Below, piece after piece: positions 1-64,000 of a DNA stretch of 64,000 nucleotides. The DNA lies in IMG/VR virus record IMGVR_UViG_3300005337_000004, positions 60,745-124,744 of that record; one strand, written 5' to 3'. The notes beneath the pieces were generated by a model. That model searched no databases, was not told the DNA's origin, and saw nothing but the letters and a program-made list of their open reading frames with translations. A program made the position numbers and the translations under genes. Positions within the stretch are counted from its first letter, which is position 1. Each line of letters begins with the position of its first letter. Origin of the DNA: a virus (taxonomy: Duplodnaviria > Heunggongvirae > Uroviricota > Caudoviricetes).

Positions 1-1
1 C

Positions 2-229
2 GTGACGGTGAAAATCCAGGACTCGGCAGACAACAGCAGCTTTGCTGACGTGACCGGGCTTGCGTTCACTGCGACTACCGCTGCGCACACTACGCAGCGA
101 ATCGCCACGGCGAACAACGCGACGATCCGTCGCTACCTGCGCGTGGCCACCACCACCTCCGGCGGGTTCACGAGTGCGACTTTCGCCGTGATGCTCACCC
201 GTAACCAAGTTGCCGGGCAGGTCTTCTGA
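2..229 (+). CDS. phage structural protein, C-terminal fragment (5' end lies outside window)
   Basis: ORF is open to the window edge and on the same strand and operon as the tail genes. No recognisable motif. Confidence 0.3.
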   Translation: MTVKIQDSADNSSFADVTGLAFTATTAAHTTQRIATANNATIRRYLRVATTTSGGFTSATFAVMLTRNQVAGQVF

Positions 230-681
230 TGACGGTTTCCAGCCCAGAAGGCCAGCGCCTACCGGCCGCCGGGCCGATCGGCGCCTACCAGACATTCCAG
301 ATCGCGGTGCCTCTGGAAACCCACTGGCGCCCCGCTACCTGCGAAGAGGTCGGCTGCGAGCAGTTCCTGAACGGGTGGCGCGTGCGCGTTCAGGGGCTGG
401 CCGAGGCTGACGTGTATGCCATCGCCAATTCCGGTCGCAAGTTCGCCCGACTCGACGTCGCCGAGAACGAGACGTGGCTGATGTTCGAACCGGGGCAGTC
501 CTGCTTCCGAGTCTCGGAGCACAGGCTTCCGCTGGGCCGGCCAGAGTTGTTCGTGGTCCGTGACGGTGACTGGCGGGGCAACCCGACCGGCCACGTGTAC
601 CAACACAAGCGCGCCGAGGACTGGGTGGATCACTTCGCCACCAACCAGGACAAGATCGCCGAGGCCGTCGAGCGCGGCTAG
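229..681 (+). CDS. hypothetical structural protein (neck / tail-terminator position)
   Basis: 150-aa ORF whose start overlaps the upstream stop (ATGA). It immediately precedes the putative major tail gene. Positional call only. Confidence 0.35.
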   Translation: MTVSSPEGQRLPAAGPIGAYQTFQIAVPLETHWRPATCEEVGCEQFLNGWRVRVQGLAEADVYAIANSGRKFARLDVAENETWLMFEPGQSCFRVSEHRLPLGRPELFVVRDGDWRGNPTGHVYQHKRAEDWVDHFATNQDKIAEAVERG

Positions 682-753
682 GCCGCCCCTCTCCCACATT
701 TCTAGACGCCGTCCGGGTTTCCGGGCGGCGTTTCTGTTTCCCGAAGAAGGTGA

Positions 754-1167
754 ATGATCTTGGCCAAGACCTCGGGCCTGGCGTGGAGCGTACTTACTGT
801 CGCAGACGCTGCCGCAACGCCCCAAGATATCCGAAATGATGTCACCAACTTCCAATTCGCGACGCCTCGTGCCGTTCAGGACATTACCGGCATCGACAAG
901 TCCGCGAACGAGCGGCTTCTGCTGCTCGCCGACTTCACCATCACCCTGAACGGGGTCTTCAACCCGGCCAGCAACATGAGCCACGACGTCTTCAAGACGA
1001 TCCCGTCGACCAGCGTCAACCGTGCGGTGGCGATGACGGTGGCCGCGAAAAGCCTGTCGGCGAACGTCGTGCTAACCGACTACCCGCTCACTCGCGCGAC
1101 CGGCGGCGCCCTGACCTGGGCCGTTCCTGGATCTCTTGCCGACGGCGCAGTCCCTACGTGGTCGTAG
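754..1167 (+). CDS. putative major tail protein
   Basis: 137-aa ORF directly upstream of the chaperone pair and tape measure gene, matching the canonical MTP-G/GT-TMP order. No motif-level support. Confidence 0.4.
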   Translation: MILAKTSGLAWSVLTVADAAATPQDIRNDVTNFQFATPRAVQDITGIDKSANERLLLLADFTITLNGVFNPASNMSHDVFKTIPSTSVNRAVAMTVAAKSLSANVVLTDYPLTRATGGALTWAVPGSLADGAVPTWS

Positions 1168-1601
1168 GAGTAGGCATGTCGAAGGGCTTCAAGGTCCCGA
1201 AGACCACCTACCGCCTCGACTTCGAGGGCACCGAGCTTAACGGGCTCGAAGTTCGCATGACCGGCGGCAAGCTTCGAGACGTCTTCGCCGTCGCCCATCT
1301 CCACGGCGTCACAGACGAGAACGCGACGCCAGAAGACATCGAACTTGCCATGTCGCAGTACCAAGACCTGGCCGACCACATCGTCAGCTGGAACCTCGAG
1401 GACGACAACGACCAACCCGTCGCGCCGAACCTTGAAGGGCTGAAGTCGCTGGAGATCCGGCACATTCAAATGATCGCCGCCGCCTGGCAGAAAGCGCAGG
1501 TCGACATCGCCAGCCCTTTGCCGCACGCCTCCAACAGTTCGTCGACTACGGATTTGTCGATGATCCGGATGGAGGCGATCCCGGAGCGCCTCGCGAGCTG
1601 A
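1158..1601 (+). CDS. tail assembly chaperone (gpG-like)
   Basis: 147-aa acidic ORF between the putative MTP and TMP. It is followed by an overlapping -1 frame ORF that is stop-free from 1436 to 1738. Confidence 0.6.
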   Translation: MVVGVGMSKGFKVPKTTYRLDFEGTELNGLEVRMTGGKLRDVFAVAHLHGVTDENATPEDIELAMSQYQDLADHIVSWNLEDDNDQPVAPNLEGLKSLEIRHIQMIAAAWQKAQVDIASPLPHASNSSSTTDLSMIRMEAIPERLAS

Positions 1602-1738
1602 CGCAGGCTAGGGCCATCTGCGGGTTGCTACGGGAGTTCCCCGGCTACACGTACTCGTCGCTGATGGACGAGGACCCGGAGTTCCTGCGCCTGGTGAAGA
1701 TCGAGGCGATGTGCAAGCGGTCCGAAGCTGAGAGCTGA
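1158..1738 (+). CDS. tail assembly chaperone, predicted -1 programmed-frameshift extended isoform (gpGT-like)
   Basis: The -1 frame is open from 1436 to the TGA at 1736-1738 and encodes ...LREFPGYTYSSLMDEDPEFLRLVKIEAMCKRSEAES. A candidate slippery heptamer CCCTTTG lies at 1514-1520. The G/GT architecture upstream of the TMP is conserved in siphoviruses. Confidence 0.4.
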
Positions 1739-1750
1739 CACCCGAGAGGG

Positions 1751-4700
1751 GTGGCGGCGATCAGCAATGAGATCGAAATTGTCGTCAAGGTCAAGGACCA
1801 GGCGACCGCTGAGATCGCGGCCATCGCGGCAAAGGCCCGTGCGGAGGCCCAAAGCGGCGGGAACGCCGGTGGCGCAGCCATCCAGGTCCCGATTGAGGGT
1901 GACGCTTCCAGGCTTGAGCGGGATCTTGCCTCGGCGCTCAAGGCCGACAAGGGCAGCCCGATCACGGTCCCGGTCGAGGCTGATGCCAGCGAACTCGAGC
2001 AGGACGTAAAGAACGACGTCGAACACGTCGCGCCCGAACCGATCAAGGCGCCGATCGAAGGCGACGCAGCCAAGCTCGAGGCTGAAGTTGCGGCCAAGAC
2101 CAAGGCGGTGAAGCCCAACCCGATCAAAGTCCCGGTCGAGGTCGACGCCGACAAGTTCGAGGCTGAACTCCTTGCATCCTTTGCAGAGGGCGAGAAGCAC
2201 GCCGAAGAAGCCAGCAAGGCGATGAACCAGTCGTTCACCGCGATGCAGACCGGGATACGAGCTCTGCGGGCGGCTTCCGAGGAACTCAAGCCAGCAGCTG
2301 AGGCCGCGGACGACTTCGAGACCGAGTTCCGCAAGGCGATGGACGAAGGCGCCCGGGTCTCCGAGGATGCCGACCGGGCGCTTCGGCAGTCTTTCACGTC
2401 GATGGAGTCCGGGTCACGGGCTCTACGAGCGGCGGTATCCGATCTTGAGCCGCCGCTCGACAATGCCGGGAAGAAGGCCGCTGAATCCAGCAACGGATTC
2501 AGTCTCGCATCTCTGAAGATGGCCGGGCTCATCGCCGGAGCACTTTCGCTCGCGCCGGCGCTGGCAGCCATCCCCGCAGTCACGGCCGCCGTGGTCGTCG
2601 GTGCCGGCGCGATGACGCTGGGTTTCGGCGGCGTGGTTTCGGCGCTGAAGGACTACGGCCAGCAGTCCACCGCAAGCGGCCAGTCCGGTGCGCAACTCGC
2701 ACAAACGGCATTCTCCAACGCGGTCGCTATCCGCAACGCGGAGCAGGCGATCACGGACGCGAAGAAGCAGGCCGCGAGGGCTGCGCAGTCCTCCGCGGAC
2801 CAGATCTACTCGGCACAGGAACGCGTCGCCCAGTCCGCATACAGCCTGCAGCAGGCCAACCAGACCCTCACCGACTCTGAGAAGTCGTTGATGGACGCAC
2901 AGAAGGCCTTGACCCAGGCGCAGCTGGACGCGGCGAACCAGCAGAAGGATCTGAACAACAGCGCCGCGGACGCGAACATCGCAGTCCAGCAGGCCGAGCT
3001 GAATCTCACACAGGCCCGCGAGAAGCTCGCACAGACCACGAGCAGCAGCCTGTCGACGGACGACCAGAAGAAGCAGGCCGCGCTCGATCTGGCGTCCGCC
3101 CAGCAGGCACTGATTGATGCGCAGCAGCACCAGGTTGAGGCGCAGCAACAGGCCGACGCGGCTAACAAATCGGGCATCGACGGCATGCAGGCTGTCGTCT
3201 CGGCGCAGAACGCCGTACAGAAGGCCACCGAAGGTGTCGCCTCAGCGCAGCACGGCGTGAAGGACGCGGCACTGGCGCAGAAGGACGCGCAAACCGGCCT
3301 CGCTCGCGCAGTGCAGGCCGCGGCGCAGCAGCAGGCAGATTCGGCCGAGGCTGTCCAAAAGGCTGTCCAAAACCTCAAGGACACGCAAACGGAGCAGGCG
3401 CTGGCTGCTGCAGCGGCAGCGTCGACCGGTGGCGCGGCGGTTAACAAGTTCGCGCAGGATATGGCCAATTTAACGCCCGCCGGCCGTGCTTTTGTTAATC
3501 AGTTGCTGTCCATGAAGGGCGGCTTCGCGCAGCTGAAGGACACGGCTCAGACATCGATCCTGCCGGGTTTCATGCCGCTGCTGGCCGGGATCAGTGCTGC
3601 GATGCCCGGGATCAACACCGCGATCGGGCAGATGGGCAAGCTGATTGGCGGCGTTGCGACGCAGTTCGGGCAGTTGCTTCAGGACCCTGCGTTCCGCGGC
3701 AAGTTGGGTCAGATCTTCGACGACGGGCTGAAGGCGGCGCAGATCTTCTCCAGCGGCGTTGTGCCGATGGTCCAGGCCGTCGTAGATGCGGTACAGAATG
3801 CCGGCCCGATCGTGGAGGGGCTGGCCGGCGGATTTAAGGCGTTGATGACGTCCGGCATCCCGTCGCTTCTGCAGAACCTGGTAACCAGCGGTCAGGGAGC
3901 GGGGACGCTGTTTCAAAGCTTGGGGACGTTGATCTCCAACCTGGCCGGCCCGGTCGGCACTATCGCTGGCGCGCTTGCAACAGCACTGGCGCCAGCGGCT
4001 CAGGTTTTGGCGTCGCCGCAGGTTGCGCAGGCGTTGCAGTCGGTCGGCGCATCCCTTGCCAAGATCGTCATCACTTTGTCGCCGGTGATTACGATGCTTG
4101 CGCAGGGTCTCGCGGGGGCTCTGATGCTTGTGGCGCCGCTGCTGCAGTCTGTTGCCGACTTCATCCAGCGCAATCAGGCATGGCTAGTGCCGTTGGTGAA
4201 GGTTCTTACCCTGGCAGCCCTTGCCTTTCTGGCCCTGCAGAGCCCAGTCGTGCTGATCACGGGCGCGCTGATCGGAGTGGCGCTCGGAGTCAAGTACGTG
4301 TGGGACCACTTCGATGCCTTCCTCGGGTTCGTGAAGACGTGGTGGCCGGAACTGCTCGCACCGTTCACTCTCGGAACGTCCCTGATCATCGGCCACTGGA
4401 ACGACATCGTCGGCTTCGTCAAGCTCCTGCCGGGGCGCCTGCTGTCGGCGGGCGGCCACATGTGGGACTGGATCAAGGACAAGATCAACGATGCCTACGG
4501 ATGGGTGGGCCAGCAAGCCGATAGCCTGGTCAGGCTGGTCGAGGGCCTGCCTGGGCGCGCGGCCAGGGCTGGCTCGGGGCTTTGGGCCTGGGTGAAGCAG
4601 GAATTTCTCGTCGCCCTTAACGGCATCGCCGGGGCCTGGAACTCCTTGCACTTCTCGACGCCGAGCTTCCACATCCCGATCCCGTTCACTGACGGCATCA

Positions 4701-5035
4701 ACGTCGACTCCGTCACTGTCGGCGTTCCGTCGATCGGTCCGTTCAGGGCGATCGGCGGACCCCTCGGTAGGGGCGGTTTGGCTGCGGTCATCGGCGACGG
4801 CGGCTGGGAGCCGCTGCGCCTGCCGGACGGCACAACCGTGATTCCCCACGCCAACGCGCAGGCAATGGCCAGTTCGGGCGCTCTGGCCTCAGGCGCGACC
4901 GGCGTGGCGCTCCTCGTCGAGTGGGTCGGCGGCAACGCTGGCGACGAATTCCTGACGTGGCTGCGCAAGAACATCCGCATTCGCTATGGGTCTGACCCCC
5001 ATTCGGTTCAGAAGATGCTCGGGCAAAGCTTCTAG
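1751..5035 (+). CDS. tape measure protein
   Basis: 1094 aa. The N-terminal half is Ala/Gln/Glu-rich and coiled-coil, the middle has hydrophobic transmembrane-like segments, and the position follows the chaperones. This is the hallmark TMP organisation. Confidence 0.85.
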   Translation: MAAISNEIEIVVKVKDQATAEIAAIAAKARAEAQSGGNAGGAAIQVPIEGDASRLERDLASALKADKGSPITVPVEADASELEQDVKNDVEHVAPEPIKAPIEGDAAKLEAEVAAKTKAVKPNPIKVPVEVDADKFEAELLASFAEGEKHAEEASKAMNQSFTAMQTGIRALRAASEELKPAAEAADDFETEFRKAMDEGARVSEDADRALRQSFTSMESGSRALRAAVSDLEPPLDNAGKKAAESSNGFSLASLKMAGLIAGALSLAPALAAIPAVTAAVVVGAGAMTLGFGGVVSALKDYGQQSTASGQSGAQLAQTAFSNAVAIRNAEQAITDAKKQAARAAQSSADQIYSAQERVAQSAYSLQQANQTLTDSEKSLMDAQKALTQAQLDAANQQKDLNNSAADANIAVQQAELNLTQAREKLAQTTSSSLSTDDQKKQAALDLASAQQALIDAQQHQVEAQQQADAANKSGIDGMQAVVSAQNAVQKATEGVASAQHGVKDAALAQKDAQTGLARAVQAAAQQQADSAEAVQKAVQNLKDTQTEQALAAAAAASTGGAAVNKFAQDMANLTPAGRAFVNQLLSMKGGFAQLKDTAQTSILPGFMPLLAGISAAMPGINTAIGQMGKLIGGVATQFGQLLQDPAFRGKLGQIFDDGLKAAQIFSSGVVPMVQAVVDAVQNAGPIVEGLAGGFKALMTSGIPSLLQNLVTSGQGAGTLFQSLGTLISNLAGPVGTIAGALATALAPAAQVLASPQVAQALQSVGASLAKIVITLSPVITMLAQGLAGALMLVAPLLQSVADFIQRNQAWLVPLVKVLTLAALAFLALQSPVVLITGALIGVALGVKYVWDHFDAFLGFVKTWWPELLAPFTLGTSLIIGHWNDIVGFVKLLPGRLLSAGGHMWDWIKDKINDAYGWVGQQADSLVRLVEGLPGRAARAGSGLWAWVKQEFLVALNGIAGAWNSLHFSTPSFHIPIPFTDGINVDSVTVGVPSIGPFRAIGGPLGRGGLAAVIGDGGWEPLRLPDGTTVIPHANAQAMASSGALASGATGVALLVEWVGGNAGDEFLTWLRKNIRIRYGSDPHSVQKMLGQSF

Positions 5036-5061
5036 TTATGCCGTCTAAGCCAGATTGGTAA

Positions 5062-5577
5062 GTGATCACCATCCATCGGTATAAGACGTTCAACTCGCCC
5101 ATGGTGACCACTGCGGCGCCCACGCCAGTCACTACGGGCACGACCATCAAAACAATGCTTCAGTTGGCGACGCCGTCAACACGGCAGTGCCAACTCATTT
5201 CGTGGGGCTATTCCATGTCGGCCGTGCCCGGGTCAACTGGTGGCGTCATTGAACTCATCCAGACCGACGTTGCCGCGACCGTCACCGCACACGTGGCATC
5301 GGGCGTTGTGCCGCTGGACCCAAATGCACCAGCATCACTGATGACCCTGGGAACATCAGCGACCGGCTATACCGCCACGGCTGAAAACTCGACGACGGCC
5401 ACGCGCCTACTCGATTTCGATCAGATTCCACCGACGGCGGGTACGGTGCCAACCACGTTCGACTACCAATGGGTACTCGACGAACGCCCCATCATTGCAG
5501 TGTCAAAGTTCCTTCGCGTCAGGGTGACATTTGCGGCGGCCGTGAACATGACGTGCTGGCTCTGCTGGGACGAATAA
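5062..5577 (+). CDS. hypothetical Thr-rich protein (within lower-GC insertion)
   Basis: 171-aa ORF. Local GC is about 55% against about 68% in the flanks. No recognisable domain. Confidence 0.3.
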   Translation: MITIHRYKTFNSPMVTTAAPTPVTTGTTIKTMLQLATPSTRQCQLISWGYSMSAVPGSTGGVIELIQTDVAATVTAHVASGVVPLDPNAPASLMTLGTSATGYTATAENSTTATRLLDFDQIPPTAGTVPTTFDYQWVLDERPIIAVSKFLRVRVTFAAAVNMTCWLCWDE

Positions 5578-5599
5578 TCTGATAGCCACCTGCTAGGCT

Positions 5600-6244
5600 A
5601 TGTTCATGGCCGTCCGCATTGGCGAGGAGTACGAACGTTGGACCGTTGTCGAGATCATCTCCAGCAAAGTAGCGAGATGTCGATGTGACTGTGGCACCGA
5701 ACGGTCCGTGCGTGTTGGCAACCTACGCCAGGGCAAATCGCGATCTTGCGGATGCCTTCAACGTAACGTAGCCATCGCACCCGGGGACCGCTTTGGCCGC
5801 CTGACCGTACTTGATACCCCCGCCAGATCGGCAATCAAGTGCCGATGCGATTGTGGCACTGAAATCAACGCCAAGGCTATTCACCTGGTGGCGAAGGCGG
5901 TGCTCTCCTGCGGGTGCCTCCGGCGTGAAACTACTAGCAGCAGAGGGAAAAAGAACCGCACCCACGGCCTTTCAAGTCACGAGCTGTATGGCACCTGGAC
6001 GCGCATGGTTGCCCGTTGCACCAATCCAACCAGTCGGGACTACCACTGCTACGGCGGTCGCGGCATACAGGTGTACGGGCCATGGCTTCAGGTTGCGGTG
6101 TTCATCCCAGAAATTGTTTCCCTCATCGGAGAGCGCCCTAAGGGCCTGACCCTCGACCGCATCGACGTCAACGGCAACTACGAGCCGGGAAACGTGCGGT
6201 GGGCAACACGGCTCGAGCAGAGCCAAAACCGGCGCCCGAGGTAG
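5600..6244 (+). CDS. HNH_3-family homing-endonuclease-like protein with repeated CxCDCGTE zinc-ribbon units
   Basis: The C-terminus has ...DRIDVNGNYEPGNVRWATRLEQSQNRR, which matches the HNH_3 signature (DHIDGN...NLRWvT..eN) but with Arg in place of His. It is preceded by a YGGRGIQV element. Two CRCDCGTE repeats are present. The segment has lower GC. Confidence 0.55.
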   Translation: MFMAVRIGEEYERWTVVEIISSKVARCRCDCGTERSVRVGNLRQGKSRSCGCLQRNVAIAPGDRFGRLTVLDTPARSAIKCRCDCGTEINAKAIHLVAKAVLSCGCLRRETTSSRGKKNRTHGLSSHELYGTWTRMVARCTNPTSRDYHCYGGRGIQVYGPWLQVAVFIPEIVSLIGERPKGLTLDRIDVNGNYEPGNVRWATRLEQSQNRRPR

Positions 6245-6265
6245 CCGAAGCACAACGGGGGTGCT

Positions 6266-8557
6266 GTGACCAACACCGCAGCACATTTGTCATCATGGGG
6301 TTCGCGGTGGCGACGTAACACCCCGAGCCCCATGAACCCGGCCGGCCAGCCATTCGACACCGGCCCGGCCGGACCAATCGGGCTCACCGTCGAGATCTGC
6401 TTCGACCCGATCTACGAGGTGTGGACGGACATCTCGCGGTACGTCTACTACCGCGACAAGATCCAGGTCACTCGGGGTCGATCCGACGAGACGACGCAGC
6501 CCCAGCCGCAGTCCGCCGCCTTGACGCTGAACAACAGGGACGGGCGTTTCTCCCCCCGCAACGCTGCCGGCTTCTGGTACGGCCTGATCGGACGCAACAC
6601 CCCGATCCGCATCTCGCGAAAAGTCAACGGATCCGACATCCCCTACTACCGGTTCTGGGGCGAAGTACCGTCCTGGCCCACCACAACCGAAATCTCCGGC
6701 ACCGACGTCCACACTCCGATCCAGGCCTCCGGGGTCTTGCGCCGGCTCAACCAGGGCAGTCCCACCGCATACTCGGCGTTCTACCGCTCCGTCAGTCTCG
6801 GAATCGGCATCTCGAACTGCTTGGCATATTGGCCGTGCGAGGACGGAGCGAACTCCACGTCGCTGGCGTCGATACCTGTGTTCGTCAGCCCGGCAACAGG
6901 TCCAATGGTCCTGTCGGGGCAGACGCTTCCACAGCTCGCGTCGTTCAGCGGCTTCATCTGCTCCAGTCCGCTTCCGCTGCTCTCGGGCAGTACGTGGACC
7001 GGTGCCATTCCAGCGGACACCATCGGCGGTGCCGCTAACCCCGCTAACGTGCTGCGTTTCCTGTTGGGTGTCCCCAGCACCGGCGCCTACGACACGGCTG
7101 TCGTTGCGCGCCTGTTCACCACGGGCACGGTTGCGCGCCTGGACGTGCAGTACGGGGTCCTCAACAACGGATCGCTCCAACTCGCCGGATACGACAAGTC
7201 CGGTACTCAGCTGTTTGCCACCGGCTACGGATTCACAAGCCTCGACAACACTCCGATCCGCGTATCCATGGAGATGGTGCAGTCAGGATCGACCGTGGTC
7301 TGCAGCCTCGTCATTCTCGCGGTGGGGGCCACCGGCGGTACCTTCATGCAGCACACCGTTACCGGGGCAACGCTCGGGGCGGCCACCGGCGTCGTCATCA
7401 ACCCCGACGGCCACCTCAACGACACCGCGGTAGGGCACATCACCTACCAGGACGACTATGAATCGCTGTTCAACCTGTCGAGCGCCCTCAATGCTCAACT
7501 CGGCGATTCCCCGTTCGACCGGTTCGCGCTTCTGTGCTTTGAAGAGCCTGGGGTCTTCGCCTCAACCGATTTCGACAGCGTCTTCTCCGACACCACCGTC
7601 ACCATGGGCTACCAACTGCCTGATGCGTTCCCGGCGCTGGTCCAAGAGGTTATGGATACTGACGGCGGCATCCTGCTGGAGGCTCGGGATCAGAACCAGC
7701 TGCTGATGCGCCAGCGGGTTTCGATGTACAACCAGACGCCGAAGCTCACGCTGGACTTGGCGCAACATCAGCTTTCCGCGCCGCTCGCGCCCGAGGACGA
7801 TGACCGCTTCACCCGGAACCTGATCACGGTCACCAGAGTTAACGGGTCCTCCTATCGGACGTCGCTTACGTCGGGCGCACTGTCTACGGCAACTCCGCCC
7901 AGCGGCGTGGGGACCTACGAAAGCACCATCTCCCTGTCACTCGGCACTGACGCGCAGACCATCGACCAGGCCGGCTGGCGGCTGATGATCGGCACCACCG
8001 ACCGGGAACGGTACCCGCAGATATCGTTGAACCTGCGCCACCCGACGTTCACCTCCAACCCAACACTGACGCAGGCAGTCCTGAACGTCGAAGTCGGCGA
8101 CACCATCCAGTTGGTGAACCTGCCCTCGTGGCTCCCAGCGGACCCGGCGCTGCTGATCGTGCAGGGCTACAGCGAAACCCTCGGCATCTACGAGCACGAC
8201 ATCACCTTCAACTGCTCGCCGGCGGATCCGTACCAGATCGCGATCCTGGAGGACCCCGTGCTCGGGCACGCCGACACCGACGGATCTCTGCTCGCGCACA
8301 CCTATCCACTCGGCACCGAAACCACCATCCAAGTGGTGACAACCGGCGCCGCAACCGGGTCGCCGCTGTGGACCACCAACGCCGGCGATTTTCCGTTCGA
8401 CATCGCAGTCGGCGGCGAGCGCATGACCGTCACGAACATCACCGGGTCGTCGAGCCCCCAGACGTTCACGGTGACACGTTCAGTAAACGGTGTCGTCAAG
8501 AGCCAGGCAGTGGCGACCGATGTCCGGCTATGGCAGCCGATGGTCCTGAGTTTGTAA
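6266..8557 (+). CDS. minor tail protein (large, distal tail/baseplate-type)
   Basis: 763-aa ORF immediately after the TMP and HNH insertion, Gly/Thr/Ser-rich. Positional call. Confidence 0.55.
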   Translation: MTNTAAHLSSWGSRWRRNTPSPMNPAGQPFDTGPAGPIGLTVEICFDPIYEVWTDISRYVYYRDKIQVTRGRSDETTQPQPQSAALTLNNRDGRFSPRNAAGFWYGLIGRNTPIRISRKVNGSDIPYYRFWGEVPSWPTTTEISGTDVHTPIQASGVLRRLNQGSPTAYSAFYRSVSLGIGISNCLAYWPCEDGANSTSLASIPVFVSPATGPMVLSGQTLPQLASFSGFICSSPLPLLSGSTWTGAIPADTIGGAANPANVLRFLLGVPSTGAYDTAVVARLFTTGTVARLDVQYGVLNNGSLQLAGYDKSGTQLFATGYGFTSLDNTPIRVSMEMVQSGSTVVCSLVILAVGATGGTFMQHTVTGATLGAATGVVINPDGHLNDTAVGHITYQDDYESLFNLSSALNAQLGDSPFDRFALLCFEEPGVFASTDFDSVFSDTTVTMGYQLPDAFPALVQEVMDTDGGILLEARDQNQLLMRQRVSMYNQTPKLTLDLAQHQLSAPLAPEDDDRFTRNLITVTRVNGSSYRTSLTSGALSTATPPSGVGTYESTISLSLGTDAQTIDQAGWRLMIGTTDRERYPQISLNLRHPTFTSNPTLTQAVLNVEVGDTIQLVNLPSWLPADPALLIVQGYSETLGIYEHDITFNCSPADPYQIAILEDPVLGHADTDGSLLAHTYPLGTETTIQVVTTGAATGSPLWTTNAGDFPFDIAVGGERMTVTNITGSSSPQTFTVTRSVNGVVKSQAVATDVRLWQPMVLSL

Positions 8558-8569
8558 CGGAGGACCAAC

Positions 8570-9055
8570 TTGGGCATCCCTTTCGCCGCAGGTCAGCGCA
8601 TCCTGGCGTCAGATCTGAACCTGGCAACGCAGCAGGCGGCATGGACTTCGTACACGCCAGCATGGACGTCCAACGGCACGGCTCCCGCGCTCGGCAACGG
8701 CACGGTCGTCGGCTACTACGCAAAGGTCGGGCGCCTGGTCACCGCCAAGATTGAAATGAACTCAGGGTCGACGACCACCTTCGGTACCGGCTACTACTCG
8801 TGGTCGCTGCCGTTCACCGCGGCGGTAACCAGCGTCCCGACGAACCAGTTCGCACACTCGGGATCGATAGCCCTGTCGACTTCTGGCTCGGCCGTTTTCT
8901 ACACATCCACGGCTTTCATCAGTCAAGGTTCGCCGGCGGTCGTCAATGGCCTGGTTAACGGCTCTGGCAACTTCCTTGGCGCTACGAATCCGGCGACGTT
9001 CTCCGGCTCGGGGGTGCAGTTCTGCATCACCATCACCTACGAATCGACGTCCTAA
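8570..9055 (+). CDS. minor tail protein
   Basis: 161-aa Ser/Thr/Gly-rich ORF in the tail operon. Its stop overlaps the next start (TAATG). Confidence 0.4.
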   Translation: MGIPFAAGQRILASDLNLATQQAAWTSYTPAWTSNGTAPALGNGTVVGYYAKVGRLVTAKIEMNSGSTTTFGTGYYSWSLPFTAAVTSVPTNQFAHSGSIALSTSGSAVFYTSTAFISQGSPAVVNGLVNGSGNFLGATNPATFSGSGVQFCITITYESTS

Positions 9056-10242
9056 TGCATCGACGCTTGGTCCGCGCACTGGCTACTGTCCTGCTGCTGC
9101 TTGGCGTTGCCGCGCCCGGGCCGCCAAGCACCGTGCGCCTTGCGACGCCGACGACGACCTCGACGGTCTCCGGCTGGACTTCGACGTGGAACTCGGCGCT
9201 CGGCTACGCGCCGGCCGTCGGCGGCTGGAATAACCAGACGCTAAGGATGGTCATCAGGACAAGCCTTGGCGGCTCAGAGCTTCGGCTGCATCTCTCGAAC
9301 CGTTTCGCGTCGAGTCCGGCGGTCATCGGCCACGTCACCATCGGCACGCAGATGAACGGCGGCAGCACGCAGGAGACTGTCCCGCTGGATGTGACCTTCG
9401 GCGGCTCGACGGCGCTCACGCTCGGCTCCGGCGCCTCCGCAGTGTCGGACCCGATCCTGCTTGCGACCGCCCCGGCCACGCGCCTACTGGTGAGTATTTA
9501 CGTGCCGCCCGGCGCGAACATGGTCACGTCGCGGCATGACGTCGCCGAGGAGACGAACTTCAACTCGAACGGCGGCGACGCGAGCACCGCGCAGTACTAC
9601 CCGACCAGCAACACGTTCGGGTTCTACGCCCTCCTTGACGGCTTGGATGTCCCGGCCGCCGCGCCTTCAACGGTCGTGGCGATCGGCGACTCCATCACCG
9701 ACGGCCTGCACACCGACTCCGACACCGACACCCGCTGGCCGGACTACCTTGCCGCGCGCGCGGCAGCGGCCGGGCTGGCCGTAACCGACCAGGGCATCAG
9801 TGGGTCCGAGGTCACCGTCGACCAGAGCTTCGCGCTGTCCGAGCTTGACCGCTGGCAGACGGACGTCCTTAGTCAGCCGGGCGTCTGCGCAGTCATCGAC
9901 GCGGGCGGGATCAACGATCTGCGCAGTGGGGTGTCCGCGGCAACGCTAATCGCCGCGAAGCAGAGGCTCATCGCCGAGTCTCACGCGGCAGGCCTGCGGT
10001 ACTACCTAACGACCCTGACCTCGGATGCGGGCTCTACCGGCAGCAGCGGCACCGAGGCCGCACAGTGGGCCGTCTTCAATCAGTGGGTGCGTGGAGGTGC
10101 CACGGGCGCCGATGGTTACTTCGACTTCGACGCAGCGGTAGACGCCGGGGGTGCGCTGAAAGCGGTTTACGACTTCGGCGATCATCTGCATCCGAACTCG
10201 GCGGGCGCAGCGATGCTCGCCAACGTTGCGACGGGATTTTAA
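9055..10242 (+). CDS. secreted SGNH/GDSL-family hydrolase (esterase/lipase), tail-module associated
   Basis: N-terminal signal peptide (MHRRLVRALATVLLLLGVAAPG). GDS block at VVAIGDSITDG and a C-terminal DHLHPN catalytic His block. This is the last + gene of the tail operon. Confidence 0.65.
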   Translation: MHRRLVRALATVLLLLGVAAPGPPSTVRLATPTTTSTVSGWTSTWNSALGYAPAVGGWNNQTLRMVIRTSLGGSELRLHLSNRFASSPAVIGHVTIGTQMNGGSTQETVPLDVTFGGSTALTLGSGASAVSDPILLATAPATRLLVSIYVPPGANMVTSRHDVAEETNFNSNGGDASTAQYYPTSNTFGFYALLDGLDVPAAAPSTVVAIGDSITDGLHTDSDTDTRWPDYLAARAAAAGLAVTDQGISGSEVTVDQSFALSELDRWQTDVLSQPGVCAVIDAGGINDLRSGVSAATLIAAKQRLIAESHAAGLRYYLTTLTSDAGSTGSSGTEAAQWAVFNQWVRGGATGADGYFDFDAAVDAGGALKAVYDFGDHLHPNSAGAAMLANVATGF

Positions 10243-10267
10243 GGCGCACGATCTTGGAGCGCCGCGC

Positions 10268-10609
10268 TTATACCGCCTTTTGGCCACTCCGCCCCTTCAG
10301 CCTCTCGGGGTGGAACTCCCGCATGTAGTCCAACCACGACGGTGGGTCGGCTGTGCGACCAAGGGCGAAGTCAACCGACCGTTCCAGGTGCCACAGGCCA
10401 GGTGTTTGGCCGCTGGCCCCGATCTCCACCCTTTTCTCCGGTGACAGCTGGGCCGGGTGGAATGGATTCCGACTCAGGTTGGCGAGCCACGCGCGATGCT
10501 CCAGCGCGTCCTCAATTCTCAGGTACGCCACGATTCCGCCGTACACGACGAATAGCGGCGCGACCAGGGCGACAAGGTTGAGCACCGTATCCGCGTCCAT
10601 GAGCGCCAC
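10268..10609 (-). CDS. small membrane protein (reverse-strand moron)
   Basis: 113-aa ORF on the opposite strand with an N-terminal hydrophobic helix (VLNLVALVAPLFVVYGGIVAYL). It is convergent with the tail operon. Confidence 0.4.
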   Translation of the reverse strand: MALMDADTVLNLVALVAPLFVVYGGIVAYLRIEDALEHRAWLANLSRNPFHPAQLSPEKRVEIGASGQTPGLWHLERSVDFALGRTADPPSWLDYMREFHPERLKGRSGQKAV

Positions 10610-10684
10610 CCCCTATCAGCATTCTGCTACCGGAGACCGGCTTGCGGGGCTGACAACGCAAACGAAGTACGACAAGGGGGCGTT

Positions 10685-11131
10685 GTGACTGCTGCGCACG
10701 ATCAGATGCAGACCCTGCACATCCTGTCCCACGTGCCTGAGCACGCCCCGCGCGAAGGCGATCCGCACTACCACCTGTTCGAGCAAGCCAAGGCACGGAT
10801 CAAACGCCAGGGGCTGTGGAAGTGCGTCATCGCCGACGACCTGTGTGGTGGCCCGGTAGCCCTTCACCATTCGCATGTTGAGTTCTCGCAGATCAACGCC
10901 GTGGATGAGCACAAGGTGGAGCAGGCGCTGGGGCTGCACTTCGAGAACGACGAGGCGTTCCAACTGTGGGTTGAGGGTCCCGGGAACCTCGAAGTTTTGT
11001 GCCGGAATCATCACACTTCGCACTACGGCGTTCACGTCGTGCCCGCAGCCCTGTGGGAGGCGATCCGGTTCCATCGTGCCGGAGCCCCCGCAGCGGCAGA
11101 GTTCGTCGCGGCCAAGGACCTTCCGAAGTGA
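10685..11131 (+). CDS. HNH endonuclease
   Basis: Contains CVIADDLCGG...ALHHSHVEF and NLEVLCRNHH, the HNH zinc-finger and catalytic His motifs. Confidence 0.5.
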   Translation: MTAAHDQMQTLHILSHVPEHAPREGDPHYHLFEQAKARIKRQGLWKCVIADDLCGGPVALHHSHVEFSQINAVDEHKVEQALGLHFENDEAFQLWVEGPGNLEVLCRNHHTSHYGVHVVPAALWEAIRFHRAGAPAAAEFVAAKDLPK

Positions 11132-11568
11132 CCAGTCGCACCTGGGTGGCACCCGCCGTCTTCGGCGCCTTCGACGGGCTTACCTCGTCACTCGGTGTAC
11201 TACTTGCCCTCGCCGGCCAGCCGCACCTTGTGCTGCCGACCGCCGTTGGCGTTGGCTCCGCGGAGATGGTCGGCATGGCGGCCGGCCAGTGGCAGTCCGA
11301 CAGTGAGGATGGGCCGGGCGCCGCGGTTGTCATCGGCGTGGCTACCGGCGCCGGTTGCGTACTACCTGCCGTACCGTTTGCGGTCGTGCCGCCAACGGCT
11401 GCGGCAATCGCTTCAGCCATCCTGGTGCTGGCGGTGACCGCGGCGATAGCCCGGTCGCGCGCGGATCGCGGCCGGGTCCGCGCCGCCGTCGAGTCCTACG
11501 CCATCCTGGCCGCAACAGCCGTGGTCGTGCTGCTCGTGCACCTGCTCACACCGGGCGGTGGTGCATGA
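11128..11568 (+). CDS. membrane protein, holin candidate
   Basis: The GTG start overlaps the upstream stop (GTGA). Hydrophobic segments throughout, with a FGAFDGLTS motif. It lies directly upstream of the endolysin. Confidence 0.4.
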   Translation: MTSRTWVAPAVFGAFDGLTSSLGVLLALAGQPHLVLPTAVGVGSAEMVGMAAGQWQSDSEDGPGAAVVIGVATGAGCVLPAVPFAVVPPTAAAIASAILVLAVTAAIARSRADRGRVRAAVESYAILAATAVVVLLVHLLTPGGGA

Positions 11569-11867
11569 CCTGGCTGACGCACATCCTCGGGCTCGACAAC
11601 GCGAGCGGCGTGCCGTACTTGGCGTGGTCCGGAGTGGGCGGCGACCTTGGATATCTGGCAGTCGTCGGAGCCCTTGTCGCGCACTACAAGCGGCACACCT
11701 GCCACGTGAACAGCCCGCGGTTCTGCTGGCGCCCCGGCACCCATTCGGTCGAAGGCACCCCCTTCCGCGCGTGCCGCCGTCACCACCCCACGGTGCCGGA
11801 CCAAATCTCCGCAGCTCACATCGCCAAAGCCCACGCCGAACAGGCGGCAAGGAGTGCCGAGCAGTGA
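11565..11867 (+). CDS. small membrane protein with C-terminal Cys/His cluster, holin candidate
   Basis: ATGA overlap with the upstream gene. N-terminal transmembrane helices (LAWSGVGGDLGYLAVVGALVA) and a CHVNSPRFCW...CRRHH cluster. Confidence 0.4.
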   Translation: MTWLTHILGLDNASGVPYLAWSGVGGDLGYLAVVGALVAHYKRHTCHVNSPRFCWRPGTHSVEGTPFRACRRHHPTVPDQISAAHIAKAHAEQAARSAEQ

Positions 11868-12799
11868 CGATCTTCTTCCCGGATATCTCCTCCTACGAAT
11901 CTGGCCTGACGATCCAGCCCGGCACCGTTGCGGTCATTGCGAAGGCCACGGAGGGCACGTACTACCGGGACGCCGAGTACTCAAATTTCGAACAGCAGGC
12001 GGCGAAGGTCGGCGCGATCTTCTCGGCCTACCACTTTCTCAAGGCTGGCAACGCCTCAGCGCAGGCCGACTACTGCCACGCGATGGTGGGCTCGACGCCG
12101 GTCATGCTGGACGTGGAAACCGAGGGCGCGTCGAAGCCGACGGTCACCGACGTCGCGACATTCATCGCCCGCATGCACGTACTCGGCGGCAGGGTGTGGG
12201 GCGCTTACATCCCGAAGTGGTACTGGCAGCAGGTCGGCGGCGACCTGGCGTCGCTCGGCGTGGCCGTGGTCTCGTCCAGCTACGCCGCGTACTCCGACAC
12301 CGGCCCCGGCTGGGCCCCTTACGGCGGCATCACCCCGACGGCCTGGCAGTACACCGACAAGCAGCCCTACGGCGGCCAGACCATGGACTTCAACGCCTAC
12401 CGCGGCACCGTAGCCGAGCTGGCCGCGCTCATCAACGGCACCGGCACTCCCTCCCCTTCAACCTCTTCTGGAGCCGACATGGCCCTGACGGACGTCGTTC
12501 ATTTCTCCCCCGAGTTGGTGAAGCGCTACTCGGAACTGGCTGGCGAGGGCTTCGGCACTTCAGCCCCGCTGGAAACGGTGCTGGGCTGGATGGCCGGCCG
12601 CGTCGCCCACCTCGCCGACACGCAGGACGCCGTCGTCGAGGCCGCGGTGGCGCCGGTCAAAGCTGAGCTGGACCTGGTCAAGTCGGCGATCGCCGCACTC
12701 CCGGACCTGATCAACACGCACGTCGCGAACGGCGCGACCGCCGAGCAGATCGCTTCTGCGGTGATGCACCACCTATCCGCCGACGCCGCAAACGGCTAA
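11864..12799 (+). CDS. endolysin, GH25 muramidase domain plus C-terminal domain
   Basis: GTG start with an AAGGAG RBS 10 nt upstream. N-terminal FFPDISSYE...VAVIAKATEGTYYRD...AYHF is typical of GH25 lysozymes. Thr/Ser linker, then a C-terminal domain. Confidence 0.8.
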   Translation: MTIFFPDISSYESGLTIQPGTVAVIAKATEGTYYRDAEYSNFEQQAAKVGAIFSAYHFLKAGNASAQADYCHAMVGSTPVMLDVETEGASKPTVTDVATFIARMHVLGGRVWGAYIPKWYWQQVGGDLASLGVAVVSSSYAAYSDTGPGWAPYGGITPTAWQYTDKQPYGGQTMDFNAYRGTVAELAALINGTGTPSPSTSSGADMALTDVVHFSPELVKRYSELAGEGFGTSAPLETVLGWMAGRVAHLADTQDAVVEAAVAPVKAELDLVKSAIAALPDLINTHVANGATAEQIASAVMHHLSADAANG

Positions 12800-12816
12800 C
12801 CGCGGCACGGGACTAC

Positions 12817-13317
12817 ATGGCATCACACGGACTGCTCGCTTCGGCAATGCCGATTCTGTCCGCAGCGGGAGGGCTGTCCGGGATCGCCGCGGTCGTCACC
12901 CTCGTATACAAGCGCCGAGAACAGAAACAAGCCGACCGCGCCGCCGCCAGCGCCGAGCAGTACCGCGAATTCGAAGCCGCGCGGGAGTTGACCACCACCG
13001 CCCTGAGCCTGCTGGACCCGGTGAAACGGGCCCTCGGCGAGGCTGAAGAGCGCATCAAGGCTTTGCAGAGGCAAGTGGTCGACCTGGAAACCGCCGCGGC
13101 GACACTCACCACCGCCATGGAGGCACTGGCTGCCGCGTCCCAAGCGGAGCGGGCCGAGCTCGAGACCAGGCTGGCGGAAGTCACCGCCGAACGGGACGCG
13201 GCAACCACGAAGCTCGGTGCGGTCACCCAAGAGCGTGACGAGCTCCTGGTAAGGCTTGCGGCCCAGGACGCGGAACTCGACGCGCTACGGCGCCAAACCC
13301 ACGGCAGCGCCGCATGA
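12817..13317 (+). CDS. membrane-anchored coiled-coil protein (lysis accessory, holin/spanin-like)
   Basis: One N-terminal transmembrane helix followed by a long Ala/Glu/Leu-rich coiled coil. It lies immediately after the endolysin. Confidence 0.45.
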   Translation: MASHGLLASAMPILSAAGGLSGIAAVVTLVYKRREQKQADRAAASAEQYREFEAARELTTTALSLLDPVKRALGEAEERIKALQRQVVDLETAAATLTTAMEALAAASQAERAELETRLAEVTAERDAATTKLGAVTQERDELLVRLAAQDAELDALRRQTHGSAA

Positions 13318-13538
13318 GGGAGAGAGTCGTGCCGTTTCGTCTGCACCGTCACCACTCAAACCTCGCCGCAGCCGAGCGCCGACGCCTCGCGGCGCCGCTG
13401 GAGCGGGTCCAGGAGCGGCTTGCAGACCTCGGTACCGACCTCGACACCCTCGCAGCCGATGTCAGCAGCGTCGCGTCGCGGATGCGGCAGATGGCCGAGC
13501 AGGTCGCGAACCAGACAGGAGGTGCTGGCGATGAGTGA
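13314..13538 (+). CDS. hypothetical small protein
   Basis: 74-aa ORF with overlapping stop/start on both sides. No domain recognised. Confidence 0.25.
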   Translation: MRERVVPFRLHRHHSNLAAAERRRLAAPLERVQERLADLGTDLDTLAADVSSVASRMRQMAEQVANQTGGAGDE

Positions 13539-14022
13539 CGACGAGCACGAGGCGGCTACCGACGCCGAGAGGCTGGCTGCGGCTGCCGGCCTGGTGTCGC
13601 ACAGCACCGAATCGCTGGTCGACCAGATCGCTGGGCTGCGGAAGGATTTCCGTACCGCCCGCGAACAGGCCGAGGCCGACCTTGAAGCGGCGAAGCAGCA
13701 GGCGGCTAAGGACGTCGCCACCGAGCGGCGGGACCGGCGCCGCGCCGGCTGGAAGTTTGCGCTCGTCGTCTTCGTTGACGTGGTGCTGTCTGCGGCGTCG
13801 CTGGGGCTGTATGTGGACCAGCGCAGCACCGAGACCAAGCTGCACGAGACCCAGGTCGCGGTGTTGTGCCCGCTATACAGGTTGTTCGCACAGGCGATTG
13901 CCGCGCCGCGGGTTGGGGAGACGGCACAACAGAAGGCGACACGCCTGGCCGCGGCCGGCCCGATCCGCAACGGATACATCAAGCTCGGCTGTTCCCCGCC
14001 TCTTCCCCCGCCTCCGCGCTGA
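13531..14022 (+). CDS. membrane protein
   Basis: ATG with an AGGAGG RBS at 13516-13521. Central transmembrane segment (FALVVFVDVVLSAASLGLYV). Last gene before the terminator. Confidence 0.45.
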   Translation: MSDDEHEAATDAERLAAAAGLVSHSTESLVDQIAGLRKDFRTAREQAEADLEAAKQQAAKDVATERRDRRRAGWKFALVVFVDVVLSAASLGLYVDQRSTETKLHETQVAVLCPLYRLFAQAIAAPRVGETAQQKATRLAAAGPIRNGYIKLGCSPPLPPPPR

Positions 14023-14047
14023 TCCCGCATGGCCCCAACCGGCCCCC

Positions 14048-14089
14048 TCACCTGGTTCCCGCCGGGTGAGGGGGCCGGTTTTCGCGTTC
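14048..14089. terminator. bidirectional intrinsic terminator hairpin
   Basis: Perfect 15-bp inverted repeat ACCGGCCCCCTCACC / GGTGAGGGGGCCGGT with a 12-nt loop, followed by TTTTCGCG. It sits between a convergent + gene (ends 14022) and a - gene (ends 14091). Confidence 0.6.
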
Positions 14090-14090
14090 C

Positions 14091-14588
14091 CTACCGCAGG
14101 TGCTCGGCCAGCGTGTCGCGCAGGCCTTCCCAGGGGTACGGGTCGTAGCCGGAGCCGTGCGGCAGGAACCTTACCTCGGCCAGACGGCGCACGTGCTGGG
14201 CAAACGCCGGATGCCTCCGCAGCACGTCTTTCGCCCATACGTGCGCCACGACCGGCACATTGGTTCCGATCTGCTCGTTCAACAGCCCGACCGCCGCATT
14301 GTCGTTGATCAGCAACGCCCACTTCGCCAACGTGTTCACCGTCAGCGGCACCACCGCCACCGCATCCGGCGGCGGCACGGCAGACCTCGGCTCACCCGCA
14401 CGCCGGGACTCCACGCGCACCAGATGCCCGCTCGCCTCAGCAACCGCAGCCAGGTCAACAAACCCGGCGGTGGAGGCTGGGGTGCACGTCACCCACACAT
14501 CCCACCCAGCCTCACGCAGCACCCTCACACCCTCGTGCAGGCTCATAGCAGGCGGCGCGGCGCAGGCGACCAGATACAGGACAGGCAT
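14091..14588 (-). CDS. flavoprotein, HFCD family (CoaC/EpiD-like)
   Basis: 165 aa. Contains MPVLYLVACAAPPAMSLHEGVRVLREAGWDVWVTCTPAS, the flavin-binding fold of PPC-decarboxylase-like flavoproteins. Start ATG at 14586-14588 on the minus strand. Confidence 0.6.
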   Translation of the reverse strand: MPVLYLVACAAPPAMSLHEGVRVLREAGWDVWVTCTPASTAGFVDLAAVAEASGHLVRVESRRAGEPRSAVPPPDAVAVVPLTVNTLAKWALLINDNAAVGLLNEQIGTNVPVVAHVWAKDVLRRHPAFAQHVRRLAEVRFLPHGSGYDPYPWEGLRDTLAEHLR

Positions 14589-14666
14589 CCGCCCATCCTG
14601 CCGCACTGCCCGCGCCAGGGGTGCGCCAGGATCCCGAACTGCGACACGGCACCGATACTGAACAAC

Positions 14667-15848
14667 GTGACCCCCGAATCGGACAACCCCAGCGACGGAC
14701 GACGCGTTCGGCGCCTGCGACGACGCGCCGGACTCACCCAGGCCGAGTTCGCCTCCCACATGGGCCGCTCCCAAGCCTGGGTATCCGGCGTGGAAAACAG
14801 CCAGATCGCCCTGGACTCGGTCGAACTCATCAACCGCGCCGCCCGGGTGCTGCGAGTCGAACCCGGCGAGATCACCGGCAACCCGCGGCTGCTGCCCTCC
14901 CCGCTGGCCGAAAGAGCCCAGGCTGCGATCTGCGGAATCCGGCGTGTCGTACAGCGGTTCGACCTGCCACCTGACTGGCCCGTGGACCCGCGCCCCCAAT
15001 CAGGGTTGGCCGCATCCGTCGCACACCTGACCGCGCTGCGCCGGCGCGCCCGCTACGCCGACCTCGGCGAGCAAGTACCCGACGTCATTCGCGAAATCCA
15101 CGCCGCAGCAGCCCACGCCGACGGCACCACCGCCGAGGGCTTGTACGCGCTGCTGGCCATGGCCTACAAGGAAGCCGACGCCGTCGCCCACAACCTCGGC
15201 CACAACGACCTCGCCACCCTCACCGTCGAGCGGATCCGCTGGTCCGCCGACCGGGCGGCCAGCCCCGACATCGCAGCCATCGGCGACTACCTGCGGGTAC
15301 GGGACTTGTGGGCGAACCGGCTGTACGACGACGCACTGCTGGTCATCGAGCAGCGCCTGAACGCCGCGGACATCGACGACACCGTTGCCGGGTCGCTGCT
15401 GCTGCGCGGCGCCATCACCGCGGCCCGCGGCGGATCAGCGGACACTGCGCGCACCTGGATGGAACAGGCCCACCGGCTCCTCGACGACGGCGTCGGCCCG
15501 GACCGGTACGAATTGACGTTCACCGCCGCGAACATCGCCATCCATGACGTCGCCATCGCCGTCGAAACCTTCGACAGCTCCCGCGCGCTCGCCCTCGATG
15601 CCGCCACCTGCGCACCGCAGACCGCGCCCCCGTCGCGGCACGCCCGGCACCGCCTTGATGTCGCACGGGCCTGCGTCTACCACGGCGCCTACGAACGCGC
15701 CGTCACCGAGATCGAAACCGCCGAACGCCTCGCACCCCTGATGATCCGCAACAGCCCGCACGTGCCGCAGGTCATGCGGACCCTGCTGGAGCGCCGCGGC
15801 GGCAAGGAGAGGGTACGGCGTCTGGCCGCACGGCTGAACCTTGGCTGA
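14667..15848 (+). CDS. XRE-family HTH transcriptional regulator with C-terminal helical domain (WhiJ-like)
   Basis: HTH at LTQAEFASHMGRSQAWVSGVENS near the N-terminus (GTG start; the ORF is open further upstream). Long C-terminal domain. It is followed by a GHKL ATP-binding partner, as in Streptomyces WhiJ/AbaA loci. Confidence 0.6.
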   Translation: MTPESDNPSDGRRVRRLRRRAGLTQAEFASHMGRSQAWVSGVENSQIALDSVELINRAARVLRVEPGEITGNPRLLPSPLAERAQAAICGIRRVVQRFDLPPDWPVDPRPQSGLAASVAHLTALRRRARYADLGEQVPDVIREIHAAAAHADGTTAEGLYALLAMAYKEADAVAHNLGHNDLATLTVERIRWSADRAASPDIAAIGDYLRVRDLWANRLYDDALLVIEQRLNAADIDDTVAGSLLLRGAITAARGGSADTARTWMEQAHRLLDDGVGPDRYELTFTAANIAIHDVAIAVETFDSSRALALDAATCAPQTAPPSRHARHRLDVARACVYHGAYERAVTEIETAERLAPLMIRNSPHVPQVMRTLLERRGGKERVRRLAARLNLG

Positions 15849-16365
15849 GCACGACATCAGCCCGGTTGATATCGGCAGGTCAACCGCGCTCTACGGTGCG
15901 GAAATGAACACGCCGACGCAGATCACGACCAGATACGGCCATGTTGAAGGCGCCTTCAACGGCGATCGTGCGGGCATTGACGCTGCCTACGCGTTCGTGC
16001 GCAGCGCCATCGGGGACACACCTGGCGCCGAACTCGTCGGCGATGTGCTGCTGATCCTCGCCGGCAACGCGGTGCTCCACTCCGATACCCGCCTCGGCGG
16101 GCAGTTCCGGGTCCAGGTCGCATCCCTGCGCGGACACTGGAAGGTGCGGATCGACGACGACGGACACGCGACCGGGTCTCCGCACCTTGTCGGCTCCGAA
16201 CGCGGCGAGCCGCTGCACGGGCTGGCCGCGCTGAACGCCGCCGGGGTGCAATGGACGCTTCCCGGGGATGGCGCGATCCTCGCCGAGATCGACTGCCCGC
16301 TGCCGGATGAGACCCCGGCGGACCTGTCGGTGCCGGCCAAGCGCGCGGCTGCCTCGATCCTCTGA
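15841..16365 (+). CDS. GHKL ATP-binding protein (anti-sigma-factor-like Ser kinase fold)
   Basis: 174 aa with HATPase-like motifs (…VGDVLLILAGNAVLHS…, …DDDGHATGSP…, …GLAALNAAGVQWTL…). Translationally coupled to the upstream XRE regulator. Confidence 0.55.
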   Translation: MAEHDISPVDIGRSTALYGAEMNTPTQITTRYGHVEGAFNGDRAGIDAAYAFVRSAIGDTPGAELVGDVLLILAGNAVLHSDTRLGGQFRVQVASLRGHWKVRIDDDGHATGSPHLVGSERGEPLHGLAALNAAGVQWTLPGDGAILAEIDCPLPDETPADLSVPAKRAAASIL

Positions 16366-16382
16366 TGGGACCGGGAACGCGC

Positions 16383-17189
16383 TCACATCGCCCTCACCGC
16401 CGCGGTCATCTCCGCATCCCGGGCGATCCCGAACTCCGCCACCGGCTCCAGCGCCTCCATCAACGCCAGGCCGCAGTCAGTCAGCGCATAGGAGGTGCGC
16501 CGGCCCACCTCCGCCGGGATCTGGACCACCAGGCCCATGCGCTGCAGCATGTCCAGACGGTCCGCGAGGATCGAATCCACCAGGTGACTGGACACCACAT
16601 CGGGGCTGGTGTCAGCAGCCGCATTGACGACCCCGATGATCCGGTACGGGCGCAGCGGTCCGCGAGTCAACGCGGCCAGAGTCGCAAAAGTCCACTTCGG
16701 GCGCAGCACCACCCCGAACAACACCGCCGTCGCACGGCGCCGCAGCCTCTCCTCCGCCACCTCGTCACTGTCCCCGGGGCTGCGCATCGGTATCGGCTCG
16801 CGGAGGTCCAGGTGCTGCTGCATCCGGGCACACCGCACCAGCCAGCGGTAGCGCTCCCGGCCGTAGGCGGTCGCATCGGTAAGGCTGTCCAGCATCTCGT
16901 ACCCGAGCGCGGTCAGCGAGTACTCGCGGCGCCGGCCGACCAGCGGCCCGGGTTCGATCAGTCCGCCGCGAGTGAGGGTCCCCACGTGCCGGGTGACGGA
17001 CTTGGGATAGACCGTGTGCGGGCCGAAGACGGGTACGTTCACTGAGCGTGTTGCTTTGAGAACGCCGACGATCTCACTCGGTGACATCGGCTGCGCTCTC
17101 AGTAACACCAGAACGGCGTAAAACCATCGGTCCCGCAGCCAGTCCACAGTCATGCCGCAGCCGCGAAAGTGCTCACAGTCCCACAGCAA
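16383..17189 (-). CDS. transcriptional regulator with two tandem winged-helix (HxlR/PadR-like) domains
   Basis: Two repeats of a Cys-containing helix followed by a wHTH (CEHFRGCG...GGLIE and ...YALTDCGLALMEALEP). Divergent from the 17456 gene, with palindromes in the shared leader. Confidence 0.5.
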   Translation of the reverse strand: MLWDCEHFRGCGMTVDWLRDRWFYAVLVLLRAQPMSPSEIVGVLKATRSVNVPVFGPHTVYPKSVTRHVGTLTRGGLIEPGPLVGRRREYSLTALGYEMLDSLTDATAYGRERYRWLVRCARMQQHLDLREPIPMRSPGDSDEVAEERLRRRATAVLFGVVLRPKWTFATLAALTRGPLRPYRIIGVVNAAADTSPDVVSSHLVDSILADRLDMLQRMGLVVQIPAEVGRRTSYALTDCGLALMEALEPVAEFGIARDAEMTAAVRAM

Positions 17190-17455
17190 CGCCTCGCTCC
17201 CCTTCCCCCCGAGTCTGGCCGAAAAGCGTTATGCGCGCTGTACGACGAGCTACACCCCTCGCTAGTTGCTCAAAGCTTTGATTCATCACCCGTATGGGTG
17301 ACACGGGTGCCCCAACCTGGCCCTACTGGCAAACGATCACTTCTTTTTTTGTCCGTGGTTTCGGTCTGGATCACGAGGTAAAACGCTCGTAAAGTGCTGA
17401 GTCTCAGGGTGACCTAGCCACGGGCCATCAACACCGCGACGGAAGCGCTGACCTC

Positions 17456-17926
17456 ATGAGCCCAGCTCAACCAGCCCCCGAACCGACCCGGACCAAGAGC
17501 CCACAAGGCCGGGCACGCCGTCGGTCAAGGGCTGCGGAATCCGAATCCCCGCTGTCACACTTACGGCGGCGCTTCATCCGCGCCGCGTGCATCGCCGGCG
17601 GCGGCTATCTGGCGGTCATCGCCATCGACGTCGTGTTCCCTTCGGCGCTTACGCTCAAGGAGACCATGGGCCTGGAATTCAGCATCGGGTTCCTGGGCGT
17701 ACTGCTGACGCTCGTTGCGATCGGACTGTGGTTCCTCACGCAAAACACCACCTACACCCTGTCGCTGCTGGACATGATCGACGCAGCCAATAACGCGGGC
17801 AACGTGGCGAAGTCCAGAACGCCTGCCACCTTCCCAATCCCACGGCAAGGCAGTGCGGCGGCAACTCCGATACCGATCGAGCGGGGGCATCAGGTGCGGC
17901 AACAGCGAGCGCATCGGGCCGGGTGA
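17456..17926 (+). CDS. membrane protein (cargo)
   Basis: Arg-rich N-terminus, then two or three transmembrane helices (ACIAGGGYLAVIAIDVVF, FSIGFLGVLLTLVAIGLWFL). Confidence 0.4.
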   Translation: MSPAQPAPEPTRTKSPQGRARRRSRAAESESPLSHLRRRFIRAACIAGGGYLAVIAIDVVFPSALTLKETMGLEFSIGFLGVLLTLVAIGLWFLTQNTTYTLSLLDMIDAANNAGNVAKSRTPATFPIPRQGSAAATPIPIERGHQVRQQRAHRAG

Positions 17927-18002
17927 TTCAGAGGGTACGTGCACGGCCCGTGCGCAAGAAGATGATCACCACGTGTGCACGAATAGTGCACGTGATCAAG
18001 AA

Positions 18003-18034
18003 GAGAGGCGGTGCGCATCGGCGCACCGCCTCTC
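18003..18034. terminator. terminator-like perfect hairpin
   Basis: GAGAGGCGGTGCGC-ATCG-GCGCACCGCCTCTC, a 14-bp stem with a 4-nt loop. It lies between the cargo membrane gene and attP. Confidence 0.5.
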
Positions 18035-18049
18035 ACCTGCCGTTTAACG

Positions 18050-18100
18050 TGGGCGATACTGGGATTGAACCAGTGACCTCTTCCGTGTCAGGGAAGCGCG
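18050..18100 (-). other. attP core: 3' portion of a tRNA-Val(GAC) gene (anticodon arm to acceptor 3' end), not a complete tRNA
   Basis: The reverse complement reads CTTCC-CTGACAC-GGAAG (anticodon loop with GAC), AGGTC, ACTGG-TTCAATC-CCAGT (T-arm), ATCGCCC-A. The 5' acceptor and D-arm are absent. It lies directly 3' of the integrase gene. Confidence 0.6.
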
Positions 18101-18227
18101 ATGCCCAGGTCAGAACGTTGAGGCTGGCCAGAGCGCTGCATCTTTGTCCACGGATGTCCACTCGTGTCCAGCGCTGTCAACCTGGCTCTGTGCATGAATC
18201 GTGCACGACTTCGATCACCTTGAGTCA

Positions 18228-19400
18228 TCATGTTCTTGATGCCCGTGCATCCACTTCCGACATGCTCGGGCGCTGAAGCGCTGCCAAGCCGGTCTCGCCC
18301 CAGAGGTCAAGAATGGCCTGATGCTTGGTCGGATCAAGATGGGCGTACCGCTGAGTAGTTGAGTACTTCTCGTGCCCGAGAAGGTCCTGCACCCGGTACA
18401 GGTCGATCCCGCCCATCACCAGCCACGAAGCCGCCGTGTGCCGCATGTCGTTCGGGCTGCCCCGCCGCACCTTGTGTGCTGCGATTTCACACAGCACAGG
18501 TTCACCCTGGTCGTCGAACTCTCGGCAGTCGCACATTCGCGCCGCCGTCAGCGCGGGGTTGAAGACGCGGTTGCGGAAGTTGTTGTCGTTGAGGAAGCCG
18601 CCGCCCGGGGCAGTGAACACCATGTCCGACCGATCCTTGCCGTAGATCTGTCGCTCAAAGCGCTCCACCAGGAACGGCGCGATTGGAAGCGTGCGGTAGG
18701 ACTTCACGGTCTTCGGGTAGTCCCGAAGCCTCCCGTCGACCGCGACCCGGACGATGTGGGCCAGGCGAAGCTTCAGGTCGATGCAGTCAACCTTCAGGCC
18801 GGCGAGCTCCTCAATTCGAGGACCGACGTGCATGTCGAACTCCACCAGCAGTTTGTACGGCTTCCCGGTTGCCGCAACGATGGCGGTGGCTTCCTCGTGG
18901 CTCCAGAAGAACGGTGGCTTGCGAGGTGCCTGCGGTACGGCGAGGCTGCGTGCGGGGTTCGTGATGATGCGGCCCGTGTCGACGGCGTCGCCAAGCATCT
19001 TGGACATCAGCTTGGCGATGTTGATGATGGTCGGGATCCCAACTGCCGGGTCCTTAACGAGATCTTTCACCCACCCCTTGATGTCCTCGCGGCCAACCTC
19101 CAGCTCTTCGAGGGTCCACTCGCCATAGCGGGGCTCAACCCAAACGCGCCAGGTCGAGTCCTCGCGGGCCTCGGTTAGGTCGGCCACGACACGACCTTTC
19201 AGCCACTCCTCGTGCCAGGCCGACAGCTTGATGCGTCCGCGGCGGGGGTCTCGGAAGCGCCCGTTCTTCTTGGCCGCTTCCTGATCGTTAGCCCACCGCT
19301 CAACCACAGCCCTGTCGGGGTCGGTGTAGGGAATCCGCTCACCCTTAACGTAGACAAGCGCCTGCCAGTTGCCCGAGGGAAGTTGCCGGATGGTTGCCAC
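18228..19400 (-). CDS. int: tyrosine integrase
   Basis: N-terminal MATIRQLPSGNWQALVYVKG. C-terminal catalytic region has ...RHTAASWLV...HEKYSTTQRYAHL (R-H-R-Y). Adjacent to attP. Confidence 0.9.
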   Translation of the reverse strand: MATIRQLPSGNWQALVYVKGERIPYTDPDRAVVERWANDQEAAKKNGRFRDPRRGRIKLSAWHEEWLKGRVVADLTEAREDSTWRVWVEPRYGEWTLEELEVGREDIKGWVKDLVKDPAVGIPTIINIAKLMSKMLGDAVDTGRIITNPARSLAVPQAPRKPPFFWSHEEATAIVAATGKPYKLLVEFDMHVGPRIEELAGLKVDCIDLKLRLAHIVRVAVDGRLRDYPKTVKSYRTLPIAPFLVERFERQIYGKDRSDMVFTAPGGGFLNDNNFRNRVFNPALTAARMCDCREFDDQGEPVLCEIAAHKVRRGSPNDMRHTAASWLVMGGIDLYRVQDLLGHEKYSTTQRYAHLDPTKHQAILDLWGETGLAALQRPSMSEVDARASRT

Positions 19401-19474
19401 TGCGGCCCCCTGTGGTTGTCGATGACCTGCTTTAACGGTAGCGGCAGCATCAGACGGAGTCAGGGCCTTCGCTA

Positions 19475-19942
19475 CTACGAGGCTTGATCCTCTTCATTCT
19501 CGATACTGCGAAAAAGGGCACCGTCCTCCCGAGCACCTTCCATCGCCGCCCGCTCGTTTCGGCGGTACCGCTCAAGAATGGTCTTGCGTACCCTCAGGCT
19601 GAGATCGGTCCAGCTCATAATCTCCTGCGCGCGAGGGTCGGAGATCACTTCATCCGCTTCGCCAACGCCGAGCAGCTCTAGCAAGCCGTGGTGACCAGCC
19701 GCACGCATGGCTTCAACCGGCGGCCGGCCAAAGAAGAGCGCAGCTCGACCGGCAGTGTCGGCGTCCGGAGCCTTCGTTGCCCCATCGCGCCACTTGCTAA
19801 TGGCGGAGGGTGTTACTTTGGCTGCTTTTGCAAGGTCTTGCTGCTTGGCTTCGGGATGTGCCGCGAACTGGGCATTCACCCAAGCCGGCCAGGTGGCTTT
19901 GCTGTCCGGCGCGCCGCCGCTGCTTGTCATGCGCCATTCCAT
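19475..19942 (-). CDS. CI-like repressor (XRE HTH)
   Basis: HTH at QQDLAKAAKVTPSAISKWRDG. It is divergent from cro-like genes. The ORF is open to 20041, but the palindromic operator at 19979-19992 argues for an internal start (M34 or M38, about 19930-19942). Confidence 0.6.
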   Translation of the reverse strand: MEWRMTSSGGAPDSKATWPAWVNAQFAAHPEAKQQDLAKAAKVTPSAISKWRDGATKAPDADTAGRAALFFGRPPVEAMRAAGHHGLLELLGVGEADEVISDPRAQEIMSWTDLSLRVRKTILERYRRNERAAMEGAREDGALFRSIENEEDQAS

Positions 19943-19978
19943 TCGGTCGCGTGTCGTAAGCACCCTATCCCCTAAAAG

Positions 19979-20206
19979 TTGCCTGTAGGCAATTTTCCTT
20001 GCCGACACTCCGCGCCATGCCCTACGCAACCTAGGCGTCACGGCGCGTGATGACCAGTATCAGGCCACGAATTTCCTGCTCGCTCGGGAGCATCCGTACC
20101 CTGCGCGCCCCATTTTCAAGAGTGGTTGTGATCATGACTACGTGGCTGTAGTGTCGTGCACGACAGAAAAGGTTGCCTGTAGGACACGCGACCGAAGGCC
20201 TGTAGA
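19979..20206. promoter_or_regulatory. operator sites TTGCCTGTAGG(CAA) in the repressor/cro divergent region
   Basis: TTGCCTGTAGGCAA (19979-19992, palindromic), TTGCCTGTAGG (20173-20183) and GGCCTGTAGA (20197-20206). They flank the divergent starts of the repressor (-) and cro-like (+, 20221) genes. Confidence 0.45.
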
Positions 20207-20220
20207 ACCGAGGACGGCCG

Positions 20221-20517
20221 ATGCCAATCCGCCCCATCCCGCGCTACAAGCTCCTCCCGAACGGTCTCGACAACATCGTCGACAGCGACCCCGAGAATCT
20301 TCGGAAGGGCAACGGCGCACCGAACGTCGCCGCGATCGCCCGCGCCGCCGACATCAACAAGAGCGCCTTCAACCGCTTCGTCAAGGGCAAGCGCCCCTGG
20401 GCCGGGTACGGCACCGTCCAGCGCGTATCGACCGTCGTCGCCGAGGCCCGTGACATCAGCGTCGAAGAGGCTCAGCGCATGATCTTCGTGCCCGTGGAAG
20501 ACGCGGTGGCGGCATGA
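20221..20517 (+). CDS. Cro-like HTH DNA-binding protein
   Basis: 98 aa with an HTH at NVAAIARAADINKSAFNRFVKG. First + gene of the early operon. Confidence 0.5.
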   Translation: MPIRPIPRYKLLPNGLDNIVDSDPENLRKGNGAPNVAAIARAADINKSAFNRFVKGKRPWAGYGTVQRVSTVVAEARDISVEEAQRMIFVPVEDAVAA

Positions 20518-20771
20518 CCGCGACAACCCGCGAGGCGCGGAACGCCGCAGTGAAGCTCCTCACTATCCCTGAGGCAGCTGAGCGGATGGGAGTCAGCCGC
20601 TCTCACGTCTACAACCTGATCGGGGCTGGCGAACTGGAGTTCGTCAACGTCGCCCTTCGCAAGAACGGACCGACGAAGAAGCGGGTCACCGAAGCCGCGA
20701 TCGAAGCGCTGTGCGAATCCCGCACCAAGCGACACCCGCGGCGGCGACTCGTTCGGGGGGCTGCGCTGTGA
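20514..20771 (+). CDS. excisionase-like HTH protein (Xis/MerR-type)
   Basis: Contains LTIPEAAERMGVSRSHVYNLIGAGELEF, the Xis-family HTH. ATGA overlap with the upstream gene. Confidence 0.5.
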   Translation: MTATTREARNAAVKLLTIPEAAERMGVSRSHVYNLIGAGELEFVNVALRKNGPTKKRVTEAAIEALCESRTKRHPRRRLVRGAAL

Positions 20772-21121
20772 GCGCCAAGAAGCGTCCCAACATCCATAAC
20801 CTCCCGGCGGCGGTGTACCGACTGTTCGACGAGCACGGCGTCCTACTGTACGTCGGCGCGTCCTACGACCCCAATGCACGCATCAAACGCCACATGGCGA
20901 AGTCGTGGGGATCGGAAATCGCCCGCACCAAGGTCAGCTGGTACGACGATCGCCGGACAGCCTTCGGTGTCGAAGCCATTGCGATCCGCGAGGAAGATCC
21001 GCGGTACAACCGCGATTCGCCCAACCCGCAGTCCTTCGAGGTGACCGGCATCCCAAGCGAGGCCGACTACGACCGGTGGGACGAAGACATCGTTCGCGCC
21101 CTAACGGAACTCGGTCACTAG
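20768..21121 (+). CDS. GIY-YIG domain protein
   Basis: N-terminal AVYRLFDEHGVLLYVGASYDPNARIKRH is a GIY-YIG-like motif. It is a paralog of the - strand gene 49194..49676 (VYRFYDSTGVLLYVGIT). Confidence 0.5.
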   Translation: MSAKKRPNIHNLPAAVYRLFDEHGVLLYVGASYDPNARIKRHMAKSWGSEIARTKVSWYDDRRTAFGVEAIAIREEDPRYNRDSPNPQSFEVTGIPSEADYDRWDEDIVRALTELGH

Positions 21122-21219
21122 CACCTTCAACGCGTGAGGGCGATCAGCCGGCGGCCACCAGCCAATCGCCCAGATCACGCAGCACCGTCACGAGATCAAT
21201 CACTGCACTCAGGAAGAAG

Positions 21220-21711
21220 GTGACGGAATTGCGCTGGTTCCAGCGTAAGCCCCGTTCGCACCGCAAGACCAATCGCAACGACTTAACGGTCGTTTCTCGC
21301 CAGCCGCAGACCGCCGTGGTTCACGCGGTCGAGAAGCTGCCGTCGCTCCCGCCCGGGACGATGCCGCAGCGCACGGTGGAACTGCCGAAGCTTCCGCCGC
21401 GCACCGCCCCGACGCCGATGCCGTCGAGGGCCGAGTTGGACGAGGCGGCAAAGCGTCTAACGAGCTCGTTCAGCGGCCACTTCCGGCTCAAGGGCAACGT
21501 GCCGCTGTTCCGCGACGACATGACGTTGGACGAGTTCGACGAGCAGCGCACGGAGCGTTTGCGTCGCCTCCAAGACCTGTCGAAAGCGTGGCCGGACGCG
21601 CACGGCGTGAACTTCGGCGACCATCACGGTCCGAAGACGCTGGTGTTCTCCACCACCGACTACCCCCGGTTCAGCGACGGCACCGGCTCGATCCCGGCGG
21701 TGAAGCGATGA
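21220..21711 (+). CDS. hypothetical protein (Pro-rich)
   Basis: GTG start with an AGGAAGAAGG RBS. No domain recognised. Confidence 0.35.
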   Translation: MTELRWFQRKPRSHRKTNRNDLTVVSRQPQTAVVHAVEKLPSLPPGTMPQRTVELPKLPPRTAPTPMPSRAELDEAAKRLTSSFSGHFRLKGNVPLFRDDMTLDEFDEQRTERLRRLQDLSKAWPDAHGVNFGDHHGPKTLVFSTTDYPRFSDGTGSIPAVKR

Positions 21712-22136
21712 GCGTTCTCACCGACCGGTTCATGCTGAACACGCACGCCGCCGGCCACAAGCTCCTGTTCTCCGCGATCGACGTCGCCGCGAAGGTCCAC
21801 ACCCTGCTCCCTGACGGCGTGACCTTGAGGGCCTGGACGCTGCTGCCGTGCGAGGTCGCCGGCGAGGTGGTGTCGCTGGACGACAAGACCGCGATCGGCT
21901 GGATTGTTTGGCTCTCACAGCAGCCGGACTGGCGCTTCGAGGAGAGCCTGCTGAAGCACTCCAACTTCCTGCCCGAGCCCTATGCCGTCATCGCCGCGAT
22001 CACCGACGTGGACGGCATGCAGGTCCGGATCTGGGCGCACGTCACGGCCGAGTCGCAGAAGGCGACGGTCCCGACCATCACGTCACAGAAGGCCGCGGTC
22101 TCGACCGTAACCAAGGAGAAGGGGGAGGCGGCATGA
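21708..22136 (+). CDS. hypothetical protein
   Basis: ATGA overlap with the upstream gene. No domain recognised. Confidence 0.4.
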   Translation: MSVLTDRFMLNTHAAGHKLLFSAIDVAAKVHTLLPDGVTLRAWTLLPCEVAGEVVSLDDKTAIGWIVWLSQQPDWRFEESLLKHSNFLPEPYAVIAAITDVDGMQVRIWAHVTAESQKATVPTITSQKAAVSTVTKEKGEAA

Positions 22137-22558
22137 CGACCATCTTGGAACGCGCCGAAGAGTTCGCCGCCATCCTGGACGACGCCCGCAGCGAGCGGCC
22201 GTGGCGTCACGGCACCTCGGTCACCACGCGCTGGTTCGACGGGGACATGCTGGACGAGGGTTCTGCCTGGATCAAGGCCAACTCGGACATCCTGCCGTAC
22301 AACATCGACGCGTCGTGGCGGCAGATGGACAACGGTCCGCTGTTGACGCTGCGGGCGCGGAACGTCAAGGACGTGGCCGTGCTGCTGGCCTCGGCCTACG
22401 CACTTTCGGACCGTTTCGGCGTGGGCGTGTCGACGTATCAGCCGTCGCGCCTGGGCACGATCGGCGTGACGGTGGAGCGGATCTCCACGAACGGTTTCCG
22501 GGTCGGCGGCCTGCGGATTGACTTCTCCGGTTCGGCACGGACGGCGGTGGCGTCATGA
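22133..22558 (+). CDS. hypothetical protein
   Basis: ATG with a GGGGGAGG RBS and an ATGA overlap. Confidence 0.4.
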   Translation: MTTILERAEEFAAILDDARSERPWRHGTSVTTRWFDGDMLDEGSAWIKANSDILPYNIDASWRQMDNGPLLTLRARNVKDVAVLLASAYALSDRFGVGVSTYQPSRLGTIGVTVERISTNGFRVGGLRIDFSGSARTAVAS

Positions 22559-22947
22559 CCGCCGTTCTGGACACACGGACCCTTCCCGCTCTCGTCGAGC
22601 CTTCGGGCGCGCAGGTGATGCAGGACTGCGCCGAGGCTCTGGCCGATCCGTCGCTAATCGACGCGGTCTCCTCGTTCCTGGCCATGCACGAGGCTGCGGC
22701 CGAGGCGTGGGACCGGGCTCGCGCGGCGGATGCCGGCGGCTGGGGCGGTTTCGACGATGAGGCGGAGCGCCTGTCCGGTGAGGCCAAGGTCGCGTGGATG
22801 AAGATCGCGGTGGCTCGGTCGCGGCATGGCCTGTTCGTGGCGGACGAGGTGCTGGAGGTCGGCGCCGACTACTACGTGGGCCGGCGCCGGGCAGCCGGGC
22901 AGCCGGTGGTGCAGTCCGGCCCGTGCGACTGGTCGAGGGGGCGGTGA
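22555..22947 (+). CDS. hypothetical protein
   Basis: ATGA overlap with the upstream gene. Acidic protein. Confidence 0.4.
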   Translation: MTAVLDTRTLPALVEPSGAQVMQDCAEALADPSLIDAVSSFLAMHEAAAEAWDRARAADAGGWGGFDDEAERLSGEAKVAWMKIAVARSRHGLFVADEVLEVGADYYVGRRRAAGQPVVQSGPCDWSRGR

Positions 22948-23366
22948 GCATGAGCACCCCACTGCCGCACCGCGTCCCGGGCGCCGCGCTCGTCGGCCCG
23001 CTGCCGACTGTCGGCTTCCATGACGGCTCGCGTGTCGTGTACTCGCCGCCGAAGGACACCATGGATGTCCGCTGGGAGACGTGCGTCCACCACCGTGTGG
23101 CCTGCGACTGCCGCGAGGCAGAGCACGCCGAGACCGTCAGCGAGCTGCGCCACGAGATGCGCAGGGTCGAAAAGGCGTTCGCCGAGATCCTCAAGGGCCA
23201 TCAGACCTGGGCGTACACCGCTACGGGCGAAGACGAGTTCGCACAGTGCCAGTGCACCGGCTGCCAGATCGTGCGGCTCGCCGATGCCGGGCTGCGTTCG
23301 TACTCGCAGATCGGGCGCGAGCGTGAGGCTGCCGGGCTGCCGTGGACGATCGGTGGTGAGGAGTGA
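22944..23366 (+). CDS. hypothetical Cys/His-rich protein
   Basis: Start is GTG 22944 (GTGA overlap) or ATG 22950. Contains CVHHRVACDCREAEH...CQCTGC. Confidence 0.4.
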   Translation: MSMSTPLPHRVPGAALVGPLPTVGFHDGSRVVYSPPKDTMDVRWETCVHHRVACDCREAEHAETVSELRHEMRRVEKAFAEILKGHQTWAYTATGEDEFAQCQCTGCQIVRLADAGLRSYSQIGREREAAGLPWTIGGEE

Positions 23367-23608
23367 CTCCCAAGGAAGTACAACTCGGCGAGATTCGCCG
23401 GCAGATCGCCGACTGGCGCAAGGACGCCGCCGGCAGCCGCAAGCGGGCGGCCGAGCTCCGGAAGCACGCCGACGAGAACGACTCCGAGGCCGCGCACGCC
23501 GAGGAGATGGCGCGCCGCTGGGAGGTCGTCCACGACGCCGTCCGGTTCGGCGTGGTGCCGAACCTGGACGGCTGCACCGGCCCGAACACCGAGGAGGTGC
23601 CGTTCTGA
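23363..23608 (+). CDS. hypothetical protein
   Basis: 81-aa charged protein, translationally coupled to its neighbours. Confidence 0.35.
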   Translation: MTPKEVQLGEIRRQIADWRKDAAGSRKRAAELRKHADENDSEAAHAEEMARRWEVVHDAVRFGVVPNLDGCTGPNTEEVPF

Positions 23609-24504
23609 TGACCATTACTACGGACGCGCCGCTGAAGTTCGAGGACTACACGGTGACCGGCCCCGGCGTCTACGACATCCCGGAGGACGTGTATCACGCC
23701 GACCCCGTGCCCGGCGGCTCGCTGTCCAGTACCGGCGCCCGGCTGCTCGTGGAGCCGGGCGGCCCGGCGAAGTTCGCCTGGGCGCGCAGCCACGGCAAGC
23801 TGCCCACCGAGGCTATGGAGTTCGGCACCGCGGCGCACCACCAGATCCTCGGTACCGGCGCCGAGGTGGTGCCGATCGACGCCGAGAACTACCAGACAAA
23901 GAAGGCGCAGCAGGCCCGCGACGAAGCCCGCGAACGCGGCGCGGTGCCGATGCTGCCGCATCAGCTCGACGCGCTCGGCGCCATGGCGCAGGCGCTTCGC
24001 GAGCACCCGTTGGCCTCAGCACTGCTGACCGGCTGGGGACGCCCGGAGCAGTCCGCGTTCTGGCGCGACAGGGAGACGGGTGTCATCTGTCGGTCCCGGT
24101 ACGACGTGTTCCCAACCGGCAAGACGGTCCTGGGGCGCGTGCTGGTTCCGGACTACAAGACCGCTAAGGATGCCAGCCCGGAAGCCTTCGCCAGGGCCGT
24201 AAATGAGCGCGGATACCACCAGCAGGCACCGTTCTATCTCGACGGGCTGCGTGCGCTCGGGCTGGCCAATGAGGACGCGGCGTTCGCGTTCGTCGTGCAG
24301 GAGAAGACGCCGCCGTACCTGGTGGCGGTCTACCAGCTCGACGCCGCTGCCGAGTTGATCGGCGCCGCCCGCAATCGCAGGGCTCTGCGCACCTACGCCG
24401 AGTGCACCGCTTCCGGGCGCTGGCCCGGCTACTCCGAAGACATCGAGACCGTGAGCCTGCCCGCATGGGTGGAGATCCGGGCATGGGAGGACGAGGAACT
24501 GTGA
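23608..24504 (+). CDS. PD-(D/E)xK-family exonuclease (RecE/YqaJ-like)
   Basis: TGATG overlap with the upstream gene. Contains ...VLVPDYKTAK... ((D/E)xK) together with upstream acidic residues. It is followed by a RecT-like gene. Confidence 0.55.
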   Translation: MTITTDAPLKFEDYTVTGPGVYDIPEDVYHADPVPGGSLSSTGARLLVEPGGPAKFAWARSHGKLPTEAMEFGTAAHHQILGTGAEVVPIDAENYQTKKAQQARDEARERGAVPMLPHQLDALGAMAQALREHPLASALLTGWGRPEQSAFWRDRETGVICRSRYDVFPTGKTVLGRVLVPDYKTAKDASPEAFARAVNERGYHQQAPFYLDGLRALGLANEDAAFAFVVQEKTPPYLVAVYQLDAAAELIGAARNRRALRTYAECTASGRWPGYSEDIETVSLPAWVEIRAWEDEEL

Positions 24505-25679
24505 CCGAGATCGCCATCCCCGAGAGCAACGCGCCCGCCGAAGTGGTGCGGCAGATGCCCGGCACGCCGTCGCCGCTGACGCTATGGGCTGCCGAAGCCC
24601 ACCAGGCCAGCATGGTCGCCAAGGCGCTGGCCCGGACCTCGTTCGTGCCCGCCAGCATGCGCGGCAAGGACAACGACCCCGAGAAGGCCAACGAGATCAC
24701 CATTGGGAACGTCACTGCGGCGATCCTCACCGGCCAGGAGCTCGGCTTGCAGCCGATGGCGTCGCTGCGTTCCATGGACATCATCCAGGGCGTGCCGGGA
24801 CTGCGGGCGCACGCCATGCGCGGCCTGGTCCAGTCCCACGGCCACAAGCTCGTGAAGACGTCCTCCAGTGCCACAAAGGTCGTGTATCGCGGCAAGCGCA
24901 AGGGTGAGCGCGACTGGCAGGAAGTCGAGTGGACCATCGAGCGCGCGCAAAAGCTCGGACTGACCGTCAAGGACCAGTGGAAGAAGCAGCCGGAGACTAT
25001 GCTGATCGCTCGTGCGACCGGCGAGATCTGCCGCCTGATCGCCTCCGACGTGCTGCACGCGGCGCCGTACTGCGCCGAGGAACTGGACCCCGCCACGGCG
25101 GTTTCGCTCGGCTCGACCTCGGTATCCATCACCGCCGAGGAAGTCCTGAATGCCGTCGAGCCGAGCGCCGTCACCCCGTCGGATGCCAAAAACGAACCGG
25201 CGTGGTCGCCGCACGACGGCCATCCTGCTGGCGAGTTCGACCCTTGGTGCAACGGCTGCGCCGCCGAGTTTATTGCGGGCCGCGAAGCAGTGCGTCCGGA
25301 CTACATGAAGCAGGCCGAGAAGGCGTCGAGCGCTGATGAGTTCCGGGCCGTGGTGACCGCGGCGGAGGCTGCCGGCCACATGGACGAGGCGCTGCGGACG
25401 AGCCTGGCTGAGGTGTGGAAGGCAAAGGCTGCCGCAGCCCCGGCACCGCATGCTCCGGCTCAAACGGAGGTTCAGGCCGAGCGTGCCGACGACGGCGAAA
25501 ACGGCGACCCGGAGGAGTTGGACCGGGTGTACGCCGCGGTGGTCGAGAACGCCCCGGACTGGGACATGAAGCGGCTGAACGCCGAGTTCGCGTCCCGGAA
25601 CGGCGGGGTGATGCTCAAGTCCGGCACCATCGCCGAGCTGCAGGTGTTCCTGGAGTGGCTGAAGGGCGGTGCGAAGTGA
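24501..25679 (+). CDS. RecT/Redbeta-like single-strand annealing protein (putative)
   Basis: GTGA overlap with the exonuclease gene. Call rests on position and general composition; no sequence signature shown; weak. Confidence 0.45.
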   Translation: MTEIAIPESNAPAEVVRQMPGTPSPLTLWAAEAHQASMVAKALARTSFVPASMRGKDNDPEKANEITIGNVTAAILTGQELGLQPMASLRSMDIIQGVPGLRAHAMRGLVQSHGHKLVKTSSSATKVVYRGKRKGERDWQEVEWTIERAQKLGLTVKDQWKKQPETMLIARATGEICRLIASDVLHAAPYCAEELDPATAVSLGSTSVSITAEEVLNAVEPSAVTPSDAKNEPAWSPHDGHPAGEFDPWCNGCAAEFIAGREAVRPDYMKQAEKASSADEFRAVVTAAEAAGHMDEALRTSLAEVWKAKAAAAPAPHAPAQTEVQAERADDGENGDPEELDRVYAAVVENAPDWDMKRLNAEFASRNGGVMLKSGTIAELQVFLEWLKGGAK

Positions 25680-26410
25680 CAGCGCCGTGGTGGGAGTCCG
25701 AGGCACTCGCCTGGGACACGGAGACAACCGGCCTGAACGTGCAGACCGACCGGGTCGTGACCGTCGCAATGGTCAGCCTCGGCGCCGGCAAGCCGACCTG
25801 CAAGCCGTTCCTCATCAACCCGGGCGTGGAGATCCCCGAGGCTGCGTCCCGGATCCATGGAGTGACGACTCAAATCGCCAAGGAGCGGGGCGTGGCCCCG
25901 GCCGGCGCGCTGGACGAAACCGCTGATGCGCTCGCCACCACCCTGTCCAAGGGCATGCCGGTGATCGGCATGAACCTGGTGTACGACCTGTCTCTGTTCC
26001 ACTTCGACTGCCTGCGCAACGGCGTGGACACCCTGTCGAAGCGGCTCGGCGGCCACGACCGGATTCGCCCGATCGTGGACGTGTACTGCCTCGACAAGCA
26101 GTTCAGCCGCCGCAAGGGCTCGCGGAAGCTCGGCGACATCTGCGCCTTCTACGGCGTGAAGCACCACGGCGCCCACGACTCCGGCTATGACGCGCTGGCT
26201 TCCGCAATGGCTGCGGCAGCGATCGCGCGCAAGTACCCGAAGATCGCGGCGATGTCGCTGGATGAGCTGCACGACGCGCAGGTGCGGTGGAAGCACGAAC
26301 AGAACGTCAGCTACCAGACGTACCGGCGCGAAGACCTGGGCGACCGGGACTTCACCGCCGACATGGGCTGGCCGCTGTACGACGAGGTACTGAAGGCGGG
26401 TGCGCTGTGA
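25676..26410 (+). CDS. DnaQ-like 3'-5' exonuclease (DEDDh)
   Basis: Exo I motif AWDTETTGL, Exo II ...IGMNLVYDLS..., and Exo III HGAHDSGYDALASA. Confidence 0.75.
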   Translation: MTAPWWESEALAWDTETTGLNVQTDRVVTVAMVSLGAGKPTCKPFLINPGVEIPEAASRIHGVTTQIAKERGVAPAGALDETADALATTLSKGMPVIGMNLVYDLSLFHFDCLRNGVDTLSKRLGGHDRIRPIVDVYCLDKQFSRRKGSRKLGDICAFYGVKHHGAHDSGYDALASAMAAAAIARKYPKIAAMSLDELHDAQVRWKHEQNVSYQTYRREDLGDRDFTADMGWPLYDEVLKAGAL

Positions 26411-26658
26411 CCGGGCTCCTTATCATCCTCGCCGCGTTCGCCGCCGCGTTCCTGCTGTTTTTCGGCTGGCTCGTAGTCCTGGGCTTGAAGGAACGGTGGG
26501 CATCGAACGCCGCGGCTGAGCGCGAGGCTGAGGCCTGGACAAAGCCGCTTGTTGCTCCGCGGATGTTCGACGCCAAGCCCTATATGCCGCCGCAGTGGCG
26601 CCCGCTCGACGACGAGGACCTGAAAGAGATCCCGCCTCGGGATACGCGGCCGGAGTAG
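26407..26658 (+). CDS. small membrane protein
   Basis: GTGA overlap with the upstream gene. N-terminal transmembrane segment (LLIILAAFAAAFLLFFGWLVVLGL). Confidence 0.35.
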   Translation: MTGLLIILAAFAAAFLLFFGWLVVLGLKERWASNAAAEREAEAWTKPLVAPRMFDAKPYMPPQWRPLDDEDLKEIPPRDTRPE

Positions 26659-26713
26659 TCCGGCGCCTTAAGCCGGTTCAGTCCGCACTCCCCCCGGCGG
26701 ATTGAACCACCGG

Positions 26714-26760
26714 CCGGCAGACGCCCCGCCCCGATCCTCCTATCCAGGGGCGTCTGCCGG
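26714..26760. terminator. long perfect hairpin (terminator or regulatory stem-loop)
   Basis: CCGGCAGACGCCCC ... GGGGCGTCTGCCGG, a 14-bp perfect stem with a 19-nt loop, in the 26660-26790 intergenic gap. No U-tract follows. Confidence 0.4.
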
Positions 26761-26793
26761 TCACCACAAACCACACCAAAGCTTGCACGGAAG

Positions 26794-27216
26794 TTGGCGC
26801 CAGCCATGTCCAAAACACGCACCTCACTCCCGATCAAGGGCGACACCGCACTCATAGACAAGCACGGCCGGCTTGGCGGCGAGACCGTCACGGACCCGGA
26901 CCCAACCACGGCGACTACCTACGCCGAGTGGGAGACCGACAACAAGTCGCGGATCCTCGCCGTCTACTTCAACAACCCCGACACCGCCTACCAGGTGTAC
27001 GAGGCGGCGCTGATCGCAGAAGTTGAAGAGCCCCCGGACACCGCGCATGACTGGGGCCAGTTCGCGAACTCGTGCAGCCGGCAGCAGTTGCTGATCCCGG
27101 CCGGGGTTGCACGCGCCCTGCGGAAGCGGACCGCAAAGTCGCTGGTGCACTCGTGGAAGGCCGGGCCGGCGCTGCTGGTCCAGGACGCCGACGCAGCCTC
27201 GGGAGCGGCCTCGTGA
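26794..27216 (+). CDS. hypothetical protein
   Basis: 140-aa ORF after the hairpin. No domain recognised. Confidence 0.4.
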   Translation: MAPAMSKTRTSLPIKGDTALIDKHGRLGGETVTDPDPTTATTYAEWETDNKSRILAVYFNNPDTAYQVYEAALIAEVEEPPDTAHDWGQFANSCSRQQLLIPAGVARALRKRTAKSLVHSWKAGPALLVQDADAASGAAS

Positions 27217-27584
27217 ACCCGTCGTTCCCGCACCGCATGGTCGCGGTCATCGCCCGCATCGTCCTGGCGATCGTCGAGGACCTGCCGGCGTTCGTCGCGG
27301 ACGCCGCCTGCCTCGTGGCAGTGCCGGTGTCGCTGTGGCTGCTGCACCGGCTGGTCGCGCACGGAGCGACATGGGTCGGTCAGCACGTCCGGTGCGACGC
27401 GCTGGACCGCGAGTACGCGGAGCTGTGCGGCTCGTTTAGCGCTGACGACCCTGCGGACGCCGAGCAGCTGCCGGGCGTGCCGCGGCTGCCCACACGTGAG
27501 CTTCACCGCCGGCCCAGGCGGTTCCCCGGGCGCCGGATCCGGCGCCACACCACGAGCACCTCCAACTCCGACCGGAGGCACTGA
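27213..27584 (+). CDS. membrane protein
   Basis: GTGA overlap with the upstream gene. Hydrophobic N-terminal half and an Arg-rich tail. Confidence 0.35.
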   Translation: MNPSFPHRMVAVIARIVLAIVEDLPAFVADAACLVAVPVSLWLLHRLVAHGATWVGQHVRCDALDREYAELCGSFSADDPADAEQLPGVPRLPTRELHRRPRRFPGRRIRRHTTSTSNSDRRH

Positions 27585-27586
27585 CC

Positions 27587-28456
27587 ATGAGCGCTACATC
27601 AACCATCGAATGGACCGACGCCACGTGGAACCCGATTACCGGGTGCGTGAAGGTCAGCCCCGGATGTGATCACTGCTACGCCTCGACCTTCGCCGAGCGG
27701 TTCCGCGGCACCGCTGGCCACTACTTCGAGAACGGCTTCGACGTCCAGCTGCGCCCCGACAAGCTGTCGCTGCCCCTGACGTGGAAGACCCCGAAGCGGA
27801 TCTTCGTGAACTCGATGAGCGACCTGTTCATCGACGACGCCCCGGCCGAGTACATCGCGAAGGTGTTCGCGGTCATGGCGTCAACCCCGCAGCACGTCTA
27901 CCAGGTCCTGACGAAGCGGCACGCCCGCATGCAGTCCCTCTTGCGCAACGGCGGCCAGCGACTGCTGGAAGCCGCGCACGACGAAGAGACCGCACAGACG
28001 CTGTACGACGCGCCGTGGCCGCTGCCGAACGTGTGGCTCGGCGTGTCGGTCGAGGACCAGAAGTGGGCCGACATTCGCATCCCGGCCCTGATGAAAACAC
28101 CGGCCGCGGTGCGTTTCCTGTCGTGCGAGCCGCTGCTCGGCCCGGTGGACCTGTCGCGGTGGCTGGGCGTGGAGTACGGCGAGGTCGTCGGCGACTGGAT
28201 CTCGGAGATGTTCGCGGCGCTGAACGGCCGCATCGGGCCGGCTGGTGGGCTGCACTGGGTCATCGCGGGCGCCGAGTCGGGGCGCGGTGCGCGTCCGATG
28301 GATCTGGACTGGATCCGCACTCTGCGGGACCAGTGCGAGGCGTCGGGTACGGCCTTCTTCTTCAAGCAGCGGGTGATCGGAGGCAAGAAGGTCCCGACGC
28401 CTGAGCTGGACGGCCGCACCTGGACGCAGATGCCTGAGTCGGTGACGGCTCGGTGA
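27587..28456 (+). CDS. phage Gp37/Gp68-family protein (DUF5131)
   Basis: N-terminal IEWTDATWNPITGC...CDHCYA and later FLSCEPLLGP and WVIAGAESG blocks, characteristic of this family. Confidence 0.55.
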   Translation: MSATSTIEWTDATWNPITGCVKVSPGCDHCYASTFAERFRGTAGHYFENGFDVQLRPDKLSLPLTWKTPKRIFVNSMSDLFIDDAPAEYIAKVFAVMASTPQHVYQVLTKRHARMQSLLRNGGQRLLEAAHDEETAQTLYDAPWPLPNVWLGVSVEDQKWADIRIPALMKTPAAVRFLSCEPLLGPVDLSRWLGVEYGEVVGDWISEMFAALNGRIGPAGGLHWVIAGAESGRGARPMDLDWIRTLRDQCEASGTAFFFKQRVIGGKKVPTPELDGRTWTQMPESVTAR

Positions 28457-28683
28457 CCGCCCCGACAACCGAGCAACTGCCGGTCCGGATTCCCGGCCGC
28501 ACCCTGCCGCCGCGCCTCATCCATGCCACGTGCCTGGTGTGCCTGAACGAGGTCACGTTCTGCGGCATCGACGCCGCCGGCCTGTCGCCGGTGCGTCCGA
28601 AGCCGACCGAGCCAACGTGCGTGGTCTGCCGCGACCTGCGCGAAGCGCACGGCTGGGACAAGTGCCTGGAGGTCAAGCCGTGA
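28453..28683 (+). CDS. small zinc-ribbon protein
   Basis: CLVC...FCG...CVVC four-Cys arrangement. Confidence 0.4.
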   Translation: MTAPTTEQLPVRIPGRTLPPRLIHATCLVCLNEVTFCGIDAAGLSPVRPKPTEPTCVVCRDLREAHGWDKCLEVKP

Positions 28684-29009
28684 GCCTGTTCAACTCCACG
28701 ACCGTTGCCGGACTCAACATCGAGATCGACAACCTGATCGGGCAGATCCTCGCCGACGCCGACATCTGCCCGGAGTGCGCCAAGCCTCACCCGTGGCCAT
28801 TCGTGGACGTCAACCTGGCCCGGATCCCGTCTCAGGATGCCCGAAGCCGTGATCGTGTCGGCCTGTTCCTGGACCGGCAGCGCATCACCGTGCTGCCGAC
28901 TGCACGGCTGCGCATCACCTGCGCCACGCCCGCTGTCGCCAAGAACACCGCGGCGCTGCTGCGGGGACTCGGGGCGCCGTCGAAAGCCATCTACCTCGGA
29001 GGTTTCTAA
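28680..29009 (+). CDS. hypothetical protein
   Basis: GTGA overlap with the upstream gene. Contains a CPECAKPHPW element. Confidence 0.35.
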   Translation: MSLFNSTTVAGLNIEIDNLIGQILADADICPECAKPHPWPFVDVNLARIPSQDARSRDRVGLFLDRQRITVLPTARLRITCATPAVAKNTAALLRGLGAPSKAIYLGGF

Positions 29010-29246
29010 ATGAACACCCTGACTGAAGCCGTCACCGGTATCGACGCCATCCTCGCCGGCGGCCGGATCGATGTGCTGTTTGGACCCGACGGCCCGGACG
29101 GCCGCGTCGGCATCGCCTACGACCTCACATCCGGCGAAGCCGACCTGGCGGTGGCGACCGTGCACGGCGGGACCTACGAGCAGGTGCAGATCGCGCTGTA
29201 CGAGGCGCTGGTGCGGGCCGGACACGGGGCGGTGGCGGCACTGTGA
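29010..29246 (+). CDS. hypothetical protein
   Basis: 78-aa ORF immediately following the previous stop. Confidence 0.35.
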   Translation: MNTLTEAVTGIDAILAGGRIDVLFGPDGPDGRVGIAYDLTSGEADLAVATVHGGTYEQVQIALYEALVRAGHGAVAAL

Positions 29247-29749
29247 TCGTCACCCCCATCTCCGCCATCCTCGACCGCGAACCCTGGGTTCCGCTGCTCG
29301 CCGCAGACCTGCAGATCATCGTGTTCGGCACGCCAGGACCGCAGGGCTCGAAGGCGTTCAAAGGCATGCGCGCCAGCAAGACCAGCGGCAAGCAGACCCC
29401 GGTACTGGTGGAGTCGTCCAAAAAGGTCAAGCCGTGGCGGACCGCGGTCGCCGACGCGGCCCGCAAGTTCGATGGCGAACCTCTGGCGGGCCCGCTCGCG
29501 GTGTCCATGGTGTTCACGCTGAAGCCGCCGCAGCGCATGCCGAAAGGCCGCACGCACCCGACGTGCTACCCGGACTTGAGCAAGCTTTTGCGCTCTACTG
29601 AGGACGCCCTTACCGGGCTGGCGTGGGGCGATGACGCGCAGGTGGTCGAGTACCGCGACACCGCCAAGACGTACCCGGGTGGACACCGGGACGCGCTCGA
29701 CACACCCGGAGCCGTGATTCGGATCTGGCGGATTGGCGGCACCCCATGA
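29243..29749 (+). CDS. rusA: RusA-family Holliday junction resolvase
   Basis: Contains ...CYPDLSKLLRSTEDALTGLAWGDDAQVV..., the conserved RusA acidic motif. Confidence 0.65.
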   Translation: MIVTPISAILDREPWVPLLAADLQIIVFGTPGPQGSKAFKGMRASKTSGKQTPVLVESSKKVKPWRTAVADAARKFDGEPLAGPLAVSMVFTLKPPQRMPKGRTHPTCYPDLSKLLRSTEDALTGLAWGDDAQVVEYRDTAKTYPGGHRDALDTPGAVIRIWRIGGTP

Positions 29750-30858
29750 CCGCCATCGACACCATCGACCCCTTCGCGGGTCCCGGCGGATGGTCCGTCG
29801 CCGCCAAGGTGCTCGGGCTGCGCGAGGTCGGCATCGAACTCGACCCGCATGCCTGCGCTACCCGCGCAGCCGCCGGGCACCTCACCATCCGCGCCGATGT
29901 CGCCGCGATGCCGACGCACCGCATGGCCGGGAAGATCCGGGGCCTGATCGCCTCGCCGCCGTGCGGCACGTTCTCCGCGGCCGGCAAGGGTGAGGGCATC
30001 GGCGACATGCCGCTGATCCACCAGTGCCTCGACGACCTCGCCGCCGGACACGACACCCGCACACAGCTCGCCGCGGCCTGTACGGACCCGCGCACGCCGC
30101 TGGTGGTGGAGCCGCTGCGGTACGCCCTGGACCTGCGTCCGGAATGGATCGCGTTGGAGCAGGTGCCGTCGGTGCTGCCGCTGTGGGAGCACATCGCCCG
30201 CATCCTGCGGACCTGCGGCTATTCGGCGTGGAGCGGCGTTTTGAACGCCGCCGATTTCGGTGTGGCGCAAACCAGGCAGCGGGCAATCCTCATCGCGTCA
30301 CGAATCCGCACAGCTGTACCACCGGAGCCGACGCACGCGAAGGTCGCCGAGCCGCCGTCGCTGTTCGGTTCCGGGCGGCAGCGCTGGGTGTCAATGGCGG
30401 AGGCGCTGGGCTGGGGCATGACCGAGCGCCCGTACTTCGCACTTGCCACCGCGGGAGGAAAGCGCGGCGGCGCAGACGAGCAGGTTGGCGGATCCGGCGC
30501 CAGGCATTCCCTGTATGCCGAACGGGATCGCGGGGCGTGGGCGCTGCGTAACGGCAACCAGCCGCGCGCAGAGCTGCGCGCGGCTGGTTGCCCGGCCCCA
30601 ACGATTGCCTTCGGCAACAACGCTGCTCGCGTCGAGTGGATCCCCAGCGTGGGCGCAGAGAGCAATGGTCCGATTCGGATCTCCATCGAGGAAGCCGCTG
30701 TTCTCCAGAGCTTCCCCGCCGACTATCCGTGGCAGGGCACGAAGACGCAGCGCTTCATGCAGGTCGGAAACGCGGTCCCGCCGCTGCTTGCCCTCCACGT
30801 GCTGTCCGCCGCCACAGGCATCGCCATCACCGAACGCGCCGGAGGTATGGCCGCATGA
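29746..30858 (+). CDS. DNA (cytosine-5)-methyltransferase
   Basis: Motif I DPFAGPGGWS, motif IV SPPCGTFSAAGK (PC), C-terminal QVGNAVPP, and a catalytic ENV region. Standard C5-MTase architecture. Confidence 0.85.
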   Translation: MTAIDTIDPFAGPGGWSVAAKVLGLREVGIELDPHACATRAAAGHLTIRADVAAMPTHRMAGKIRGLIASPPCGTFSAAGKGEGIGDMPLIHQCLDDLAAGHDTRTQLAAACTDPRTPLVVEPLRYALDLRPEWIALEQVPSVLPLWEHIARILRTCGYSAWSGVLNAADFGVAQTRQRAILIASRIRTAVPPEPTHAKVAEPPSLFGSGRQRWVSMAEALGWGMTERPYFALATAGGKRGGADEQVGGSGARHSLYAERDRGAWALRNGNQPRAELRAAGCPAPTIAFGNNAARVEWIPSVGAESNGPIRISIEEAAVLQSFPADYPWQGTKTQRFMQVGNAVPPLLALHVLSAATGIAITERAGGMAA

Positions 30859-31688
30859 CCGCCACCAAGCCGCTGCCGGCGCACAAGGCCACGGACCCCG
30901 CCGCCGTTCGTGCCCGCAACGCCGAGTACGCACGCACGCGCAACCGCCTCCAGGCATACGGACGCTGGGACCCCTGGACCGAAGCCCAGCCCGTCCGCGA
31001 CCACATCGCACACCTCGCCACTGCGGGAATCGGCTGGATGCGCGCCGCCGAACTCGCAGGCCTGCCCTCCGCCACCGTCAGCCACTGGCTGTACGGACAC
31101 AACGGCTGGCCGCCACCGAAGCAGATCCACGCCGACAAAGCAGCAAAGATGCTCGCGGTCAAAGCAAGCCCGGAAAGTCTCGCCGACCACGCACTGACCG
31201 ACCCGCTCATCACGGTCCGGCGGATACAGACACTGGCCGCGGACGGGTTCCCCATCAAGTACGTCGCCGAACGGCTAGGCCGCGACGCCACCAACCTGTC
31301 ACGGATCATGCGCCAGTCGCACGTCGAGGTCGGGACGGCACGGGCTATCTCCGCGCTGTTCGCCGAACTCGCCGGCACCGACCCGGCCGCTGTCGGGATC
31401 AGTCCGCGCAACAGCACCTACGCCCGCAACTGGGCTGCGAAGAAGGGCTGGTTCACGTCTGCCACTTGGGACGGGAAGATTCACAACCCCGATGCCGATC
31501 CGGCGCGATGGATCCGTGTCGGCGCCAGCGACCGCAGCTTCGAGGAGCTGGTTGCCGAGGCCGAGGAGATCCGCAAAACATCCGGGGCCAGCTGGGACCT
31601 GATTGCCGAGCGGCTCAACGTTGCACGCAGCACCCTCAGCGAAGCCCGCAAGCGGGTTGCCGAGCGCGCGAAGGCCGGTGCGGCATGA
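30855..31688 (+). CDS. hypothetical protein (possible DNA-binding)
   Basis: 277-aa ORF with an ATGA overlap. Helical and basic. Confidence 0.4.
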   Translation: MTATKPLPAHKATDPAAVRARNAEYARTRNRLQAYGRWDPWTEAQPVRDHIAHLATAGIGWMRAAELAGLPSATVSHWLYGHNGWPPPKQIHADKAAKMLAVKASPESLADHALTDPLITVRRIQTLAADGFPIKYVAERLGRDATNLSRIMRQSHVEVGTARAISALFAELAGTDPAAVGISPRNSTYARNWAAKKGWFTSATWDGKIHNPDADPARWIRVGASDRSFEELVAEAEEIRKTSGASWDLIAERLNVARSTLSEARKRVAERAKAGAA

Positions 31689-31942
31689 CAATGCTCCGCG
31701 AGAACCTGCGCCCCGGCGACAACGCCGACAAGAAGCGCACCGTCGGCGCGAACATCCCCGACATCCACCCCACCACCGCCAAGGTGCCGCCGGAACTCCG
31801 CATGCCAGCGATGCGTGCCGTCGCGGCCCGCGCCCACGGCGCCGAGGATGCCCGCGACCTCCTGAAACACCTCGGGCTCATCGACCCGCGCACCCCGAAA
31901 GCCCAGTGGCGGCGCGCTTACAAGCCCAAGGCGGAGTCATGA
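31685..31942 (+). CDS. hypothetical protein
   Basis: ATGA overlaps on both sides. Confidence 0.3.
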   Translation: MTMLRENLRPGDNADKKRTVGANIPDIHPTTAKVPPELRMPAMRAVAARAHGAEDARDLLKHLGLIDPRTPKAQWRRAYKPKAES

Positions 31943-32370
31943 CAGTCACCCGCTCCGTTGCCGAGGGGCTCACGTGCGAGGAGATCCACGCCGGCTTTGA
32001 CGCGCTCATTGAACGCCTCGCGGAAGTCGCAGCCGAACGCGACTGCGCCTTCAAGATGGCCGCGCAGGCCACGAAAGACCAGCTGAAAACCCGGACCGAA
32101 CTCGACGCACGCCTGAAGATCCGGGACATCCAGATCGATTCGCTGCGTGCTGGCATCGACGGCAAGAACGCCGAGATCCGACAGCTGACCGCCCGCGTCC
32201 GCGAACTCGCGCTCGTCAACGAAGACCAGCAGCGGCAGCTCGACGTGGCGCAGCGGCTTGAGACGCCCGCACTGCGGCGCCGGTTCCTCAACCGACTCTG
32301 GCGCCGGCTCCTCAACCGCCTCCGTAGCCGCACGCGGCCCGACCAAACCACCGACAAGGACCGCCCATGA
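31939..32370 (+). CDS. coiled-coil protein
   Basis: Central heptad-rich region with a basic C-terminus. Confidence 0.35.
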   Translation: MTVTRSVAEGLTCEEIHAGFDALIERLAEVAAERDCAFKMAAQATKDQLKTRTELDARLKIRDIQIDSLRAGIDGKNAEIRQLTARVRELALVNEDQQRQLDVAQRLETPALRRRFLNRLWRRLLNRLRSRTRPDQTTDKDRP

Positions 32371-33353
32371 CCGCCCTGGCCGAACGCCCCCAGAAGGGGG
32401 TGACCAGCAGCCCGCCGACCATGCCCATCAGCAACATCACCGTCCACCCGCAGCATCGACGCCAAGACCTCGGCAAGCTCCGGGACCTGCAGCAGTCCAT
32501 CCGCAAAGAAGGCCTGATCCGGCCCGTTCCGGTCACCACCGACGGAGCGCTCATCGCCGGGGAGCGCAGGCTGCGCGCCTGTCAAAACCTCGGGTGGGAC
32601 CGCATTCCCGTCATCATCGCCAACGATGGTGCCCACGCCGTGCAGCTGCTGGCCGCCGAGGAGGCCGACACCGGTCCGCACCGCAAGCCGCGCTCCGCAA
32701 CCGAGCTGGTGCTGCTCGGCCTGGCGGTCGAGGAGTTCGAACGCAACGAGAGCGAGAAGCGCCGAGCCGACGGACAGAAAGGCATCCGCGCGGCGCGACG
32801 CGGCCAGTCCCGCGACGCCGCCACGCAGATCACCGGCCTGTCGCAGCACTACTACACGCAGATCCGGCGCATCGTCCAAGCCTCCCTCGGCTACGAACCC
32901 AACTTCGGCGGCTACGGCCAAAGCCCGGTTGACCCCGGCTGGGCCCGGCACTCCAAGGAAGTGCTGACGGTTATTGACCGCGTCGTCGCCGGCGAACGGA
33001 TCGACAACTCCACGCCGGGTGGACGCAAGAGCCTGCTGACCGTCAACGCGGTCTACGAGCAGTGGAACGCCGCGCACGCGCAGCGCCGCAAAGCCGAGGC
33101 CAAGAAGAACTCGTTCTCCACCACCGAAGAACCGGCCGCTACGCCGATTCGGCACCGCGCACAACGCGAAGCCCTCCTGAAAGGCCTCGCGTCACTGAAC
33201 GGCCTGTGCAACGGACTGGCCTCGATCACCGAGATCGACCCGGCCGTCACAAGCGAAGAGGCCGCGGCTCTGGACCGCGACCTCTCCCACGCCTCCCAAG
33301 TCCTGAGAGGCCTCCGCCTCAAGATCAAGGAGTACGCCAATGGTATCGGCTGA
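32367..33353 (+). CDS. ParB-like nuclease domain protein
   Basis: N-terminal ParB/Srx fold with a GERRLRA box (LIRPVPVTTDGALIAGERRLRACQNLGW). Confidence 0.6.
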   Translation: MTALAERPQKGVTSSPPTMPISNITVHPQHRRQDLGKLRDLQQSIRKEGLIRPVPVTTDGALIAGERRLRACQNLGWDRIPVIIANDGAHAVQLLAAEEADTGPHRKPRSATELVLLGLAVEEFERNESEKRRADGQKGIRAARRGQSRDAATQITGLSQHYYTQIRRIVQASLGYEPNFGGYGQSPVDPGWARHSKEVLTVIDRVVAGERIDNSTPGGRKSLLTVNAVYEQWNAAHAQRRKAEAKKNSFSTTEEPAATPIRHRAQREALLKGLASLNGLCNGLASITEIDPAVTSEEAAALDRDLSHASQVLRGLRLKIKEYANGIG

Positions 33354-34179
33354 CACCACCACCGATCAGCACCCGTCCAGCATCGAATGGGTCGCGCTCA
33401 AAGACGTCTTCACCGACCACGACGTCAACACCCGGCCCATCGACTTCACCTGGGTCGAACGCCGCATCAGCGCATTCGACCCCGACAAGCTCGGCGTGCC
33501 CGTCGTGTCCAGGCGCACCGACGGCCGGTACGCCTGCCTCGACGGACAGAACCGCATCGAACTGTGCCGCCGCGCCGGCTACGGCGACAGCAAAATCGAA
33601 TGCCAGGTCTTCCACGGCCTGACCACCGCCGAAGAAGCCAACCTGTTCCTCGGCAGGAACGACTCCCGGCAGGTCGGCGCCTTCCACAAGTTCGTCGCCC
33701 GCATCACCGCAGGCGACGCCGACGCCGTCTACATCGCCGCGATCGTGCAGCGCACCGGCTGGGAACTGGCGTTCGCCTCCGGCGAGAAGAAGATCGCCGC
33801 CGTCGGCGCGCTGGAAGCCGTGTGGAAGTCGGGACGGCCCGACGAAACCGGCTGGCGCGGCGCGTACCTCGAAGCCACCCTCAACGTCATCTCCGAGGCC
33901 TGGGGCCACAGCGCCGACGCGGCCAACGGACACCTGATCCGAGGCATCGGCGCCGTCATCGCCCGGCACAACGAAGTCCTCGACAAGGCCGCGCTCGCAC
34001 GCAAACTCGCCGGATACCGCAACGGCGCCCTCGGGGTCCTGTCTGACGCCAAGGGCCTGTACAGCTACGCCGGCGGCACCGTCTCCGCATGCGTCGCCGA
34101 GACCGTGGTGCGGATCTACAACGTCCGGCGTGGCGCCGGCGCCCTCCCCGCGTGGCGGCAAGACCGCGGATCCGACTGA
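33340..34179 (+). CDS. ParB/Srx-fold protein with DGQNR motif (DGQHR/DndB-like clade)
   Basis: Contains RRTDGRYACLDGQNRIELCRRAGYGD. Overlaps the upstream ParB-like gene. Confidence 0.45.
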   Translation: MVSADTTTDQHPSSIEWVALKDVFTDHDVNTRPIDFTWVERRISAFDPDKLGVPVVSRRTDGRYACLDGQNRIELCRRAGYGDSKIECQVFHGLTTAEEANLFLGRNDSRQVGAFHKFVARITAGDADAVYIAAIVQRTGWELAFASGEKKIAAVGALEAVWKSGRPDETGWRGAYLEATLNVISEAWGHSADAANGHLIRGIGAVIARHNEVLDKAALARKLAGYRNGALGVLSDAKGLYSYAGGTVSACVAETVVRIYNVRRGAGALPAWRQDRGSD

Positions 34180-34233
34180 CTGAACCCGACCGGGGCGCGG
34201 TCCATCAACCCGCGCCCCGGCACTCCTTCCCTC

Positions 34234-34596
34234 ATGGAGAACGCCGTGAACAACACCACCCAGCAAGCCCCTGACGTTGGCGACGATCGCGACCAACGCC
34301 GAACCAGCAACGAACCGGCCAGGTTCCGCAAGCGCCCCGTCGAGATCTACGCCATCCGATACGACGGCACCAACCACGCCGCCGTCAGCGCCTTCGCGCC
34401 CGGATGCTTCGAGGTCGTCGGCCCCGAAGACCGCAGCGACGACCCGAACATCACCGCGCAGGTCTGGGACTACCTGCACGGCACCTGGGTCGGGGTGAAG
34501 AACGGCCAGTGGATCGCGCAAGGCGTGCGAGGCGAGTTCTACCCAATCGCTGACGACGTCATGGGCGAGACCTACGAGGCGGTCGGCAATGACTAA
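34234..34596 (+). CDS. hypothetical protein
   Basis: 120-aa ORF. No domain recognised. Confidence 0.4.
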   Translation: MENAVNNTTQQAPDVGDDRDQRRTSNEPARFRKRPVEIYAIRYDGTNHAAVSAFAPGCFEVVGPEDRSDDPNITAQVWDYLHGTWVGVKNGQWIAQGVRGEFYPIADDVMGETYEAVGND

Positions 34597-35143
34597 GCGC
34601 CCCGACCTGCGCGAGGTCACCCAGACGTTCCTCGCCGGCAACCCGACCGGCGTGCCCGGAGACTGCGTCCGCGCCGCCGTCGCCTCCCTGCTCGACCTCG
34701 ACCCCGCGGAAGTCCCGCACTTCACCTGCCAGGACGACACCCGCGTCTGGCCACTCGCTCTCGCAGCGTTCGCCGGCCAGCACGGATGGCACATCCACCG
34801 CCGCGCCTGGGACGGCGATGCGCTGCCGGACTTCGGACTCGCCATCGGACCGTCGCCGCGCGGCATCTCCCACGCCGTTGTTGTCCGCGACGGCCAGATC
34901 GCATGGGACCCGCACCCGTCCCGCGAAGGGCTGGTCGATGTGCAGCAGGTCATCGAGTTCGGCGAGGCCGGCACGTACACCTGGGGCAAGTCCGTCGGCA
35001 TGAGCTGCGACACCATCGGCATTCCACTCAACGACCACGCCGGGAACTGGGCCGCGACCCTGCTTATCGACCGCGGCAACGCGAAAGTACTGCGGGACAT
35101 GCTTGACGGGGTGCTCGAAGAGACGGGGCCCGAGCATGCCTAG
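34589..35143 (+). CDS. hypothetical protein
   Basis: 184-aa ORF overlapping its neighbours. Confidence 0.4.
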   Translation: MTKRPDLREVTQTFLAGNPTGVPGDCVRAAVASLLDLDPAEVPHFTCQDDTRVWPLALAAFAGQHGWHIHRRAWDGDALPDFGLAIGPSPRGISHAVVVRDGQIAWDPHPSREGLVDVQQVIEFGEAGTYTWGKSVGMSCDTIGIPLNDHAGNWAATLLIDRGNAKVLRDMLDGVLEETGPEHA

Positions 35144-35675
35144 CCCCGGGTTCGTCACCGACCGCCACAACCACACCGCCGGCGCAGACAAGGCCACGTT
35201 CAGCCCCGACGGCGCATACCGGTACGCCCTGTTCCGCAGGTGGGGACACGGTCCGACGATCTGCTGGCTAATGCTGAACCCCTCGACCGCATCGGCCTTC
35301 GCAGACGACCAGACAATTCGCCGCTGCCGCGCATTTTCCCAGCGCGCAGGCTACAGCGGACTCGTAGTGGTGAACCTCTACTCGCTGCGGTCCACCAAGC
35401 CCGAAGCGCTGTGGACCCACGACGACCCGATAGGGCCGCTCGGGGACCAGTTCATCCAGACCCAAGCGGCCGGCCGCGCCAACGTTATCGCGGCCTGGGG
35501 CACACACGGGACCCGCGACGGTCGAGGGCAATGCGTTGCCGAAATGCTCACCGATGCCGGAGTCCGGCTGCACTGCCTCGGCACCAACGGCGACGGCAGC
35601 CCGAAGCACCCGCTGTTCGTCCACGGCGACACGCCGCTCGTGCCGTACCGGGTGGGGGTGACGTGCGATGCGTAA
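35136..35675 (+). CDS. DUF1643-family protein
   Basis: Contains the WLMLNPS motif characteristic of DUF1643. Confidence 0.5.
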   Translation: MPSPGFVTDRHNHTAGADKATFSPDGAYRYALFRRWGHGPTICWLMLNPSTASAFADDQTIRRCRAFSQRAGYSGLVVVNLYSLRSTKPEALWTHDDPIGPLGDQFIQTQAAGRANVIAAWGTHGTRDGRGQCVAEMLTDAGVRLHCLGTNGDGSPKHPLFVHGDTPLVPYRVGVTCDA

Positions 35676-35958
35676 CCAGCTACTGAACATTGCCGAATGC
35701 GCCATCCAAGCAGGATTCGGTTTCCTGCTCGGGCTCACTGACGTCGCCGTGGCATACGCGACCCCGGCCGGTGTGTGGCGCACCGTCGTGTGGGTTCTCG
35801 TGATCATCGTGAGCGCCGTCGCCATCGTCGTCATGAACCGGGCTGCCGGCGTCGCCCGCGGGCGTCGACCGATGCGACGGCACCGTAACCCCTCGACGGA
35901 TTCACAAACGCACAACCTGTCGATTCACGCTCTGATCAGGGGGTTTCGTCGTGGCTAA
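35668..35958 (+). CDS. small membrane protein
   Basis: Two hydrophobic helices. Confidence 0.35.
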   Translation: MRNQLLNIAECAIQAGFGFLLGLTDVAVAYATPAGVWRTVVWVLVIIVSAVAIVVMNRAAGVARGRRPMRRHRNPSTDSQTHNLSIHALIRGFRRG

Positions 35959-36352
35959 ACCGCGTCGTATTCAACGCAAGCGCGTCAAGGGGTGGAGACT
36001 CCCCGAAGGTGCCCGCTGCGTCACCAGACCAGGCAGGTTCGGCAATCCGTTCACCCTCGAATGGGCGCGGCTCGCCGACCCGGACATGACCGATGCGGCG
36101 GCGCGCGAGTACGCCGTCCGGGCTTTCGGGGCATGGCTTACCGACGACGGTTGGGCTTCGGGTTTCCGCAGCCTGGATGAGCGGCGCGCCTGGATCCTCG
36201 CCAACGTCCACACGCTCGCGGGACTCGACCTGGCGTGCTTCTGTCCGTTGCCGGCGGACGGAGAAACTGACTACTGCCATGCGCGCGTCCTAATCGACCT
36301 GGCCAATCACCCGCTGCTGTACGTGGAAGCGGACGGTGATTCAGGTGTCTGA
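35951..36352 (+). CDS. DUF4326-family protein
   Basis: Contains RPGRFGNPF...LACFCPL...CHARVL, the conserved Cys/His pattern of DUF4326. Confidence 0.45.
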   Translation: MAKPRRIQRKRVKGWRLPEGARCVTRPGRFGNPFTLEWARLADPDMTDAAAREYAVRAFGAWLTDDGWASGFRSLDERRAWILANVHTLAGLDLACFCPLPADGETDYCHARVLIDLANHPLLYVEADGDSGV

Positions 36353-36551
36353 CTCGACCAGGCCTGTTACCGGCACGCTCGGCTCCGGACACTGCTGCCC
36401 GCGGTGCTCCGCGCCGGAGCCGAGCGTGCCGGTGGCGCAGGTCGGCAACGACACCGAGGTTTGCTACGTGTACGAGTGCCCGCGGTGCCGGCATTCCTGG
36501 TGGAACACGTACAACACCACCGCCGACGAGCCGTGGGTGGTGGCGGCGTGA
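36336..36551 (+). CDS. small zinc-ribbon protein
   Basis: CCPRC...CPRC pairs. Confidence 0.35.
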   Translation: MIQVSDSTRPVTGTLGSGHCCPRCSAPEPSVPVAQVGNDTEVCYVYECPRCRHSWWNTYNTTADEPWVVAA

Positions 36552-36781
36552 TCATCTACTACGACACGGACTACGCGTTCGACATCATCGACAACTGCTG
36601 GAACGGCTGCAAAGGCCACCCGACCCGGCCGCACACCGTCGTGGCGGTAAACAAGGACTCGCTGCGCGCGGTCTTCCACTGTGACGTATGCGGCGCGGAC
36701 TGGTTCGTCGGGTACGCGGCCTGCTGCTACCCGGGCCCGTGGAGCCACCTCAAGTGGCGGCATCGGGACGGTGTCCGGTGA
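36548..36781 (+). CDS. small Cys-rich protein
   Basis: GTGA overlap with the upstream gene. Contains CWNGC...CDVCG. Confidence 0.35.
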   Translation: MIIYYDTDYAFDIIDNCWNGCKGHPTRPHTVVAVNKDSLRAVFHCDVCGADWFVGYAACCYPGPWSHLKWRHRDGVR

Positions 36782-36783
36782 GG

Positions 36784-37071
36784 TCAGGACTCGTCGTTAC
36801 CCTGAAGCTCGCGAAGCCGGGCAATGCTCGTCACCGTGGGAGGCTTCAGCGGGTCGATGCCCTGGGCTCGGGCCATCTGCCGAATGGACTCGGCCGAGTA
36901 GCCGGTCTTCTTGACGATCGCAGATGGCCGCACGCCAGCCCGGATGGCCTCGGCAACGGCTTCGGCGAGCGTGTCCCGCCTGGCCTTAAGTGCCTGTTCG
37001 GCACGCTTCACAGACGCTGCCGCGGCGGTCACCGGCCGAAGCCTCGGGTCGTCGGGATCAGAGTGCGCCAT
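36784..37071 (-). CDS. small HTH protein encoded antisense within the early operon
   Basis: Minus-strand ORF with a C-terminal HTH (AIVKKTGYSAESIRQMARAQGID). Start is uncertain: M76 at 37071, M51 at 37146, or 37296. Confidence 0.4.
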   Translation of the reverse strand: MAHSDPDDPRLRPVTAAAASVKRAEQALKARRDTLAEAVAEAIRAGVRPSAIVKKTGYSAESIRQMARAQGIDPLKPPTVTSIARLRELQGNDES

Positions 37072-37339
37072 GGGCTCATATTCGCACGTCGGCTTGGCCG
37101 CGACCAGTTGCTGTACCGCGCTGGCGGTTTTCTTCGCACACCTCATGTGGTCTACTGTAATCACCAAACGGTCTGTGGCAAAATGAATGAGAGACGCCAG
37201 GTCGGCTTCAGCTCGACCTGAGCAGTCCGGCTCTTGCGCAGGCGGTTGATGACCCGCCGATTCACCCCTTCCACTCCAACCAGCAAGGAGCACCACCCGT
37301 GGTCGTCAACCAGGTCCTGCGCACTAACCCGAACGGAGC

Positions 37340-38347
37340 GTGCAGCTAGTGGCCCGCATCCGCTCGATCAAGCCCGAGTTCTGGGAAGACGAAGTCATCG
37401 GCGACCTGTCGCTTGGCGCCCGCCTGCTGTTCATCGCCACCTGGAACTACGCCGACGACGAGGGCTTGATCCGCTGGTCCGCAGCCCACCTGAAGTCTGT
37501 GGCCTTCCGGTACGACGGCAACATCCACGCGGACAACGTCGAGGCGTGGATGGGCGAGATCGAACAGGCAGGACTCGTCTTCACCTACTCGACGGCGCGG
37601 GACCGCGGCCGGCTGGCGTTCATCGTGCACTTCCGACGGCACCAGAGGATCGATAAGCCGCAGGAGGCAAAACTCTCTCCGCCGAACTGGCGCGACCCGA
37701 TCGTGGTTGAGGTGTACGCCCGGCGGGCTGAGTGGATCTGTCCGGTTTGCAAGGATCCACTGGCCGACGACTACACCTCCGCCGCTACGTCTGAGACAAC
37801 TCCGCGATTGATCGCGGAAAGAGTCAAGACGTTGAAGGACGACCCAACCAACATCCAGGTCGTTCACCCGCAGTGCGCCAGGAATAAGCAGGTCACGAAG
37901 CTGCCGACACAACGTGTTGACGAGTTCCAGGAACCATCCACGAGCGATCCGGGACTGTTCCCTGAGCTCTCCGCGACGGATATGGATGGGAAGGGATATG
38001 GAAGGGATGAAGAACCAGATGTAGATGGGAAGGCCCCCGCGCCGAAGCGCGGCCGGGCCAAGCGTCCACAGACCGAAGCGCCGGACGACTTCGAAATCTC
38101 TCCAAGCCTTGCCCAGGCAGCCTTAAACGATCACGGCTTTGACCGCGCCCGAGTTGAGATCGAAAAGAAGAAGTTCCTCAACCATCACCGGGCCAAGGGC
38201 AACAAGTACTCGGACTGGATCCACGCCTTCCGCAACTGGCTGATCACAGCCAAGGAGATTGACGACTCCAGATCCCGCAAAACCAACGGCCCCCACGAGG
38301 CCTACGCAAACTCCACCGACCCCAACGCCTACGACGGCGAATTCTAG
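37340..38347 (+). CDS. replication initiator / replisome organiser
   Basis: 335-aa ORF directly upstream of the helicase loader and DnaB. It contains internal iteron-like repeats at 37979-38036 and has an acidic central region and a basic C-terminus. Confidence 0.45.
   Translation: MQLVARIRSIKPEFWEDEVIGDLSLGARLLFIATWNYADDEGLIRWSAAHLKSVAFRYDGNIHADNVEAWMGEIEQAGLVFTYSTARDRGRLAFIVHFRRHQRIDKPQEAKLSPPNWRDPIVVEVYARRAEWICPVCKDPLADDYTSAATSETTPRLIAERVKTLKDDPTNIQVVHPQCARNKQVTKLPTQRVDEFQEPSTSDPGLFPELSATDMDGKGYGRDEEPDVDGKAPAPKRGRAKRPQTEAPDDFEISPSLAQAALNDHGFDRARVEIEKKKFLNHHRAKGNKYSDWIHAFRNWLITAKEIDDSRSRKTNGPHEAYANSTDPNAYDGEF
37979..38036. repeat. iteron-like direct repeats (GGATATGGA / GATGGGAAGG) inside the initiator gene, candidate ori
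   Basis: GGATATGGATGGGAAGGGATATGGAAGGGATGA...GATGGGAAGG. A locally AT-richer patch. Confidence 0.4.
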
Positions 38348-38356
38348 GAGTCATCC

Positions 38357-39046
38357 GTGAGTGACACCCCTAACAGCAACACCTGGCGGCGCACCGCCGA
38401 CGACGTTTTCGCAACCCTGGGCCTGCCCGCCGCCACCGATGGCGACTGGTCCGGCTACGACCTCGACACCGACACCAACGCCGAGGAGCAGGCAGCCGAC
38501 AACCGTGCCCGCGCCGCCGAGTACTTCCTGGCCAACACGCCAGAGCGATTCCGGCACGCCATCGCCGACCACCCCGCGGTCACCGACTGGGTCACCCGCT
38601 ACCTGCTCGACCCGGCCGTCGCCGGCGACCTGGTCCTGATGGGAGGCACCGGCAGCGGCAAGACGTACCAGGCCTACGGAGCGCTCGCCGCAATCGGCAA
38701 CTCCGGACAGCCGTTCGTCCGCTGGGTCGGTGAGACAGCGCCGGACCTGCACGTCCGAATGCTGCCCTCGTCCGGCGTGAGCCTGGAAGCCGAGTTCAAC
38801 CGCGTCGCCAACGCGCCGCTGCTGCTCCTTGACGACCTCGGCGCCGCCAAGGGGTCCGACTGGTCGGAGAGCGTCATCTTCCGGCTCGTTAACCGCCGCT
38901 ACAACCGCTGCCTGCCGACGATCTACACCACCAACATCCCCATGGCGCAGCTCAAGGTCGTCCTCGGCGATCGTGTCAACTCCCGGCTCGCCCAGACCGC
39001 CACCCGCGTCAAGCTCAACGACGGCGACCGCAGGAGGGCTGCCTGA
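38357..39046 (+). CDS. DnaC/IstB-like helicase loader ATPase
   Basis: Walker A LVLMGGTGSGKT, Walker B LLLLDDLGA. Lies upstream of dnaB. Confidence 0.75.
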   Translation: MSDTPNSNTWRRTADDVFATLGLPAATDGDWSGYDLDTDTNAEEQAADNRARAAEYFLANTPERFRHAIADHPAVTDWVTRYLLDPAVAGDLVLMGGTGSGKTYQAYGALAAIGNSGQPFVRWVGETAPDLHVRMLPSSGVSLEAEFNRVANAPLLLLDDLGAAKGSDWSESVIFRLVNRRYNRCLPTIYTTNIPMAQLKVVLGDRVNSRLAQTATRVKLNDGDRRRAA

Positions 39047-40422
39047 TGGACACCTGGGACCAGCCCGAGGACCAGTCCCGGACCAACGCCGACCACGACG
39101 CCGAACGCGCCGTCCTCGGCGCCATGCTCCTCGACGGCCGCTGCATCAGCGACGTCACCGCCATCGCCCCCGCCGGCGCGTTCCACCTGCCCGCCCACGA
39201 ACGCATCGTCGCAGCCCTGGTTGCGCTCACCGCTGAAGGACGCCCCACCGACCCGGTGTCCGTCCTCGACGACTTCATCCGCCGCGGCCAGCAGAACTTC
39301 ATCGGCGGGGGCGCCTACCTGCACCGACTCATGGAGCAGGCCTGCGTTATCGGCTCGGCGACGTACTACGCCGACATTGTCCGGCGCTACCACCAGAAGC
39401 GGATGCTTGTCACCGTCGGCACCCGCCTGGCGCAGATGGGCGACGACCCCGCCACCGACCTCGACGACATCCCCGACCTGTACGACGTCGCGATCAAAGA
39501 GCTCGAAGCCGGGCTCGCCGAGACACCCAGCCTGGCCATGCCCACCATGGACGAAGCGTTCGACGCCACCATCACCGGCATCGAACACCCCGCCGAAAAC
39601 CAGTACGTCACCACCGGCATCCACGACCTGGACGCGCTGCTCAACGGCTGGGGCAGAGGCGAATTCATCATCATCGCCGCCCGGCCGTCGATCGGAAAAA
39701 GCACCCTGGCCAGGACGTTCATCCGCGAAGCCTCGATCAAGAACCGGGTGCCCACCCTGTTCGTCAGCTCCGAGATGAGCATCGACGAGAACATGCGGTG
39801 CCTGATCAGCGCCGAGGCGAAGGTCGAGCTCCACCACATCAACAAGAACAGCCTCAACGAGCACCAGTGGGCCCGGATAGCGCGCCGCGCCGACGCCATC
39901 CGCACCGCGCCGCTGCGCATTGACGAAAGCCGAAACGTCAGCCTGGGGCAGCTCCGCCACAACGCCTTCGAGATGGTCCGCAAGGGCGGGCTCGGCCTGA
40001 TCGTCATCGACTATCTCCAGCTGATGAAGACATCCGCGGCCGAGAACCGGCAGCAGGAGGTGTCGGCGCTGTCCCGCGGGCTGAAGATCCTTGCCGGTGA
40101 ACTCAGGGTCCCGGTCATTGCCCTGTCGCAGCTGAACCGCGGCCCCGAGCAGCGCACCGACAGGAAGCCGGTCATGTCTGACCTGCGCGAGTCCGGCTCG
40201 TTGGAGCAGGACGCCGACGTGGTGATCCTTATGCACCGCGAGGACGCCTACGAGCGGGAGTCCCCTCGCGCCGGCGAGGTCGACGTGATTGTCGAGAAGA
40301 ACCGCAAGGGCCCGAAGGGCACGATCACGTGCGCGTTCCAGGGTCACTACTCCCGTGTCACCGACATGGCCAAGTCCGATGACGACTGGACCCCGCACGC
40401 CGCGATGCGGGATGCCGCATGA
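39046..40422 (+). CDS. dnaB: replicative DNA helicase DnaB
   Basis: DnaB N-terminal domain plus a RecA-like core with ARPSIGKSTLA (Walker A) and LIVIDYLQLM. Confidence 0.9.
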   Translation: MDTWDQPEDQSRTNADHDAERAVLGAMLLDGRCISDVTAIAPAGAFHLPAHERIVAALVALTAEGRPTDPVSVLDDFIRRGQQNFIGGGAYLHRLMEQACVIGSATYYADIVRRYHQKRMLVTVGTRLAQMGDDPATDLDDIPDLYDVAIKELEAGLAETPSLAMPTMDEAFDATITGIEHPAENQYVTTGIHDLDALLNGWGRGEFIIIAARPSIGKSTLARTFIREASIKNRVPTLFVSSEMSIDENMRCLISAEAKVELHHINKNSLNEHQWARIARRADAIRTAPLRIDESRNVSLGQLRHNAFEMVRKGGLGLIVIDYLQLMKTSAAENRQQEVSALSRGLKILAGELRVPVIALSQLNRGPEQRTDRKPVMSDLRESGSLEQDADVVILMHREDAYERESPRAGEVDVIVEKNRKGPKGTITCAFQGHYSRVTDMAKSDDDWTPHAAMRDAA

Positions 40423-40601
40423 CCGCCACCGACATGCGCGTCCGGCGCCTTGAGCAGCGGGTTGCCCGCCTTGAGTCCGCCGACCGCGTCCCGCCCGAAG
40501 CAGCCGAGGCCTACGCCCGACTTGCCGCTACTGCACCGGTCAGTGCTGAGGACCAGGCCCGCCACCGCGCCGAACTCCTCGCCGCCCTGCGCGACGCCTG
40601 A
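40419..40601 (+). CDS. small hypothetical protein
   Basis: 60-aa ORF with an ATGA overlap. Confidence 0.3.
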
Positions 40602-40635
40602 ACCCGAACACCCAAACCCCAAAGGAGAACCGCCT

Positions 40636-41169
40636 GTGAGCGGCGAAACGATCATTACCGTCGTCGGTAACCTGACGGCCGATCCCGACCTCAAAGTGAC
40701 CTCGTCCGGAGCAGTCGTGGTCACGTTCACGATCGCCTCCACCCCGCGCACGTTCGATAAGAACTCGAACTCCTGGAAAGACGCGGAGTCCCTGTTCATG
40801 CGCTGCTCGCTGTGGCGCGAAGCCGGGGAGCACGCGGCTGACTCGCTCACGCAGGGAACGCGCGTCATCGCGACCGGCGCCCTGAAGCAGCGCTCCTACG
40901 AGAAGGACGGCCAGAAGCGCACCGTCGTGGAGCTGGACGTGGAGGAGATCGGCCCGTCGCTGAAGTACGCGACGGCGAAGGTCACCAAGGCTTCCCGCAG
41001 CGGCCAGTCCGGCGGCAATCAGCAGCAGGGCGCCGGCCAGCAGTCCAGCCGCGGCCAGCAAAGCCAGGGCGGATGGGGCGGGGCGCCGCAGAACGGCAAC
41101 CAGGGCGGATGGGGCGGCGGCCAGCAAGGCGGCTGGGGATCCGGCGCCGACACCGATCCGCCGTTCTGA
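40636..41169 (+). CDS. ssb: single-stranded DNA-binding protein
   Basis: GTG start with an AAAGGAG RBS. OB fold ([13 protein letters not shown]...), Gly/Gln-rich tail, and C-terminal DTDPPF. Confidence 0.85.
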
Positions 41170-41230
41170 TCATGACCGGCCAGCGCTACCCCCTGAACGA
41201 CACCAACCGAACCGAACGAGGAGACCGATC

Positions 41231-41452
41231 ATGAGCAACAACAACACCAGCAGCGGAGGCATCGGCTTCACCGGCCTGCTGACGATCCTGTTCATCGCCC
41301 TGAAGCTCACCCACACCATTGCGTGGTCGTGGTGGTGGGTCCTGTCGCCGATCTGGATCTCGGCTGCGGTCACCATCGTCATCCTCGGCGTGATGTTCGG
41401 CGTCGCGTTCATCGCCACCGTCATTGAGGAGCGGAAGGCGGCGCGGCGATGA
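41231..41452 (+). CDS. small membrane protein
   Basis: GAGGAG RBS. Two transmembrane helices. Confidence 0.45.
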   Translation: MSNNNTSSGGIGFTGLLTILFIALKLTHTIAWSWWWVLSPIWISAAVTIVILGVMFGVAFIATVIEERKAARR

Positions 41453-42021
41453 CCCAGATCACCAACGACCCCATCACCCTTGACCCGGTGAACCTCGCCT
41501 GGTTCGCCGAGGACTACGGCACCACCGGGTGGTGCGTGTACTTCCCCGGCATGGACGAGATCACCACCCACGACCGGCACTACCCCGGCAACGGCACCGA
41601 CCCGGCTGTCGACGACGTTGGCAAGCCGTTCACCGAGGAGACGGTCCGCGCCTACCTGGCCGAGTTCAACACCCGGTTCGGCCCCGGGTCGCCGCTGGCG
41701 GTCGAGCTCCAGGACCCGAGCTACGCGGTGGCGCTGCACTACGGCAAGCCGGCGTTCTGGTCGCACGACATGCCGACCACCGCCTGGTTCTTCGCGAGCA
41801 TCGACGAGACCGCGGACTCCACCCGCACGTTCACCACGCTGGAAGCGGCGAAGCACGCCGCGATCATCGACTGGGAGTCCGGTGACACCGGGCCTGGCAT
41901 CCCGCCGCCGGGCTACTCGTGGATCACGGACGAGAAGCAGCCGAATCACCACGTGCTGCTCGACGACGGCGTGGTCACCGGCTGGTGGGTTCAGCCGGTC
42001 GACGAGACGGCGGGTGCGTAA
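41449..42021 (+). CDS. hypothetical protein
   Basis: 190-aa ORF with an ATGA overlap. Confidence 0.4.
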   Translation: MTQITNDPITLDPVNLAWFAEDYGTTGWCVYFPGMDEITTHDRHYPGNGTDPAVDDVGKPFTEETVRAYLAEFNTRFGPGSPLAVELQDPSYAVALHYGKPAFWSHDMPTTAWFFASIDETADSTRTFTTLEAAKHAAIIDWESGDTGPGIPPPGYSWITDEKQPNHHVLLDDGVVTGWWVQPVDETAGA

Positions 42022-42638
42022 TGGCGACCCGGCTGCACAACCACTACGAGCCCTGGCACATCGTCACCGTCACCGACGAGCCGGCGGCAGGCCTGCGCCT
42101 TGACGTAAAGCACCCCAAGGACTGCGACCCGGACGGCGATGACTGCTCCGCCGAGTACCACGCCAGGCACTTCGGACTCGACGGCGAGAAGGACACGCCC
42201 GCCGCCGGCACCTACCGGGTTCGGTACTGGTGGGACAACTACGAGCCCAACGGCGACGGGCTTGAGGTCGAGACGTGCGCGCCCAGCGACTACCACCCCG
42301 ACTGCGGTCGGCGCGTTGCAGACTGCGACTGCCGCACCGTTGCGGTTCTCGGTGACGTCCAGGCCGAACGGATGCGGCAGATCGCCAAGTTCGGCGAGCA
42401 GCACCGCGAGGACGGCACCGGCGGTCCGGTGATGGCGACGCGGGCCGACGAGGCGATCGCGTGCCGTGACTATCTCGCCGAGCACGGCGGCGCCGACTGG
42501 CGTTCGCTGCTGCTGGCGCAGGTCTACGAGGCGATGGCCGACGACAGCGGCGACGGGGTCCGTGCCGGACTCGTGCGGACGGCGGCGCTGTGCGTGGCGT
42601 GGATCGAAGACATCGACTCCCGGAAGGCGGACGCGTGA
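42021..42638 (+). CDS. hypothetical Cys/His-containing protein
   Basis: TAATG overlap. Contains a CDCRTVAVLG element. Confidence 0.4.
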   Translation: MATRLHNHYEPWHIVTVTDEPAAGLRLDVKHPKDCDPDGDDCSAEYHARHFGLDGEKDTPAAGTYRVRYWWDNYEPNGDGLEVETCAPSDYHPDCGRRVADCDCRTVAVLGDVQAERMRQIAKFGEQHREDGTGGPVMATRADEAIACRDYLAEHGGADWRSLLLAQVYEAMADDSGDGVRAGLVRTAALCVAWIEDIDSRKADA

Positions 42639-42943
42639 TGCCAACCAACCCCGCCCTTGCGCAGGCCATCGCCGCACACCGTGCCGCTGTTGCCGAGCGC
42701 GGCGGACTTCCCGGCGGAGAGCACGCTCTGGTCGACGGCACCGCCAAGGCTGCCGTCCGCGAGATGCCCGACATCGATCCGGCCGTCATTGGCGAAGTGC
42801 TGATCCACACCGTGCGGCTGATGGACGCGATCGTGGAGAAGGTTCGCGAGCTGGACCCGATGCTCGATTGGGAGAGCACGAAGGACATCGCGCTGAACAT
42901 GCTGACCCATGCCGGTGCCCGGCTGTACGAGGCGGGTGTTTGA
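42638..42943 (+). CDS. hypothetical protein
   Basis: 101-aa ORF with a TGATG overlap. Confidence 0.35.
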   Translation: MPTNPALAQAIAAHRAAVAERGGLPGGEHALVDGTAKAAVREMPDIDPAVIGEVLIHTVRLMDAIVEKVRELDPMLDWESTKDIALNMLTHAGARLYEAGV

Positions 42944-43410
42944 TGTCCGAGCTTCCCATTCCCGCCCGCCGCGCCCTGTTGCTCCTCGCCGACGCCGCCC
43001 GCGAGTTCGCTCTCGGGATGGCGCACGCCGTCGCGGCCACTGCGGAAGTCATCATCGACGCCCTCGACGACGAACCCACGCCGCCGCGCACGCCGTTCAC
43101 CGGCTTGCTCGCGGCGATGCGCCACGACGACGCATGCGGCTGTGACGCCGATACCGAGCCGGCGTCGGACCGCAACTGGGTCCTGACCAACGCTTCCGAC
43201 CTGAAGGCCGGCGACTGGGTGACGTTCACCTACGGCCCCGAGTACCGGGTGGTCGAGGCCAAGCGCGCCCTGATCGACGGCAATACGTGGGCGGTGACGC
43301 TGCACCTGGCCGACGGCGACGACAAGCCGCGCCTGCTGCAGGTCGGCGCCGATACGCCGCTGCTGGCGTGCCCGGCCACCCCGGATGACCTGTCGTCGCT
43401 GGCGCCGTAG
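42943..43410 (+). CDS. hypothetical protein
   Basis: 155-aa ORF with a TGATG overlap. Confidence 0.35.
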   Translation: MSELPIPARRALLLLADAAREFALGMAHAVAATAEVIIDALDDEPTPPRTPFTGLLAAMRHDDACGCDADTEPASDRNWVLTNASDLKAGDWVTFTYGPEYRVVEAKRALIDGNTWAVTLHLADGDDKPRLLQVGADTPLLACPATPDDLSSLAP

Positions 43411-43437
43411 CGGCACCCACCCCAACCACCATCAGGA

Positions 43438-43818
43438 GTGATCATGACCATCGCGAACATCCGCATCGAAGGACCGATCGGCGGACGTGTGCCGCGCACC
43501 GATACGCCGGGCTTGGCCAAGCCCGGCCGGTTTGTCGGTGCCTACGAATCCGACCCGAACTGGCGCAACCACGCAGCCTGCCTCGGTACTGACCCCGAAA
43601 CCTGGTTCCCGCTGAATGATGCCGAGTACGGGCCCGCGCTGTTGCAGGCCGAGGACGCCAAGGCCATCTGCAATAACCGCTGCCCGGTGCGGGATGCCTG
43701 TCTGGAGTGGGCCCTGGCGACCAATCAGGGTTTCGGCGTGTGGGGCGGCCTGACCGTGAAAGAGCGGGCGAACCTGAAGCGCAGCCAGAGCCGTAAGACT
43801 CGGAGCACGGCAGCATGA
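43438..43818 (+). CDS. whiB: WhiB-family transcription factor
   Basis: Four Cys (C...C..C.....C) and a GVWGG turn (GFGVWGGLTVKER). Confidence 0.8.
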   Translation: MIMTIANIRIEGPIGGRVPRTDTPGLAKPGRFVGAYESDPNWRNHAACLGTDPETWFPLNDAEYGPALLQAEDAKAICNNRCPVRDACLEWALATNQGFGVWGGLTVKERANLKRSQSRKTRSTAA

Positions 43819-44306
43819 CCGCCCCGAAAGGACTTCGCGGCCTGGCGTTGACCGCCCGCGAGAAGCAGGTGGTGGCGCTGGTGGCGGGCGGCATGACGAA
43901 CGCAGCGATCGCCGCGGAGCTTGGCCTGTTGCCGCTGACGGTGAAGAACCACATGGCCCGTGTTGCCGCGAAGTACGGCATCGGGGACCGTGCCGGGGTT
44001 GTCGGGCTGGCGATCCGGCGCGGCGACCTGCCGGTGTCGGTGACCGGTCCAGTCCCGGCTGGTTTCGACGAGGGCCTGTTCGACGTGCTGGTGCGGATCG
44101 CCCGCGGTATGTCCAACCGGGAGATCGGCCTGGAGTTGCACCTAAGCACCGACTCGGTGAAGTCGCGGGTGCGGCGGCTGTTTGTGGTGCTGGGCGTGTC
44201 CGGCCGTGAGGAGGCAGTGGCGGCGGGTGTGGCGTGCGGGGCGCTGCGCTTGGTGCCAGTGCGGCGTCCGGTGCCGGCGCAGCGGCGAGAGCGGGTAGCG
44301 GCGTGA
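43815..44306 (+). CDS. transcriptional regulator with two tandem LuxR/GerE-type HTH domains
   Basis: LTAREKQVVALVAGGMTNAAIAAELGLLPLTVKNHMARV, and a second copy LFDVLVRIARGMSNREIGLELHLSTDSVKSRVRR. Confidence 0.6.
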   Translation: MTAPKGLRGLALTAREKQVVALVAGGMTNAAIAAELGLLPLTVKNHMARVAAKYGIGDRAGVVGLAIRRGDLPVSVTGPVPAGFDEGLFDVLVRIARGMSNREIGLELHLSTDSVKSRVRRLFVVLGVSGREEAVAAGVACGALRLVPVRRPVPAQRRERVAA

Positions 44307-44455
44307 AGCGCGCGTCGCGTTGGCAGCGCAGCCCGGGGTGGATCCGCAGCGGTGTTGCAACCGCGGTGGTGGTGTGCGGGTTCGTTGCTTTGGCTGCGCT
44401 GCCGGTGGGCTGGGTGCTGGCGCATGTGTCGGACCTCATCGGCGGTGTGCGGTGA
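44303..44455 (+). CDS. small membrane protein
   Basis: GTGA overlap with the upstream gene. Single transmembrane helix. Confidence 0.3.
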   Translation: MKRASRWQRSPGWIRSGVATAVVVCGFVALAALPVGWVLAHVSDLIGGVR

Positions 44456-44823
44456 CGGCCCAATCGCAGCTGGCTGCGAAGACGTGCGAGCGCTGCAAGG
44501 CCAAGTTTGAGCGGCGGCGCTTTGTGTCGGGTCGGCTGGAGGACGCGGCGTCCTTCGCCAGGCGGCGGTTTTGTTCGCGGGACTGCTACCGGCAGGCAGG
44601 TGTCGGGCGCCCTGAAACGCCGGCGCCGGGGGTCTGGATTCAGGGACCCCATGAACTAAGAATCGCGGAGAGCGACGCTAACGCGAGTGACCCCCGCCGA
44701 GCGGGCAGCAGTGGATACCCGTGGGATCGCCAGCGAGCCCTCCGGCCCGTGCCGAATTCGGGGCCAATTTCGACCGAACGTCAGCGGCAACTTCCCGACG
44801 CCGGACGGCAGGCTCGTTCATGA
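44452..44823 (+). CDS. zinc-finger protein
   Basis: CERCKAKF...CSRDCY pattern. Confidence 0.35.
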   Translation: MTAQSQLAAKTCERCKAKFERRRFVSGRLEDAASFARRRFCSRDCYRQAGVGRPETPAPGVWIQGPHELRIAESDANASDPRRAGSSGYPWDRQRALRPVPNSGPISTERQRQLPDAGRQARS

Positions 44824-45008
44824 GCGCCTCGGAACCTCAGCACCGCACCTGGCAGACCCTGTCTGACCAGCAGCGGACCATCGCCAAGGACCTGATGGAG
44901 CGGGCTCAGCGGATGTGGGCCGAAGCGGACGGCGAGATCTCGCTGCGCGAGGCGATCGAGCTGGCCGCGTTCCAGGCCGGCCACCAGACGCTGAAGGAAG
45001 CGAAGTGA
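44820..45008 (+). CDS. small hypothetical protein
   Basis: 62-aa ORF with an ATGA overlap. Confidence 0.3.
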   Translation: MSASEPQHRTWQTLSDQQRTIAKDLMERAQRMWAEADGEISLREAIELAAFQAGHQTLKEAK

Positions 45009-45280
45009 CCCGCCGGCCGCCGCGTCTCCCCGAGCGCCCGTCGTTCGGGGACCTGCGGTCCTGCCCCGGCAAGGTGATCTTCTTCGAGCGGCGCGTCGCT
45101 AAGCGGCGCGCCAGCGAACTGCGCAAGGCCGAAGGCGGCGGCATCCACGCATATCGCTGCAGCGCATGCGGCTACTGGCATGTGGGCCACGAGGCCGGAC
45201 GCGCTACCGAGCAGCGGCACGAGGACCGGTTCTACCAGCTGCCCCCACAACGACCGTCAGTCTCCGAAGGAGGGGTCTGA
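45005..45280 (+). CDS. zinc-ribbon protein
   Basis: CPGK...CSACGYWH. Confidence 0.35.
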   Translation: MTRRPPRLPERPSFGDLRSCPGKVIFFERRVAKRRASELRKAEGGGIHAYRCSACGYWHVGHEAGRATEQRHEDRFYQLPPQRPSVSEGGV

Positions 45281-45282
45281 TC

Positions 45283-45624
45283 ATGACCAAGATCGAAACG
45301 CGCCACATCCCCGACTGCAAGCTCTCCCACCCCCGCGACATCGACTGCGCCGAGGCCGAGCACGTGAAGCAGGAGATCGCCAACGCCGATCCGCAAGCCG
45401 ATCTGACCGACCTGAAGTGCCGGCTGAAGGCGCCGAAGCCACTCGTTGGCTACGCCGTTGTCTGCCCCGGCTGGGACCCGCACGCACGCCAAATCAACGC
45501 CGTAAACCTGTGGGACCTGGTGCCGCTGCCCGAGGCACGACACTCCCGAGACCTGTCGCGCAGTCTCGGCTCAAGCCGCCAGGTCATCGTCAAGGCCACG
45601 ATCACGTTCGAGGTCGTCGAGTGA
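45283..45624 (+). CDS. hypothetical protein
   Basis: GAAGGAGG RBS. 113 aa. Confidence 0.4.
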   Translation: MTKIETRHIPDCKLSHPRDIDCAEAEHVKQEIANADPQADLTDLKCRLKAPKPLVGYAVVCPGWDPHARQINAVNLWDLVPLPEARHSRDLSRSLGSSRQVIVKATITFEVVE

Positions 45625-45640
45625 CGTGGCCATTAGACGC

Positions 45641-45799
45641 GTGATTGTCCTGTCCTGCGATGAGTGCGGCGCGCAACCTCACCGCCGCTTTCGCACCCTC
45701 GCGGAGCTTGACGCCTGGATCCGCCAGAGCGGATGGCGAGAGATCTACTACCGCGACTGGTGCCCCCGTTGCCTGGCCGCCGGCACCAGCACCACCTGA
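45641..45799 (+). CDS. small zinc-ribbon protein (below the 60-aa ORF-track threshold)
   Basis: GTG start. VIVLSCDECGAQPHRRFRTLAELDAWIRQSGWREIYYRDWCPRCLAAGTSTT, 52 aa with CxxC...CxxC. It fills an otherwise empty gap. Confidence 0.35.
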   Translation: MIVLSCDECGAQPHRRFRTLAELDAWIRQSGWREIYYRDWCPRCLAAGTSTT

Positions 45800-45839
45800 C
45801 CGCACCCAGCAAGACCAAGACGAGAACTGGAGACACCCG

Positions 45840-46037
45840 ATGAGCAGCATCACGATCCACGTCTACGACGGCGACCCCGAGGAGTACGACGACGAAGACG
45901 AAACCGGCACGGTCGGTGCCCGCGTTCCCAACCATCGGCACTCGTATGGCGACGGCGAGGAACTGGACGCCGTGAAGACGATCGGCTGGCTGCTGGCCGA
46001 GAACAAGCACTTTGACGTGCGCTTCTTCAACAACTGA
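45840..46037 (+). CDS. small acidic protein
   Basis: GGAGA RBS. 65 aa. Confidence 0.35.
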   Translation: MSSITIHVYDGDPEEYDDEDETGTVGARVPNHRHSYGDGEELDAVKTIGWLLAENKHFDVRFFNN

Positions 46038-46055
46038 CCGACAGGAGCCGACACG

Positions 46056-46874
46056 GTGAACAAGCCCAACCAGCAGACCGTGCGCGAGATTGCTCGCACG
46101 GCGGTCAGCTACGTCATCCGCGACAACCTCGTGCAGGCGGCCATGGCCGAGCACGGCATCAGCGCCGACAACGTCTACGCCTGGAGCGAGATCTACGACG
46201 CGGTACTCGACACCATCGCGGCTAGCGTGCAGGAGCCGGCCGAGGCGACAGGCGACGAGCAGCAGCAGCCGTGGCCGCGCGCACAACGGATGCCGCTGGC
46301 CGTCGCCGGCGGCCGACCGCAGCCCTGGCACCAGCAGGCGATCGCCGAGTACAGGGCAGCGACCGGCATCGAGTTGAAGTCGAACCCGACCATTCCCGGC
46401 GGCTACACCGCAACGCAGGTCAACTGGGCCATCACGTGGTGGAACGAAAGGGCGGAGTCCGAGCAGGCCGGGGAGGCTGCCGAGGGGATTGTTAGGTTCC
46501 TGACACACTTCCGCGAGGACAGCGACGACACGGTCATCGAGGGGCTGGAGCGCTACCGCCTGACCGTCGGCATGTTGCGCGCCGTCCTGGCTGAGCGCAA
46601 GGCCCTCGCCGCTCAGATTGCAGAGCTGGAGGCGATCGTTGCCGAGGGAAACCAGAGGGATCGCGCCCTGGCGTTGCTGCTGCTTCGCAGCGGCGGCAAG
46701 GTCGAGTTCTCCCAAGTCGAGCAGGTAACCGCCCCGTGGCACGGGCAGCTCATCAGCTACCCGAGCCTCGCGACGGGCGGCTTGGTGCTGGCGTACTCGG
46801 CAGACGGCGAGACCGTCGGCGCCGCCCCGCAGCAGCCGGAGCCCGACGGCGGCGGAAGCAAGGGTGAACAGTGA
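46056..46874 (+). CDS. hypothetical protein
   Basis: 272-aa ORF. No domain recognised. Confidence 0.45.
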   Translation: MNKPNQQTVREIARTAVSYVIRDNLVQAAMAEHGISADNVYAWSEIYDAVLDTIAASVQEPAEATGDEQQQPWPRAQRMPLAVAGGRPQPWHQQAIAEYRAATGIELKSNPTIPGGYTATQVNWAITWWNERAESEQAGEAAEGIVRFLTHFREDSDDTVIEGLERYRLTVGMLRAVLAERKALAAQIAELEAIVAEGNQRDRALALLLLRSGGKVEFSQVEQVTAPWHGQLISYPSLATGGLVLAYSADGETVGAAPQQPEPDGGGSKGEQ

Positions 46875-47188
46875 AGCGCCCAAGCTTCCGCCGCCGCCCC
46901 GTTGAGCGCTGCCGCCCGGTCACGGTTGAGGTCGACGGCGAGCAGATCACCGTGCCCGTGCTCGCCGAGCAGCCGATGAGCGATGAAGGCCGCGCTGCCC
47001 TGGCCGAGATCGTTACCGCAGCCCGGCGCAAGTTCGACGCCGAGGCCGGACAACGCTGCGGCCACACCATGCCGAGCGTGCCAGCCGAACGCGTTCTCGT
47101 GTGCACCAAGCAGCCGCACCCCAACAGCCCGTGGCACGCCGACGGCAGTGGCGCCCGGTGGCGACAGGACCAGGAGGATCACCGATGA
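46871..47188 (+). CDS. hypothetical protein
   Basis: GTGA overlap with the upstream gene. Confidence 0.4.
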   Translation: MKRPSFRRRPVERCRPVTVEVDGEQITVPVLAEQPMSDEGRAALAEIVTAARRKFDAEAGQRCGHTMPSVPAERVLVCTKQPHPNSPWHADGSGARWRQDQEDHR

Positions 47189-48036
47189 GCGACGTTCACG
47201 ACGGGCAAGGCGGGGACGGTGCGGCTGCCGAAGTCGTCGGCCTGCTCCGCTCGCTGCCCCGCACGAAGATCACGCCGGAGAACATCACGCAGCACATGAT
47301 CGACCGCTGGTACAGCGAGAAGGGCGAGTGCCTCGACGAGATCCGCAACCTCCGCGAGCAGCTGGCCGCCGCGACCGCACGCGCCGAGAAGGGGAAGGCG
47401 CTGCACCGCGATCTCGCCCGCAGCACCATGCGGCACATGGAGAAGCTCGGCGCTGAGCGGGACAAGGCGAACCTGCGGGCGGCAAAGCTCCGGCTGGTCG
47501 CCGCCAGCATGTTGCAGACGTTCGTTGATGACGTGCACCCTGGCTACGCGGCAAAGCAGAGCCGTGCGGTACCGCTGGAGGACTTCAAGCGGTGGCGGCG
47601 CGTCGTGCGGGAAACAAGCTTGGCTGCCGACACGGACGACGGATCCGGCTGGACCGCCGAGGAGAACGCCGAGTTCGAGCAGCGCTACGGCGTCAAGGCC
47701 GCAATCCGGTTGCGGGCTGCGAACGACCGCGTCTGGCAGATCGTGCAGGAGTTGCGGCAGGCCGCTGCCGATGAGGGCCGCGACCCGCACCAGGACCCGA
47801 TGGCGCGCCGGCTGTCGGCCGCGCTTGTTGGCGCCGAAGTCGACACCAGCCCGCGGAGTCTCCCCAGCGGACCGACGACGGAGTACCGGTACGTCCTGGC
47901 CGACGGCAGCGAGTCCGAGTTCGAGCTGCACAACGAAGGCCCGTGCGGCTGCCGGCGCGAGGAGCGGCCGGTGTATGTCGGCGACTGGCGTCCGGCACCG
48001 CATAGGCAGGTCAACAAGACGGAGGACGAGCGGTGA
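47185..48036 (+). CDS. hypothetical protein
   Basis: ATGA overlap. 283 aa, helical. Confidence 0.45.
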   Translation: MSDVHDGQGGDGAAAEVVGLLRSLPRTKITPENITQHMIDRWYSEKGECLDEIRNLREQLAAATARAEKGKALHRDLARSTMRHMEKLGAERDKANLRAAKLRLVAASMLQTFVDDVHPGYAAKQSRAVPLEDFKRWRRVVRETSLAADTDDGSGWTAEENAEFEQRYGVKAAIRLRAANDRVWQIVQELRQAAADEGRDPHQDPMARRLSAALVGAEVDTSPRSLPSGPTTEYRYVLADGSESEFELHNEGPCGCRREERPVYVGDWRPAPHRQVNKTEDER

Positions 48037-48224
48037 ACATTCGTCAGGTGTACGTGGTCGAGAACGAGGACTGGCTCGCGCCGAAGTCCAACCTCACCGA
48101 CCAGCAGGCCTACGACGCGATTGTGCGGCTGTGGCAGGACGTCAGCGGCGAGCAGTACGACGCGGCTATCGCGGATCTGGCAACCGCGGGGCTGTGCGAC
48201 GGAGCGGAGGACGACCGTGGCTGA
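48033..48224 (+). CDS. small hypothetical protein
   Basis: 63-aa ORF. Confidence 0.3.
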   Translation: MNIRQVYVVENEDWLAPKSNLTDQQAYDAIVRLWQDVSGEQYDAAIADLATAGLCDGAEDDRG

Positions 48225-48705
48225 GGTGAGAAGCGAGGAGCGGCTGGCGGAGATCCGCAAGACCGTCCAGCGACACGACTACCAGCACCTTGTTGTCCTT
48301 GGCGACTGCGACAGGGACTGCCCGGCGTGCGCGGTTGATGACCTGCTGGCCGAGGTGGACCGGCTGGACATCCAGGCCGTGTACATGCGCGAGCAGATGG
48401 AGCAGATGAATCAGGTCATTGAAGAACGCAAGATGCAGACGGTGGTGTACCGGGCGCTGGCCGAAGAGCACCAGAAGCGCGGCAACAAGCTGAGTGCGCA
48501 ACTGGTCAAGGCCGGCGAGACACGGGGCGCCCTGGCGGTGGCTATGGAACTGCTCGACCGGCTCGCCGACGGCGCAGAATGCCGGCTCGACCAGCACGGC
48601 TACTGCCAGAGGCACAGCCAGCACAAGATGCCATGCCCACACCCGCTGGCAACGCAGTTGGTGGCGGCATGGCACGAGGTTGACCGGGAGGCGCCGAATG
48701 CCTGA
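48217..48705 (+). CDS. hypothetical Cys-rich protein
   Basis: GTG start. Contains CDRDCPAC...CQRHSQHKMPCPHP. Confidence 0.4.
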   Translation: MAEVRSEERLAEIRKTVQRHDYQHLVVLGDCDRDCPACAVDDLLAEVDRLDIQAVYMREQMEQMNQVIEERKMQTVVYRALAEEHQKRGNKLSAQLVKAGETRGALAVAMELLDRLADGAECRLDQHGYCQRHSQHKMPCPHPLATQLVAAWHEVDREAPNA

Positions 48706-48922
48706 CGCGCCGAAGCACACCACCCGGTTCATCCTTGTGCGTTCCGGTTTCGACCCGGACACCAGCCCGTGCGACACCTGGAATCCGTGCTGGACCGAGA
48801 AGGAGGCGCGGGCTGCCCGGAAAGCTGCCGCATTCTCCGCGCCGGGAAGCACGCGCCAGGTGATCGTGCGGGTCGACACCACGTACACGATCGTGGACAA
48901 CGGCGGGACCGGGCAGGCGTGA
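48698..48922 (+). CDS. small hypothetical protein
   Basis: ATG with an overlap. Confidence 0.35.
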   Translation: MPDAPKHTTRFILVRSGFDPDTSPCDTWNPCWTEKEARAARKAAAFSAPGSTRQVIVRVDTTYTIVDNGGTGQA

Positions 48923-49179
48923 TGCCACGCGACCCGCACAAGATTTACCGCAACGACCGGCAGCGCGAAGCTGTATGGGAAGCGCTCGACGCGCTGCCGG
49001 CCGGGGCGGAGTTCACGCTGCGACAACTGTGGCGTGGCGAGGTCGGAGTTCGGCGCTATCCCGCATCGTTCCCGATGACGGCGGACGTGCTGCGTGACGC
49101 GGTCCGTGTCGGGGCGGTGGAGTGTGTCGGCCGGCTGCGGACGCAGGGGGCGCCAAAGGTGTACCGGCGGGTGCGGTAA
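48922..49179 (+). CDS. hypothetical protein
   Basis: 85-aa ORF. Confidence 0.35.
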   Translation: MPRDPHKIYRNDRQREAVWEALDALPAGAEFTLRQLWRGEVGVRRYPASFPMTADVLRDAVRVGAVECVGRLRTQGAPKVYRRVR

Positions 49180-49193
49180 TGGACGGCAGCGCG

Positions 49194-49676
49194 TTAGGAC
49201 CCGGGCTCGCTGTCGCTTGGCATCGGCACGTCAGGGTTCTTTCGACGGAAGGCCTTGATGCGGCGGCGGATGTGCTCGTTGAGGTCCTTGGTCCGGTCGG
49301 TGTCCTCGGCATCGCAAACGACCTTGTAGTCAGCCCAGTCGTCTTCGCTGATTCGGATGGCCTTGGCCTTGGTGCTGTTCCAGTTGCGCCAGTTGCGGTT
49401 GCGCGGGAGTCGTTCACGAGGCTTGCCGACCACGTTGTAAATCGGCTTCTCAGTTCGTATGGCTTCCAACTCTTCAGCGGCGGCATCCTGGCGACAGGGG
49501 TGCCACGCCAGGGTGCGTTCGGCAACCTGCGACCACCACGGCTTTCGTTTCGCATGGTCGCGCCATCGAGCCGCAGGGCTATCCGTGATCCCGACATACA
49601 GGAGGACCCCGGTGGAGTCGTAGAACCGGTATACGGCGGTCGGGATTGCATCGGCGGCAACGGGGTTGGCCGTCAT
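49194..49676 (-). CDS. GIY-YIG domain protein (reverse-strand island)
   Basis: N-terminal AVYRFYDSTGVLLYVGITDSPAARWRDH. Paralog of 20768..21121. Confidence 0.55.
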   Translation of the reverse strand: MTANPVAADAIPTAVYRFYDSTGVLLYVGITDSPAARWRDHAKRKPWWSQVAERTLAWHPCRQDAAAEELEAIRTEKPIYNVVGKPRERLPRNRNWRNWNSTKAKAIRISEDDWADYKVVCDAEDTDRTKDLNEHIRRRIKAFRRKNPDVPMPSDSEPGS

Positions 49677-49936
49677 TCGGATGCCTCCCTCTTGCGCACG
49701 ATCTCGGCAACGCGCTCCGTATTCGGCCGTTCGGGCAACTTCGCGCCCGGCCGGCGCAGATACCAGTGAATGAAGTCGCGTACCACGGCAGCCCGCTCCT
49801 TGCCGAAGTCCTTGGCTGCGGCTTCGAGGTCGCCCCAGTCCTCGTCGGAGATTCGCATCTGTCGAGCAGGGGTTTTGGGCGCGTTGGGCACGCCGGAACC
49901 GTATCCCGGCGTAGCTACAGATGGCAATGATCTCAC
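49673..49936 (-). CDS. small protein, possible DNA-binding partner
   Basis: 87-aa ORF co-directional and overlapping with the - strand GIY-YIG gene. Confidence 0.35.
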   Translation of the reverse strand: MRSLPSVATPGYGSGVPNAPKTPARQMRISDEDWGDLEAAAKDFGKERAAVVRDFIHWYLRRPGAKLPERPNTERVAEIVRKREASE

Positions 49937-50020
49937 CCTTTCGGTGTAGCTACAGATTATCGTCCGAACTGCTTGCGGTGTAGCTACACCTCAGGTTACG
50001 GTGTAGCTACACCAGAAGCA
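49908..50020. repeat. array of four 10-bp palindromes TGTAGCTACA (operator/iteron-like)
   Basis: GCGTAGCTACAGAT and three copies of GGTGTAGCTACA(G/C) within about 110 bp, between the divergent - strand island and the + gene at 50032. Confidence 0.55.
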
Positions 50021-50031
50021 AGGGAGGCCCG

Positions 50032-50220
50032 ATGTACAAGCTCCGCACCAACACCGGCACGCTGCAGTTCCCGACGATCGACGCCGCCAAGACCCATATC
50101 GACCGCCTGTACCAGCAGGGTTTGATCCGCAACGGCCACATCGAGTCGGTGCAGGGCCCGGACGGCAGCTACATCGGCCTGCACCTGTCGTTCGGTGTCG
50201 TCATGGAAACCCGGTTCTGA
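50032..50220 (+). CDS. small hypothetical protein
   Basis: GGGAGG RBS. 62 aa. Confidence 0.35.
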   Translation: MYKLRTNTGTLQFPTIDAAKTHIDRLYQQGLIRNGHIESVQGPDGSYIGLHLSFGVVMETRF

Positions 50221-50222
50221 TC

Positions 50223-50444
50223 GTGGCCGGCCAGAAGCGCGCACTACTCAAGCAGTGGAACACCGCCTCCGACGTGCTGGCGGCGCACGCGACCGAGCAC
50301 CCCGTGTGCGCGTTCCCCGTTCAGCGCTGGGGCTGCCCGGACTGGCGCCGTCTCAACGACGTGGTCGACGACATCGAGGGCCAGATGATGGCGCTGCGGA
50401 TGCCGCACCCGAACAACATCACCGACGACGACCTCGACGACTGA
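50223..50444 (+). CDS. small hypothetical protein
   Basis: 73-aa ORF. Confidence 0.3.
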   Translation: MAGQKRALLKQWNTASDVLAAHATEHPVCAFPVQRWGCPDWRRLNDVVDDIEGQMMALRMPHPNNITDDDLDD

Positions 50445-50527
50445 CCGCCCCCGGCAGCAACTGGGCTACGTGCCCGGCGGCTGCCGCAGGCGGTTGGGCC
50501 GCGAAAACCGACCCGAAAGGCTTGCAG

Positions 50528-50908
50528 ATGACCGAGCCACTTCCCACCTGGATCCGCGACGCAGCCAAGGCACGCGCCCTCGCCAGCATCCGCAACCCGC
50601 AGCGCGACGCCAGCATCCGCAAGCTGGCGCAGGCGATGGCCGCGAACACGATCCAGCCCGGAACCGTCGTGGTCTACTCCAGGAGCTTCGCTGACCACCA
50701 CGGACCGGCCGTGTACATCGGACCGTCCGGCGACTACCCGGCTGGCGAGGAGATCCGCTACACCCTGATCTTCTGCGGCCTGCCGAAGCTCGAAGGCGTT
50801 GGCCGTGCCTCGTTCACCGTTGCGGGCCCGGATGACGAAGTTCCCGGCGAAGTCCGCGAGCTGGGCGCCGCAATTGCCCAGCTTCGCCGTGGACGCGGAG
50901 ACACGTAA
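50528..50908 (+). CDS. hypothetical protein
   Basis: ATG start. 126 aa. Confidence 0.4.
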
Positions 50909-50963
50909 TGCCCGCCCGCATAACGCCAGCCCGGTACCCGAACACCCGTTAGGAGAACTGATC

Positions 50964-51236
50964 ATGGTCGCTACCACCCCGTCAGGGCAGGTGATCACCT
51001 GCGACGGTTGCGGAGCCCCCATCGAGGAGGTCCGCGACGACATGAAGCACCCGGTGCTGTACCCGCACCAGTGGGCCGAGAAGAACGTGGTCTACATCGT
51101 CTGCTCGCCGCTGCCCGATGGGACCCAGCCGTGCTTGGTCCTTGCGCAGCTGGCCGACGAATTGTTCGAATCCACTAAGTGTCGCGTGCCCGGCTGCACC
51201 GGAGATCGCTGCAATGCCACACGGAGGCAGCCGTGA
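50964..51236 (+). CDS. Cys-rich protein
   Basis: AGGAGA RBS. Contains CDGCG...[11 protein letters not shown]. Confidence 0.4.
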
Positions 51237-51451
51237 GCACTTCCAGGCCGCCCTTGAAGGTCGTTCCCGGCCAGATCTGGGCCGACAAGGACCGGCGCAG
51301 CGCCGGCCGCACCGTTCGGATCCTTGAGGTCGACGGCATTCGGTACGCGATCGTCCAGAGCCCGACCGGCCTCGGCCGCAAGTCCCGCGTGCAGTACGAC
51401 CAGTACGGGCTGCGCGGCTACCGGCTGGTTTCGCAGCCCAAGGAGAACTGA
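51233..51451 (+). CDS. small hypothetical protein
   Basis: GTGA overlap with the upstream gene. Confidence 0.35.
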
Positions 51452-51455
51452 CGCG

Positions 51456-51749
51456 ATGAACACCGAAGCCACCCTGACCGGCACCATCACCATCCACCCG
51501 GCCGCCGGAACCGACGACCTGGACCGGATCCCCGAGACCAGCTACGTCCGCGTGAACCACGACGGCACCGCAATCGTACCCAGCGGTGAGGCGCCGCTGT
51601 CTACCGAGTCCGTCGCGCGTGAGGTTCGCGCACTGATCGAGGCGCTTCACGGTTTCGAGTTCGACGGCATCCTGATCCAGACCGCCGCCTCGAAGTACGG
51701 GTCGGCCCGCTCCCGGATTGTCGTGACCGACTTGGTTGTGAGGTTCTGA
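51456..51749 (+). CDS. hypothetical protein
   Basis: AAGGAGA RBS. 97 aa. Confidence 0.4.
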   Translation: MNTEATLTGTITIHPAAGTDDLDRIPETSYVRVNHDGTAIVPSGEAPLSTESVAREVRALIEALHGFEFDGILIQTAASKYGSARSRIVVTDLVVRF

Positions 51750-51750
51750 C

Positions 51751-51966
51751 GTGCCCACCCGCATGTCCCTCGCCGAGTTCACCGACGCAATCAACCGCGA
51801 GGACGGCTCGCTGCTGCGACTGTTCGCCTACACCCCGGTTGACCCGCACCGCGCGCCGGCCGAGCTGTACCACCTGTGCGTGGCCGCGAATCTTCAGTTC
51901 GAGGTGTTCAACGCGACGCTCGACCGCATCGCCGAGGTGCTCGGCATCGAACGAGAGGAGATCTGA
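51751..51966 (+). CDS. small hypothetical protein
   Basis: 71-aa ORF. Confidence 0.35.
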   Translation: MPTRMSLAEFTDAINREDGSLLRLFAYTPVDPHRAPAELYHLCVAANLQFEVFNATLDRIAEVLGIEREEI

Positions 51967-52361
51967 TGAACGACAACTGGCTGTTTTTCAAGGCGTGCGG
52001 CCACCCGTTCGGGCTGCACGTTGCCACGCCCACGGTGCAGACCGAGCGGCAGGCGTGGAACGCCTTCTACGACACCGAGAGGCAGCGGCGCGCCGCCGAG
52101 GACCGCGGCGTCACCTGCCGGCGCGTGGACCACGACACCTACCGCGAGCAGTACTACCAGCTCCTGCGTAACGGCTGCGACTGCAGGCCCGCGCCGGAAC
52201 AACTGCCCGCAGGCCGCGGCGTCTGTTCCGTGTGCGACCGCGAAATGCGGGTGCTGAAGGACGGCACCATCGGCCCGCACACCACCGGCCGCCCCGACCC
52301 GTACTGGTCGGGGCATTCACCCCGCTGCCCCGGGTGGGGACGCAAGCCGAAGGAGGCCTGA
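51966..52361 (+). CDS. Cys/His-rich protein
   Basis: Contains CGHPFG...CDCRP...CSVCD...CPGW. Confidence 0.4.
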   Translation: MNDNWLFFKACGHPFGLHVATPTVQTERQAWNAFYDTERQRRAAEDRGVTCRRVDHDTYREQYYQLLRNGCDCRPAPEQLPAGRGVCSVCDREMRVLKDGTIGPHTTGRPDPYWSGHSPRCPGWGRKPKEA

Positions 52362-52363
52362 TC

Positions 52364-52732
52364 ATGATCGTGCCCACTACTGCCGAGATCGCCGAGGGCG
52401 TCCGCACCAAAATGGCCGCCCAGCCCGACCGCCTGGCCGAAGCCAAGCCGTTGGCTGACGCACTCGTGGAGCAGTTGCGAGAGCGCATTCCGAACGCCGA
52501 CCCCGCGGTCATCGCCGCCGTCCTGCTGCACGCCGGCAGTTACGTCGGTTACCGCGTCTGGGACCAGATGAGCGAGCTCTGGATCGAGATGGACCGCTTC
52601 CACATGCGCACCGCAAACGCGATCGTTGTCGCCGGCGAGCAACTGTTCACCGAAGTTACCGGGGTGGCGATCGCTGCCGGGCCCGACGAGAAGCGCTCGT
52701 TCATTATGGCCGACTACCGCGAGCAGATGTAG
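52364..52732 (+). CDS. hypothetical protein
   Basis: AGGAGG RBS. 122 aa. Confidence 0.4.
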   Translation: MIVPTTAEIAEGVRTKMAAQPDRLAEAKPLADALVEQLRERIPNADPAVIAAVLLHAGSYVGYRVWDQMSELWIEMDRFHMRTANAIVVAGEQLFTEVTGVAIAAGPDEKRSFIMADYREQM

Positions 52733-52745
52733 GCGGGAGCGGGCC

Positions 52746-52943
52746 ATGAAGCTAAACGACAAGACCGCCCAGAAGTTGGGCCTGCTGGCCATCGAGGTTC
52801 GGCACCGCGCCAACGATTACGACACGTTCTCCTCTGACGAGGCGTGGCAGACCCGTGCCGGCCAGCTTGACCGGGCTGCGGATCTACTAAGCGAGGCTGC
52901 GCGCATCTTGGATACCGCGCTGGTGAAGGAAGGCGAGAGCTGA
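52746..52943 (+). CDS. small hypothetical protein
   Basis: 65-aa ORF. Confidence 0.35.
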   Translation: MKLNDKTAQKLGLLAIEVRHRANDYDTFSSDEAWQTRAGQLDRAADLLSEAARILDTALVKEGES

Positions 52944-53323
52944 TGGCCACCTACCGCGCCGACCTGACCGGCGATCATCACCGCCTCATCGCGCACCTGT
53001 TGCCCGGCGATCGCCTGATCCTCACCTGGTCGGCTGGCGAGAAGGCCATCGACGCCGACCCGGACTTGCCGTGGCTCGAGGTGTTCGACACCGACCCGAT
53101 CCCGCGGATTTGCCGCTACGGCACCGCTGCGGGGCTGGCGCAGAACACCCGGGTTCGGCAGCGTCCGCCGGTCACGGAGGCGGCGCGTGCGGTCCGGGCT
53201 GGCGGGGTCGTATACGTAACGTGCGAGCGGCGGCAGGACACCGACCGGTTCGGGCAGCCGTTCGGGCCGGCGGTGCTAATGCCGTCCGGGCATGTGCTGG
53301 TTGAGGCGGAGGTGAGCGTCTGA
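52943..53323 (+). CDS. hypothetical protein
   Basis: 126-aa ORF. Confidence 0.4.
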   Translation: MATYRADLTGDHHRLIAHLLPGDRLILTWSAGEKAIDADPDLPWLEVFDTDPIPRICRYGTAAGLAQNTRVRQRPPVTEAARAVRAGGVVYVTCERRQDTDRFGQPFGPAVLMPSGHVLVEAEVSV

Positions 53324-53679
53324 TGGGCGCCTTCGACAAGACCACGTTCACTGACCATGGCGACATCCGCGTCCTACACGTCCCGGCCGAGCTGGAGGTG
53401 TATACGGCCCCGAGCCTGCGCGAGGCCTCGGTGGATGCCGTGAACGACGGTCGCTACCACCTGTTGGTGGACCTGTCGCAGACCACGTTCATCGACAGCA
53501 CTGGCTGGGGTGTCCTGGTTGGCATGCGCAAACGGGTCGGCAGGTACGGCGGCACGATGCGCCTGGCCGGCCCGATCAGCGGTGGCGTCAACAGCGGACT
53601 GAAGATCACCGGCCTGGCGAACGTGTTCGAGATCGTTGGCAGCGTTGAGGTCGCGATCGGCGCGGGAGACGAGGGCTGA
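53323..53679 (+). CDS. STAS-domain protein (anti-sigma-factor antagonist, SpoIIAA/RsbV-like)
   Basis: Contains LLVDLSQTTFIDSTGWGVLVGM, the typical STAS core. 118 aa. Confidence 0.6.
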   Translation: MGAFDKTTFTDHGDIRVLHVPAELEVYTAPSLREASVDAVNDGRYHLLVDLSQTTFIDSTGWGVLVGMRKRVGRYGGTMRLAGPISGGVNSGLKITGLANVFEIVGSVEVAIGAGDEG

Positions 53680-54092
53680 TGTACCGCGAGGGCAAGTTTG
53701 TGATGTCGCACCGCGGCTACGCGGTTGACCTGTCGAGCTTCCGCATCGACGAGATCCGTACCGGCTGGAAGGGCGAGTACGCCTGCGCCACCGTGAACGC
53801 GGTGTGGTTCCGCCGCAAGAACGGCGTCAGCCAGACCGTGGCTGGTGAACTGTCGGACTCTCAGTGGGATATCCCGAAGGACGCCGTGCAGTTCCTGGAG
53901 CAGTACGAGGACGGACGCTACGGCGGCACGCCGTTTACCCGCTGGGACGGCACCGGCGTTTGGTACGCCGGCCAGGACCCGGAGGAGAACGCGCGGCACC
54001 TGGAGCTGCTGCGGACAGTTCTCGACGCGTACCACGCGAACCCTGCGGCGCCGGACCTCAGCGAGCGGTGGAATCGGTGGTGGAGGTTCTGA
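53679..54092 (+). CDS. hypothetical protein
   Basis: 137-aa ORF. Confidence 0.4.
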   Translation: MYREGKFVMSHRGYAVDLSSFRIDEIRTGWKGEYACATVNAVWFRRKNGVSQTVAGELSDSQWDIPKDAVQFLEQYEDGRYGGTPFTRWDGTGVWYAGQDPEENARHLELLRTVLDAYHANPAAPDLSERWNRWWRF

Positions 54093-54451
54093 TGTCTACG
54101 TTCAACCCTGGCGACCAGGTGCTGCTCAGCCTCGACTACAGCTACGCCATCGGCACCGTCGAAGAGCCCGCACGCAAAAGCGACAGTTTCGCCGTTCGCA
54201 TGCTCGGTGGGCGCCGCCTCTCCGAAGTCGAGATCACCGAGATGCGGCACCTGCCGCCCGATGTCCCGATGCTTCAGTGGGGATCCCGGGTGCGCGTCCA
54301 AGACAACGCCCCCCGGTGTGTCGGACGCCCCGGTTCGGTCTATCACGGGGAGTTCATCGCCAACGTCTTCGGCTACTGGGTCCTCCTTGACTCGAACGAC
54401 CAGACCTGGATCCCAGCCGACGCGCTTATGGCGGAAGCAGGTAAGGACTGA
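54092..54451 (+). CDS. hypothetical protein
   Basis: 119-aa ORF. Confidence 0.4.
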   Translation: MSTFNPGDQVLLSLDYSYAIGTVEEPARKSDSFAVRMLGGRRLSEVEITEMRHLPPDVPMLQWGSRVRVQDNAPRCVGRPGSVYHGEFIANVFGYWVLLDSNDQTWIPADALMAEAGKD

Positions 54452-54657
54452 TGCCCACGTTCTGTCGATACCAGTGTCCAGCCCACCACGGCGTCTACGT
54501 CCACACCGCCGACTGCCCGGTTGTTCCGGAGCAGCCGGCGTGCGACGGGTGCGCCGACGAGATCAGGGCGTCGCAGCTGGCCCGGCGGAAGCCGAGCGTC
54601 GGCGAGGCCATCATCGCGCTCATTCCGGGCGCCGAAGGAGCGGGGATCAAGCCATGA
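54451..54657 (+). CDS. small zinc-binding protein
   Basis: CRYQCPAHH...CPV...CDGC pattern. Confidence 0.35.
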   Translation: MPTFCRYQCPAHHGVYVHTADCPVVPEQPACDGCADEIRASQLARRKPSVGEAIIALIPGAEGAGIKP

Positions 54658-54908
54658 CCAACAAGACCACCGCTGCAGAAGACCGCTCCATCCACGAGCA
54701 CGTCCGCTCCCTACGCAAGGTGAAGCTGACGTTCAACGAGGACCAGATCTGGGTGCTGTACCGGCTGCTCGTCCGCGAACGGAGCAATGGCGCGCCGACG
54801 CTGCTGCCGGGGCTGTCCCGCGAGCACGACCATGCGATGGGCATGGCGCTGGCGCAGTTGTCCGATGCCTACATCGACCTGACCACACCAAAGGAAGGCG
54901 GCGTCTGA
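54654..54908 (+). CDS. small hypothetical protein
   Basis: 84-aa ORF. Confidence 0.35.
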   Translation: MTNKTTAAEDRSIHEHVRSLRKVKLTFNEDQIWVLYRLLVRERSNGAPTLLPGLSREHDHAMGMALAQLSDAYIDLTTPKEGGV

Positions 54909-55342
54909 TGCCGATCCCCACCGCAGAGCAGATCCTGTACGTCCTTAACGACTGCGAGCCGATCGACCTGGAGGCACTGGAATTCTGCGTCATCACCGGC
55001 GGATCCCGCCGCGACGTGTACGGCAGAAGGCTGCCGGACGACGCGCCGGCCGACTACCGGGGCTTCGAGTACGGCGAGCTCCTGATCCTCAACGAGTCCG
55101 GCCGGGAGCCGTTCGGCGACCACCGCAACCCGTCGAAGTGGTCGGTGACGACGTTCGAGACCAAGGACTACGACGCCGCGCTTGCCCTGTCCGAGCTGAT
55201 CAAGTCGGGCCTGGCGAAGCAGGACGGCCTGTACGAGTGGTCGGACGGGCTGTGGGTTCGGCCCGACGACCAGGCCGGCGCCAACGGGCGCAGGCGGAAC
55301 GACCGCGGTGCGCTGATCGCACGGATCGGAGACAACGACTGA
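54908..55342 (+). CDS. hypothetical protein
   Basis: 144-aa ORF. Confidence 0.4.
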   Translation: MPIPTAEQILYVLNDCEPIDLEALEFCVITGGSRRDVYGRRLPDDAPADYRGFEYGELLILNESGREPFGDHRNPSKWSVTTFETKDYDAALALSELIKSGLAKQDGLYEWSDGLWVRPDDQAGANGRRRNDRGALIARIGDND

Positions 55343-55764
55343 TGGGCTACATGAGACACAACGCGATCGTCGCCGTCGTGAACGGCTACATCTTTGGCCA
55401 GCCGGAAGCCCCGGACGTTGAGGCGTTCCGCGCATCGCTGCCCGTCGAGTGGCAGCACCTGGTCGTCGGCCCGGTGAAGTCGGTCATGAACGACTACGTG
55501 ACGTTCGTGTTCGCGGCCGACGGATCCAAGGAAGGCTGGGGTGCCTCCGACAATGGCGACCTCTACCGGGAGCAGTTCGTCGACCTGTTCCGGCCGGCCT
55601 ACGAGAAGGGCTACGACCCGTCCGACGTACTGATCGTGGACGCCCGCTTCGGCGGTGACGAGCCCGGCGGCTACGGCGAGGACGAGCTGATCGTCTCAAC
55701 GAACTTCCGCGACGACCGGGTGCGGCTGGACATGGTGGTCGACGACGCGGAGGACGAGGCCTGA
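55342..55764 (+). CDS. hypothetical protein
   Basis: 140-aa ORF. Confidence 0.4.
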   Translation: MGYMRHNAIVAVVNGYIFGQPEAPDVEAFRASLPVEWQHLVVGPVKSVMNDYVTFVFAADGSKEGWGASDNGDLYREQFVDLFRPAYEKGYDPSDVLIVDARFGGDEPGGYGEDELIVSTNFRDDRVRLDMVVDDAEDEA

Positions 55765-56249
55765 TGTCCAACGACACCCCCGCGATCAGCATCACTCCGT
55801 CGCTGACGTTCGCGGAGATAAAGTCCTTCGGCGACTTCCGCACCGTGTACTGCGTTCCGGCCGAGGGCGGGGGCGCCGGCGCTCTGGAGCCGAGCACCGG
55901 CATGAACTACCGCCCGAGTTTCGTTCAGTGGCACCTGCAGGACATCATCGACCACTTCCCGGCGCACGAGTTCGCCGGGTACGTCGAGTACCGGAACACG
56001 TCGGAAGACCAACCTCCGGTGGCGCGGTACTACGTGCGCGGCCGGCGCGTGGAGATGGTGACGCCGACGCTGGTGTGGCCAGACGACCCGCAGCCTGTTT
56101 CGGGGGCGGCGCGCCAGCAGATCGCCGCCGAGCTTGAGGCCCACGCCGAGTCGATCGGTTGGTACGAGGGCAGCGGCGTTTGGGCGGAAGCGCTTGACGT
56201 GGTCCGGCGGGAACCATGGACCCGACGGAACGAGGGCGACGATGACTGA
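55764..56249 (+). CDS. hypothetical protein
   Basis: 161-aa ORF. Confidence 0.4.
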   Translation: MSNDTPAISITPSLTFAEIKSFGDFRTVYCVPAEGGGAGALEPSTGMNYRPSFVQWHLQDIIDHFPAHEFAGYVEYRNTSEDQPPVARYYVRGRRVEMVTPTLVWPDDPQPVSGAARQQIAAELEAHAESIGWYEGSGVWAEALDVVRREPWTRRNEGDDD

Positions 56250-56598
56250 CGACCTCCTTGCCAACGTTGAGTTCTCCTCCCCGCGCCCCGGCATCGTTCA
56301 GATGACCCACGCCGCCGAGATCTGCGACGGCGAGCCCTGCGTCATCCACTCTCCCAGCAACCACCACATGGCCGCCTGGCCGACGACGTTCCGTTCCGAC
56401 CGGGCGATGCTGTGCCCCACGCATAAGAACCACGCGCTGGTGCTGACCGAACGGCTCTGCCAGCACAACTGCGGCCACCCGGATCCCGATTCGCTGACGT
56501 GGCTGCGGCTTCACGATCCGCTCGGGCTCGGCGCGTGGGCCACGCACGGGTGCTGCCGGTGCTGTGTTCCGGGCGAGACAGGGGAAGTCGATGCCTGA
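56242..56598 (+). CDS. Cys/His-rich protein
   Basis: Contains CDGEPC...HNCGHP...HGCCRCC. Confidence 0.4.
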   Translation: MTDDLLANVEFSSPRPGIVQMTHAAEICDGEPCVIHSPSNHHMAAWPTTFRSDRAMLCPTHKNHALVLTERLCQHNCGHPDPDSLTWLRLHDPLGLGAWATHGCCRCCVPGETGEVDA

Positions 56599-56911
56599 CC
56601 CGGGCCGCTGGCGCATGTGGGCACACCGCTATGACAGCGGCGATCTGCACAACCTTGGCAGCCGCCGCTATGTCGAAGCCCACGGCGTTCCGAAGCCGAT
56701 CGTTGAGGTGAATGTAACCGAGGTTGCCGACGACGACCCGGCTGCAACCCACTGGGGTTGGATGCGTCCCACCGATACCGAACCGGTGATGATTTACCCG
56801 CGCGAGGTGCTGTTCTCCATGTGCTTCCACTACGGCGTTCAGGCCGAAGTCAACGCCGGCAAGGGGCGTGTGGTGCGGCTGGCCGTAACGGAGGTGGCCG
56901 ATGGCCAGTGA
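56591..56911 (+). CDS. hypothetical protein
   Basis: 106-aa ORF. Confidence 0.4.
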   Translation: MPDPGRWRMWAHRYDSGDLHNLGSRRYVEAHGVPKPIVEVNVTEVADDDPAATHWGWMRPTDTEPVMIYPREVLFSMCFHYGVQAEVNAGKGRVVRLAVTEVADGQ

Positions 56912-57206
56912 GCAGCATGCCGAGACCTGGCGTCGGTTTGTTGCCGACGTCCGCGACTTCACCGAGCGACACCCCTCGCCGGAAGGTGTGGCTCACCTCG
57001 TGTGGGAGGCCGCCGTTCTCGGGTTCGTCAACGGCACCCAGCATGCGGCCGGGCGCAGCCATTCGGAGGTGCATGCCGACTTCCTGAAGGACCACGCCAT
57101 CGTCAAGGGCGTCCTCGACATTGCCGAGCTCGACTGCGAGCGATGGGGCGCCCTAAGGGAACTGCGCGCCGGCGGCGAGACGGCCGGAGGGCACGGCGAT
57201 GCCTGA
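56901..57206 (+). CDS. hypothetical protein
   Basis: 101-aa ORF. Confidence 0.4.
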   Translation: MASEQHAETWRRFVADVRDFTERHPSPEGVAHLVWEAAVLGFVNGTQHAAGRSHSEVHADFLKDHAIVKGVLDIAELDCERWGALRELRAGGETAGGHGDA

Positions 57207-57384
57207 GCACATCAGCCCTGTACGCATGCGCGAGATCGACTACATCCTGCGGTTCCCCGGCAGGTTCCCCAAGTCCGACATCCGTGACGCCGCGCTCGAG
57301 CTGCGCGCGGAGATCGACTTGCTCAACGAGGCACTACAACGCACCCTTCCAGCCAACACCCACCACGAAGGAACCCCGTCATGA
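57199..57384 (+). CDS. small hypothetical protein
   Basis: 61-aa ORF. Confidence 0.3.
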   Translation: MPEHISPVRMREIDYILRFPGRFPKSDIRDAALELRAEIDLLNEALQRTLPANTHHEGTPS

Positions 57385-57980
57385 CCAGACGTATCGCTGC
57401 CCTGATTGCAGGGCTGTTCATCGCCCTCGCCGCTCTCGCTGGCTGCTCCCACGCCGCGCCCGTGTCCTACGCGCCGGCCGCCTACGGGCAGAACGGCCAG
57501 TGCTACTACGATGACGACCCCTACGAGGCGCAGCAGCTCCTTGCCGCGGGCCTGTGCCCTGCCGGCTGGGTGCCCACGCCGATGCCGCTGTACTGGCACG
57601 AGGAGTACTACAACTACTACTCGAGCCCCAGCTATTACAACCGGTACGTCCTGGTGTCCCACCGCACCGTGTACGTCACCCACGAAACGACGTTCCACAC
57701 CACCTACTCCTCGCAGATCACCGCGGCGTCATCGAAGGCCACGTACAAGGGCAGCAACGGCAAGACCGTCACCGGCACCACGGCGAAGATGAAGTTCTCT
57801 ACCGGCTCCGGATCCACCGGGAAGGTCGGCGGTGGGTCGCTGCGCAGCGGAACCAGCGGTGGATCTACTAAAGATACCGGTGGCGGAGGCGGCTCCGGCG
57901 GCAGCAAGAGCAGCGGCACGGTGAAGTCGAAGACCGGCAGCGGCAGCGTCGGCGGCGGATCCCTGCGGAGCCGCAAGTGA
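57381..57980 (+). CDS. lipoprotein with Gly/Ser-rich internal repeats
   Basis: Signal peptide plus a LAGCS lipobox. Tyr-rich middle, then duplicated GSGSTGKVGGGSLRS / GSGSVGGGSLRS repeats. Confidence 0.6.
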   Translation: MTRRIAALIAGLFIALAALAGCSHAAPVSYAPAAYGQNGQCYYDDDPYEAQQLLAAGLCPAGWVPTPMPLYWHEEYYNYYSSPSYYNRYVLVSHRTVYVTHETTFHTTYSSQITAASSKATYKGSNGKTVTGTTAKMKFSTGSGSTGKVGGGSLRSGTSGGSTKDTGGGGGSGGSKSSGTVKSKTGSGSVGGGSLRSRK

Positions 57981-58492
57981 TGCAGGAACGCGACTTCAGC
58001 GTCTACGGCTACTGGCCTCACTCCAGCGAACGCTGGGGTGAGGTGTTCCAGGCCACGTCAGCCCGTGCGGCCGAGGACCTGGCGCAGATGTACGCCGCCG
58101 AGCAGGGCGCGGTGCTGCGGGTGGCCGGCGTGTTCGAGGGCATCGTGGCGTCCGTCGACCGGTACACGCTGTACGTGGACCCGCGGGACGTGCGCAACCT
58201 CGACGAGGAAGACCTCGAGCCCGACGTGCCGGAACTTGAGACCGCAATGTGGACCGCGCTCGGGCTGGTTGAGGACCCGCACGACCGCCGCTGGAATGAG
58301 CGCACTGGCGGGCAGCGGTTTTGCGATCAGATCCTTGCCGACTCGCCGTTGGCCGCGGAGGACGTGGCAATGGACAAGGTGCACGACGAGGGCGGTCGGC
58401 TGCTGGTGTGTGCGGTGTTCGCGGGTGCTCGGCAGCGGGCGGACGCGCTGTACGCGAAGTTCGCGAACCCGGATGTGCAGGTGGAAGGCTAA
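57977..58492 (+). CDS. hypothetical protein
   Basis: 171-aa ORF. Confidence 0.45.
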   Translation: MMQERDFSVYGYWPHSSERWGEVFQATSARAAEDLAQMYAAEQGAVLRVAGVFEGIVASVDRYTLYVDPRDVRNLDEEDLEPDVPELETAMWTALGLVEDPHDRRWNERTGGQRFCDQILADSPLAAEDVAMDKVHDEGGRLLVCAVFAGARQRADALYAKFANPDVQVEG

Positions 58493-58607
58493 CCGGCACC
58501 CGAGGGATAGGCCGAAAAGCTACACGGCCGACAACAGCGGCGTACCCTCGCTAACGCACTCGCGTTAAACGCTCCGCGCCCCAATTCCCCACTCCCCTGG
58601 AGCCAGC

Positions 58608-59600
58608 ATGTCCGAGTACGGCAACAGATGGTCCGTCACCAAGATGGTCGCCGTCGGCAGCGCGACCGTCCTGGGTCTCATCATCGGAATCCCCGTCGTC
58701 GTTGGGACCCTGTCCGCCTGGGACTCGACCACCGCCGGCCAGGTCGCCGTCGTCCGCAACGGCGGACCGTTCTCCAACAGCAACATCCGCGCCGTCATCA
58801 AGCCCGCGTCGAGCCTGACGTGGACAGGCATCTGGTCCAGTACCCACAAGTACCCGGCGACACAGTCCTCGTACACCATCACGTCGGACCCTAAGAACGG
58901 CGGGCAGCCCGGCGTGGACGTCGTGTCCGTGCCGTCCTCCGACGGCGTGCAGATGGGGATCGAAGGCACGCTGTACTACACGCTCAATACCGACCCGGCG
59001 ACAATCCGAAGCTTCGACGACAAGTTCGGCACCCGCACCTACAGCTTCAACGCGAGCACCTACAACGCCTACGCCGGCACCAAGGGCTGGGACGCGTTCA
59101 TCAACACCATGGTGCGGCCGGTTCTGAACAATGCGCTGCGCGAGCAGATCGGCGACACACGCTGCTCCGACCTGGTGTCATCGTGCGCGCTGGTGCAGAA
59201 CAACGGCACCAACCCGGCCAACGGCACGTTCCCCGTGGGCAACGTCAACATCGCCAAGGTGCAGAACGCGATCAACGCCACGCTGACGACCGACATCAAG
59301 AGCACCCTCGGCGGGGACTACCTGATTGGGATCCAGTTCGCGATCAACAAGGTCGATCTGCCGTCGAACGTGCAAACCGCCGTCGATCAGGCGCAGGCGG
59401 CGTTCGCGGCGGTGTCACAGTCGCAGGCGAAGATCGCACAGGCCAAGGCCGAGGCGGATGCGAACGCCGCCAAGCAGCAGGGGTACAACAGCTGCCCCGC
59501 TTGCGCCGAGCAGGACATCTTGAAGGCGCTGCCGCCGTCAGTGACGGTCTTTGCGCCGGGGTCCGGGACGGGGCTGCCGTTGACGACCGGAGCGAAGTAG
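58608..59600 (+). CDS. SPFH/band-7 domain membrane protein
   Basis: N-terminal transmembrane helix, an SPFH-like core (...GQVAVVRNGG...), and a C-terminal Ala/Gln coiled coil (AQAAFAAVSQSQAKIAQAKAEADANAAKQQ). Confidence 0.5.
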   Translation: MSEYGNRWSVTKMVAVGSATVLGLIIGIPVVVGTLSAWDSTTAGQVAVVRNGGPFSNSNIRAVIKPASSLTWTGIWSSTHKYPATQSSYTITSDPKNGGQPGVDVVSVPSSDGVQMGIEGTLYYTLNTDPATIRSFDDKFGTRTYSFNASTYNAYAGTKGWDAFINTMVRPVLNNALREQIGDTRCSDLVSSCALVQNNGTNPANGTFPVGNVNIAKVQNAINATLTTDIKSTLGGDYLIGIQFAINKVDLPSNVQTAVDQAQAAFAAVSQSQAKIAQAKAEADANAAKQQGYNSCPACAEQDILKALPPSVTVFAPGSGTGLPLTTGAK

Positions 59601-59602
59601 CC

Positions 59603-59902
59603 GTGCCCGAGTTCGCTGCGGGGCTGGTCGTTTTGGCGCTGATCGGGGTGGGGCTGGCGTGGCGTGCGGAGCGCGCACGCCGCAAGGCGGCATCCGAGCG
59701 CTATGCCGGCGTATGGGAAACGGCAGAGAAGGCCGAGGCTGGTGTCACGATCGTCGGGGTCCGGCGCGTGTCGCACGGCCGCGAAACCGACTTTGCCGAG
59801 GTGGCGCGGGTTCCGAACGACGATCCGGACTGGCTTCGCAAGGTGCGTGACGCCCGCGCGGAGGCTGCGGAACGTATCAGCACGTTGGCGGCGGACGTAT
59901 GA
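59603..59902 (+). CDS. small membrane protein (NfeD-like partner of SPFH protein)
   Basis: GTG start and one transmembrane helix. It lies immediately downstream of the SPFH gene, as in SPFH/NfeD pairs. Confidence 0.4.
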   Translation: MPEFAAGLVVLALIGVGLAWRAERARRKAASERYAGVWETAEKAEAGVTIVGVRRVSHGRETDFAEVARVPNDDPDWLRKVRDARAEAAERISTLAADV

Positions 59903-60053
59903 CGGTCGTGCCACCGAAGGCAAAGGCCTCCTAGGTGGCGGTAAACGAATTCGCCGAGATCACGGCAGTCGGCTACCGTAGCCCTCGTCCCGGTGCGCCG
60001 GTTCCAGCTACTTCTTTGGAAAAGTGCTCGCTGGCACCACTCTTGATCTCGGG

Positions 60054-60198
60054 GCATTGACAACAGAATCAGCACCCGCCGGGTGCGCAGATGAGTCTTA
60101 CTTCTTCCTCAAAAGAAGAGAGCCCGGGTTCGAATCCCGGCGGCACGCGAGAGCGCGCTGTGGTGTAGCGGCCTAGCACTTCCGTCAGGCTCGTCACC
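60054..60198 (+). ncRNA. Y-RNA-like unit 1 (permuted tRNA-like module)
   Basis: T-arm CCGGG-TTCGAAT-CCCGG at 60124-60140, followed by a short closing hairpin and a D-arm-like GGTGTAGCGGCCTAGCAC. The unit is bounded by TTGATCTCGGG-type repeats at 60043 and 60199. Confidence 0.4.
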
Positions 60199-60212
60199 CT
60201 GATCTCCGGCGG

Positions 60213-60333
60213 GTTCAACTTCATAAGCACCTCCCGGTGCGCTGGTCGCGGGTACTTCTTGCAGAGGATCGGTTCGAATCCGAACGCCGCTTCGGTGGCG
60301 ACGACGTGTGGCTACGTCAACCCCGCAGCCGTT
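60213..60333 (+). ncRNA. Y-RNA-like unit 2
   Basis: T-loop GGTTCGAATCC at 60271-60281, followed by a CGCCGC-UUCG-GUGGCG tetraloop-capped acceptor-like hairpin (60285-60300). Bounded by repeats at 60199 and 60334. Confidence 0.4.
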
Positions 60334-60344
60334 TTGATCTCGGG

Positions 60345-60498
60345 AGGGACAGCGCAGACTTCGGTCGCGCCCGGTGCGAGGCAAGTACGGGTACTTCTAA
60401 TTTGAGGGTCGCCGGTTCGAGTCCGGCCCGCGTCAGCGATGAGGCGGTAGCTCAGTGGGTAGAGCATCAGACTGGCGAAAGCCGTCCCCGTCGCCAAC
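60345..60498 (+). ncRNA. Y-RNA-like unit 3 (best-formed: T-arm, closed acceptor stem, canonical D-arm)
   Basis: GCCGG-TTCGAGT-CCGGC (60411-60427), then CCGCGTC-a-gcgat-GAGGCGG, a 6/7-bp acceptor-like stem. Then TA-GCTC-AGTGGGTA-GAGC (a perfect D-arm, 60448-60465) and a GGC-GAAA-GCC tetraloop hairpin. Ends at the repeat at 60499. Confidence 0.5.
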
Positions 60499-60554
60499 TT
60501 GATCTCGGGCGCGACCACTGCCGCTCCTCCCCCGTGCAGTAGGGAAGTCGAGCG

Positions 60555-62207
60555 ATGTCGAAGTTCAACAGCCCCACCGTCAAGCCGGCCGTGTTCTCCC
60601 CGGTCGCCACCGAGCGCGCCCCTTCCGGCCGTACCCACGAGGGCGGCCCCGGGTACGGGCGCGACACCAAGTCGGAACTGTTCCTTCTCGCAGTCACGAA
60701 CATGGTCGCGGAGAACACCTTCTACGAGACCGCCGGCGCCCGTGACGACCGGTTCGAGCAACTCGTTCGGCAGGTTGCCATTGAGGACCCTGACTGGATG
60801 AGCCGGTTCGTTCCGTGGCTGCGCTCCGTTGCGAACATGAGGTCCGCCTCGATCGTGGCTGCGTGCGAAGCTGTGAAGGCGCGGCTGGATGCCGACCGCC
60901 AGGTGGAGAAGCCGCCGTTCGGCGTGGCCCAGGTGCAAAACCCCTTCAACCGCGCCGTCATTGCCGCGGCCTGCCAGCGTGCTGACGAGCCGGGCGAGAT
61001 CCTGGCGTACTGGACGTCCCGCTACGGCCGGGCAATCCCGAAGCCGGTGAAGCGGGGCGTGGCCGACGCTGTGGCCCGGCTCTACAGCGGCAAGTCGCTG
61101 CTAAAGTACGACTCGGACGCCAAGGGCTTCCGATTCGGCGACGTCATCGACCTTGTCCACCCCACGCCGCACCCGGATAAGCCATGGCAGGGCGAGCTGT
61201 TCCGCTACGCCCTTGACCGCAGGCACAACCGGGCCGGACTGCCCCCGGAGTCGAACCGGACGCTGAATGCGAACCTGGTGATGCGGACCCTGCCGGTTGA
61301 GGACCGGCGCGCGGTTCTGCTGCAGCCGGACGGCCCGGAGCGGCTCGCCGATGCGGGGTTCACATGGGAGGCGCTGGCTGGTTGGCTCCAGGGCCCGATG
61401 GATGCCGCCGCGTGGGAGGCGATCATCCCGTCGATGGGCCTGATGGCGCTGGCGCGGAACCTGCGGAACTTCGACCAGGCTGGCGTGTCCGATGCTGTGG
61501 CAGCGCAGGTTGCCGCGAAGTTCGCCGACGCCGAGCAGGTCGCCCGTTCCCGGATGCTGCCGTTTCGGTGGCTCTCGGCGCACCGGGCCGCGCCGTCGCT
61601 GCGGTGGTCTTACCCGCTGGAGCAGGCGCTCGGTCACAGCCTCGCGAACATTCCGCAGCTGGCGGGCCGAACCCTGATCCTGGTGGACACCTCCACCTCG
61701 ATGGACGCCGGGTTCTCCAAGGACGGCACACTGATGCGGTGGGACGCTGCCGCACTGTTCGGGATCGCACTCGGGCACCGCTGCGCGCACGCGGATGTGG
61801 TGTCGTTCTCCAGCGCCCAGCAGTTCTACGGCGACCGCCCCGGCCCGCGGACGAAGGCGTTCCCGATGGCCAAGGGCGAGTCGGTGCTGCGTTCGCTTCA
61901 GCGGTGGAAGGGCGACGGGTACTTCCTTGGCGGCGGTACCGACACGGCAGGGGCGCTGCGGTCCACATTCGCCAGGCACGATCGGGTGGTCATCGTCACC
62001 GACGAGCAGGCCGCATATGACCCGGTGGGCGTGTCGGGGTCGATCCCAGCGAACGTGCCGATGTACACGTGGAACCTCGCTGGCTACCAGGCGGGGCACG
62101 CGCAGTCCGGGGGCGCCAACAGGCATACCTTCGGGGGGCTGACTGATCAGGCCTTCAAGATGATTCCCCTCCTGGAGGCTGGGGCGTCGCAGAGCTGGCC
62201 GTTCTGA
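60555..62207 (+). CDS. rsr: Ro60-like TROVE-domain protein with C-terminal vWA (MIDAS) domain (Rsr ortholog)
   Basis: 550 aa. N-terminal TROVE/HEAT-like region. C-terminal vWA with a DxSxS MIDAS motif (ILVDTSTSMD) and later GGGTD. Confidence 0.75.
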   Translation: MSKFNSPTVKPAVFSPVATERAPSGRTHEGGPGYGRDTKSELFLLAVTNMVAENTFYETAGARDDRFEQLVRQVAIEDPDWMSRFVPWLRSVANMRSASIVAACEAVKARLDADRQVEKPPFGVAQVQNPFNRAVIAAACQRADEPGEILAYWTSRYGRAIPKPVKRGVADAVARLYSGKSLLKYDSDAKGFRFGDVIDLVHPTPHPDKPWQGELFRYALDRRHNRAGLPPESNRTLNANLVMRTLPVEDRRAVLLQPDGPERLADAGFTWEALAGWLQGPMDAAAWEAIIPSMGLMALARNLRNFDQAGVSDAVAAQVAAKFADAEQVARSRMLPFRWLSAHRAAPSLRWSYPLEQALGHSLANIPQLAGRTLILVDTSTSMDAGFSKDGTLMRWDAAALFGIALGHRCAHADVVSFSSAQQFYGDRPGPRTKAFPMAKGESVLRSLQRWKGDGYFLGGGTDTAGALRSTFARHDRVVIVTDEQAAYDPVGVSGSIPANVPMYTWNLAGYQAGHAQSGGANRHTFGGLTDQAFKMIPLLEAGASQSWPF

Positions 62208-62446
62208 TGTCCGACAAGGTTGAGGCCCCGTTCACGCCCGATCAGGTGGCATCACTCAACGCCTACCAGGTTGCCGGCATCATGCATCCGTTCACCTGTG
62301 GTGGCGGCCAGGCGCGTGGACATAGCGGCATCCGGCTGATTGCCGCCGAGGACGGCTGGCACTGCGCCAGCGACACCTGCGACTACCGGCAGGACTGGGC
62401 CCACGCTTTCATGGCTAACTGGTCGTGGAGGAGGCTCGAACTGTGA
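62207..62446 (+). CDS. small Cys/His protein
   Basis: 79-aa ORF with a FTCGGG...WHCASDTCDY cluster. Confidence 0.4.
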   Translation: MSDKVEAPFTPDQVASLNAYQVAGIMHPFTCGGGQARGHSGIRLIAAEDGWHCASDTCDYRQDWAHAFMANWSWRRLEL

Positions 62447-63321
62447 CCGACCGCACCGCGCTCGGAGACAGAATGAAAAAGTACGAGGCGGCCACGAAGA
62501 CCGTGCTGCCGCCTCGTAACTACTCGATCATCAGGGTCGACATCCGAGCCGCCCACACGCTGCTGCGTCACGCCGCCAAGCCGTTCGACTACGACTTCAT
62601 GGCCGACATGGACGCGACCGCCGTCGCGTTGTGCGCCGAGGTCCAGGGTGCGGTGCTCGGGTACGTGCAGTCCGACGAAATCAGCGTCCTCGTCTGCGAC
62701 TTCACCGGCCCGAACAGTCAGCCGTGGTTTGGCGGCGGGGTGCAGAAGCAGGTGTCGATCGCCGCGGCTACCACCACTGCCGCATTCAACGCACGCCGAC
62801 CCGCCGAGGTGGCGACCGGCCGCATGGCCACCTTCGATGCCCGCGTCTTTACGCTCCCGAACGCGGTGGAGGTCGCGAACTACTTCATCTGGCGAGAATG
62901 CGATGCAGTTCGCAACAGCATTGCCATGGCGGCGCAAGCTAAGTTCTCCCCGCGCCAGCTCCACGGCGTCAATACCGGCCGCATGCAGGAGATGCTGTTC
63001 GCCGAGCACGGCATCAACTGGAACGACTACCCGGACGGCGCCAAGCGCGGCCGGGTCGTGGTGAAGGCCTCCGGCGAGCGGGAAGTCACGTTCACGCACA
63101 AGCGAACCAACGAGGAGCGAACCGTCACGGCGGTGCGGTCTTGGTGGGAGGCGCAGCCGGCACCGCACTTCACGACGGATCCCGATGGGTGGCTGGCGCA
63201 GATAGTTCCGGCGCTGCCAATCCTGGATCTGGGACCCGAGTTCGAGACGCACGCCGCGGAGTCGCTGGAGATCGCGAACGCGACGTTCGATGCGGTCGCG
63301 CAGTCCTGGCCGAAAGATTGA
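62443..63321 (+). CDS. Thg1-like protein (tRNA-His guanylyltransferase family, 3'-5' polymerase)
   Basis: N-terminal ...MKKYE...YSIIRVDIRAAHTLL...KPFDYDFMADMDATA...GYVQSDEISVLV matches the Thg1/TLP catalytic core (RxDGRxFH..., SDE). Confidence 0.6.
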   Translation: MTDRTALGDRMKKYEAATKTVLPPRNYSIIRVDIRAAHTLLRHAAKPFDYDFMADMDATAVALCAEVQGAVLGYVQSDEISVLVCDFTGPNSQPWFGGGVQKQVSIAAATTTAAFNARRPAEVATGRMATFDARVFTLPNAVEVANYFIWRECDAVRNSIAMAAQAKFSPRQLHGVNTGRMQEMLFAEHGINWNDYPDGAKRGRVVVKASGEREVTFTHKRTNEERTVTAVRSWWEAQPAPHFTTDPDGWLAQIVPALPILDLGPEFETHAAESLEIANATFDAVAQSWPKD

Positions 63322-63363
63322 CTTACCCTGAACCATCTGGTCGTTTCCGTCCCGAGGAGACCG

Positions 63364-64000
63364 ATGACCACGCTCGACGAACTGTTCCCGCCCGCGGACC
63401 TCAAGGCCGAGATCGAAGCCGGCTACGTCTTGCGCAAGCAGCACCCTGAGCTGCCGATCTCGATCTACACCTACGGGCGCACCTGCCAGTACGAGAACCG
63501 GTGGAACGCCATCACCACTCGGTGTCGCGGCCTGATCGCCGACGACACCGACGGCCGGATAGTGGCGCACTGCCTGCCCAAATTCTTCAATCACAGCCAG
63601 CACGGCATCGGCTACGACTTCGCGCCGCCGCTGCCAAACGAGCCGTTCGAGATCTTCGACAAGGTCGACGGCTCGCTCGGGATCGTCTTTCACTACGCCG
63701 ACGCCTGGCGCGTGGCGTCAAAAGGCTCGTTCACTTCCGAGCAGGCGAGGTGGGCGCAGGCGTGGCTGGACGCAGCCGGCCCGGATGGCGCACTCGAGCC
63801 GGGCACCACGTACCTCGCGGAGATCGTGTACCCGGAGAACCGGATCGTAGTGAACCTCGGTGACGAGCGGACGCTGGTGCTGCTGGCCGTGTACGACGCC
63901 GAAGGCCGGGAGCACCCGGTTATCAGCTACGCCGACGCCTGGGAGAAGCTCGGCGGCCGGGTTGTGCGCTCGTGGCGGGCGCTGCCGCTGGCGGAACTGG
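63364..64000 (+). CDS. ATP-dependent RNA ligase (nucleotidyltransferase motif I KxDG), 3' end beyond window
   Basis: GAGGAGA RBS. Contains FDKVDGSLGIV (a KxDGS ligase adenylylation motif), with later TYLAEIVYPEN-type motifs. The ORF is open to the window end. Confidence 0.6.
   Translation, partial: MTTLDELFPPADLKAEIEAGYVLRKQHPELPISIYTYGRTCQYENRWNAITTRCRGLIADDTDGRIVAHCLPKFFNHSQHGIGYDFAPPLPNEPFEIFDKVDGSLGIVFHYADAWRVASKGSFTSEQARWAQAWLDAAGPDGALEPGTTYLAEIVYPENRIVVNLGDERTLVLLAVYDAEGREHPVISYADAWEKLGGRVVRSWRALPLAEL

Follow-up and report, generated by a model that had tools for sequence, protein, structure and literature searches.

Gene content and boundaries of the island

The window (the whole 64,000-nt stretch of viral DNA that was analyzed) carries an island of five mixed-polarity genes, located between a terminator hairpin at 14037-14080 and an attP-like tRNA-Val fragment with a tyrosine integrase gene. 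The hairpin has 19-bp arms and a 6-nt loop and is followed by TTTTCG (repeat search, 95% complementary; sequence read). It lies between the last late gene, which ends at 14022, and the island, and closes the late/lysis operon; on the opposite strand it comes after the flavoprotein gene. Both this terminator and the mixed polarity past it had been described in a first-pass annotation and were borne out, each island gene being backed by GC3 frame analysis. Two overlapping long ORFs given there, 14091-14999 (-) and 14100-15848 (+), do contain genes, with true limits of 14091-14588 (-) and 14667-15848 (+). Taken as a whole, that description was partly to mostly confirmed: the genes are real and correctly positioned, but some gene limits and the assignment to WhiJ (see below) did not stand.

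The genes encode an HFCD-superfamily flavoprotein-like protein of 165 aa (14091..14588, minus strand); an XRE-family HTH regulator of 393 aa (14667..15848, plus strand); a divergent HATPase_c_2 protein of 153 aa, anti-sigma-kinase-like and of GHKL type (15904..16365, plus strand); a tandem winged-helix (wHTH; HxlR-like) DNA-binding protein of 256-268 aa (16383..17189, minus strand, start TTG 17189 or ATG 17153), convergent with the GHKL gene; and a small protein of 156 aa with two hydrophobic segments (17456..17926, plus strand, supported by GC3 frame and sequence), divergent from the wHTH gene. As had been remarked, these look like host regulatory circuitry and not like phage structural or replication functions. 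The order flavoprotein-XRE-GHKL-wHTH was constant in every related GHKL-carrying phage contig, as far as the contigs reach, which makes the earlier label 'cargo island' misleading. The island's place, flanked by lysis genes on one side and the integrase gene on the other, is retained also where a serine recombinase serves as integrase.

At the integration end, a terminator-like perfect 14-bp hairpin (18003..18034) is located downstream of both the 156-aa gene and the integrase gene. The candidate attP core is a truncated tRNA (18050..18106, minus strand) with the anticodon arm (GAC, Val), T arm and acceptor 3' end, and no D arm. It was recognized by reading the alignment directly; the Rfam tRNA score was 25 bits, under the gathering score of 29, and ARAGORN made no tRNA call at this position. 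The tyrosine integrase (390 aa; 18228..19400, minus strand) matched Pfam Phage_integrase at 70 bits. Outside the island, and given as context only, an HTH_3 protein (188 aa; 19475..20041, minus strand; Pfam HTH_3, 25.6 bits) is likely a CI-type immunity repressor. Its gene is divergent from the early genes, with an equivalent arrangement in two related phage contigs (L001, L004).

The flavoprotein/XRE pair and its intergenic region

The flavoprotein(-)/XRE(+) pair was present in related phage contigs reaching that far and in 10/10 Catenulisporales chromosomal loci found. In nine Catenulispora genomes and MAGs, homologs (48-54% identical) occupy one fixed chromosomal locus with a common neighbourhood (two-component system, ThiBP, the pair, Hexapep, DUF4193, dut); in an Actinoallomurus MAG (n = 1) only the XRE gene was present. 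Judged from these homologs, the pair is a core chromosomal locus of Catenulispora without phage context. For the regulator, the chromosomal relatives found belong to Catenulisporales or to the one Actinoallomurus MAG; Streptomyces gave none. Such a distribution suggests a temperate phage of soil actinomycetes, whose host is probably among Catenulispora relatives (Catenulisporales) and not Streptomyces.

The flavoprotein assignment, proposed earlier as a divergent HFCD flavoprotein, was upheld by Pfam Flavoprotein (25.7 bits; cutoff 22.7), by the minus-strand GC3 pattern and by a family profile searched against PDB (CoaBC, E = 1.9e-8; EpiD, E = 1.2e-5). HFCD decarboxylases are defined by a catalytic, active-site His and a PxMNxxMW substrate motif. 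EpiD/CoaC-type flavoproteins have both, whereas neither was conserved in the island family in the profile-to-PDB alignments, which show 'PGEPD' and 'VWAKxxLxxHPAF' at the equivalent places. Homology to HFCD flavoproteins (EpiD, CoaC/Dfp, CypD, TvaF-like) is at profile level over ~135 residues and includes a PxTxNT(L)xKxAxGIxD-type segment, and the island protein is probably HFCD-like and non-decarboxylating. An auxiliary metabolic role, with an FMN enzyme, the flavoprotein, as payload and no role for the XRE protein beyond controlling it, would fit the HFCD-superfamily homology and the strict conservation of the divergent unit across phage and host; with the decarboxylase residues absent and the phage-specific addition of a GHKL gene to the regulator operon left unexplained, it is very improbable.

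The XRE regulator matched Pfam HTH_31 (48-49 bits) and has a long C-terminal domain, as annotated before. By structure comparison this domain is a TPR-like superhelix that resembles MalT domain III (the best structural match), AimR and Rap. Its earlier description as 'Streptomyces-type WhiJ-like' was not retained. WhiJ (SCO4543) is a 283-aa protein with an HTH and DUF5753, usually partnered by a DUF397 protein (PMC10364602, PMC10294661). WhiJ/AbaA/BldB-type loci (Streptomyces SCO4542-4544 and paralogs) do resemble the island in that they, too, belong to a mycelial actinomycete background and pair an XRE regulator with a small 'antisigma-like' protein of HATPase_c type. Their regulators, however, are ~280 aa with DUF5753 (PMC10364602), against 393 aa with a TPR-like domain here, where DUF5753 gave no Pfam match even at E up to 10; they have a DUF397/BldB partner, no counterpart of which was found for the phage regulator. 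The phage GHKL protein differs as well, with its N-box Glu gone and a sequence so diverged that Pfam does not recognize it. The island regulator also has a divergent HFCD-like gene as an obligate partner. Membership of the WhiJ family was rejected on the absent DUF5753, the TPR-like domain and the absent DUF397 partner.

In the flavoprotein/XRE intergenic region a tandem direct repeat, GCGCCAGG-N3-GCGCCAGG (14612..14630, plus strand), is a candidate operator. It occurs once in the window (0.05 expected by chance), while the lone GCGCCAGG 8-mer is not enriched across the window, and GCGCCA...GCGCCAGG recurs in the same intergenic region of three related phages (L001, L006, L009). Direct repeats next to its own gene, in the intergenic region, are what WhiJ9 binds (PMC10294661), a parallel to the tandem repeat here. 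Host chromosomal and phage intergenic motifs differ, and cross-talk between phage regulator and host regulon therefore lacks support. A conserved -10-like hexamer, GATACT (14654..14659, plus strand), lies 7 nt upstream of the XRE GTG start, and GATACTGA-N4-5-GTGACC is kept in the window, L001, L005, L006 and L009; this spacing suggests that the XRE mRNA is leaderless or near-leaderless.

With its HTH-TPR architecture, the regulator might also be read as an AimR/RRNPP-like switch that responds to some signal, diffusible or metabolic, of which the flavoprotein might be the producer or modifier, and that informs the lysis-lysogeny or induction decision. We consider this quite unlikely. Structurally, MalT domain III matches best, and the TPR similarity is generic, with 7-13% sequence identity between the phage regulator and AimR, RRNPP receptors or MalT domain III. 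No small secreted propeptide gene adjoins the regulator; the next gene is that of the 153-aa GHKL protein, which has no obvious signal sequence, and in host loci the space behind XRE varies from 18 to ~360 nt. The candidate operator is confined to the intergenic region of the regulator itself and absent around CI/cro or early promoters, the pair is a host core locus, and the flavoprotein is without HFCD catalytic residues. AimR belongs to a Firmicute setting, whereas the phage is actinobacterial, with HFCD-like and GHKL-like partners unlike aimP and aimX.

The GHKL protein and the STAS gene

The 153-aa protein had no match in Pfam, NCBIfam, PHROG or PADLOC. Its AF2 model (pLDDT 78.7) was closest in Foldseek to SpoIIAB, RsbW and UsfX (E = 4e-5, prob 1.0), and the family profile recovers HATPase_c_2 proteins (E ~1e-12). 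According to model and profile, the protein has an anti-sigma-kinase-type GHKL (SpoIIAB/RsbW; Bergerat) fold, in agreement with its earlier annotation as GHKL anti-sigma-like. All contigs in which the gene was found either have phage gene content or are too short for classification; it was seen at 0 host chromosomal loci, and it comes after an XRE gene wherever the upstream region was present. The start is ATG 15904 and not TTG 15841, with 14/14 homologs of 132-157 aa alignable from that Met. It lies 55 nt beyond the XRE stop (52-59 nt in related loci), and therefore the two genes do not overlap and the translational coupling suggested for them is not supported. The GHKL gene is probably co-transcribed with the regulator.

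In alignments, several positions set the phage family apart from SpoIIAB/RsbW/UsfX. The N-box Glu is replaced by Ile ('LILAGNA' vs. 'SELAxNA' in canonical relatives), the first Gly of G2 is lost ('PLHGL' vs. 'GRGL') and the G1 glycine is variable, whereas the N-box Asn (Asn55) and Asp84 and Asp85, including the G1 Asp, are kept. From these substitutions the protein looks catalytically degenerate, although nucleotide binding may persist, and a kinase-driven partner switch is doubtful. The family ends in an invariant C-terminal tail, DLSxPAKRA.

A STAS homolog pointed out as a possible partner proved genuine: a 118-aa anti-sigma-antagonist-type protein (53323..53679, plus strand; Pfam STAS, 57.7 bits; TIGR00377, 63 bits), with the conserved DS(T)G serine; in the alignment 10 of the 12 members of its family keep this phosphorylatable residue. 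The gene belongs to an array of early genes whose start and stop codons overlap, 37 kb from the GHKL gene, with no GHKL-like protein among its neighbours, and a related contig (L035) has it in an equivalent early-gene context.

On this evidence, a WhiJ/AbaA-type module in which the GHKL and STAS proteins form a self-contained partner-switching pair, redirecting a host sigma factor in lysogeny, is unlikely. It would draw on the SpoIIAB/RsbW-type fold and the phage's own STAS protein of SpoIIAA/RsbV type, whose presence is not routine, deposited phage genomes being almost entirely without STAS. In the related phage L018, moreover, a STAS gene lies within the island, three genes downstream of XRE, and occupies the slot behind XRE in place of the GHKL gene; against the pairing, that phage has no 153-aa GHKL gene and the proteins beside its STAS gene are without GHKL signal. 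DUF5753 and the DUF397 partner are absent, and the degenerate N-box and G2 make the phosphorylation step doubtful. The distant position among early genes, likewise in L035, implies different timing, with the two genes in different transcription units unlike SpoIIAB/SpoIIAA systems. A search of the window for a phage sigma factor came up with nothing beyond a tandem GerE/region-4-like HTH protein that lacks a region 2 match. The STAS protein more probably targets host anti-sigma kinases in the course of infection than serves as a dedicated partner of the GHKL protein. Of the earlier interpretation, the host-like circuitry, GHKL fold and STAS gene stood; the WhiJ type and the translational coupling did not.

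Two proposed sub-modules at the prophage end

Identities between the window and L001 were 69% for the flavoprotein, 83% for XRE and 71% for GHKL, against 31% for the wHTH protein and 28% for the 156-aa protein; by this comparison the first three genes are slow-evolving and the last two fast-evolving. The two wHTH domains annotated earlier were recovered (Pfam HxlR, 29.9 bits over two stretches; PHROG matches in both halves; PDB match PA1607). The 156-aa protein, probably membrane-spanning from its hydrophobic segments, had no family match in Pfam, NCBIfam, PHROG or PADLOC, but homologs occupy the equivalent position in L001, L006 and L009 (28, 32 and 40% identity).

In many actinophages, variable regions near the integrase guard the lysogen against other phages. 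A defence or superinfection-exclusion island of this kind would be consistent with the position at the prophage end beside attP and with the fast evolution of the wHTH and membrane proteins, as in an arms race. Anti-sigma-kinase-like and STAS proteins are also known to act outside sigma-factor control, on mobile-element or immune operons (CapK/CapS; PMC13373217). CapK, however, is a multidomain (HTH-STAS-GHKL) active kinase whose adjoining gene encodes CapS, a STAS-wHTH repressor (PMC13373217), whereas the phage GHKL and STAS proteins are single-domain and unlinked, the former apparently impaired. PADLOC matched only generic HTH models, and apart from the small membrane protein there is no recognisable effector (nuclease, NADase, pore former). 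The slow-evolving genes, being shared with a host core locus, are not typical of defence cargo, and for the island as a whole defence is improbable.

The reading we tentatively prefer, at somewhat below even confidence, is a lineage-conserved regulatory island of two sub-modules at the prophage end, with the GHKL protein as a non-catalytic binder that alters host transcription in the lysogen. Sub-module A (slow-evolving) would be a diverged copy of the host-lineage chromosomal pair, the divergent flavoprotein and XRE-HTH/TPR regulator, which the phages extended by a co-transcribed, catalytically degenerate GHKL protein. The regulator would bind the tandem GCGCCAGG repeats and control the flavoprotein gene and its own operon, including the GHKL gene; the TPR domain could take its input from a small ligand, from the flavoprotein or from the invariant GHKL tail. 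Actinomycetes have a large partner-switching network, and the GHKL protein may tie up one of its members in the host, either a sigma factor or a STAS-type antagonist, and would alter host transcription by doing so. Streptomycete anti-sigma/antagonist/sigma interactions have considerable potential for promiscuity (PMC4255298), and sporulation is blocked when an AbaA-type HATPase_c protein is overexpressed (PMC10294661). Expression of the island in the lysogen is suggested by its position. Sub-module B (fast-evolving), the tandem wHTH regulator and small two-segment membrane protein beside attP, probably has a separate prophage-expressed function, e.g. superinfection exclusion with its own regulator. 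The island would be a plausible route for prophage interference with host gene regulation.

PHROG 5823 regulators of Streptomyces temperate phages (Chymera gp24, Ignacio gp25, VWB gp56) gave a full-length match (E = 1.7e-60). Identity is only 25-28%, and in these phages the regulator has neither a flavoprotein nor a GHKL or tandem wHTH partner; Chymera and Ignacio carry its gene in the equivalent slot between lysis genes and integrase.

Gene layout and conservation of the island

The last gene of the late operon ended at 14022 and was followed by a hairpin with 19-bp arms (14037–14080) and TTTTCG, in agreement with the terminator that the first-pass annotation had placed there. Two long overlapping ORFs of that reading were split into separate genes by GC3 frame analysis and homolog lengths. 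The island then comprised a flavoprotein-like gene (165 aa, 14091–14588, minus strand), a 78 bp intergenic region, an XRE regulator with a GTG start (393 aa, 14667–15848, plus strand), a 153-aa GHKL-like gene (15904–16365, plus strand), a convergent tandem wHTH gene (16383–17189, minus strand) and, across a 266 bp intergenic region, a gene for a 156-aa protein that has two hydrophobic segments (17456–17926, plus strand). A perfect 14-bp hairpin (18003–18034) and a truncated tRNA (18050–18106, minus strand) preceded the tyrosine integrase (18228–19400, minus strand) and a CI-like HTH_3 protein (19475–20041, minus strand). The tRNA fragment retained the T arm, the acceptor end and an anticodon arm with GAC (Val), but not the D arm, and scored 25 bits, below the Rfam gathering score. 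From its sequence and its position between island and integrase, it is likely the attP core, which would imply integration into a host tRNA-Val gene. The remaining window was phage-like (GH25 lysin, GDSL lipase, DnaB, SSB, RusA, methylases, WhiB, ParB_N). No terminal redundancy was detected in the window, so the genome is larger than 64 kb; related contigs were ~125–128 kb.

The initial observation of the island genes was largely right; corrections were made to the boundaries of genes, to the claim of translational coupling and to the label ‘cargo’. In every related contig carrying the GHKL gene (L001–L012), the order flavoprotein (minus), XRE (plus), GHKL (plus), wHTH (minus), small gene (plus) was kept as far as the contigs reached, and wherever flanks were present the block lay between lysis genes and integrase (a serine integrase in one contig). 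A variable prophage cargo (‘moron’) island was rejected because of this constant gene order, and with it the ‘cargo island’ label. The sole case in which the genes after XRE were replaced was the related phage contig L018, where the island also contained a gene for a PemK-type toxin, preceded by a small gene (5138–5749 of that contig, minus strand).

Divergence within the block was uneven. Between the window and the related contig L001, XRE was 83% identical, GHKL 71% and the flavoprotein 69%, against 31% for wHTH and 28% for the membrane protein, which divides the island into a slow sub-module (flavoprotein, XRE, GHKL) and a fast one (wHTH, membrane protein). Megablast of 13500–19500 against deposited phages returned nothing relevant, the GHKL, flavoprotein and wHTH proteins had no tblastn match among phages, and the single IMG/VR contig with the GHKL family was 99% identical and is probably the same phage. 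The fast-evolving wHTH/membrane-protein pair may have a separate role, possibly in superinfection exclusion. That the whole block is a defence island we consider improbable, the PADLOC defence-system models having given generic HTH matches only.

The regulator, the flavoprotein-like protein and their chromosomal counterparts

The N-terminal HTH of the XRE regulator matched HTH_31 at 49.2 bits (residues 11–68). Its C-terminal 312 residues had no Pfam match at E up to 10, DUF5753 included, and at the same limit DUF5753 was absent from both the full protein and residues 82–393. The AF2 model (pLDDT 90.9) consisted of the HTH and an all-helical repeat domain forming a TPR-like superhelix. The protein matched phrog_5823 over its full length. 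In the Streptomyces phages Chymera and Ignacio, relatives with 25–28% identity occupied the position between the lysis genes and the integrase.

The regulator had been taken for a Streptomyces-type, WhiJ-like protein. WhiJ (SCO4543) has 283 aa with HTH and DUF5753, its paralogs are paired with DUF397 proteins (PMC10364602, PMC10294661, PMC4255298), and the total length of WhiJ-type regulators is about 258–303 aa (Table 1 of PMC10364602). An XRE-type HTH is common to both loci, but the window regulator is 393 aa long and has the TPR-like domain instead of DUF5753, and the adjoining AbaA-like HATPase_c gene of WhiJ-type loci was matched here only at profile and fold level. No DUF397 (BldB-like) gene was matched among the island ORFs, among the families listed for 76 other window ORFs (25 of 29 families for the first set of these), or among the genes called in related loci; a motif regex over all six frames, a weak test, also found nothing. 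The WhiJ-like identity was dropped given the missing DUF5753, the length and the missing DUF397. ‘Streptomyces-type’ did not hold either, as Catenulispora, Actinospica and Actinoallomurus were the only genera in which chromosomal relatives of the regulator were found. No paper describing WhiJ-like, XRE-TPR or STAS modules carried by actinophages was found.

HTH plus TPR is also the architecture of RRNPP/AimR-type receptors, and the regulator might accordingly be read as an AimR-like sensor of a signal that informs the choice between lysis and lysogeny. Those receptors adjoin a small secreted-propeptide gene, whereas the window has the 153-aa GHKL gene downstream; in the Catenulispora loci no conserved ORF slot followed XRE (spacing 18 to about 360 nt). 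We regard this sensor role as distinctly unlikely.

In the flavoprotein/XRE intergenic region, a tandem repeat GCGCCAGG-N3-GCGCCAGG was located at 14612–14630. No further copy of this candidate operator was present elsewhere in the window, where the repeat was unique, and it recurred in the intergenic regions of related phages. GATACT was conserved 7 nt upstream of the XRE GTG start.

The flavoprotein-like protein was just over threshold for Pfam Flavoprotein (PF02441, 25.7 bits, cutoff 22.7). A profile of 14 family members matched CoaBC (E 1.9e-8), TvaF-like proteins (E 1.3e-7, two TvaF-like decarboxylases among the matches), EpiD (E 1.2e-5) and also CypD. HFCD decarboxylases are marked by an active-site His and a PxMNxxMW motif. 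Fold and homology are common to EpiD/CoaC-type HFCD proteins and the phage family, whereas both signatures are absent from the latter: in the printed alignments the active-site His column fell on Glu or Val of ‘PGEPDV’, ‘PAM(N/H)xxMW’ aligned to ‘VWAKxxLR’, and 13 of the 14 members had no His in the active-site segment. From these alignments, the protein is read as one of HFCD fold and probably not a Cys decarboxylase. Homology to decarboxylases might point to a metabolic payload; with the catalytic signatures gone from this gene, such a role is considered very unlikely.

The flavoprotein/XRE pair was also found, at 48–54% identity, in nine Catenulispora genomes and MAGs, and in Actinospica. 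The Catenulispora pair was always between a two-component system/ThiBP and Hexapep-DUF4193-DUF3093-4HBT-dut. At 9372–11206 of L017 and in L022–L030, all Catenulispora chromosomal loci, the divergent flavoprotein/XRE-TPR pair occupied a fixed syntenic position in all Catenulispora genomes found, so the phage pair is read as a copy of a core host locus that has since diverged, and a host within the Catenulisporales is probable. This supports the earlier suggestion of host-like regulatory circuitry. The chromosomal loci had conserved intergenic motifs of their own, GGGACATTCTGTCG and GGATGTTCCTCATTGA, and comparison of the intergenic regions of phage and host revealed no evident shared operator. 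No published description of the Catenulispora pair was found.

The GHKL-like protein and the STAS gene

A TTG start at 15841, overlapping the XRE stop, had been proposed for the 153-aa gene, and translational coupling with it. All 14 homologs (132–157 aa) aligned from the Met at 15904, which places the start there, and the gap between XRE and the GHKL gene was 52–59 nt in related loci. Coupling found no support; the two genes are likely co-transcribed. The protein had no direct sequence match in Pfam, NCBIfam, PHROGs or PDB, and none in PADLOC, and its GHKL assignment depended on a structure model and a family profile. The AF2 model built from the family alignment (pLDDT 78.7, pTM 0.80) contained the Bergerat ATP-binding fold; nearly all of the Foldseek top 20 were SpoIIAB, RsbW or UsfX (E 4e-5 to 1e-2), the best match with E 4e-5 and prob 1.0. 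Against 1.8 billion representatives, the profile recovered proteins with Pfam HATPase_c_2 (E about 1e-12). The GHKL identity first proposed is therefore right by fold and by profile retrieval.

The N-box and G2 motifs were degenerate. In GHKL anti-sigma serine kinases, which bind a sigma factor and phosphorylate a STAS antagonist, the N-box reads ExxxN: the Asn binds Mg, and the residue four places ahead of it is acidic. In the alignment, ‘SELAxNAIRHS’ of canonical relatives became ‘LILAGNAVRHS’ in the phage family, with Glu changed to Ile; the acidic residue was lost and Asn55 was invariant. In the G1 box (DxGxG), Asp84 and Asp85 were invariant, and the following Gly was kept in the window protein but replaced by Arg in several members of the family and by Cys in P0062, which is more distant. 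In the G2 box, or ATP lid, ‘GRGL’ of close canonical relatives became ‘PLHGL’, the first Gly lost and the second kept; pLDDT in the lid region was below 50. After a variable linker, the family alignment ended in an invariant tail, D-L-S-x-P-A-K-R-A. We infer from these motifs that the protein may be either a nucleotide-binding or a purely protein-binding pseudo-kinase. Within the region 1966–5626 of L033, a chromosomal contig (GCA_041261445.1), the nearest canonical HATPase_c_2 relative of the family lay near another 388-aa HTH-TPR regulator (TPR_10/TPR_12 matches) and a resolvase fragment; the association of XRE-TPR with a small GHKL protein may thus be more general in actinomycete genomes.

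The STAS homolog at 53323–53679, noted earlier as a possible partner of the GHKL protein, is a real gene. Its single-domain product scored 57.7 bits with Pfam STAS and 63 bits with TIGR00377, both above cutoff, and the phosphorylatable Ser of ‘FIDSTGWG’ (DSxG motif) was kept in 10 of 12 family members and replaced by Thr in one and by Pro in one. The protein is of bona fide anti-sigma-antagonist type. A self-contained GHKL-STAS partner switch, as the first-pass annotation proposed, would join these two products. SpoIIAA/RsbV-type STAS proteins share the single domain and Ser, but have a cognate GHKL kinase alongside; the window STAS lay in a trio of small early genes with start/stop overlaps (the same arrangement occurred in the related contig L035), and its flanking ORFs (52943–53323 and 53679–54092) gave neither a HATPase match nor an hhalign signal to the GHKL profile. 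In L018, whose XRE is 56% identical, XRE was followed by a 144-aa gene, a 138-aa gene, STAS and an 86-aa gene, with no 153-aa GHKL gene, and the 138-aa protein gave no GHKL signal by hmmsearch or hhalign. This gene order ties STAS to the island by position, and suggests that STAS and GHKL genes may be alternatives, not partners. The pairing is somewhat weakened by the evidence gathered, and a self-contained switch is judged unlikely.

STAS was essentially absent from deposited phage genomes, no close relative of the window STAS was present in IMG/VR, and homologs of the window family were few and on short contigs. As to co-occurrence of STAS with the GHKL family, most STAS genes recovered by a metagenome scan were generic bacterial ones; the related phage contigs L001 and L004, which may not be part of that collection, yielded none. 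The GHKL family comprised only 14 clusters among 5.8 billion sequences. With STAS nearly absent from deposited phages, both appear to be rare phage functions. In L035, the early array with STAS also carried an Acb5-family (anti-CBASS) gene (3330–3830 of that contig, plus strand).

Proposed regulatory role and other genes of the window

In mycelial actinomycetes, sigma factors, anti-sigma kinases and STAS antagonists form large networks that cross-react and control development and antibiotic production; to our knowledge, the biochemistry of their XRE-type regulators is largely unknown. Function is read throughout from sequence. The best explanation, tentative and at somewhat under even chances, is a conserved prophage-end regulatory island with an autoregulated XRE-TPR regulator and a non-catalytic anti-sigma-like protein. 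The host-derived regulator would control its own expression via the tandem GCGCCAGG repeats and drive the anti-sigma-like protein, whose targets would be host sigma or STAS partners. Such protein pairs can also act outside sigma-factor control, as for CapK/CapS (PMC13373217).

A further reading, to which we give only a slim chance, combines an AimR-like HTH-TPR sensor from a host core locus, fed by a partner protein, with the anti-sigma-like protein as output, rewiring sigma partner switching. The input might be the HFCD-like flavoprotein as redox or metabolite sensor, not a secreted peptide, or alternatively the co-encoded pseudo-kinase, whose invariant C-terminal tail would dock in the TPR groove. 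The slot driven by the regulator would then be filled by either of two effectors that both act on the host network, GHKL in the window phage and STAS in L018. If true, this would add a new type of regulatory interface between prophage and host, and would give a first functional lead on a regulator/flavoprotein pair of actinobacteria that is so far uncharacterised. The lineage offers a compact system, with a host-derived XRE-TPR/flavoprotein pair, a degenerate anti-sigma-like protein and a separate STAS, that could reveal how prophages enter sigma-factor networks and what the chromosomal pair does in Catenulispora.

Among the early genes, a 163-aa tandem region-4-like DNA-binding protein (43815–44306, plus strand) had two GerE/LuxR-type HTH stretches (GerE 75 bits, Sigma70_r4_2 40 bits) and no match to sigma region 2. 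A phage sigma factor as target was rejected, this protein being the only candidate. The protein is encoded beside a WhiB-like gene that lies somewhere in 20–48 kb.

In the tail-to-lysis region, otherwise plus-strand, a tRNA-Ala(CGC) gene was located on the minus strand (9538–9614). A GDSL lipase/esterase (395 aa) was encoded near the GH25 lysin (9055–10242 and 11558–12799, both plus strand), a pairing also found in L001 and L004; it recalls the LysB-type esterases of mycobacteriophages and was unexpected for a Catenulispora-type host. An SPFH/Band_7 domain protein (58608–59600, plus strand, 65 bits) lay among early/middle genes. A Ro60-like protein (60555–62207, plus strand; TROVE domain 51 bits, weak VWA_2 match) was followed by a Thg1-like tRNA-His guanylyltransferase homolog (62425–63321, plus strand; Thg1 76 bits plus Thg1C), and these domain matches suggest a putative RNA repair or quality-control pair in the phage genome.

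What the first reader, a model, noticed from the sequence alone, without database searches (positions are those of the whole stretch)
59903..60554. Three tandem Y-RNA-like noncoding units with circularly permuted tRNA-like domains upstream of a Ro60 gene
The 650-nt gap before the Ro60/TROVE gene holds three units of about 150 nt. Each has a tRNA T-arm (GGTTCGAATCC / GGTTCGAGTCC) placed 5' of a D-arm-like element. Between them is a hairpin-closed acceptor-like stem with a UUCG tetraloop in unit 2 and 6/7 base pairs in unit 3. This T-arm, acceptor, D-arm order is the permuted arrangement expected for the tRNA-mimic module of bacterial Y RNAs that bind Ro60, so ordinary tRNA folding fails. Units are punctuated by a conserved TTGATCTCGGG repeat at 60043, 60199, 60334 and 60499 and share an upstream CCGGTGCG box. 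Three divergent copies suggest a Y RNA family used by the phage.
Basis: partly seen in the sequence, partly recalled or inferred. Interest (0 to 1): 0.8.

Follow-up and report, generated by a model that had tools for sequence, protein, structure and literature searches.

The report
Phage Y RNA array beside Ro60

Summary
Region 59988-60514 (+) holds four tandem units, not three. Each unit is closed by pairing of a 5' CCCGGUGCG box with a 3' UUGAUCUCGGG box. Units B (60073-60214), C (60227-60349) and D (60364-60514) carry V hairpin, T arm, loop-closed acceptor-like stem and D arm, in that order. This is the permuted-tRNA layout published for YrlA Y RNAs. Unit A (59988-60054) has only the stem and V hairpin, like a short YrlB-type Y RNA. 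Rfam YrlA matches only unit D, and below threshold (42 vs 69 bits). A covariance model built from relatives finds B, C and A independently. The structure shows strong covariation in 33 viral units and in 90 units from other loci, none used to build the model (97.5% paired against 34-49% for slid controls). Arrays of two to four such units, behind a conserved promoter-like site, precede Ro60 in most of about 100 fetched actinomycete and actinophage loci. Downstream lie a Thg1-like enzyme and a T4 Rnl1-type RNA ligase. Verdict: new members of a known kind. Expression and Ro60 binding are inferred, not shown.

The parts
59950..59979 (+). Putative promoter of the array: -35-like TTCGCC (59950-59955), 18-nt spacer, -10-like TACCGT (59974-59979). 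It ends 9 nt before the first unit.
   Evidence: Both hexamers are kept in the closest relative L016 while the spacer differs. Many of the bacterial and viral loci listed have TAGAGT/TACAGT/TAACGT/TACCGT at the same distance from their first unit, often with TTGGCG about 18 nt upstream. The E. coli-consensus scan finds nothing. This part is inferred, not shown.
59988..60054 (+). Unit A: a short Y-RNA-like unit. It has the closing stem (5' box 59989-59997, 3' box 60043-60053), an inner stem CCAGC/GCUGG and a V-type hairpin with CUACUUC (60007-60027). It has no T, acceptor or D arms.
   Evidence: R1 gives 31.4 bits, E 3e-6, with a local deletion of the 74 model positions that hold the T, acceptor and D arms. 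The class recurs in 26 aligned short units, with 11 of 15 pairs showing compensatory changes.
60073..60214 (+). Unit B: a full YrlA-type unit. 5' box 60079-60087 (CCGGGUGCG); V hairpin 60101-60120; T arm 60124-60140 (CCGGG-UUCGAAU-CCCGG); closed acceptor-like stem 60141-60160 (GAGA loop, one C.A mismatch); D arm 60163-60179 (GUGU-AGCGGCCUA-GCAC); 3' box 60199-60209 (CUGAUCUCCGG).
   Evidence: R1 gives 80.2 bits, E 2.6e-13, and the unit was not in the model's training set. The MFE fold gives the same layout.
60227..60349 (+). Unit C: the most divergent full unit. 5' box 60233-60241; V hairpin 60255-60267; T arm 60269-60283 (4-bp stem); closed stem 60285-60300 (6 bp, UUCG loop); D arm 60303-60318 (GACG-UGUGGCUA-CGUC); 3' box 60334-60344. 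The linker is AC instead of UA, and the D loop starts with U instead of A.
   Evidence: R1 gives 55.4 bits, E 1.5e-8, and the unit was not in the training set. An ortholog in L016 is about 93% identical over alignment columns about 281-400 (unit C plus its 5' spacer), with wobble/Watson-Crick switches in the closed stem.
60364..60514 (+). Unit D: the most tRNA-like unit. 5' box 60370-60378; V hairpin 60394-60407; T arm 60411-60427 (GCCGG-UUCGAGU-CCGGC); closed acceptor-like stem 60428-60447 (7 bp with a G.G mismatch, plus one further pair, GCGA loop); UA linker; D arm 60450-60465 (GCUC-AGUGGGUA-GAGC); an extra GAAA hairpin 60470-60486; 3' box 60499-60509.
   Evidence: Rfam YrlA matches 60387-60494 at 42 bits, E 1e-7. 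R1 gives 111.1 bits, but this unit was in the training set. The MFE fold has z -2.76.
60555..62207 (+). Ro60/TROVE-vWA protein gene, the presumed protein partner of the four RNAs.
   Evidence: It is 43-62% identical to the Ro60 of 18 viral contigs and 56-68% identical to that of 80 actinomycete genome loci (best segment), nearly all of which carry the same RNA units, almost always upstream.
62425..63321 (+). Thg1-like 3'-5' nucleotidyltransferase gene (context; tRNA 5'-end repair family).
   Evidence: Pfam Thg1 2.4e-21 and Thg1C 1.1e-5; PHROG 4717, 6.3e-70.
63322..63999 (+). N-terminal part of a T4 Rnl1-type RNA ligase gene (context). It runs off the end of the window.
   Evidence: Pfam RNA_lig_T4_1 1.2e-12; TIGR02308 7.8e-11, below its cut-off; PHROG 562, 1.8e-37.

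Best explanation
The gap encodes an array of four Y RNAs of the bacterial YrlA/YrlB type.

Shown here: homology, structure, covariation, synteny with Ro60, and the gene context. Everything below is inferred.

Transcription and processing (inferred):
- The array is probably transcribed from a promoter at about 59950-59979, either as one precursor that continues into the Ro60 gene or that ends just before it.
- The precursor is probably cut in the spacers into one RNA of about 65 nt (A) and three of about 120-150 nt (B, C, D).

Structure of each RNA (shown by folding and covariation):
- Each RNA is closed by pairing of its ends.
- The conserved internal loop or helix formed by 5' GGUGCG and 3' UUGAUC sits where Ro60 binds other Y RNAs.
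- In B, C and D the distal end folds as a tRNA elbow: a T loop UUCGA(A/G)U and a D loop with GG. The acceptor stem is sealed by a loop, and the Y stem takes the place of the anticodon arm.

Function (inferred by analogy):
- By analogy with Deinococcus and Salmonella RYPER and with Thermus phage phiLo, the RNAs would bind the phage Ro60 and tether it to a partner that recognises RNA or tRNA shape. Host PNPase is the documented case. They may also gate access to the Ro60 cavity.
- The three distinct D-arm types suggest different partners or specificities.
- The adjacent Thg1-like enzyme and Rnl1-type ligase suggest the module serves RNA or tRNA surveillance and repair during infection.
For: 1. 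Rfam YrlA matches unit D over the whole model.
2. Model R1, built from 12 Ro60-proximal units, finds B (80 bits) and C (55 bits), which were not in its training set. With filters off it finds A (31 bits) and nothing else convincing in the 64-kb window.
3. MFE folds of B, C and D each give the same stem plus four-hairpin layout independently.
4. Covariation in 33 viral units: 94.9% of cells paired against 37-49% when partners are slid; 30 of 34 pairs have changes on both sides; 0 of 500 shuffles reach the observed value.
5. Covariation in 90 units from other loci, none used for model building: 97.5% against 34-49%; 27 of 34 pairs; 0 of 500 shuffles.
6. All convincing hits are on the Ro60 strand and nearly all lie within about 1.3 kb upstream of it, in 18 viral contigs, 80 actinomycete loci and three cultured phages. 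The exception is MiniLon, where the unit lies downstream.
7. Published precedent: YrlA and YrlB lie upstream of rsr in M. smegmatis, are processed from one precursor and are bound by Rsr. 355 YrlA were reported in 254 bacteria and 22 phages (PMC4201824). Two Yrl RNAs upstream of the phage phiLo Ro60 bind it and host PNPase (PMC12135203).
8. A promoter-like site sits at a fixed distance before the first unit in many loci.
Against: - There is no expression, processing or binding data for this phage.
- Rfam scores unit D below the curated threshold and misses B and C.
- The published 5' motif GNCGAAN0-1G is not present in exact form. The aligned position reads CCGGUGCG(C/A).
- Unit C lacks several tRNA tertiary signatures: the UA linker, A14, the Levitt pair, and it has only a 4-bp T stem.
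- Single-sequence folding z-scores are modest, -1.3 to -2.8.
- The Thg1/ligase neighbourhood is not conserved in relatives. Only L006 shares the ligase, so the repair link is weak.
Confidence: 0.85

Rival explanations
1. The structured units act mainly in cis, as a long 5' leader of the Ro60 mRNA. For example, Ro60 could bind its own leader to autoregulate translation or termination, and no stable free small RNAs would be made.
For: The units lie directly upstream of Ro60 on the same strand, with only one promoter-like site in front of the array. In several relatives a strong hairpin whose 3' arm holds the Shine-Dalgarno sequence sits just before the start codon (L016 z -4.56; L010 and L017 sequences).
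Against: In M. smegmatis the equivalent upstream RNAs are processed from the precursor and immunoprecipitate with Rsr as discrete species (PMC4201824). In mycobacteriophage MiniLon the unit lies downstream of the Ro gene, and in Salmonella the Y RNAs are 3' of rsr, so position relative to the start codon is not conserved. The hairpin before the window's own start codon is not significant (z -0.28). This reading does not exclude the main one.
Confidence: 0.12
2. The units are a decayed array of ordinary tRNA genes, or tRNA dimers scored as false positives, or attachment-site relics, with no function of their own.
For: The T and D arms look like tRNA. Rfam tRNA gives a weak hit at 60441-60528 (16 bits, E 3.3). 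ARAGORN calls tRNAs on the 5' halves of a few homologous units (VanLee, L003). A dimeric-tRNA origin has been proposed for YrlA (bioRxiv 10.1101/312249).
Against: ARAGORN and Rfam at gathering threshold find no tRNA in the region. The permuted order and the closing stem are conserved with compensatory changes in more than 120 units, which decaying pseudogenes would not keep. The alternative pairing that would turn the 5' half into a cloverleaf is at shuffle level (45.8% paired, 199 of 500 shuffles reach it). All convincing hits are on the Ro60 strand next to a Ro60 gene.
Confidence: 0.02
3. The tRNA-like modules act chiefly as decoys or competitive inhibitors of host tRNA-cleaving or tRNA-binding defence enzymes, largely independently of Ro60.
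For: Hughes et al. 2020 (PMC7790460) raise competitive inhibition of an anticodon nuclease as one possible YrlA role. There are three different D-arm types in one array. tRNA repair enzymes are adjacent.
Against: The sealed acceptor and the missing anticodon loop remove the usual nuclease targets. The V hairpins of the window's units do not have 7-nt anticodon-like loops. The strict linkage to Ro60 and the conserved closing-stem boxes argue that Ro60 binding is central.
Confidence: 0.08

Closest known systems
YrlA (Y RNA-like A; Rfam RF02553; Salmonella Typhimurium, M. smegmatis; Chen et al. 2014; crystal structure 6CU1)
   Same: It has a closing stem formed by the two ends and a V hairpin that begins with YUAY. 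The T arm, loop-closed acceptor-like stem and D arm come in that order. It is encoded next to Ro60 on the same strand. The Rfam model aligns end to end with unit D.
   Different: Scores fall below the Rfam gathering threshold, and B and C are not detected at all. The 5' motif reads CCGGUGCG instead of GNCGAA. Both strands of the presumed Ro60 site are conserved here (3' UUGAUCUCGGG), whereas the paper says only the 5' strand is recognisable in Salmonella and M. smegmatis. There is an 8-22-nt linker between the D arm and the stem, and unit D has an extra GAAA hairpin.
M. smegmatis rsr locus (YrlA plus YrlB upstream of rsr, one precursor; PMC4201824)
   Same: Several Y RNAs lie in tandem directly upstream of Ro60 in an actinobacterial setting. 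Acceptor-like stems are about 7 bp (units B and D), the length that made M. smegmatis YrlA an RNase P and CCA-adding substrate.
   Different: There are four units instead of two. The short unit here has no T arm, whereas M. smegmatis YrlB has a possible one. In B and D the acceptor-like helix continues by one pair beyond position 7 and is capped by GNRA tetraloops, so RNase P cleavage is uncertain.
Thermus phage phiLo Yrl1/Yrl2 with phage Ro60 (PMC12135203; PDB 9KOP, 9L5Y)
   Same: A phage-encoded Ro60 has Y-RNA-like genes immediately upstream. The phiLo protein is the closest solved structure to this Ro60. The documented function is binding to Ro60 and host PNPase.
   Different: Two units in phiLo against four here. 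The phiLo RNAs are described as stem-bulge-stem with a CGAA motif, and the passages retrieved do not describe a tRNA-like domain. The proteins match only distantly (phmmer E 5.5e-19, best stretch about residues 23-219).
Deinococcus Yrn1/Yrn2 and metazoan Y RNAs (Rfam Y_RNA)
   Same: They have the same two-module logic: a Ro60-binding stem plus an effector-binding distal module. The 3' strand UUGAUC resembles the metazoan UUGAC(U/C).
   Different: There is no Rfam Y_RNA match even at E up to 10. The distal module is a permuted tRNA mimic with the opposite T/D orientation to Yrn1 (per PMC4201824).
Tandem (dimeric) tRNA genes and permuted tRNAs
   Same: A T arm of tRNA type is followed by a D arm of tRNA type. 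Some relatives keep a 7-nt anticodon-like loop in the V hairpin and are even called as tRNAs by ARAGORN. This fits the proposed dimeric-tRNA origin.
   Different: There is no free acceptor end, no anticodon arm in the functional fold, and no tRNA call in the window. The cloverleaf alternative is not supported by covariation.

Membership tests
YrlA-type Y RNA (Chen et al. 2014; Rfam RF02553) | Encoded within about 4 kb of a Ro60/TROVE gene, on the same strand | tested here: met
   The units at 59988-60514 (+) end 41 nt before the Ro60 gene at 60555-62207 (+).
YrlA-type Y RNA (Chen et al. 2014; Rfam RF02553) | The 5' and 3' ends pair into a long closing stem (the Ro60-binding module) | tested here: met
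   Present in the MFE folds. The 10-pair outer helix plus two inner helices show compensatory changes: 8 of 10 outer pairs in both data sets.
YrlA-type Y RNA (Chen et al. 2014; Rfam RF02553) | GNCGAAN0-1G motif near the 5' end | tested here: inconclusive
   The exact motif is absent from the 5' strands. They read CCCGGUGCGC (A, C), CCGGGUGCGC (B) and CCCGGUGCGAGG (D). Homologous columns read CCGAAGUG in L004 and L017 and GGUGCGAAGG in many Streptomyces loci, so this looks like a lineage variant. A GGCGAAAG exists in unit D, but in the 3' extra hairpin, not at the family's position.
YrlA-type Y RNA (Chen et al. 2014; Rfam RF02553) | T arm with a tRNA-type T loop, placed 5' of the D arm | tested here: met
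   The T loops read UUCGAAU (B, C) and UUCGAGU (D). The stem is 5 bp in B and D and 4 bp in C. The T stem covaries.
YrlA-type Y RNA (Chen et al. 2014; Rfam RF02553) | Loop-closed acceptor-like stem between the T and D arms | tested here: met
   B has 8 positions with one mismatch and a GAGA loop. C has 6 bp and a UUCG loop. D has 7 positions with one G.G mismatch, one further pair and a GCGA loop. All 8 model pairs show changes on both sides.
YrlA-type Y RNA (Chen et al. 2014; Rfam RF02553) | D arm with GG in the loop | tested here: met
   D: GCUC-AGUGGGUA-GAGC. B: GUGU-AGCGGCCUA-GCAC. C: GACG-UGUGGCUA-CGUC.
YrlA-type Y RNA (Chen et al. 2014; Rfam RF02553) | V stem-loop upstream of the T arm, beginning with a conserved YUAY | tested here: met
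   UACUUCU is found in all four units (60009, 60099, 60253, 60392). It is preceded by C (A), U (B) and G (C, D), so the first Y is strictly met only in A and B. The hairpins fold individually.
YrlA-type Y RNA (Chen et al. 2014; Rfam RF02553) | tRNA tertiary signatures: UA linker between acceptor and D arm, A14, Levitt pair 15:48 | tested here: inconclusive
   D has all of them (UA, A14, G15:C48). B has UG, A14 and G15:C48. C has AC, U14 and no Levitt pair (read). The tertiary fold itself cannot be tested here.
YrlA-type Y RNA (Chen et al. 2014; Rfam RF02553) | Reaches the Rfam RF02553 gathering score (69 bits) | tested here: not met
   Unit D scores 42 bits. B and C give no match even at E up to 10. 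None of the 37 related viral and bacterial loci scanned reaches it either, so the Rfam threshold excludes this whole actinobacterial/phage lineage. Chen et al. used their own models, which included actinobacterial and mycobacteriophage sequences.
YrlA-type Y RNA (Chen et al. 2014; Rfam RF02553) | Bound by Ro60/Rsr; carries pseudouridine 55 and dihydrouridine | not testable with these tools
   This needs RIP or EMSA and modification mapping.
Canonical tRNA gene | Cloverleaf with a free acceptor end and an anticodon arm, detected by tRNA finders | tested here: not met
   ARAGORN finds none in the region. Rfam tRNA scores 16.1 bits against a gathering score of 29. The cloverleaf-type pairing of the 5' half is at shuffle level.
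Metazoan/Deinococcus-type Y RNA (Rfam Y_RNA) | Match to the Y_RNA covariance model | tested here: not met
   There is no Y_RNA match in the region even at E up to 10.

The most novel reading that the evidence does not exclude
The four RNAs are not redundant. Each tRNA-elbow mimic, with its own D-arm type, would dock a different tRNA-handling enzyme onto the phage Ro60 ring. Candidates include the neighbouring Thg1-like 3'-5' polymerase and the Rnl1-type ligase. Together they would form a phage ribonucleoprotein that captures and repairs, or disposes of, tRNAs damaged by host anticodon-nuclease defences. This would give Ro60/Y RNPs a concrete role in phage counter-defence.
Probability: 0.12. 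Interest if true: 0.75.

Novelty: new member of a known kind. Interest (0 to 1): 0.35.

Why it matters
This does not change what is known about Y RNAs, but it is useful in four ways.
1. Standard annotation misses this whole lineage. Rfam's threshold excludes it in all 37 related loci scanned. GenBank phage records leave the gaps empty or mislabel part of a unit as a tRNA, as with tRNA-Arg(tct) in Gordonia phage VanLee.
2. Multi-unit arrays (short unit plus full units) behind a conserved promoter-like site are common in front of Ro60 in the actinomycete and actinophage loci examined, so they are a regular feature of this lineage.
3. The model and alignments made here could seed a better family definition.
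4. The Ro60 / Thg1-like / Rnl1-type ligase neighbourhood in a small cultivable-type phage offers a tractable system for asking what bacterial and phage Ro60-Y RNA particles do. That question is still open.

Tried and rejected
- Rfam at gathering threshold on the window found nothing, and only unit D appeared at relaxed threshold. I therefore built my own model rather than conclude the family was absent.
- A MAFFT alignment of the three window units misaligned the T arms and was not used for modelling.
- A search of cultured phages with the DNA of the region gave only 61-nt matches to cluster-L mycobacteriophages. These turned out to be a Y-RNA unit downstream of their Ro gene.
- The idea that the 5' half of each unit is itself a tRNA (prompted by mascRNA/tRNA weak hits and ARAGORN calls in relatives) was tested and rejected by covariation.
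- The idea that the V hairpin is an anticodon-arm mimic holds for several relatives (7-nt loops CUGUUAA, CUGCUAA) but not for the window's own units.
- A regulatory hairpin before the Ro60 start codon is strong in relatives but not significant in the window.
- The E. coli-type promoter scan found nothing. The promoter proposal rests on cross-locus conservation only.
- The supplementary tables of Chen et al. 2014 and two Wolin reviews could not be read. I could not check whether arrays of this size were already tabulated.
- Conservation of the Thg1/ligase neighbourhood was tested and mostly not found.
Full report
**1. What is in the sequence**

The stretch 59903-60554 lies between an ORF that ends at 59902 and a 550-aa ORF at 60555-62207. 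Three results identify that ORF as a Ro60/TROVE protein with a vWA domain:
- Pfam TROVE, 1.4e-13.
- PHROG 850, 9e-51.
- Its closest solved structure is the Ro60 of Thermus phage phiLo, 9KOP/9L5Y, E 5.5e-19.

The window as a whole is a 66.6% G+C phage genome segment. It carries a tape measure protein, a GH25 lysin, a GDSL lipase, RecT, DnaB, a C5 methylase and ParB-like genes. Its nearest cultured relatives match only at the protein level: the Ro60 proteins of Streptomyces phage BRock and Gordonia phage VanLee are 47-48% identical. No ORF with the coding G+C signature lies between 59600 and 60543.

**2. Check of the observation**

| Motif | Positions | Found vs expected |
|---|---|---|
| GGTTCGARTCC | 60127, 60271, 60414 (nowhere else in 64 kb) | 3 vs 0.09; 0/100 shuffles |
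| TTGATCTCGGG, exact | 60043, 60334, 60499 | 6 vs 0.87 with up to 1 mismatch; 0/100 shuffles |
| CTGATCTCCGG (two-mismatch variant) | 60199 | - |
| CCGGTGCG | exact at 59990, 60234, 60371; CGGGTGCG at 60080 | 10 vs 10.75 in the whole window, so not enriched |

The key correction concerns the two boxes. The 5' box and the 3' box pair with each other and close each unit. They do not punctuate the units. The box pair at 59989/60043 therefore defines a fourth, short unit.

**3. Anatomy**

MFE folds of units B (60075-60215), C (60229-60349) and D (60367-60514) each give the same layout independently (z-scores -2.4, -1.8, -2.8):
- a long closing stem;
- an inner stem;
- a junction with four hairpins, in this order: V hairpin (starting UACUUC), T arm, a loop-closed stem, and a D-type arm.

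Unit D has one extra GAAA-capped hairpin after the D arm. Unit A (59988-60054) has the closing stem, an inner stem and the UACUUC hairpin only. Exact coordinates of all arms are and in the parts list.

**4. Match to known families**

- Rfam at curated thresholds reports nothing in the window.
- At relaxed threshold, YrlA (RF02553) aligns end to end with unit D: 60387-60494, 42 bits, E 1e-7, against a gathering score of 69.
- The Rfam consensus structure is outer stem, inner stem, T arm, closed stem, D arm. This is the layout found here.
- ARAGORN finds no tRNA in the region. Rfam tRNA scores only 16 bits.

**5. Relatives and covariation**

Eighteen IMG/VR viral contigs encode a Ro60 that is 43-62% identical. 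All of them carry the same kind of units directly upstream. I aligned twelve Ro60-proximal units. RNAalifold returned the YrlA-type structure, with 23 of 34 pairs showing compensatory changes. Covariance model R1 was built from this alignment.

R1 scores in the window:

| Unit | Bits | E-value | In training set? |
|---|---|---|---|
| D | 111 | 3e-19 | yes |
| B | 80.2 | 2.6e-13 | no |
| C | 55.4 | 1.5e-8 | no |
| A (filters off) | 31.4 | 3e-6 | no |

The match to unit A deletes the 74 model positions that hold the T, acceptor and D arms. The remaining hits in the 64-kb window are weak (E at or above 0.38).

Covariation was counted on two data sets.

| Measure | 33 viral units | 90 other units, none used in model building |
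|---|---|---|
| Cells forming a standard pair | 94.9% | 97.5% |
| Same, 3' partners slid by 1-3 columns | 37-49% | 34-49% |
| Pairs with changes on both sides | 30 of 34 | 27 of 34 |
| Covariation score (slid control) | 0.72 (0.07-0.17) | 0.54 (at most 0.12) |
| Shuffles reaching the observed value | 0 of 500 | 0 of 500 |

The 90 units come from actinomycete genomes and cultured phages. Both alignments were fitted to the model, which favours the structure. The slid controls and the size of the effect make the conclusion safe. A phylogeny-aware test was not available.

The short-unit class is also conserved. In 26 aligned short units, 11 of 15 pairs show compensatory changes.

**6. How common the arrangement is**

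- Of 305 Ro60 relatives found in genome contigs, the 80 best were fetched. They are mostly Streptomyces, with Actinomadura, Nonomuraea, Amycolatopsis, Nocardia and others, at 56-68% identity (best segment). Nearly all of them have R1 hits, almost always just upstream of Ro60: 145 hits in all, all on the Ro60 strand.
- A rough motif count gives mostly 2, 3 or 4 units per locus. One viral contig (L017) has about nine.
- Viral contig L016 and Actinomadura locus L065 have the same four-unit order as the window.
- Cultured phages carry the units too. VanLee has four R1 hits upstream of its Ro gene, BRock has four, and mycobacteriophage MiniLon has one downstream. None is annotated as a Y RNA.
- None of the 37 related loci scanned reaches the Rfam YrlA threshold.

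**7. Literature**

- Chen et al. 2014 (PMC4201824) described YrlA RNAs next to Ro60 in 254 bacteria and 22 phages, 355 RNAs in all, so several occur in some genomes. They have a 5' GNCGAAN0-1G motif, a V loop beginning YUAY, and T, closed acceptor (AS) and D arms.
- In M. smegmatis, YrlA and a shorter YrlB both lie upstream of rsr, are processed from one precursor and are bound by Rsr. YrlA, which has a 7-bp AS, is cut by RNase P and receives CCA.
- Wang et al. 2018 (bioRxiv 10.1101/312249) solved the tRNA-like domain. They describe most YrlAs as circularly permuted tRNAs with closed acceptor stems and discuss an origin from dimeric tRNAs.
- A 2025 paper (PMC12135203) showed that two Y-RNA-like genes upstream of the phage phiLo Ro60 bind that protein and host PNPase.

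**8. Differences from the described family**

1. The exact GNCGAA motif is missing. The aligned position reads CCGGUGCG here, CCGAAGUG in L004 and L017, and GGUGCGAAGG in many Streptomyces loci.
2. Both strands of the presumed Ro60 site are conserved in this lineage. The paper reports only the 5' strand as recognisable in Salmonella and M. smegmatis.
3. An 8-22-nt linker separates the D arm from the stem.
4. Three D-arm types coexist in one array. Unit C departs from tRNA tertiary rules: an AC linker, U14, no Levitt pair and a 4-bp T stem.

**9. Rival readings**

- A decayed tRNA array is excluded by the conserved permuted order, the covariation and the linkage to Ro60. The specific alternative, in which the 5' half of a unit forms a cloverleaf, was tested and sits at shuffle level. 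That alternative was suggested by ARAGORN calls in VanLee and L003.
- A purely cis-acting leader of the Ro60 mRNA cannot be excluded without expression data. It does not fit the variable position of the units relative to Ro60 in other organisms. It is also compatible with the main reading.
- A Ro60-independent decoy role is possible but unsupported.

**10. Mechanism**

Shown here: homology, structure, covariation, synteny and gene context. Everything else is inferred.

- Transcription probably starts just after a -10-like TACCGT (59974-59979), with a -35-like TTCGCC 18 nt upstream. Both hexamers are kept in L016 while the spacer differs. Equivalent hexamers sit at the same distance before the first unit in many of the bacterial loci.
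- The precursor would be cut in the spacers.
- Each RNA would bind Ro60 through its closing stem. Through its tRNA-like elbow it would tether Ro60 to a partner. Host PNPase is the documented one elsewhere.
- Directly downstream lie a 79-aa ORF, a Thg1-like enzyme and a T4 Rnl1-type RNA ligase. This suggests a role in RNA or tRNA surveillance and repair.
- Among the 18 viral relatives, only L006 shares the ligase within 3 kb, so this link is a lead and not a finding.

**11. Verdict**

It is a new member of a known kind. Interest is moderate to low for a specialist. Its practical value is for annotation and as a possible experimental system.

Noticed in passing
window 62207-63999: Right after Ro60 come a 79-aa ORF of unknown family, a Thg1-like 3'-5' nucleotidyltransferase (62425-63321) and the start of a T4 Rnl1-type RNA ligase (63322 to beyond 63999). 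Together they look like a compact RNA/tRNA repair cassette. Only one of 18 viral relatives (L006) shares the ligase within 3 kb.
   Followed up: partly
L100 2700-2842 (Gordonia phage VanLee NC_073474, 65454-65525); L003 2651-2722 and 2808-2880: The GenBank feature tRNA-Arg(tct) of VanLee, and ARAGORN calls for tRNA-Gln and tRNA-Asn in L003, lie inside Y-RNA units (R1 103.9, 91.4 and 121.2 bits). They cover the 5' stem strand, V hairpin, T arm and one strand of the closed stem. They are probably mis-annotations, since the cloverleaf pairing is not supported by covariation.
   Followed up: yes
L001-L018, V hairpins (e.g. L010 2477-2624, L016 2524-2658, L002 2825-2961): In several relatives the V hairpin has a 7-nt loop that looks like an anticodon loop (CUGUUAA, CUGCUAA, CCUUUAA, with U at position 2 and A at 6-7). 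This fits the proposed dimeric-tRNA origin. The window's own units do not show it.
   Followed up: partly
window about 60215-60340 vs L016 about 2660-2780: Unit C plus its 5' spacer is about 93% identical between the window and viral contig L016, with wobble/Watson-Crick switches in the closed stem. Units A, B and D are much more diverged, and Ro60 is only 60% identical at the protein level. This points to either strong constraint on the least tRNA-like unit or a recent exchange.
   Followed up: partly
window 60216-60223 (CAACTTCA), 60355-60364 (CAGACTTCGG), 60060-60071 (ACAACAGAATCA); the same in spacers of L001, L003-L005, L007, L008, L010, L015-L018 and many Streptomyces loci: A conserved single-stranded motif, ACAACUUCA(U/C)(A/G), sits in the spacers just 5' of a unit's closing stem. 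It could be a processing site. No test was made.
   Followed up: no
L016 2962-2996; L010 about 2955-2992; L017 2951-2993; window 60515-60554: Most relatives have a strong, often terminator-like hairpin directly before the Ro60 start codon. Its 3' arm holds the Shine-Dalgarno sequence (L016 z -4.56). This could mean termination after the RNA array or translational control. The window's own version is not significant (z -0.28).
   Followed up: partly
L017 1702-2930: One viral contig carries about nine tandem units upstream of Ro60, a mix of short and full ones. Their 5' box reads (U/C)CGAAGUG, close to the metazoan GGUCCGAAG and the published CGAA motif.
   Followed up: partly
L099 2459-2588 (Mycobacterium phage MiniLon MT889383): In cluster-L mycobacteriophages a single unit (R1 62.5 bits) lies downstream of the Ro-like gene. 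It is partly overlapped by an annotated 47-aa 'hypothetical protein' (gene 58), which may be a spurious call.
   Followed up: partly
window 9538-9614 (-): ARAGORN calls a tRNA-Ala(cgc) on the minus strand inside the plus-strand GDSL-lipase ORF (8959-10242). Rfam tRNA does not confirm it at the gathering threshold. It is probably a false positive.
   Followed up: partly
window 60470-60486: Unit D alone has an extra hairpin, GACUGGCGAAAGCCGUC, between the D arm and the stem. Its GGCGAAAG matches the published GNCGAANG motif by sequence but sits at the wrong place. It is most likely just a GNRA-capped insertion.
   Followed up: no
window 58608-59902: Upstream of the array lie an SPFH/Band-7 protein gene (58608-59600) and a likely 100-aa ORF with one hydrophobic helix (about 59597-59902). 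Their relation to the RNA module is unknown.
   Followed up: no
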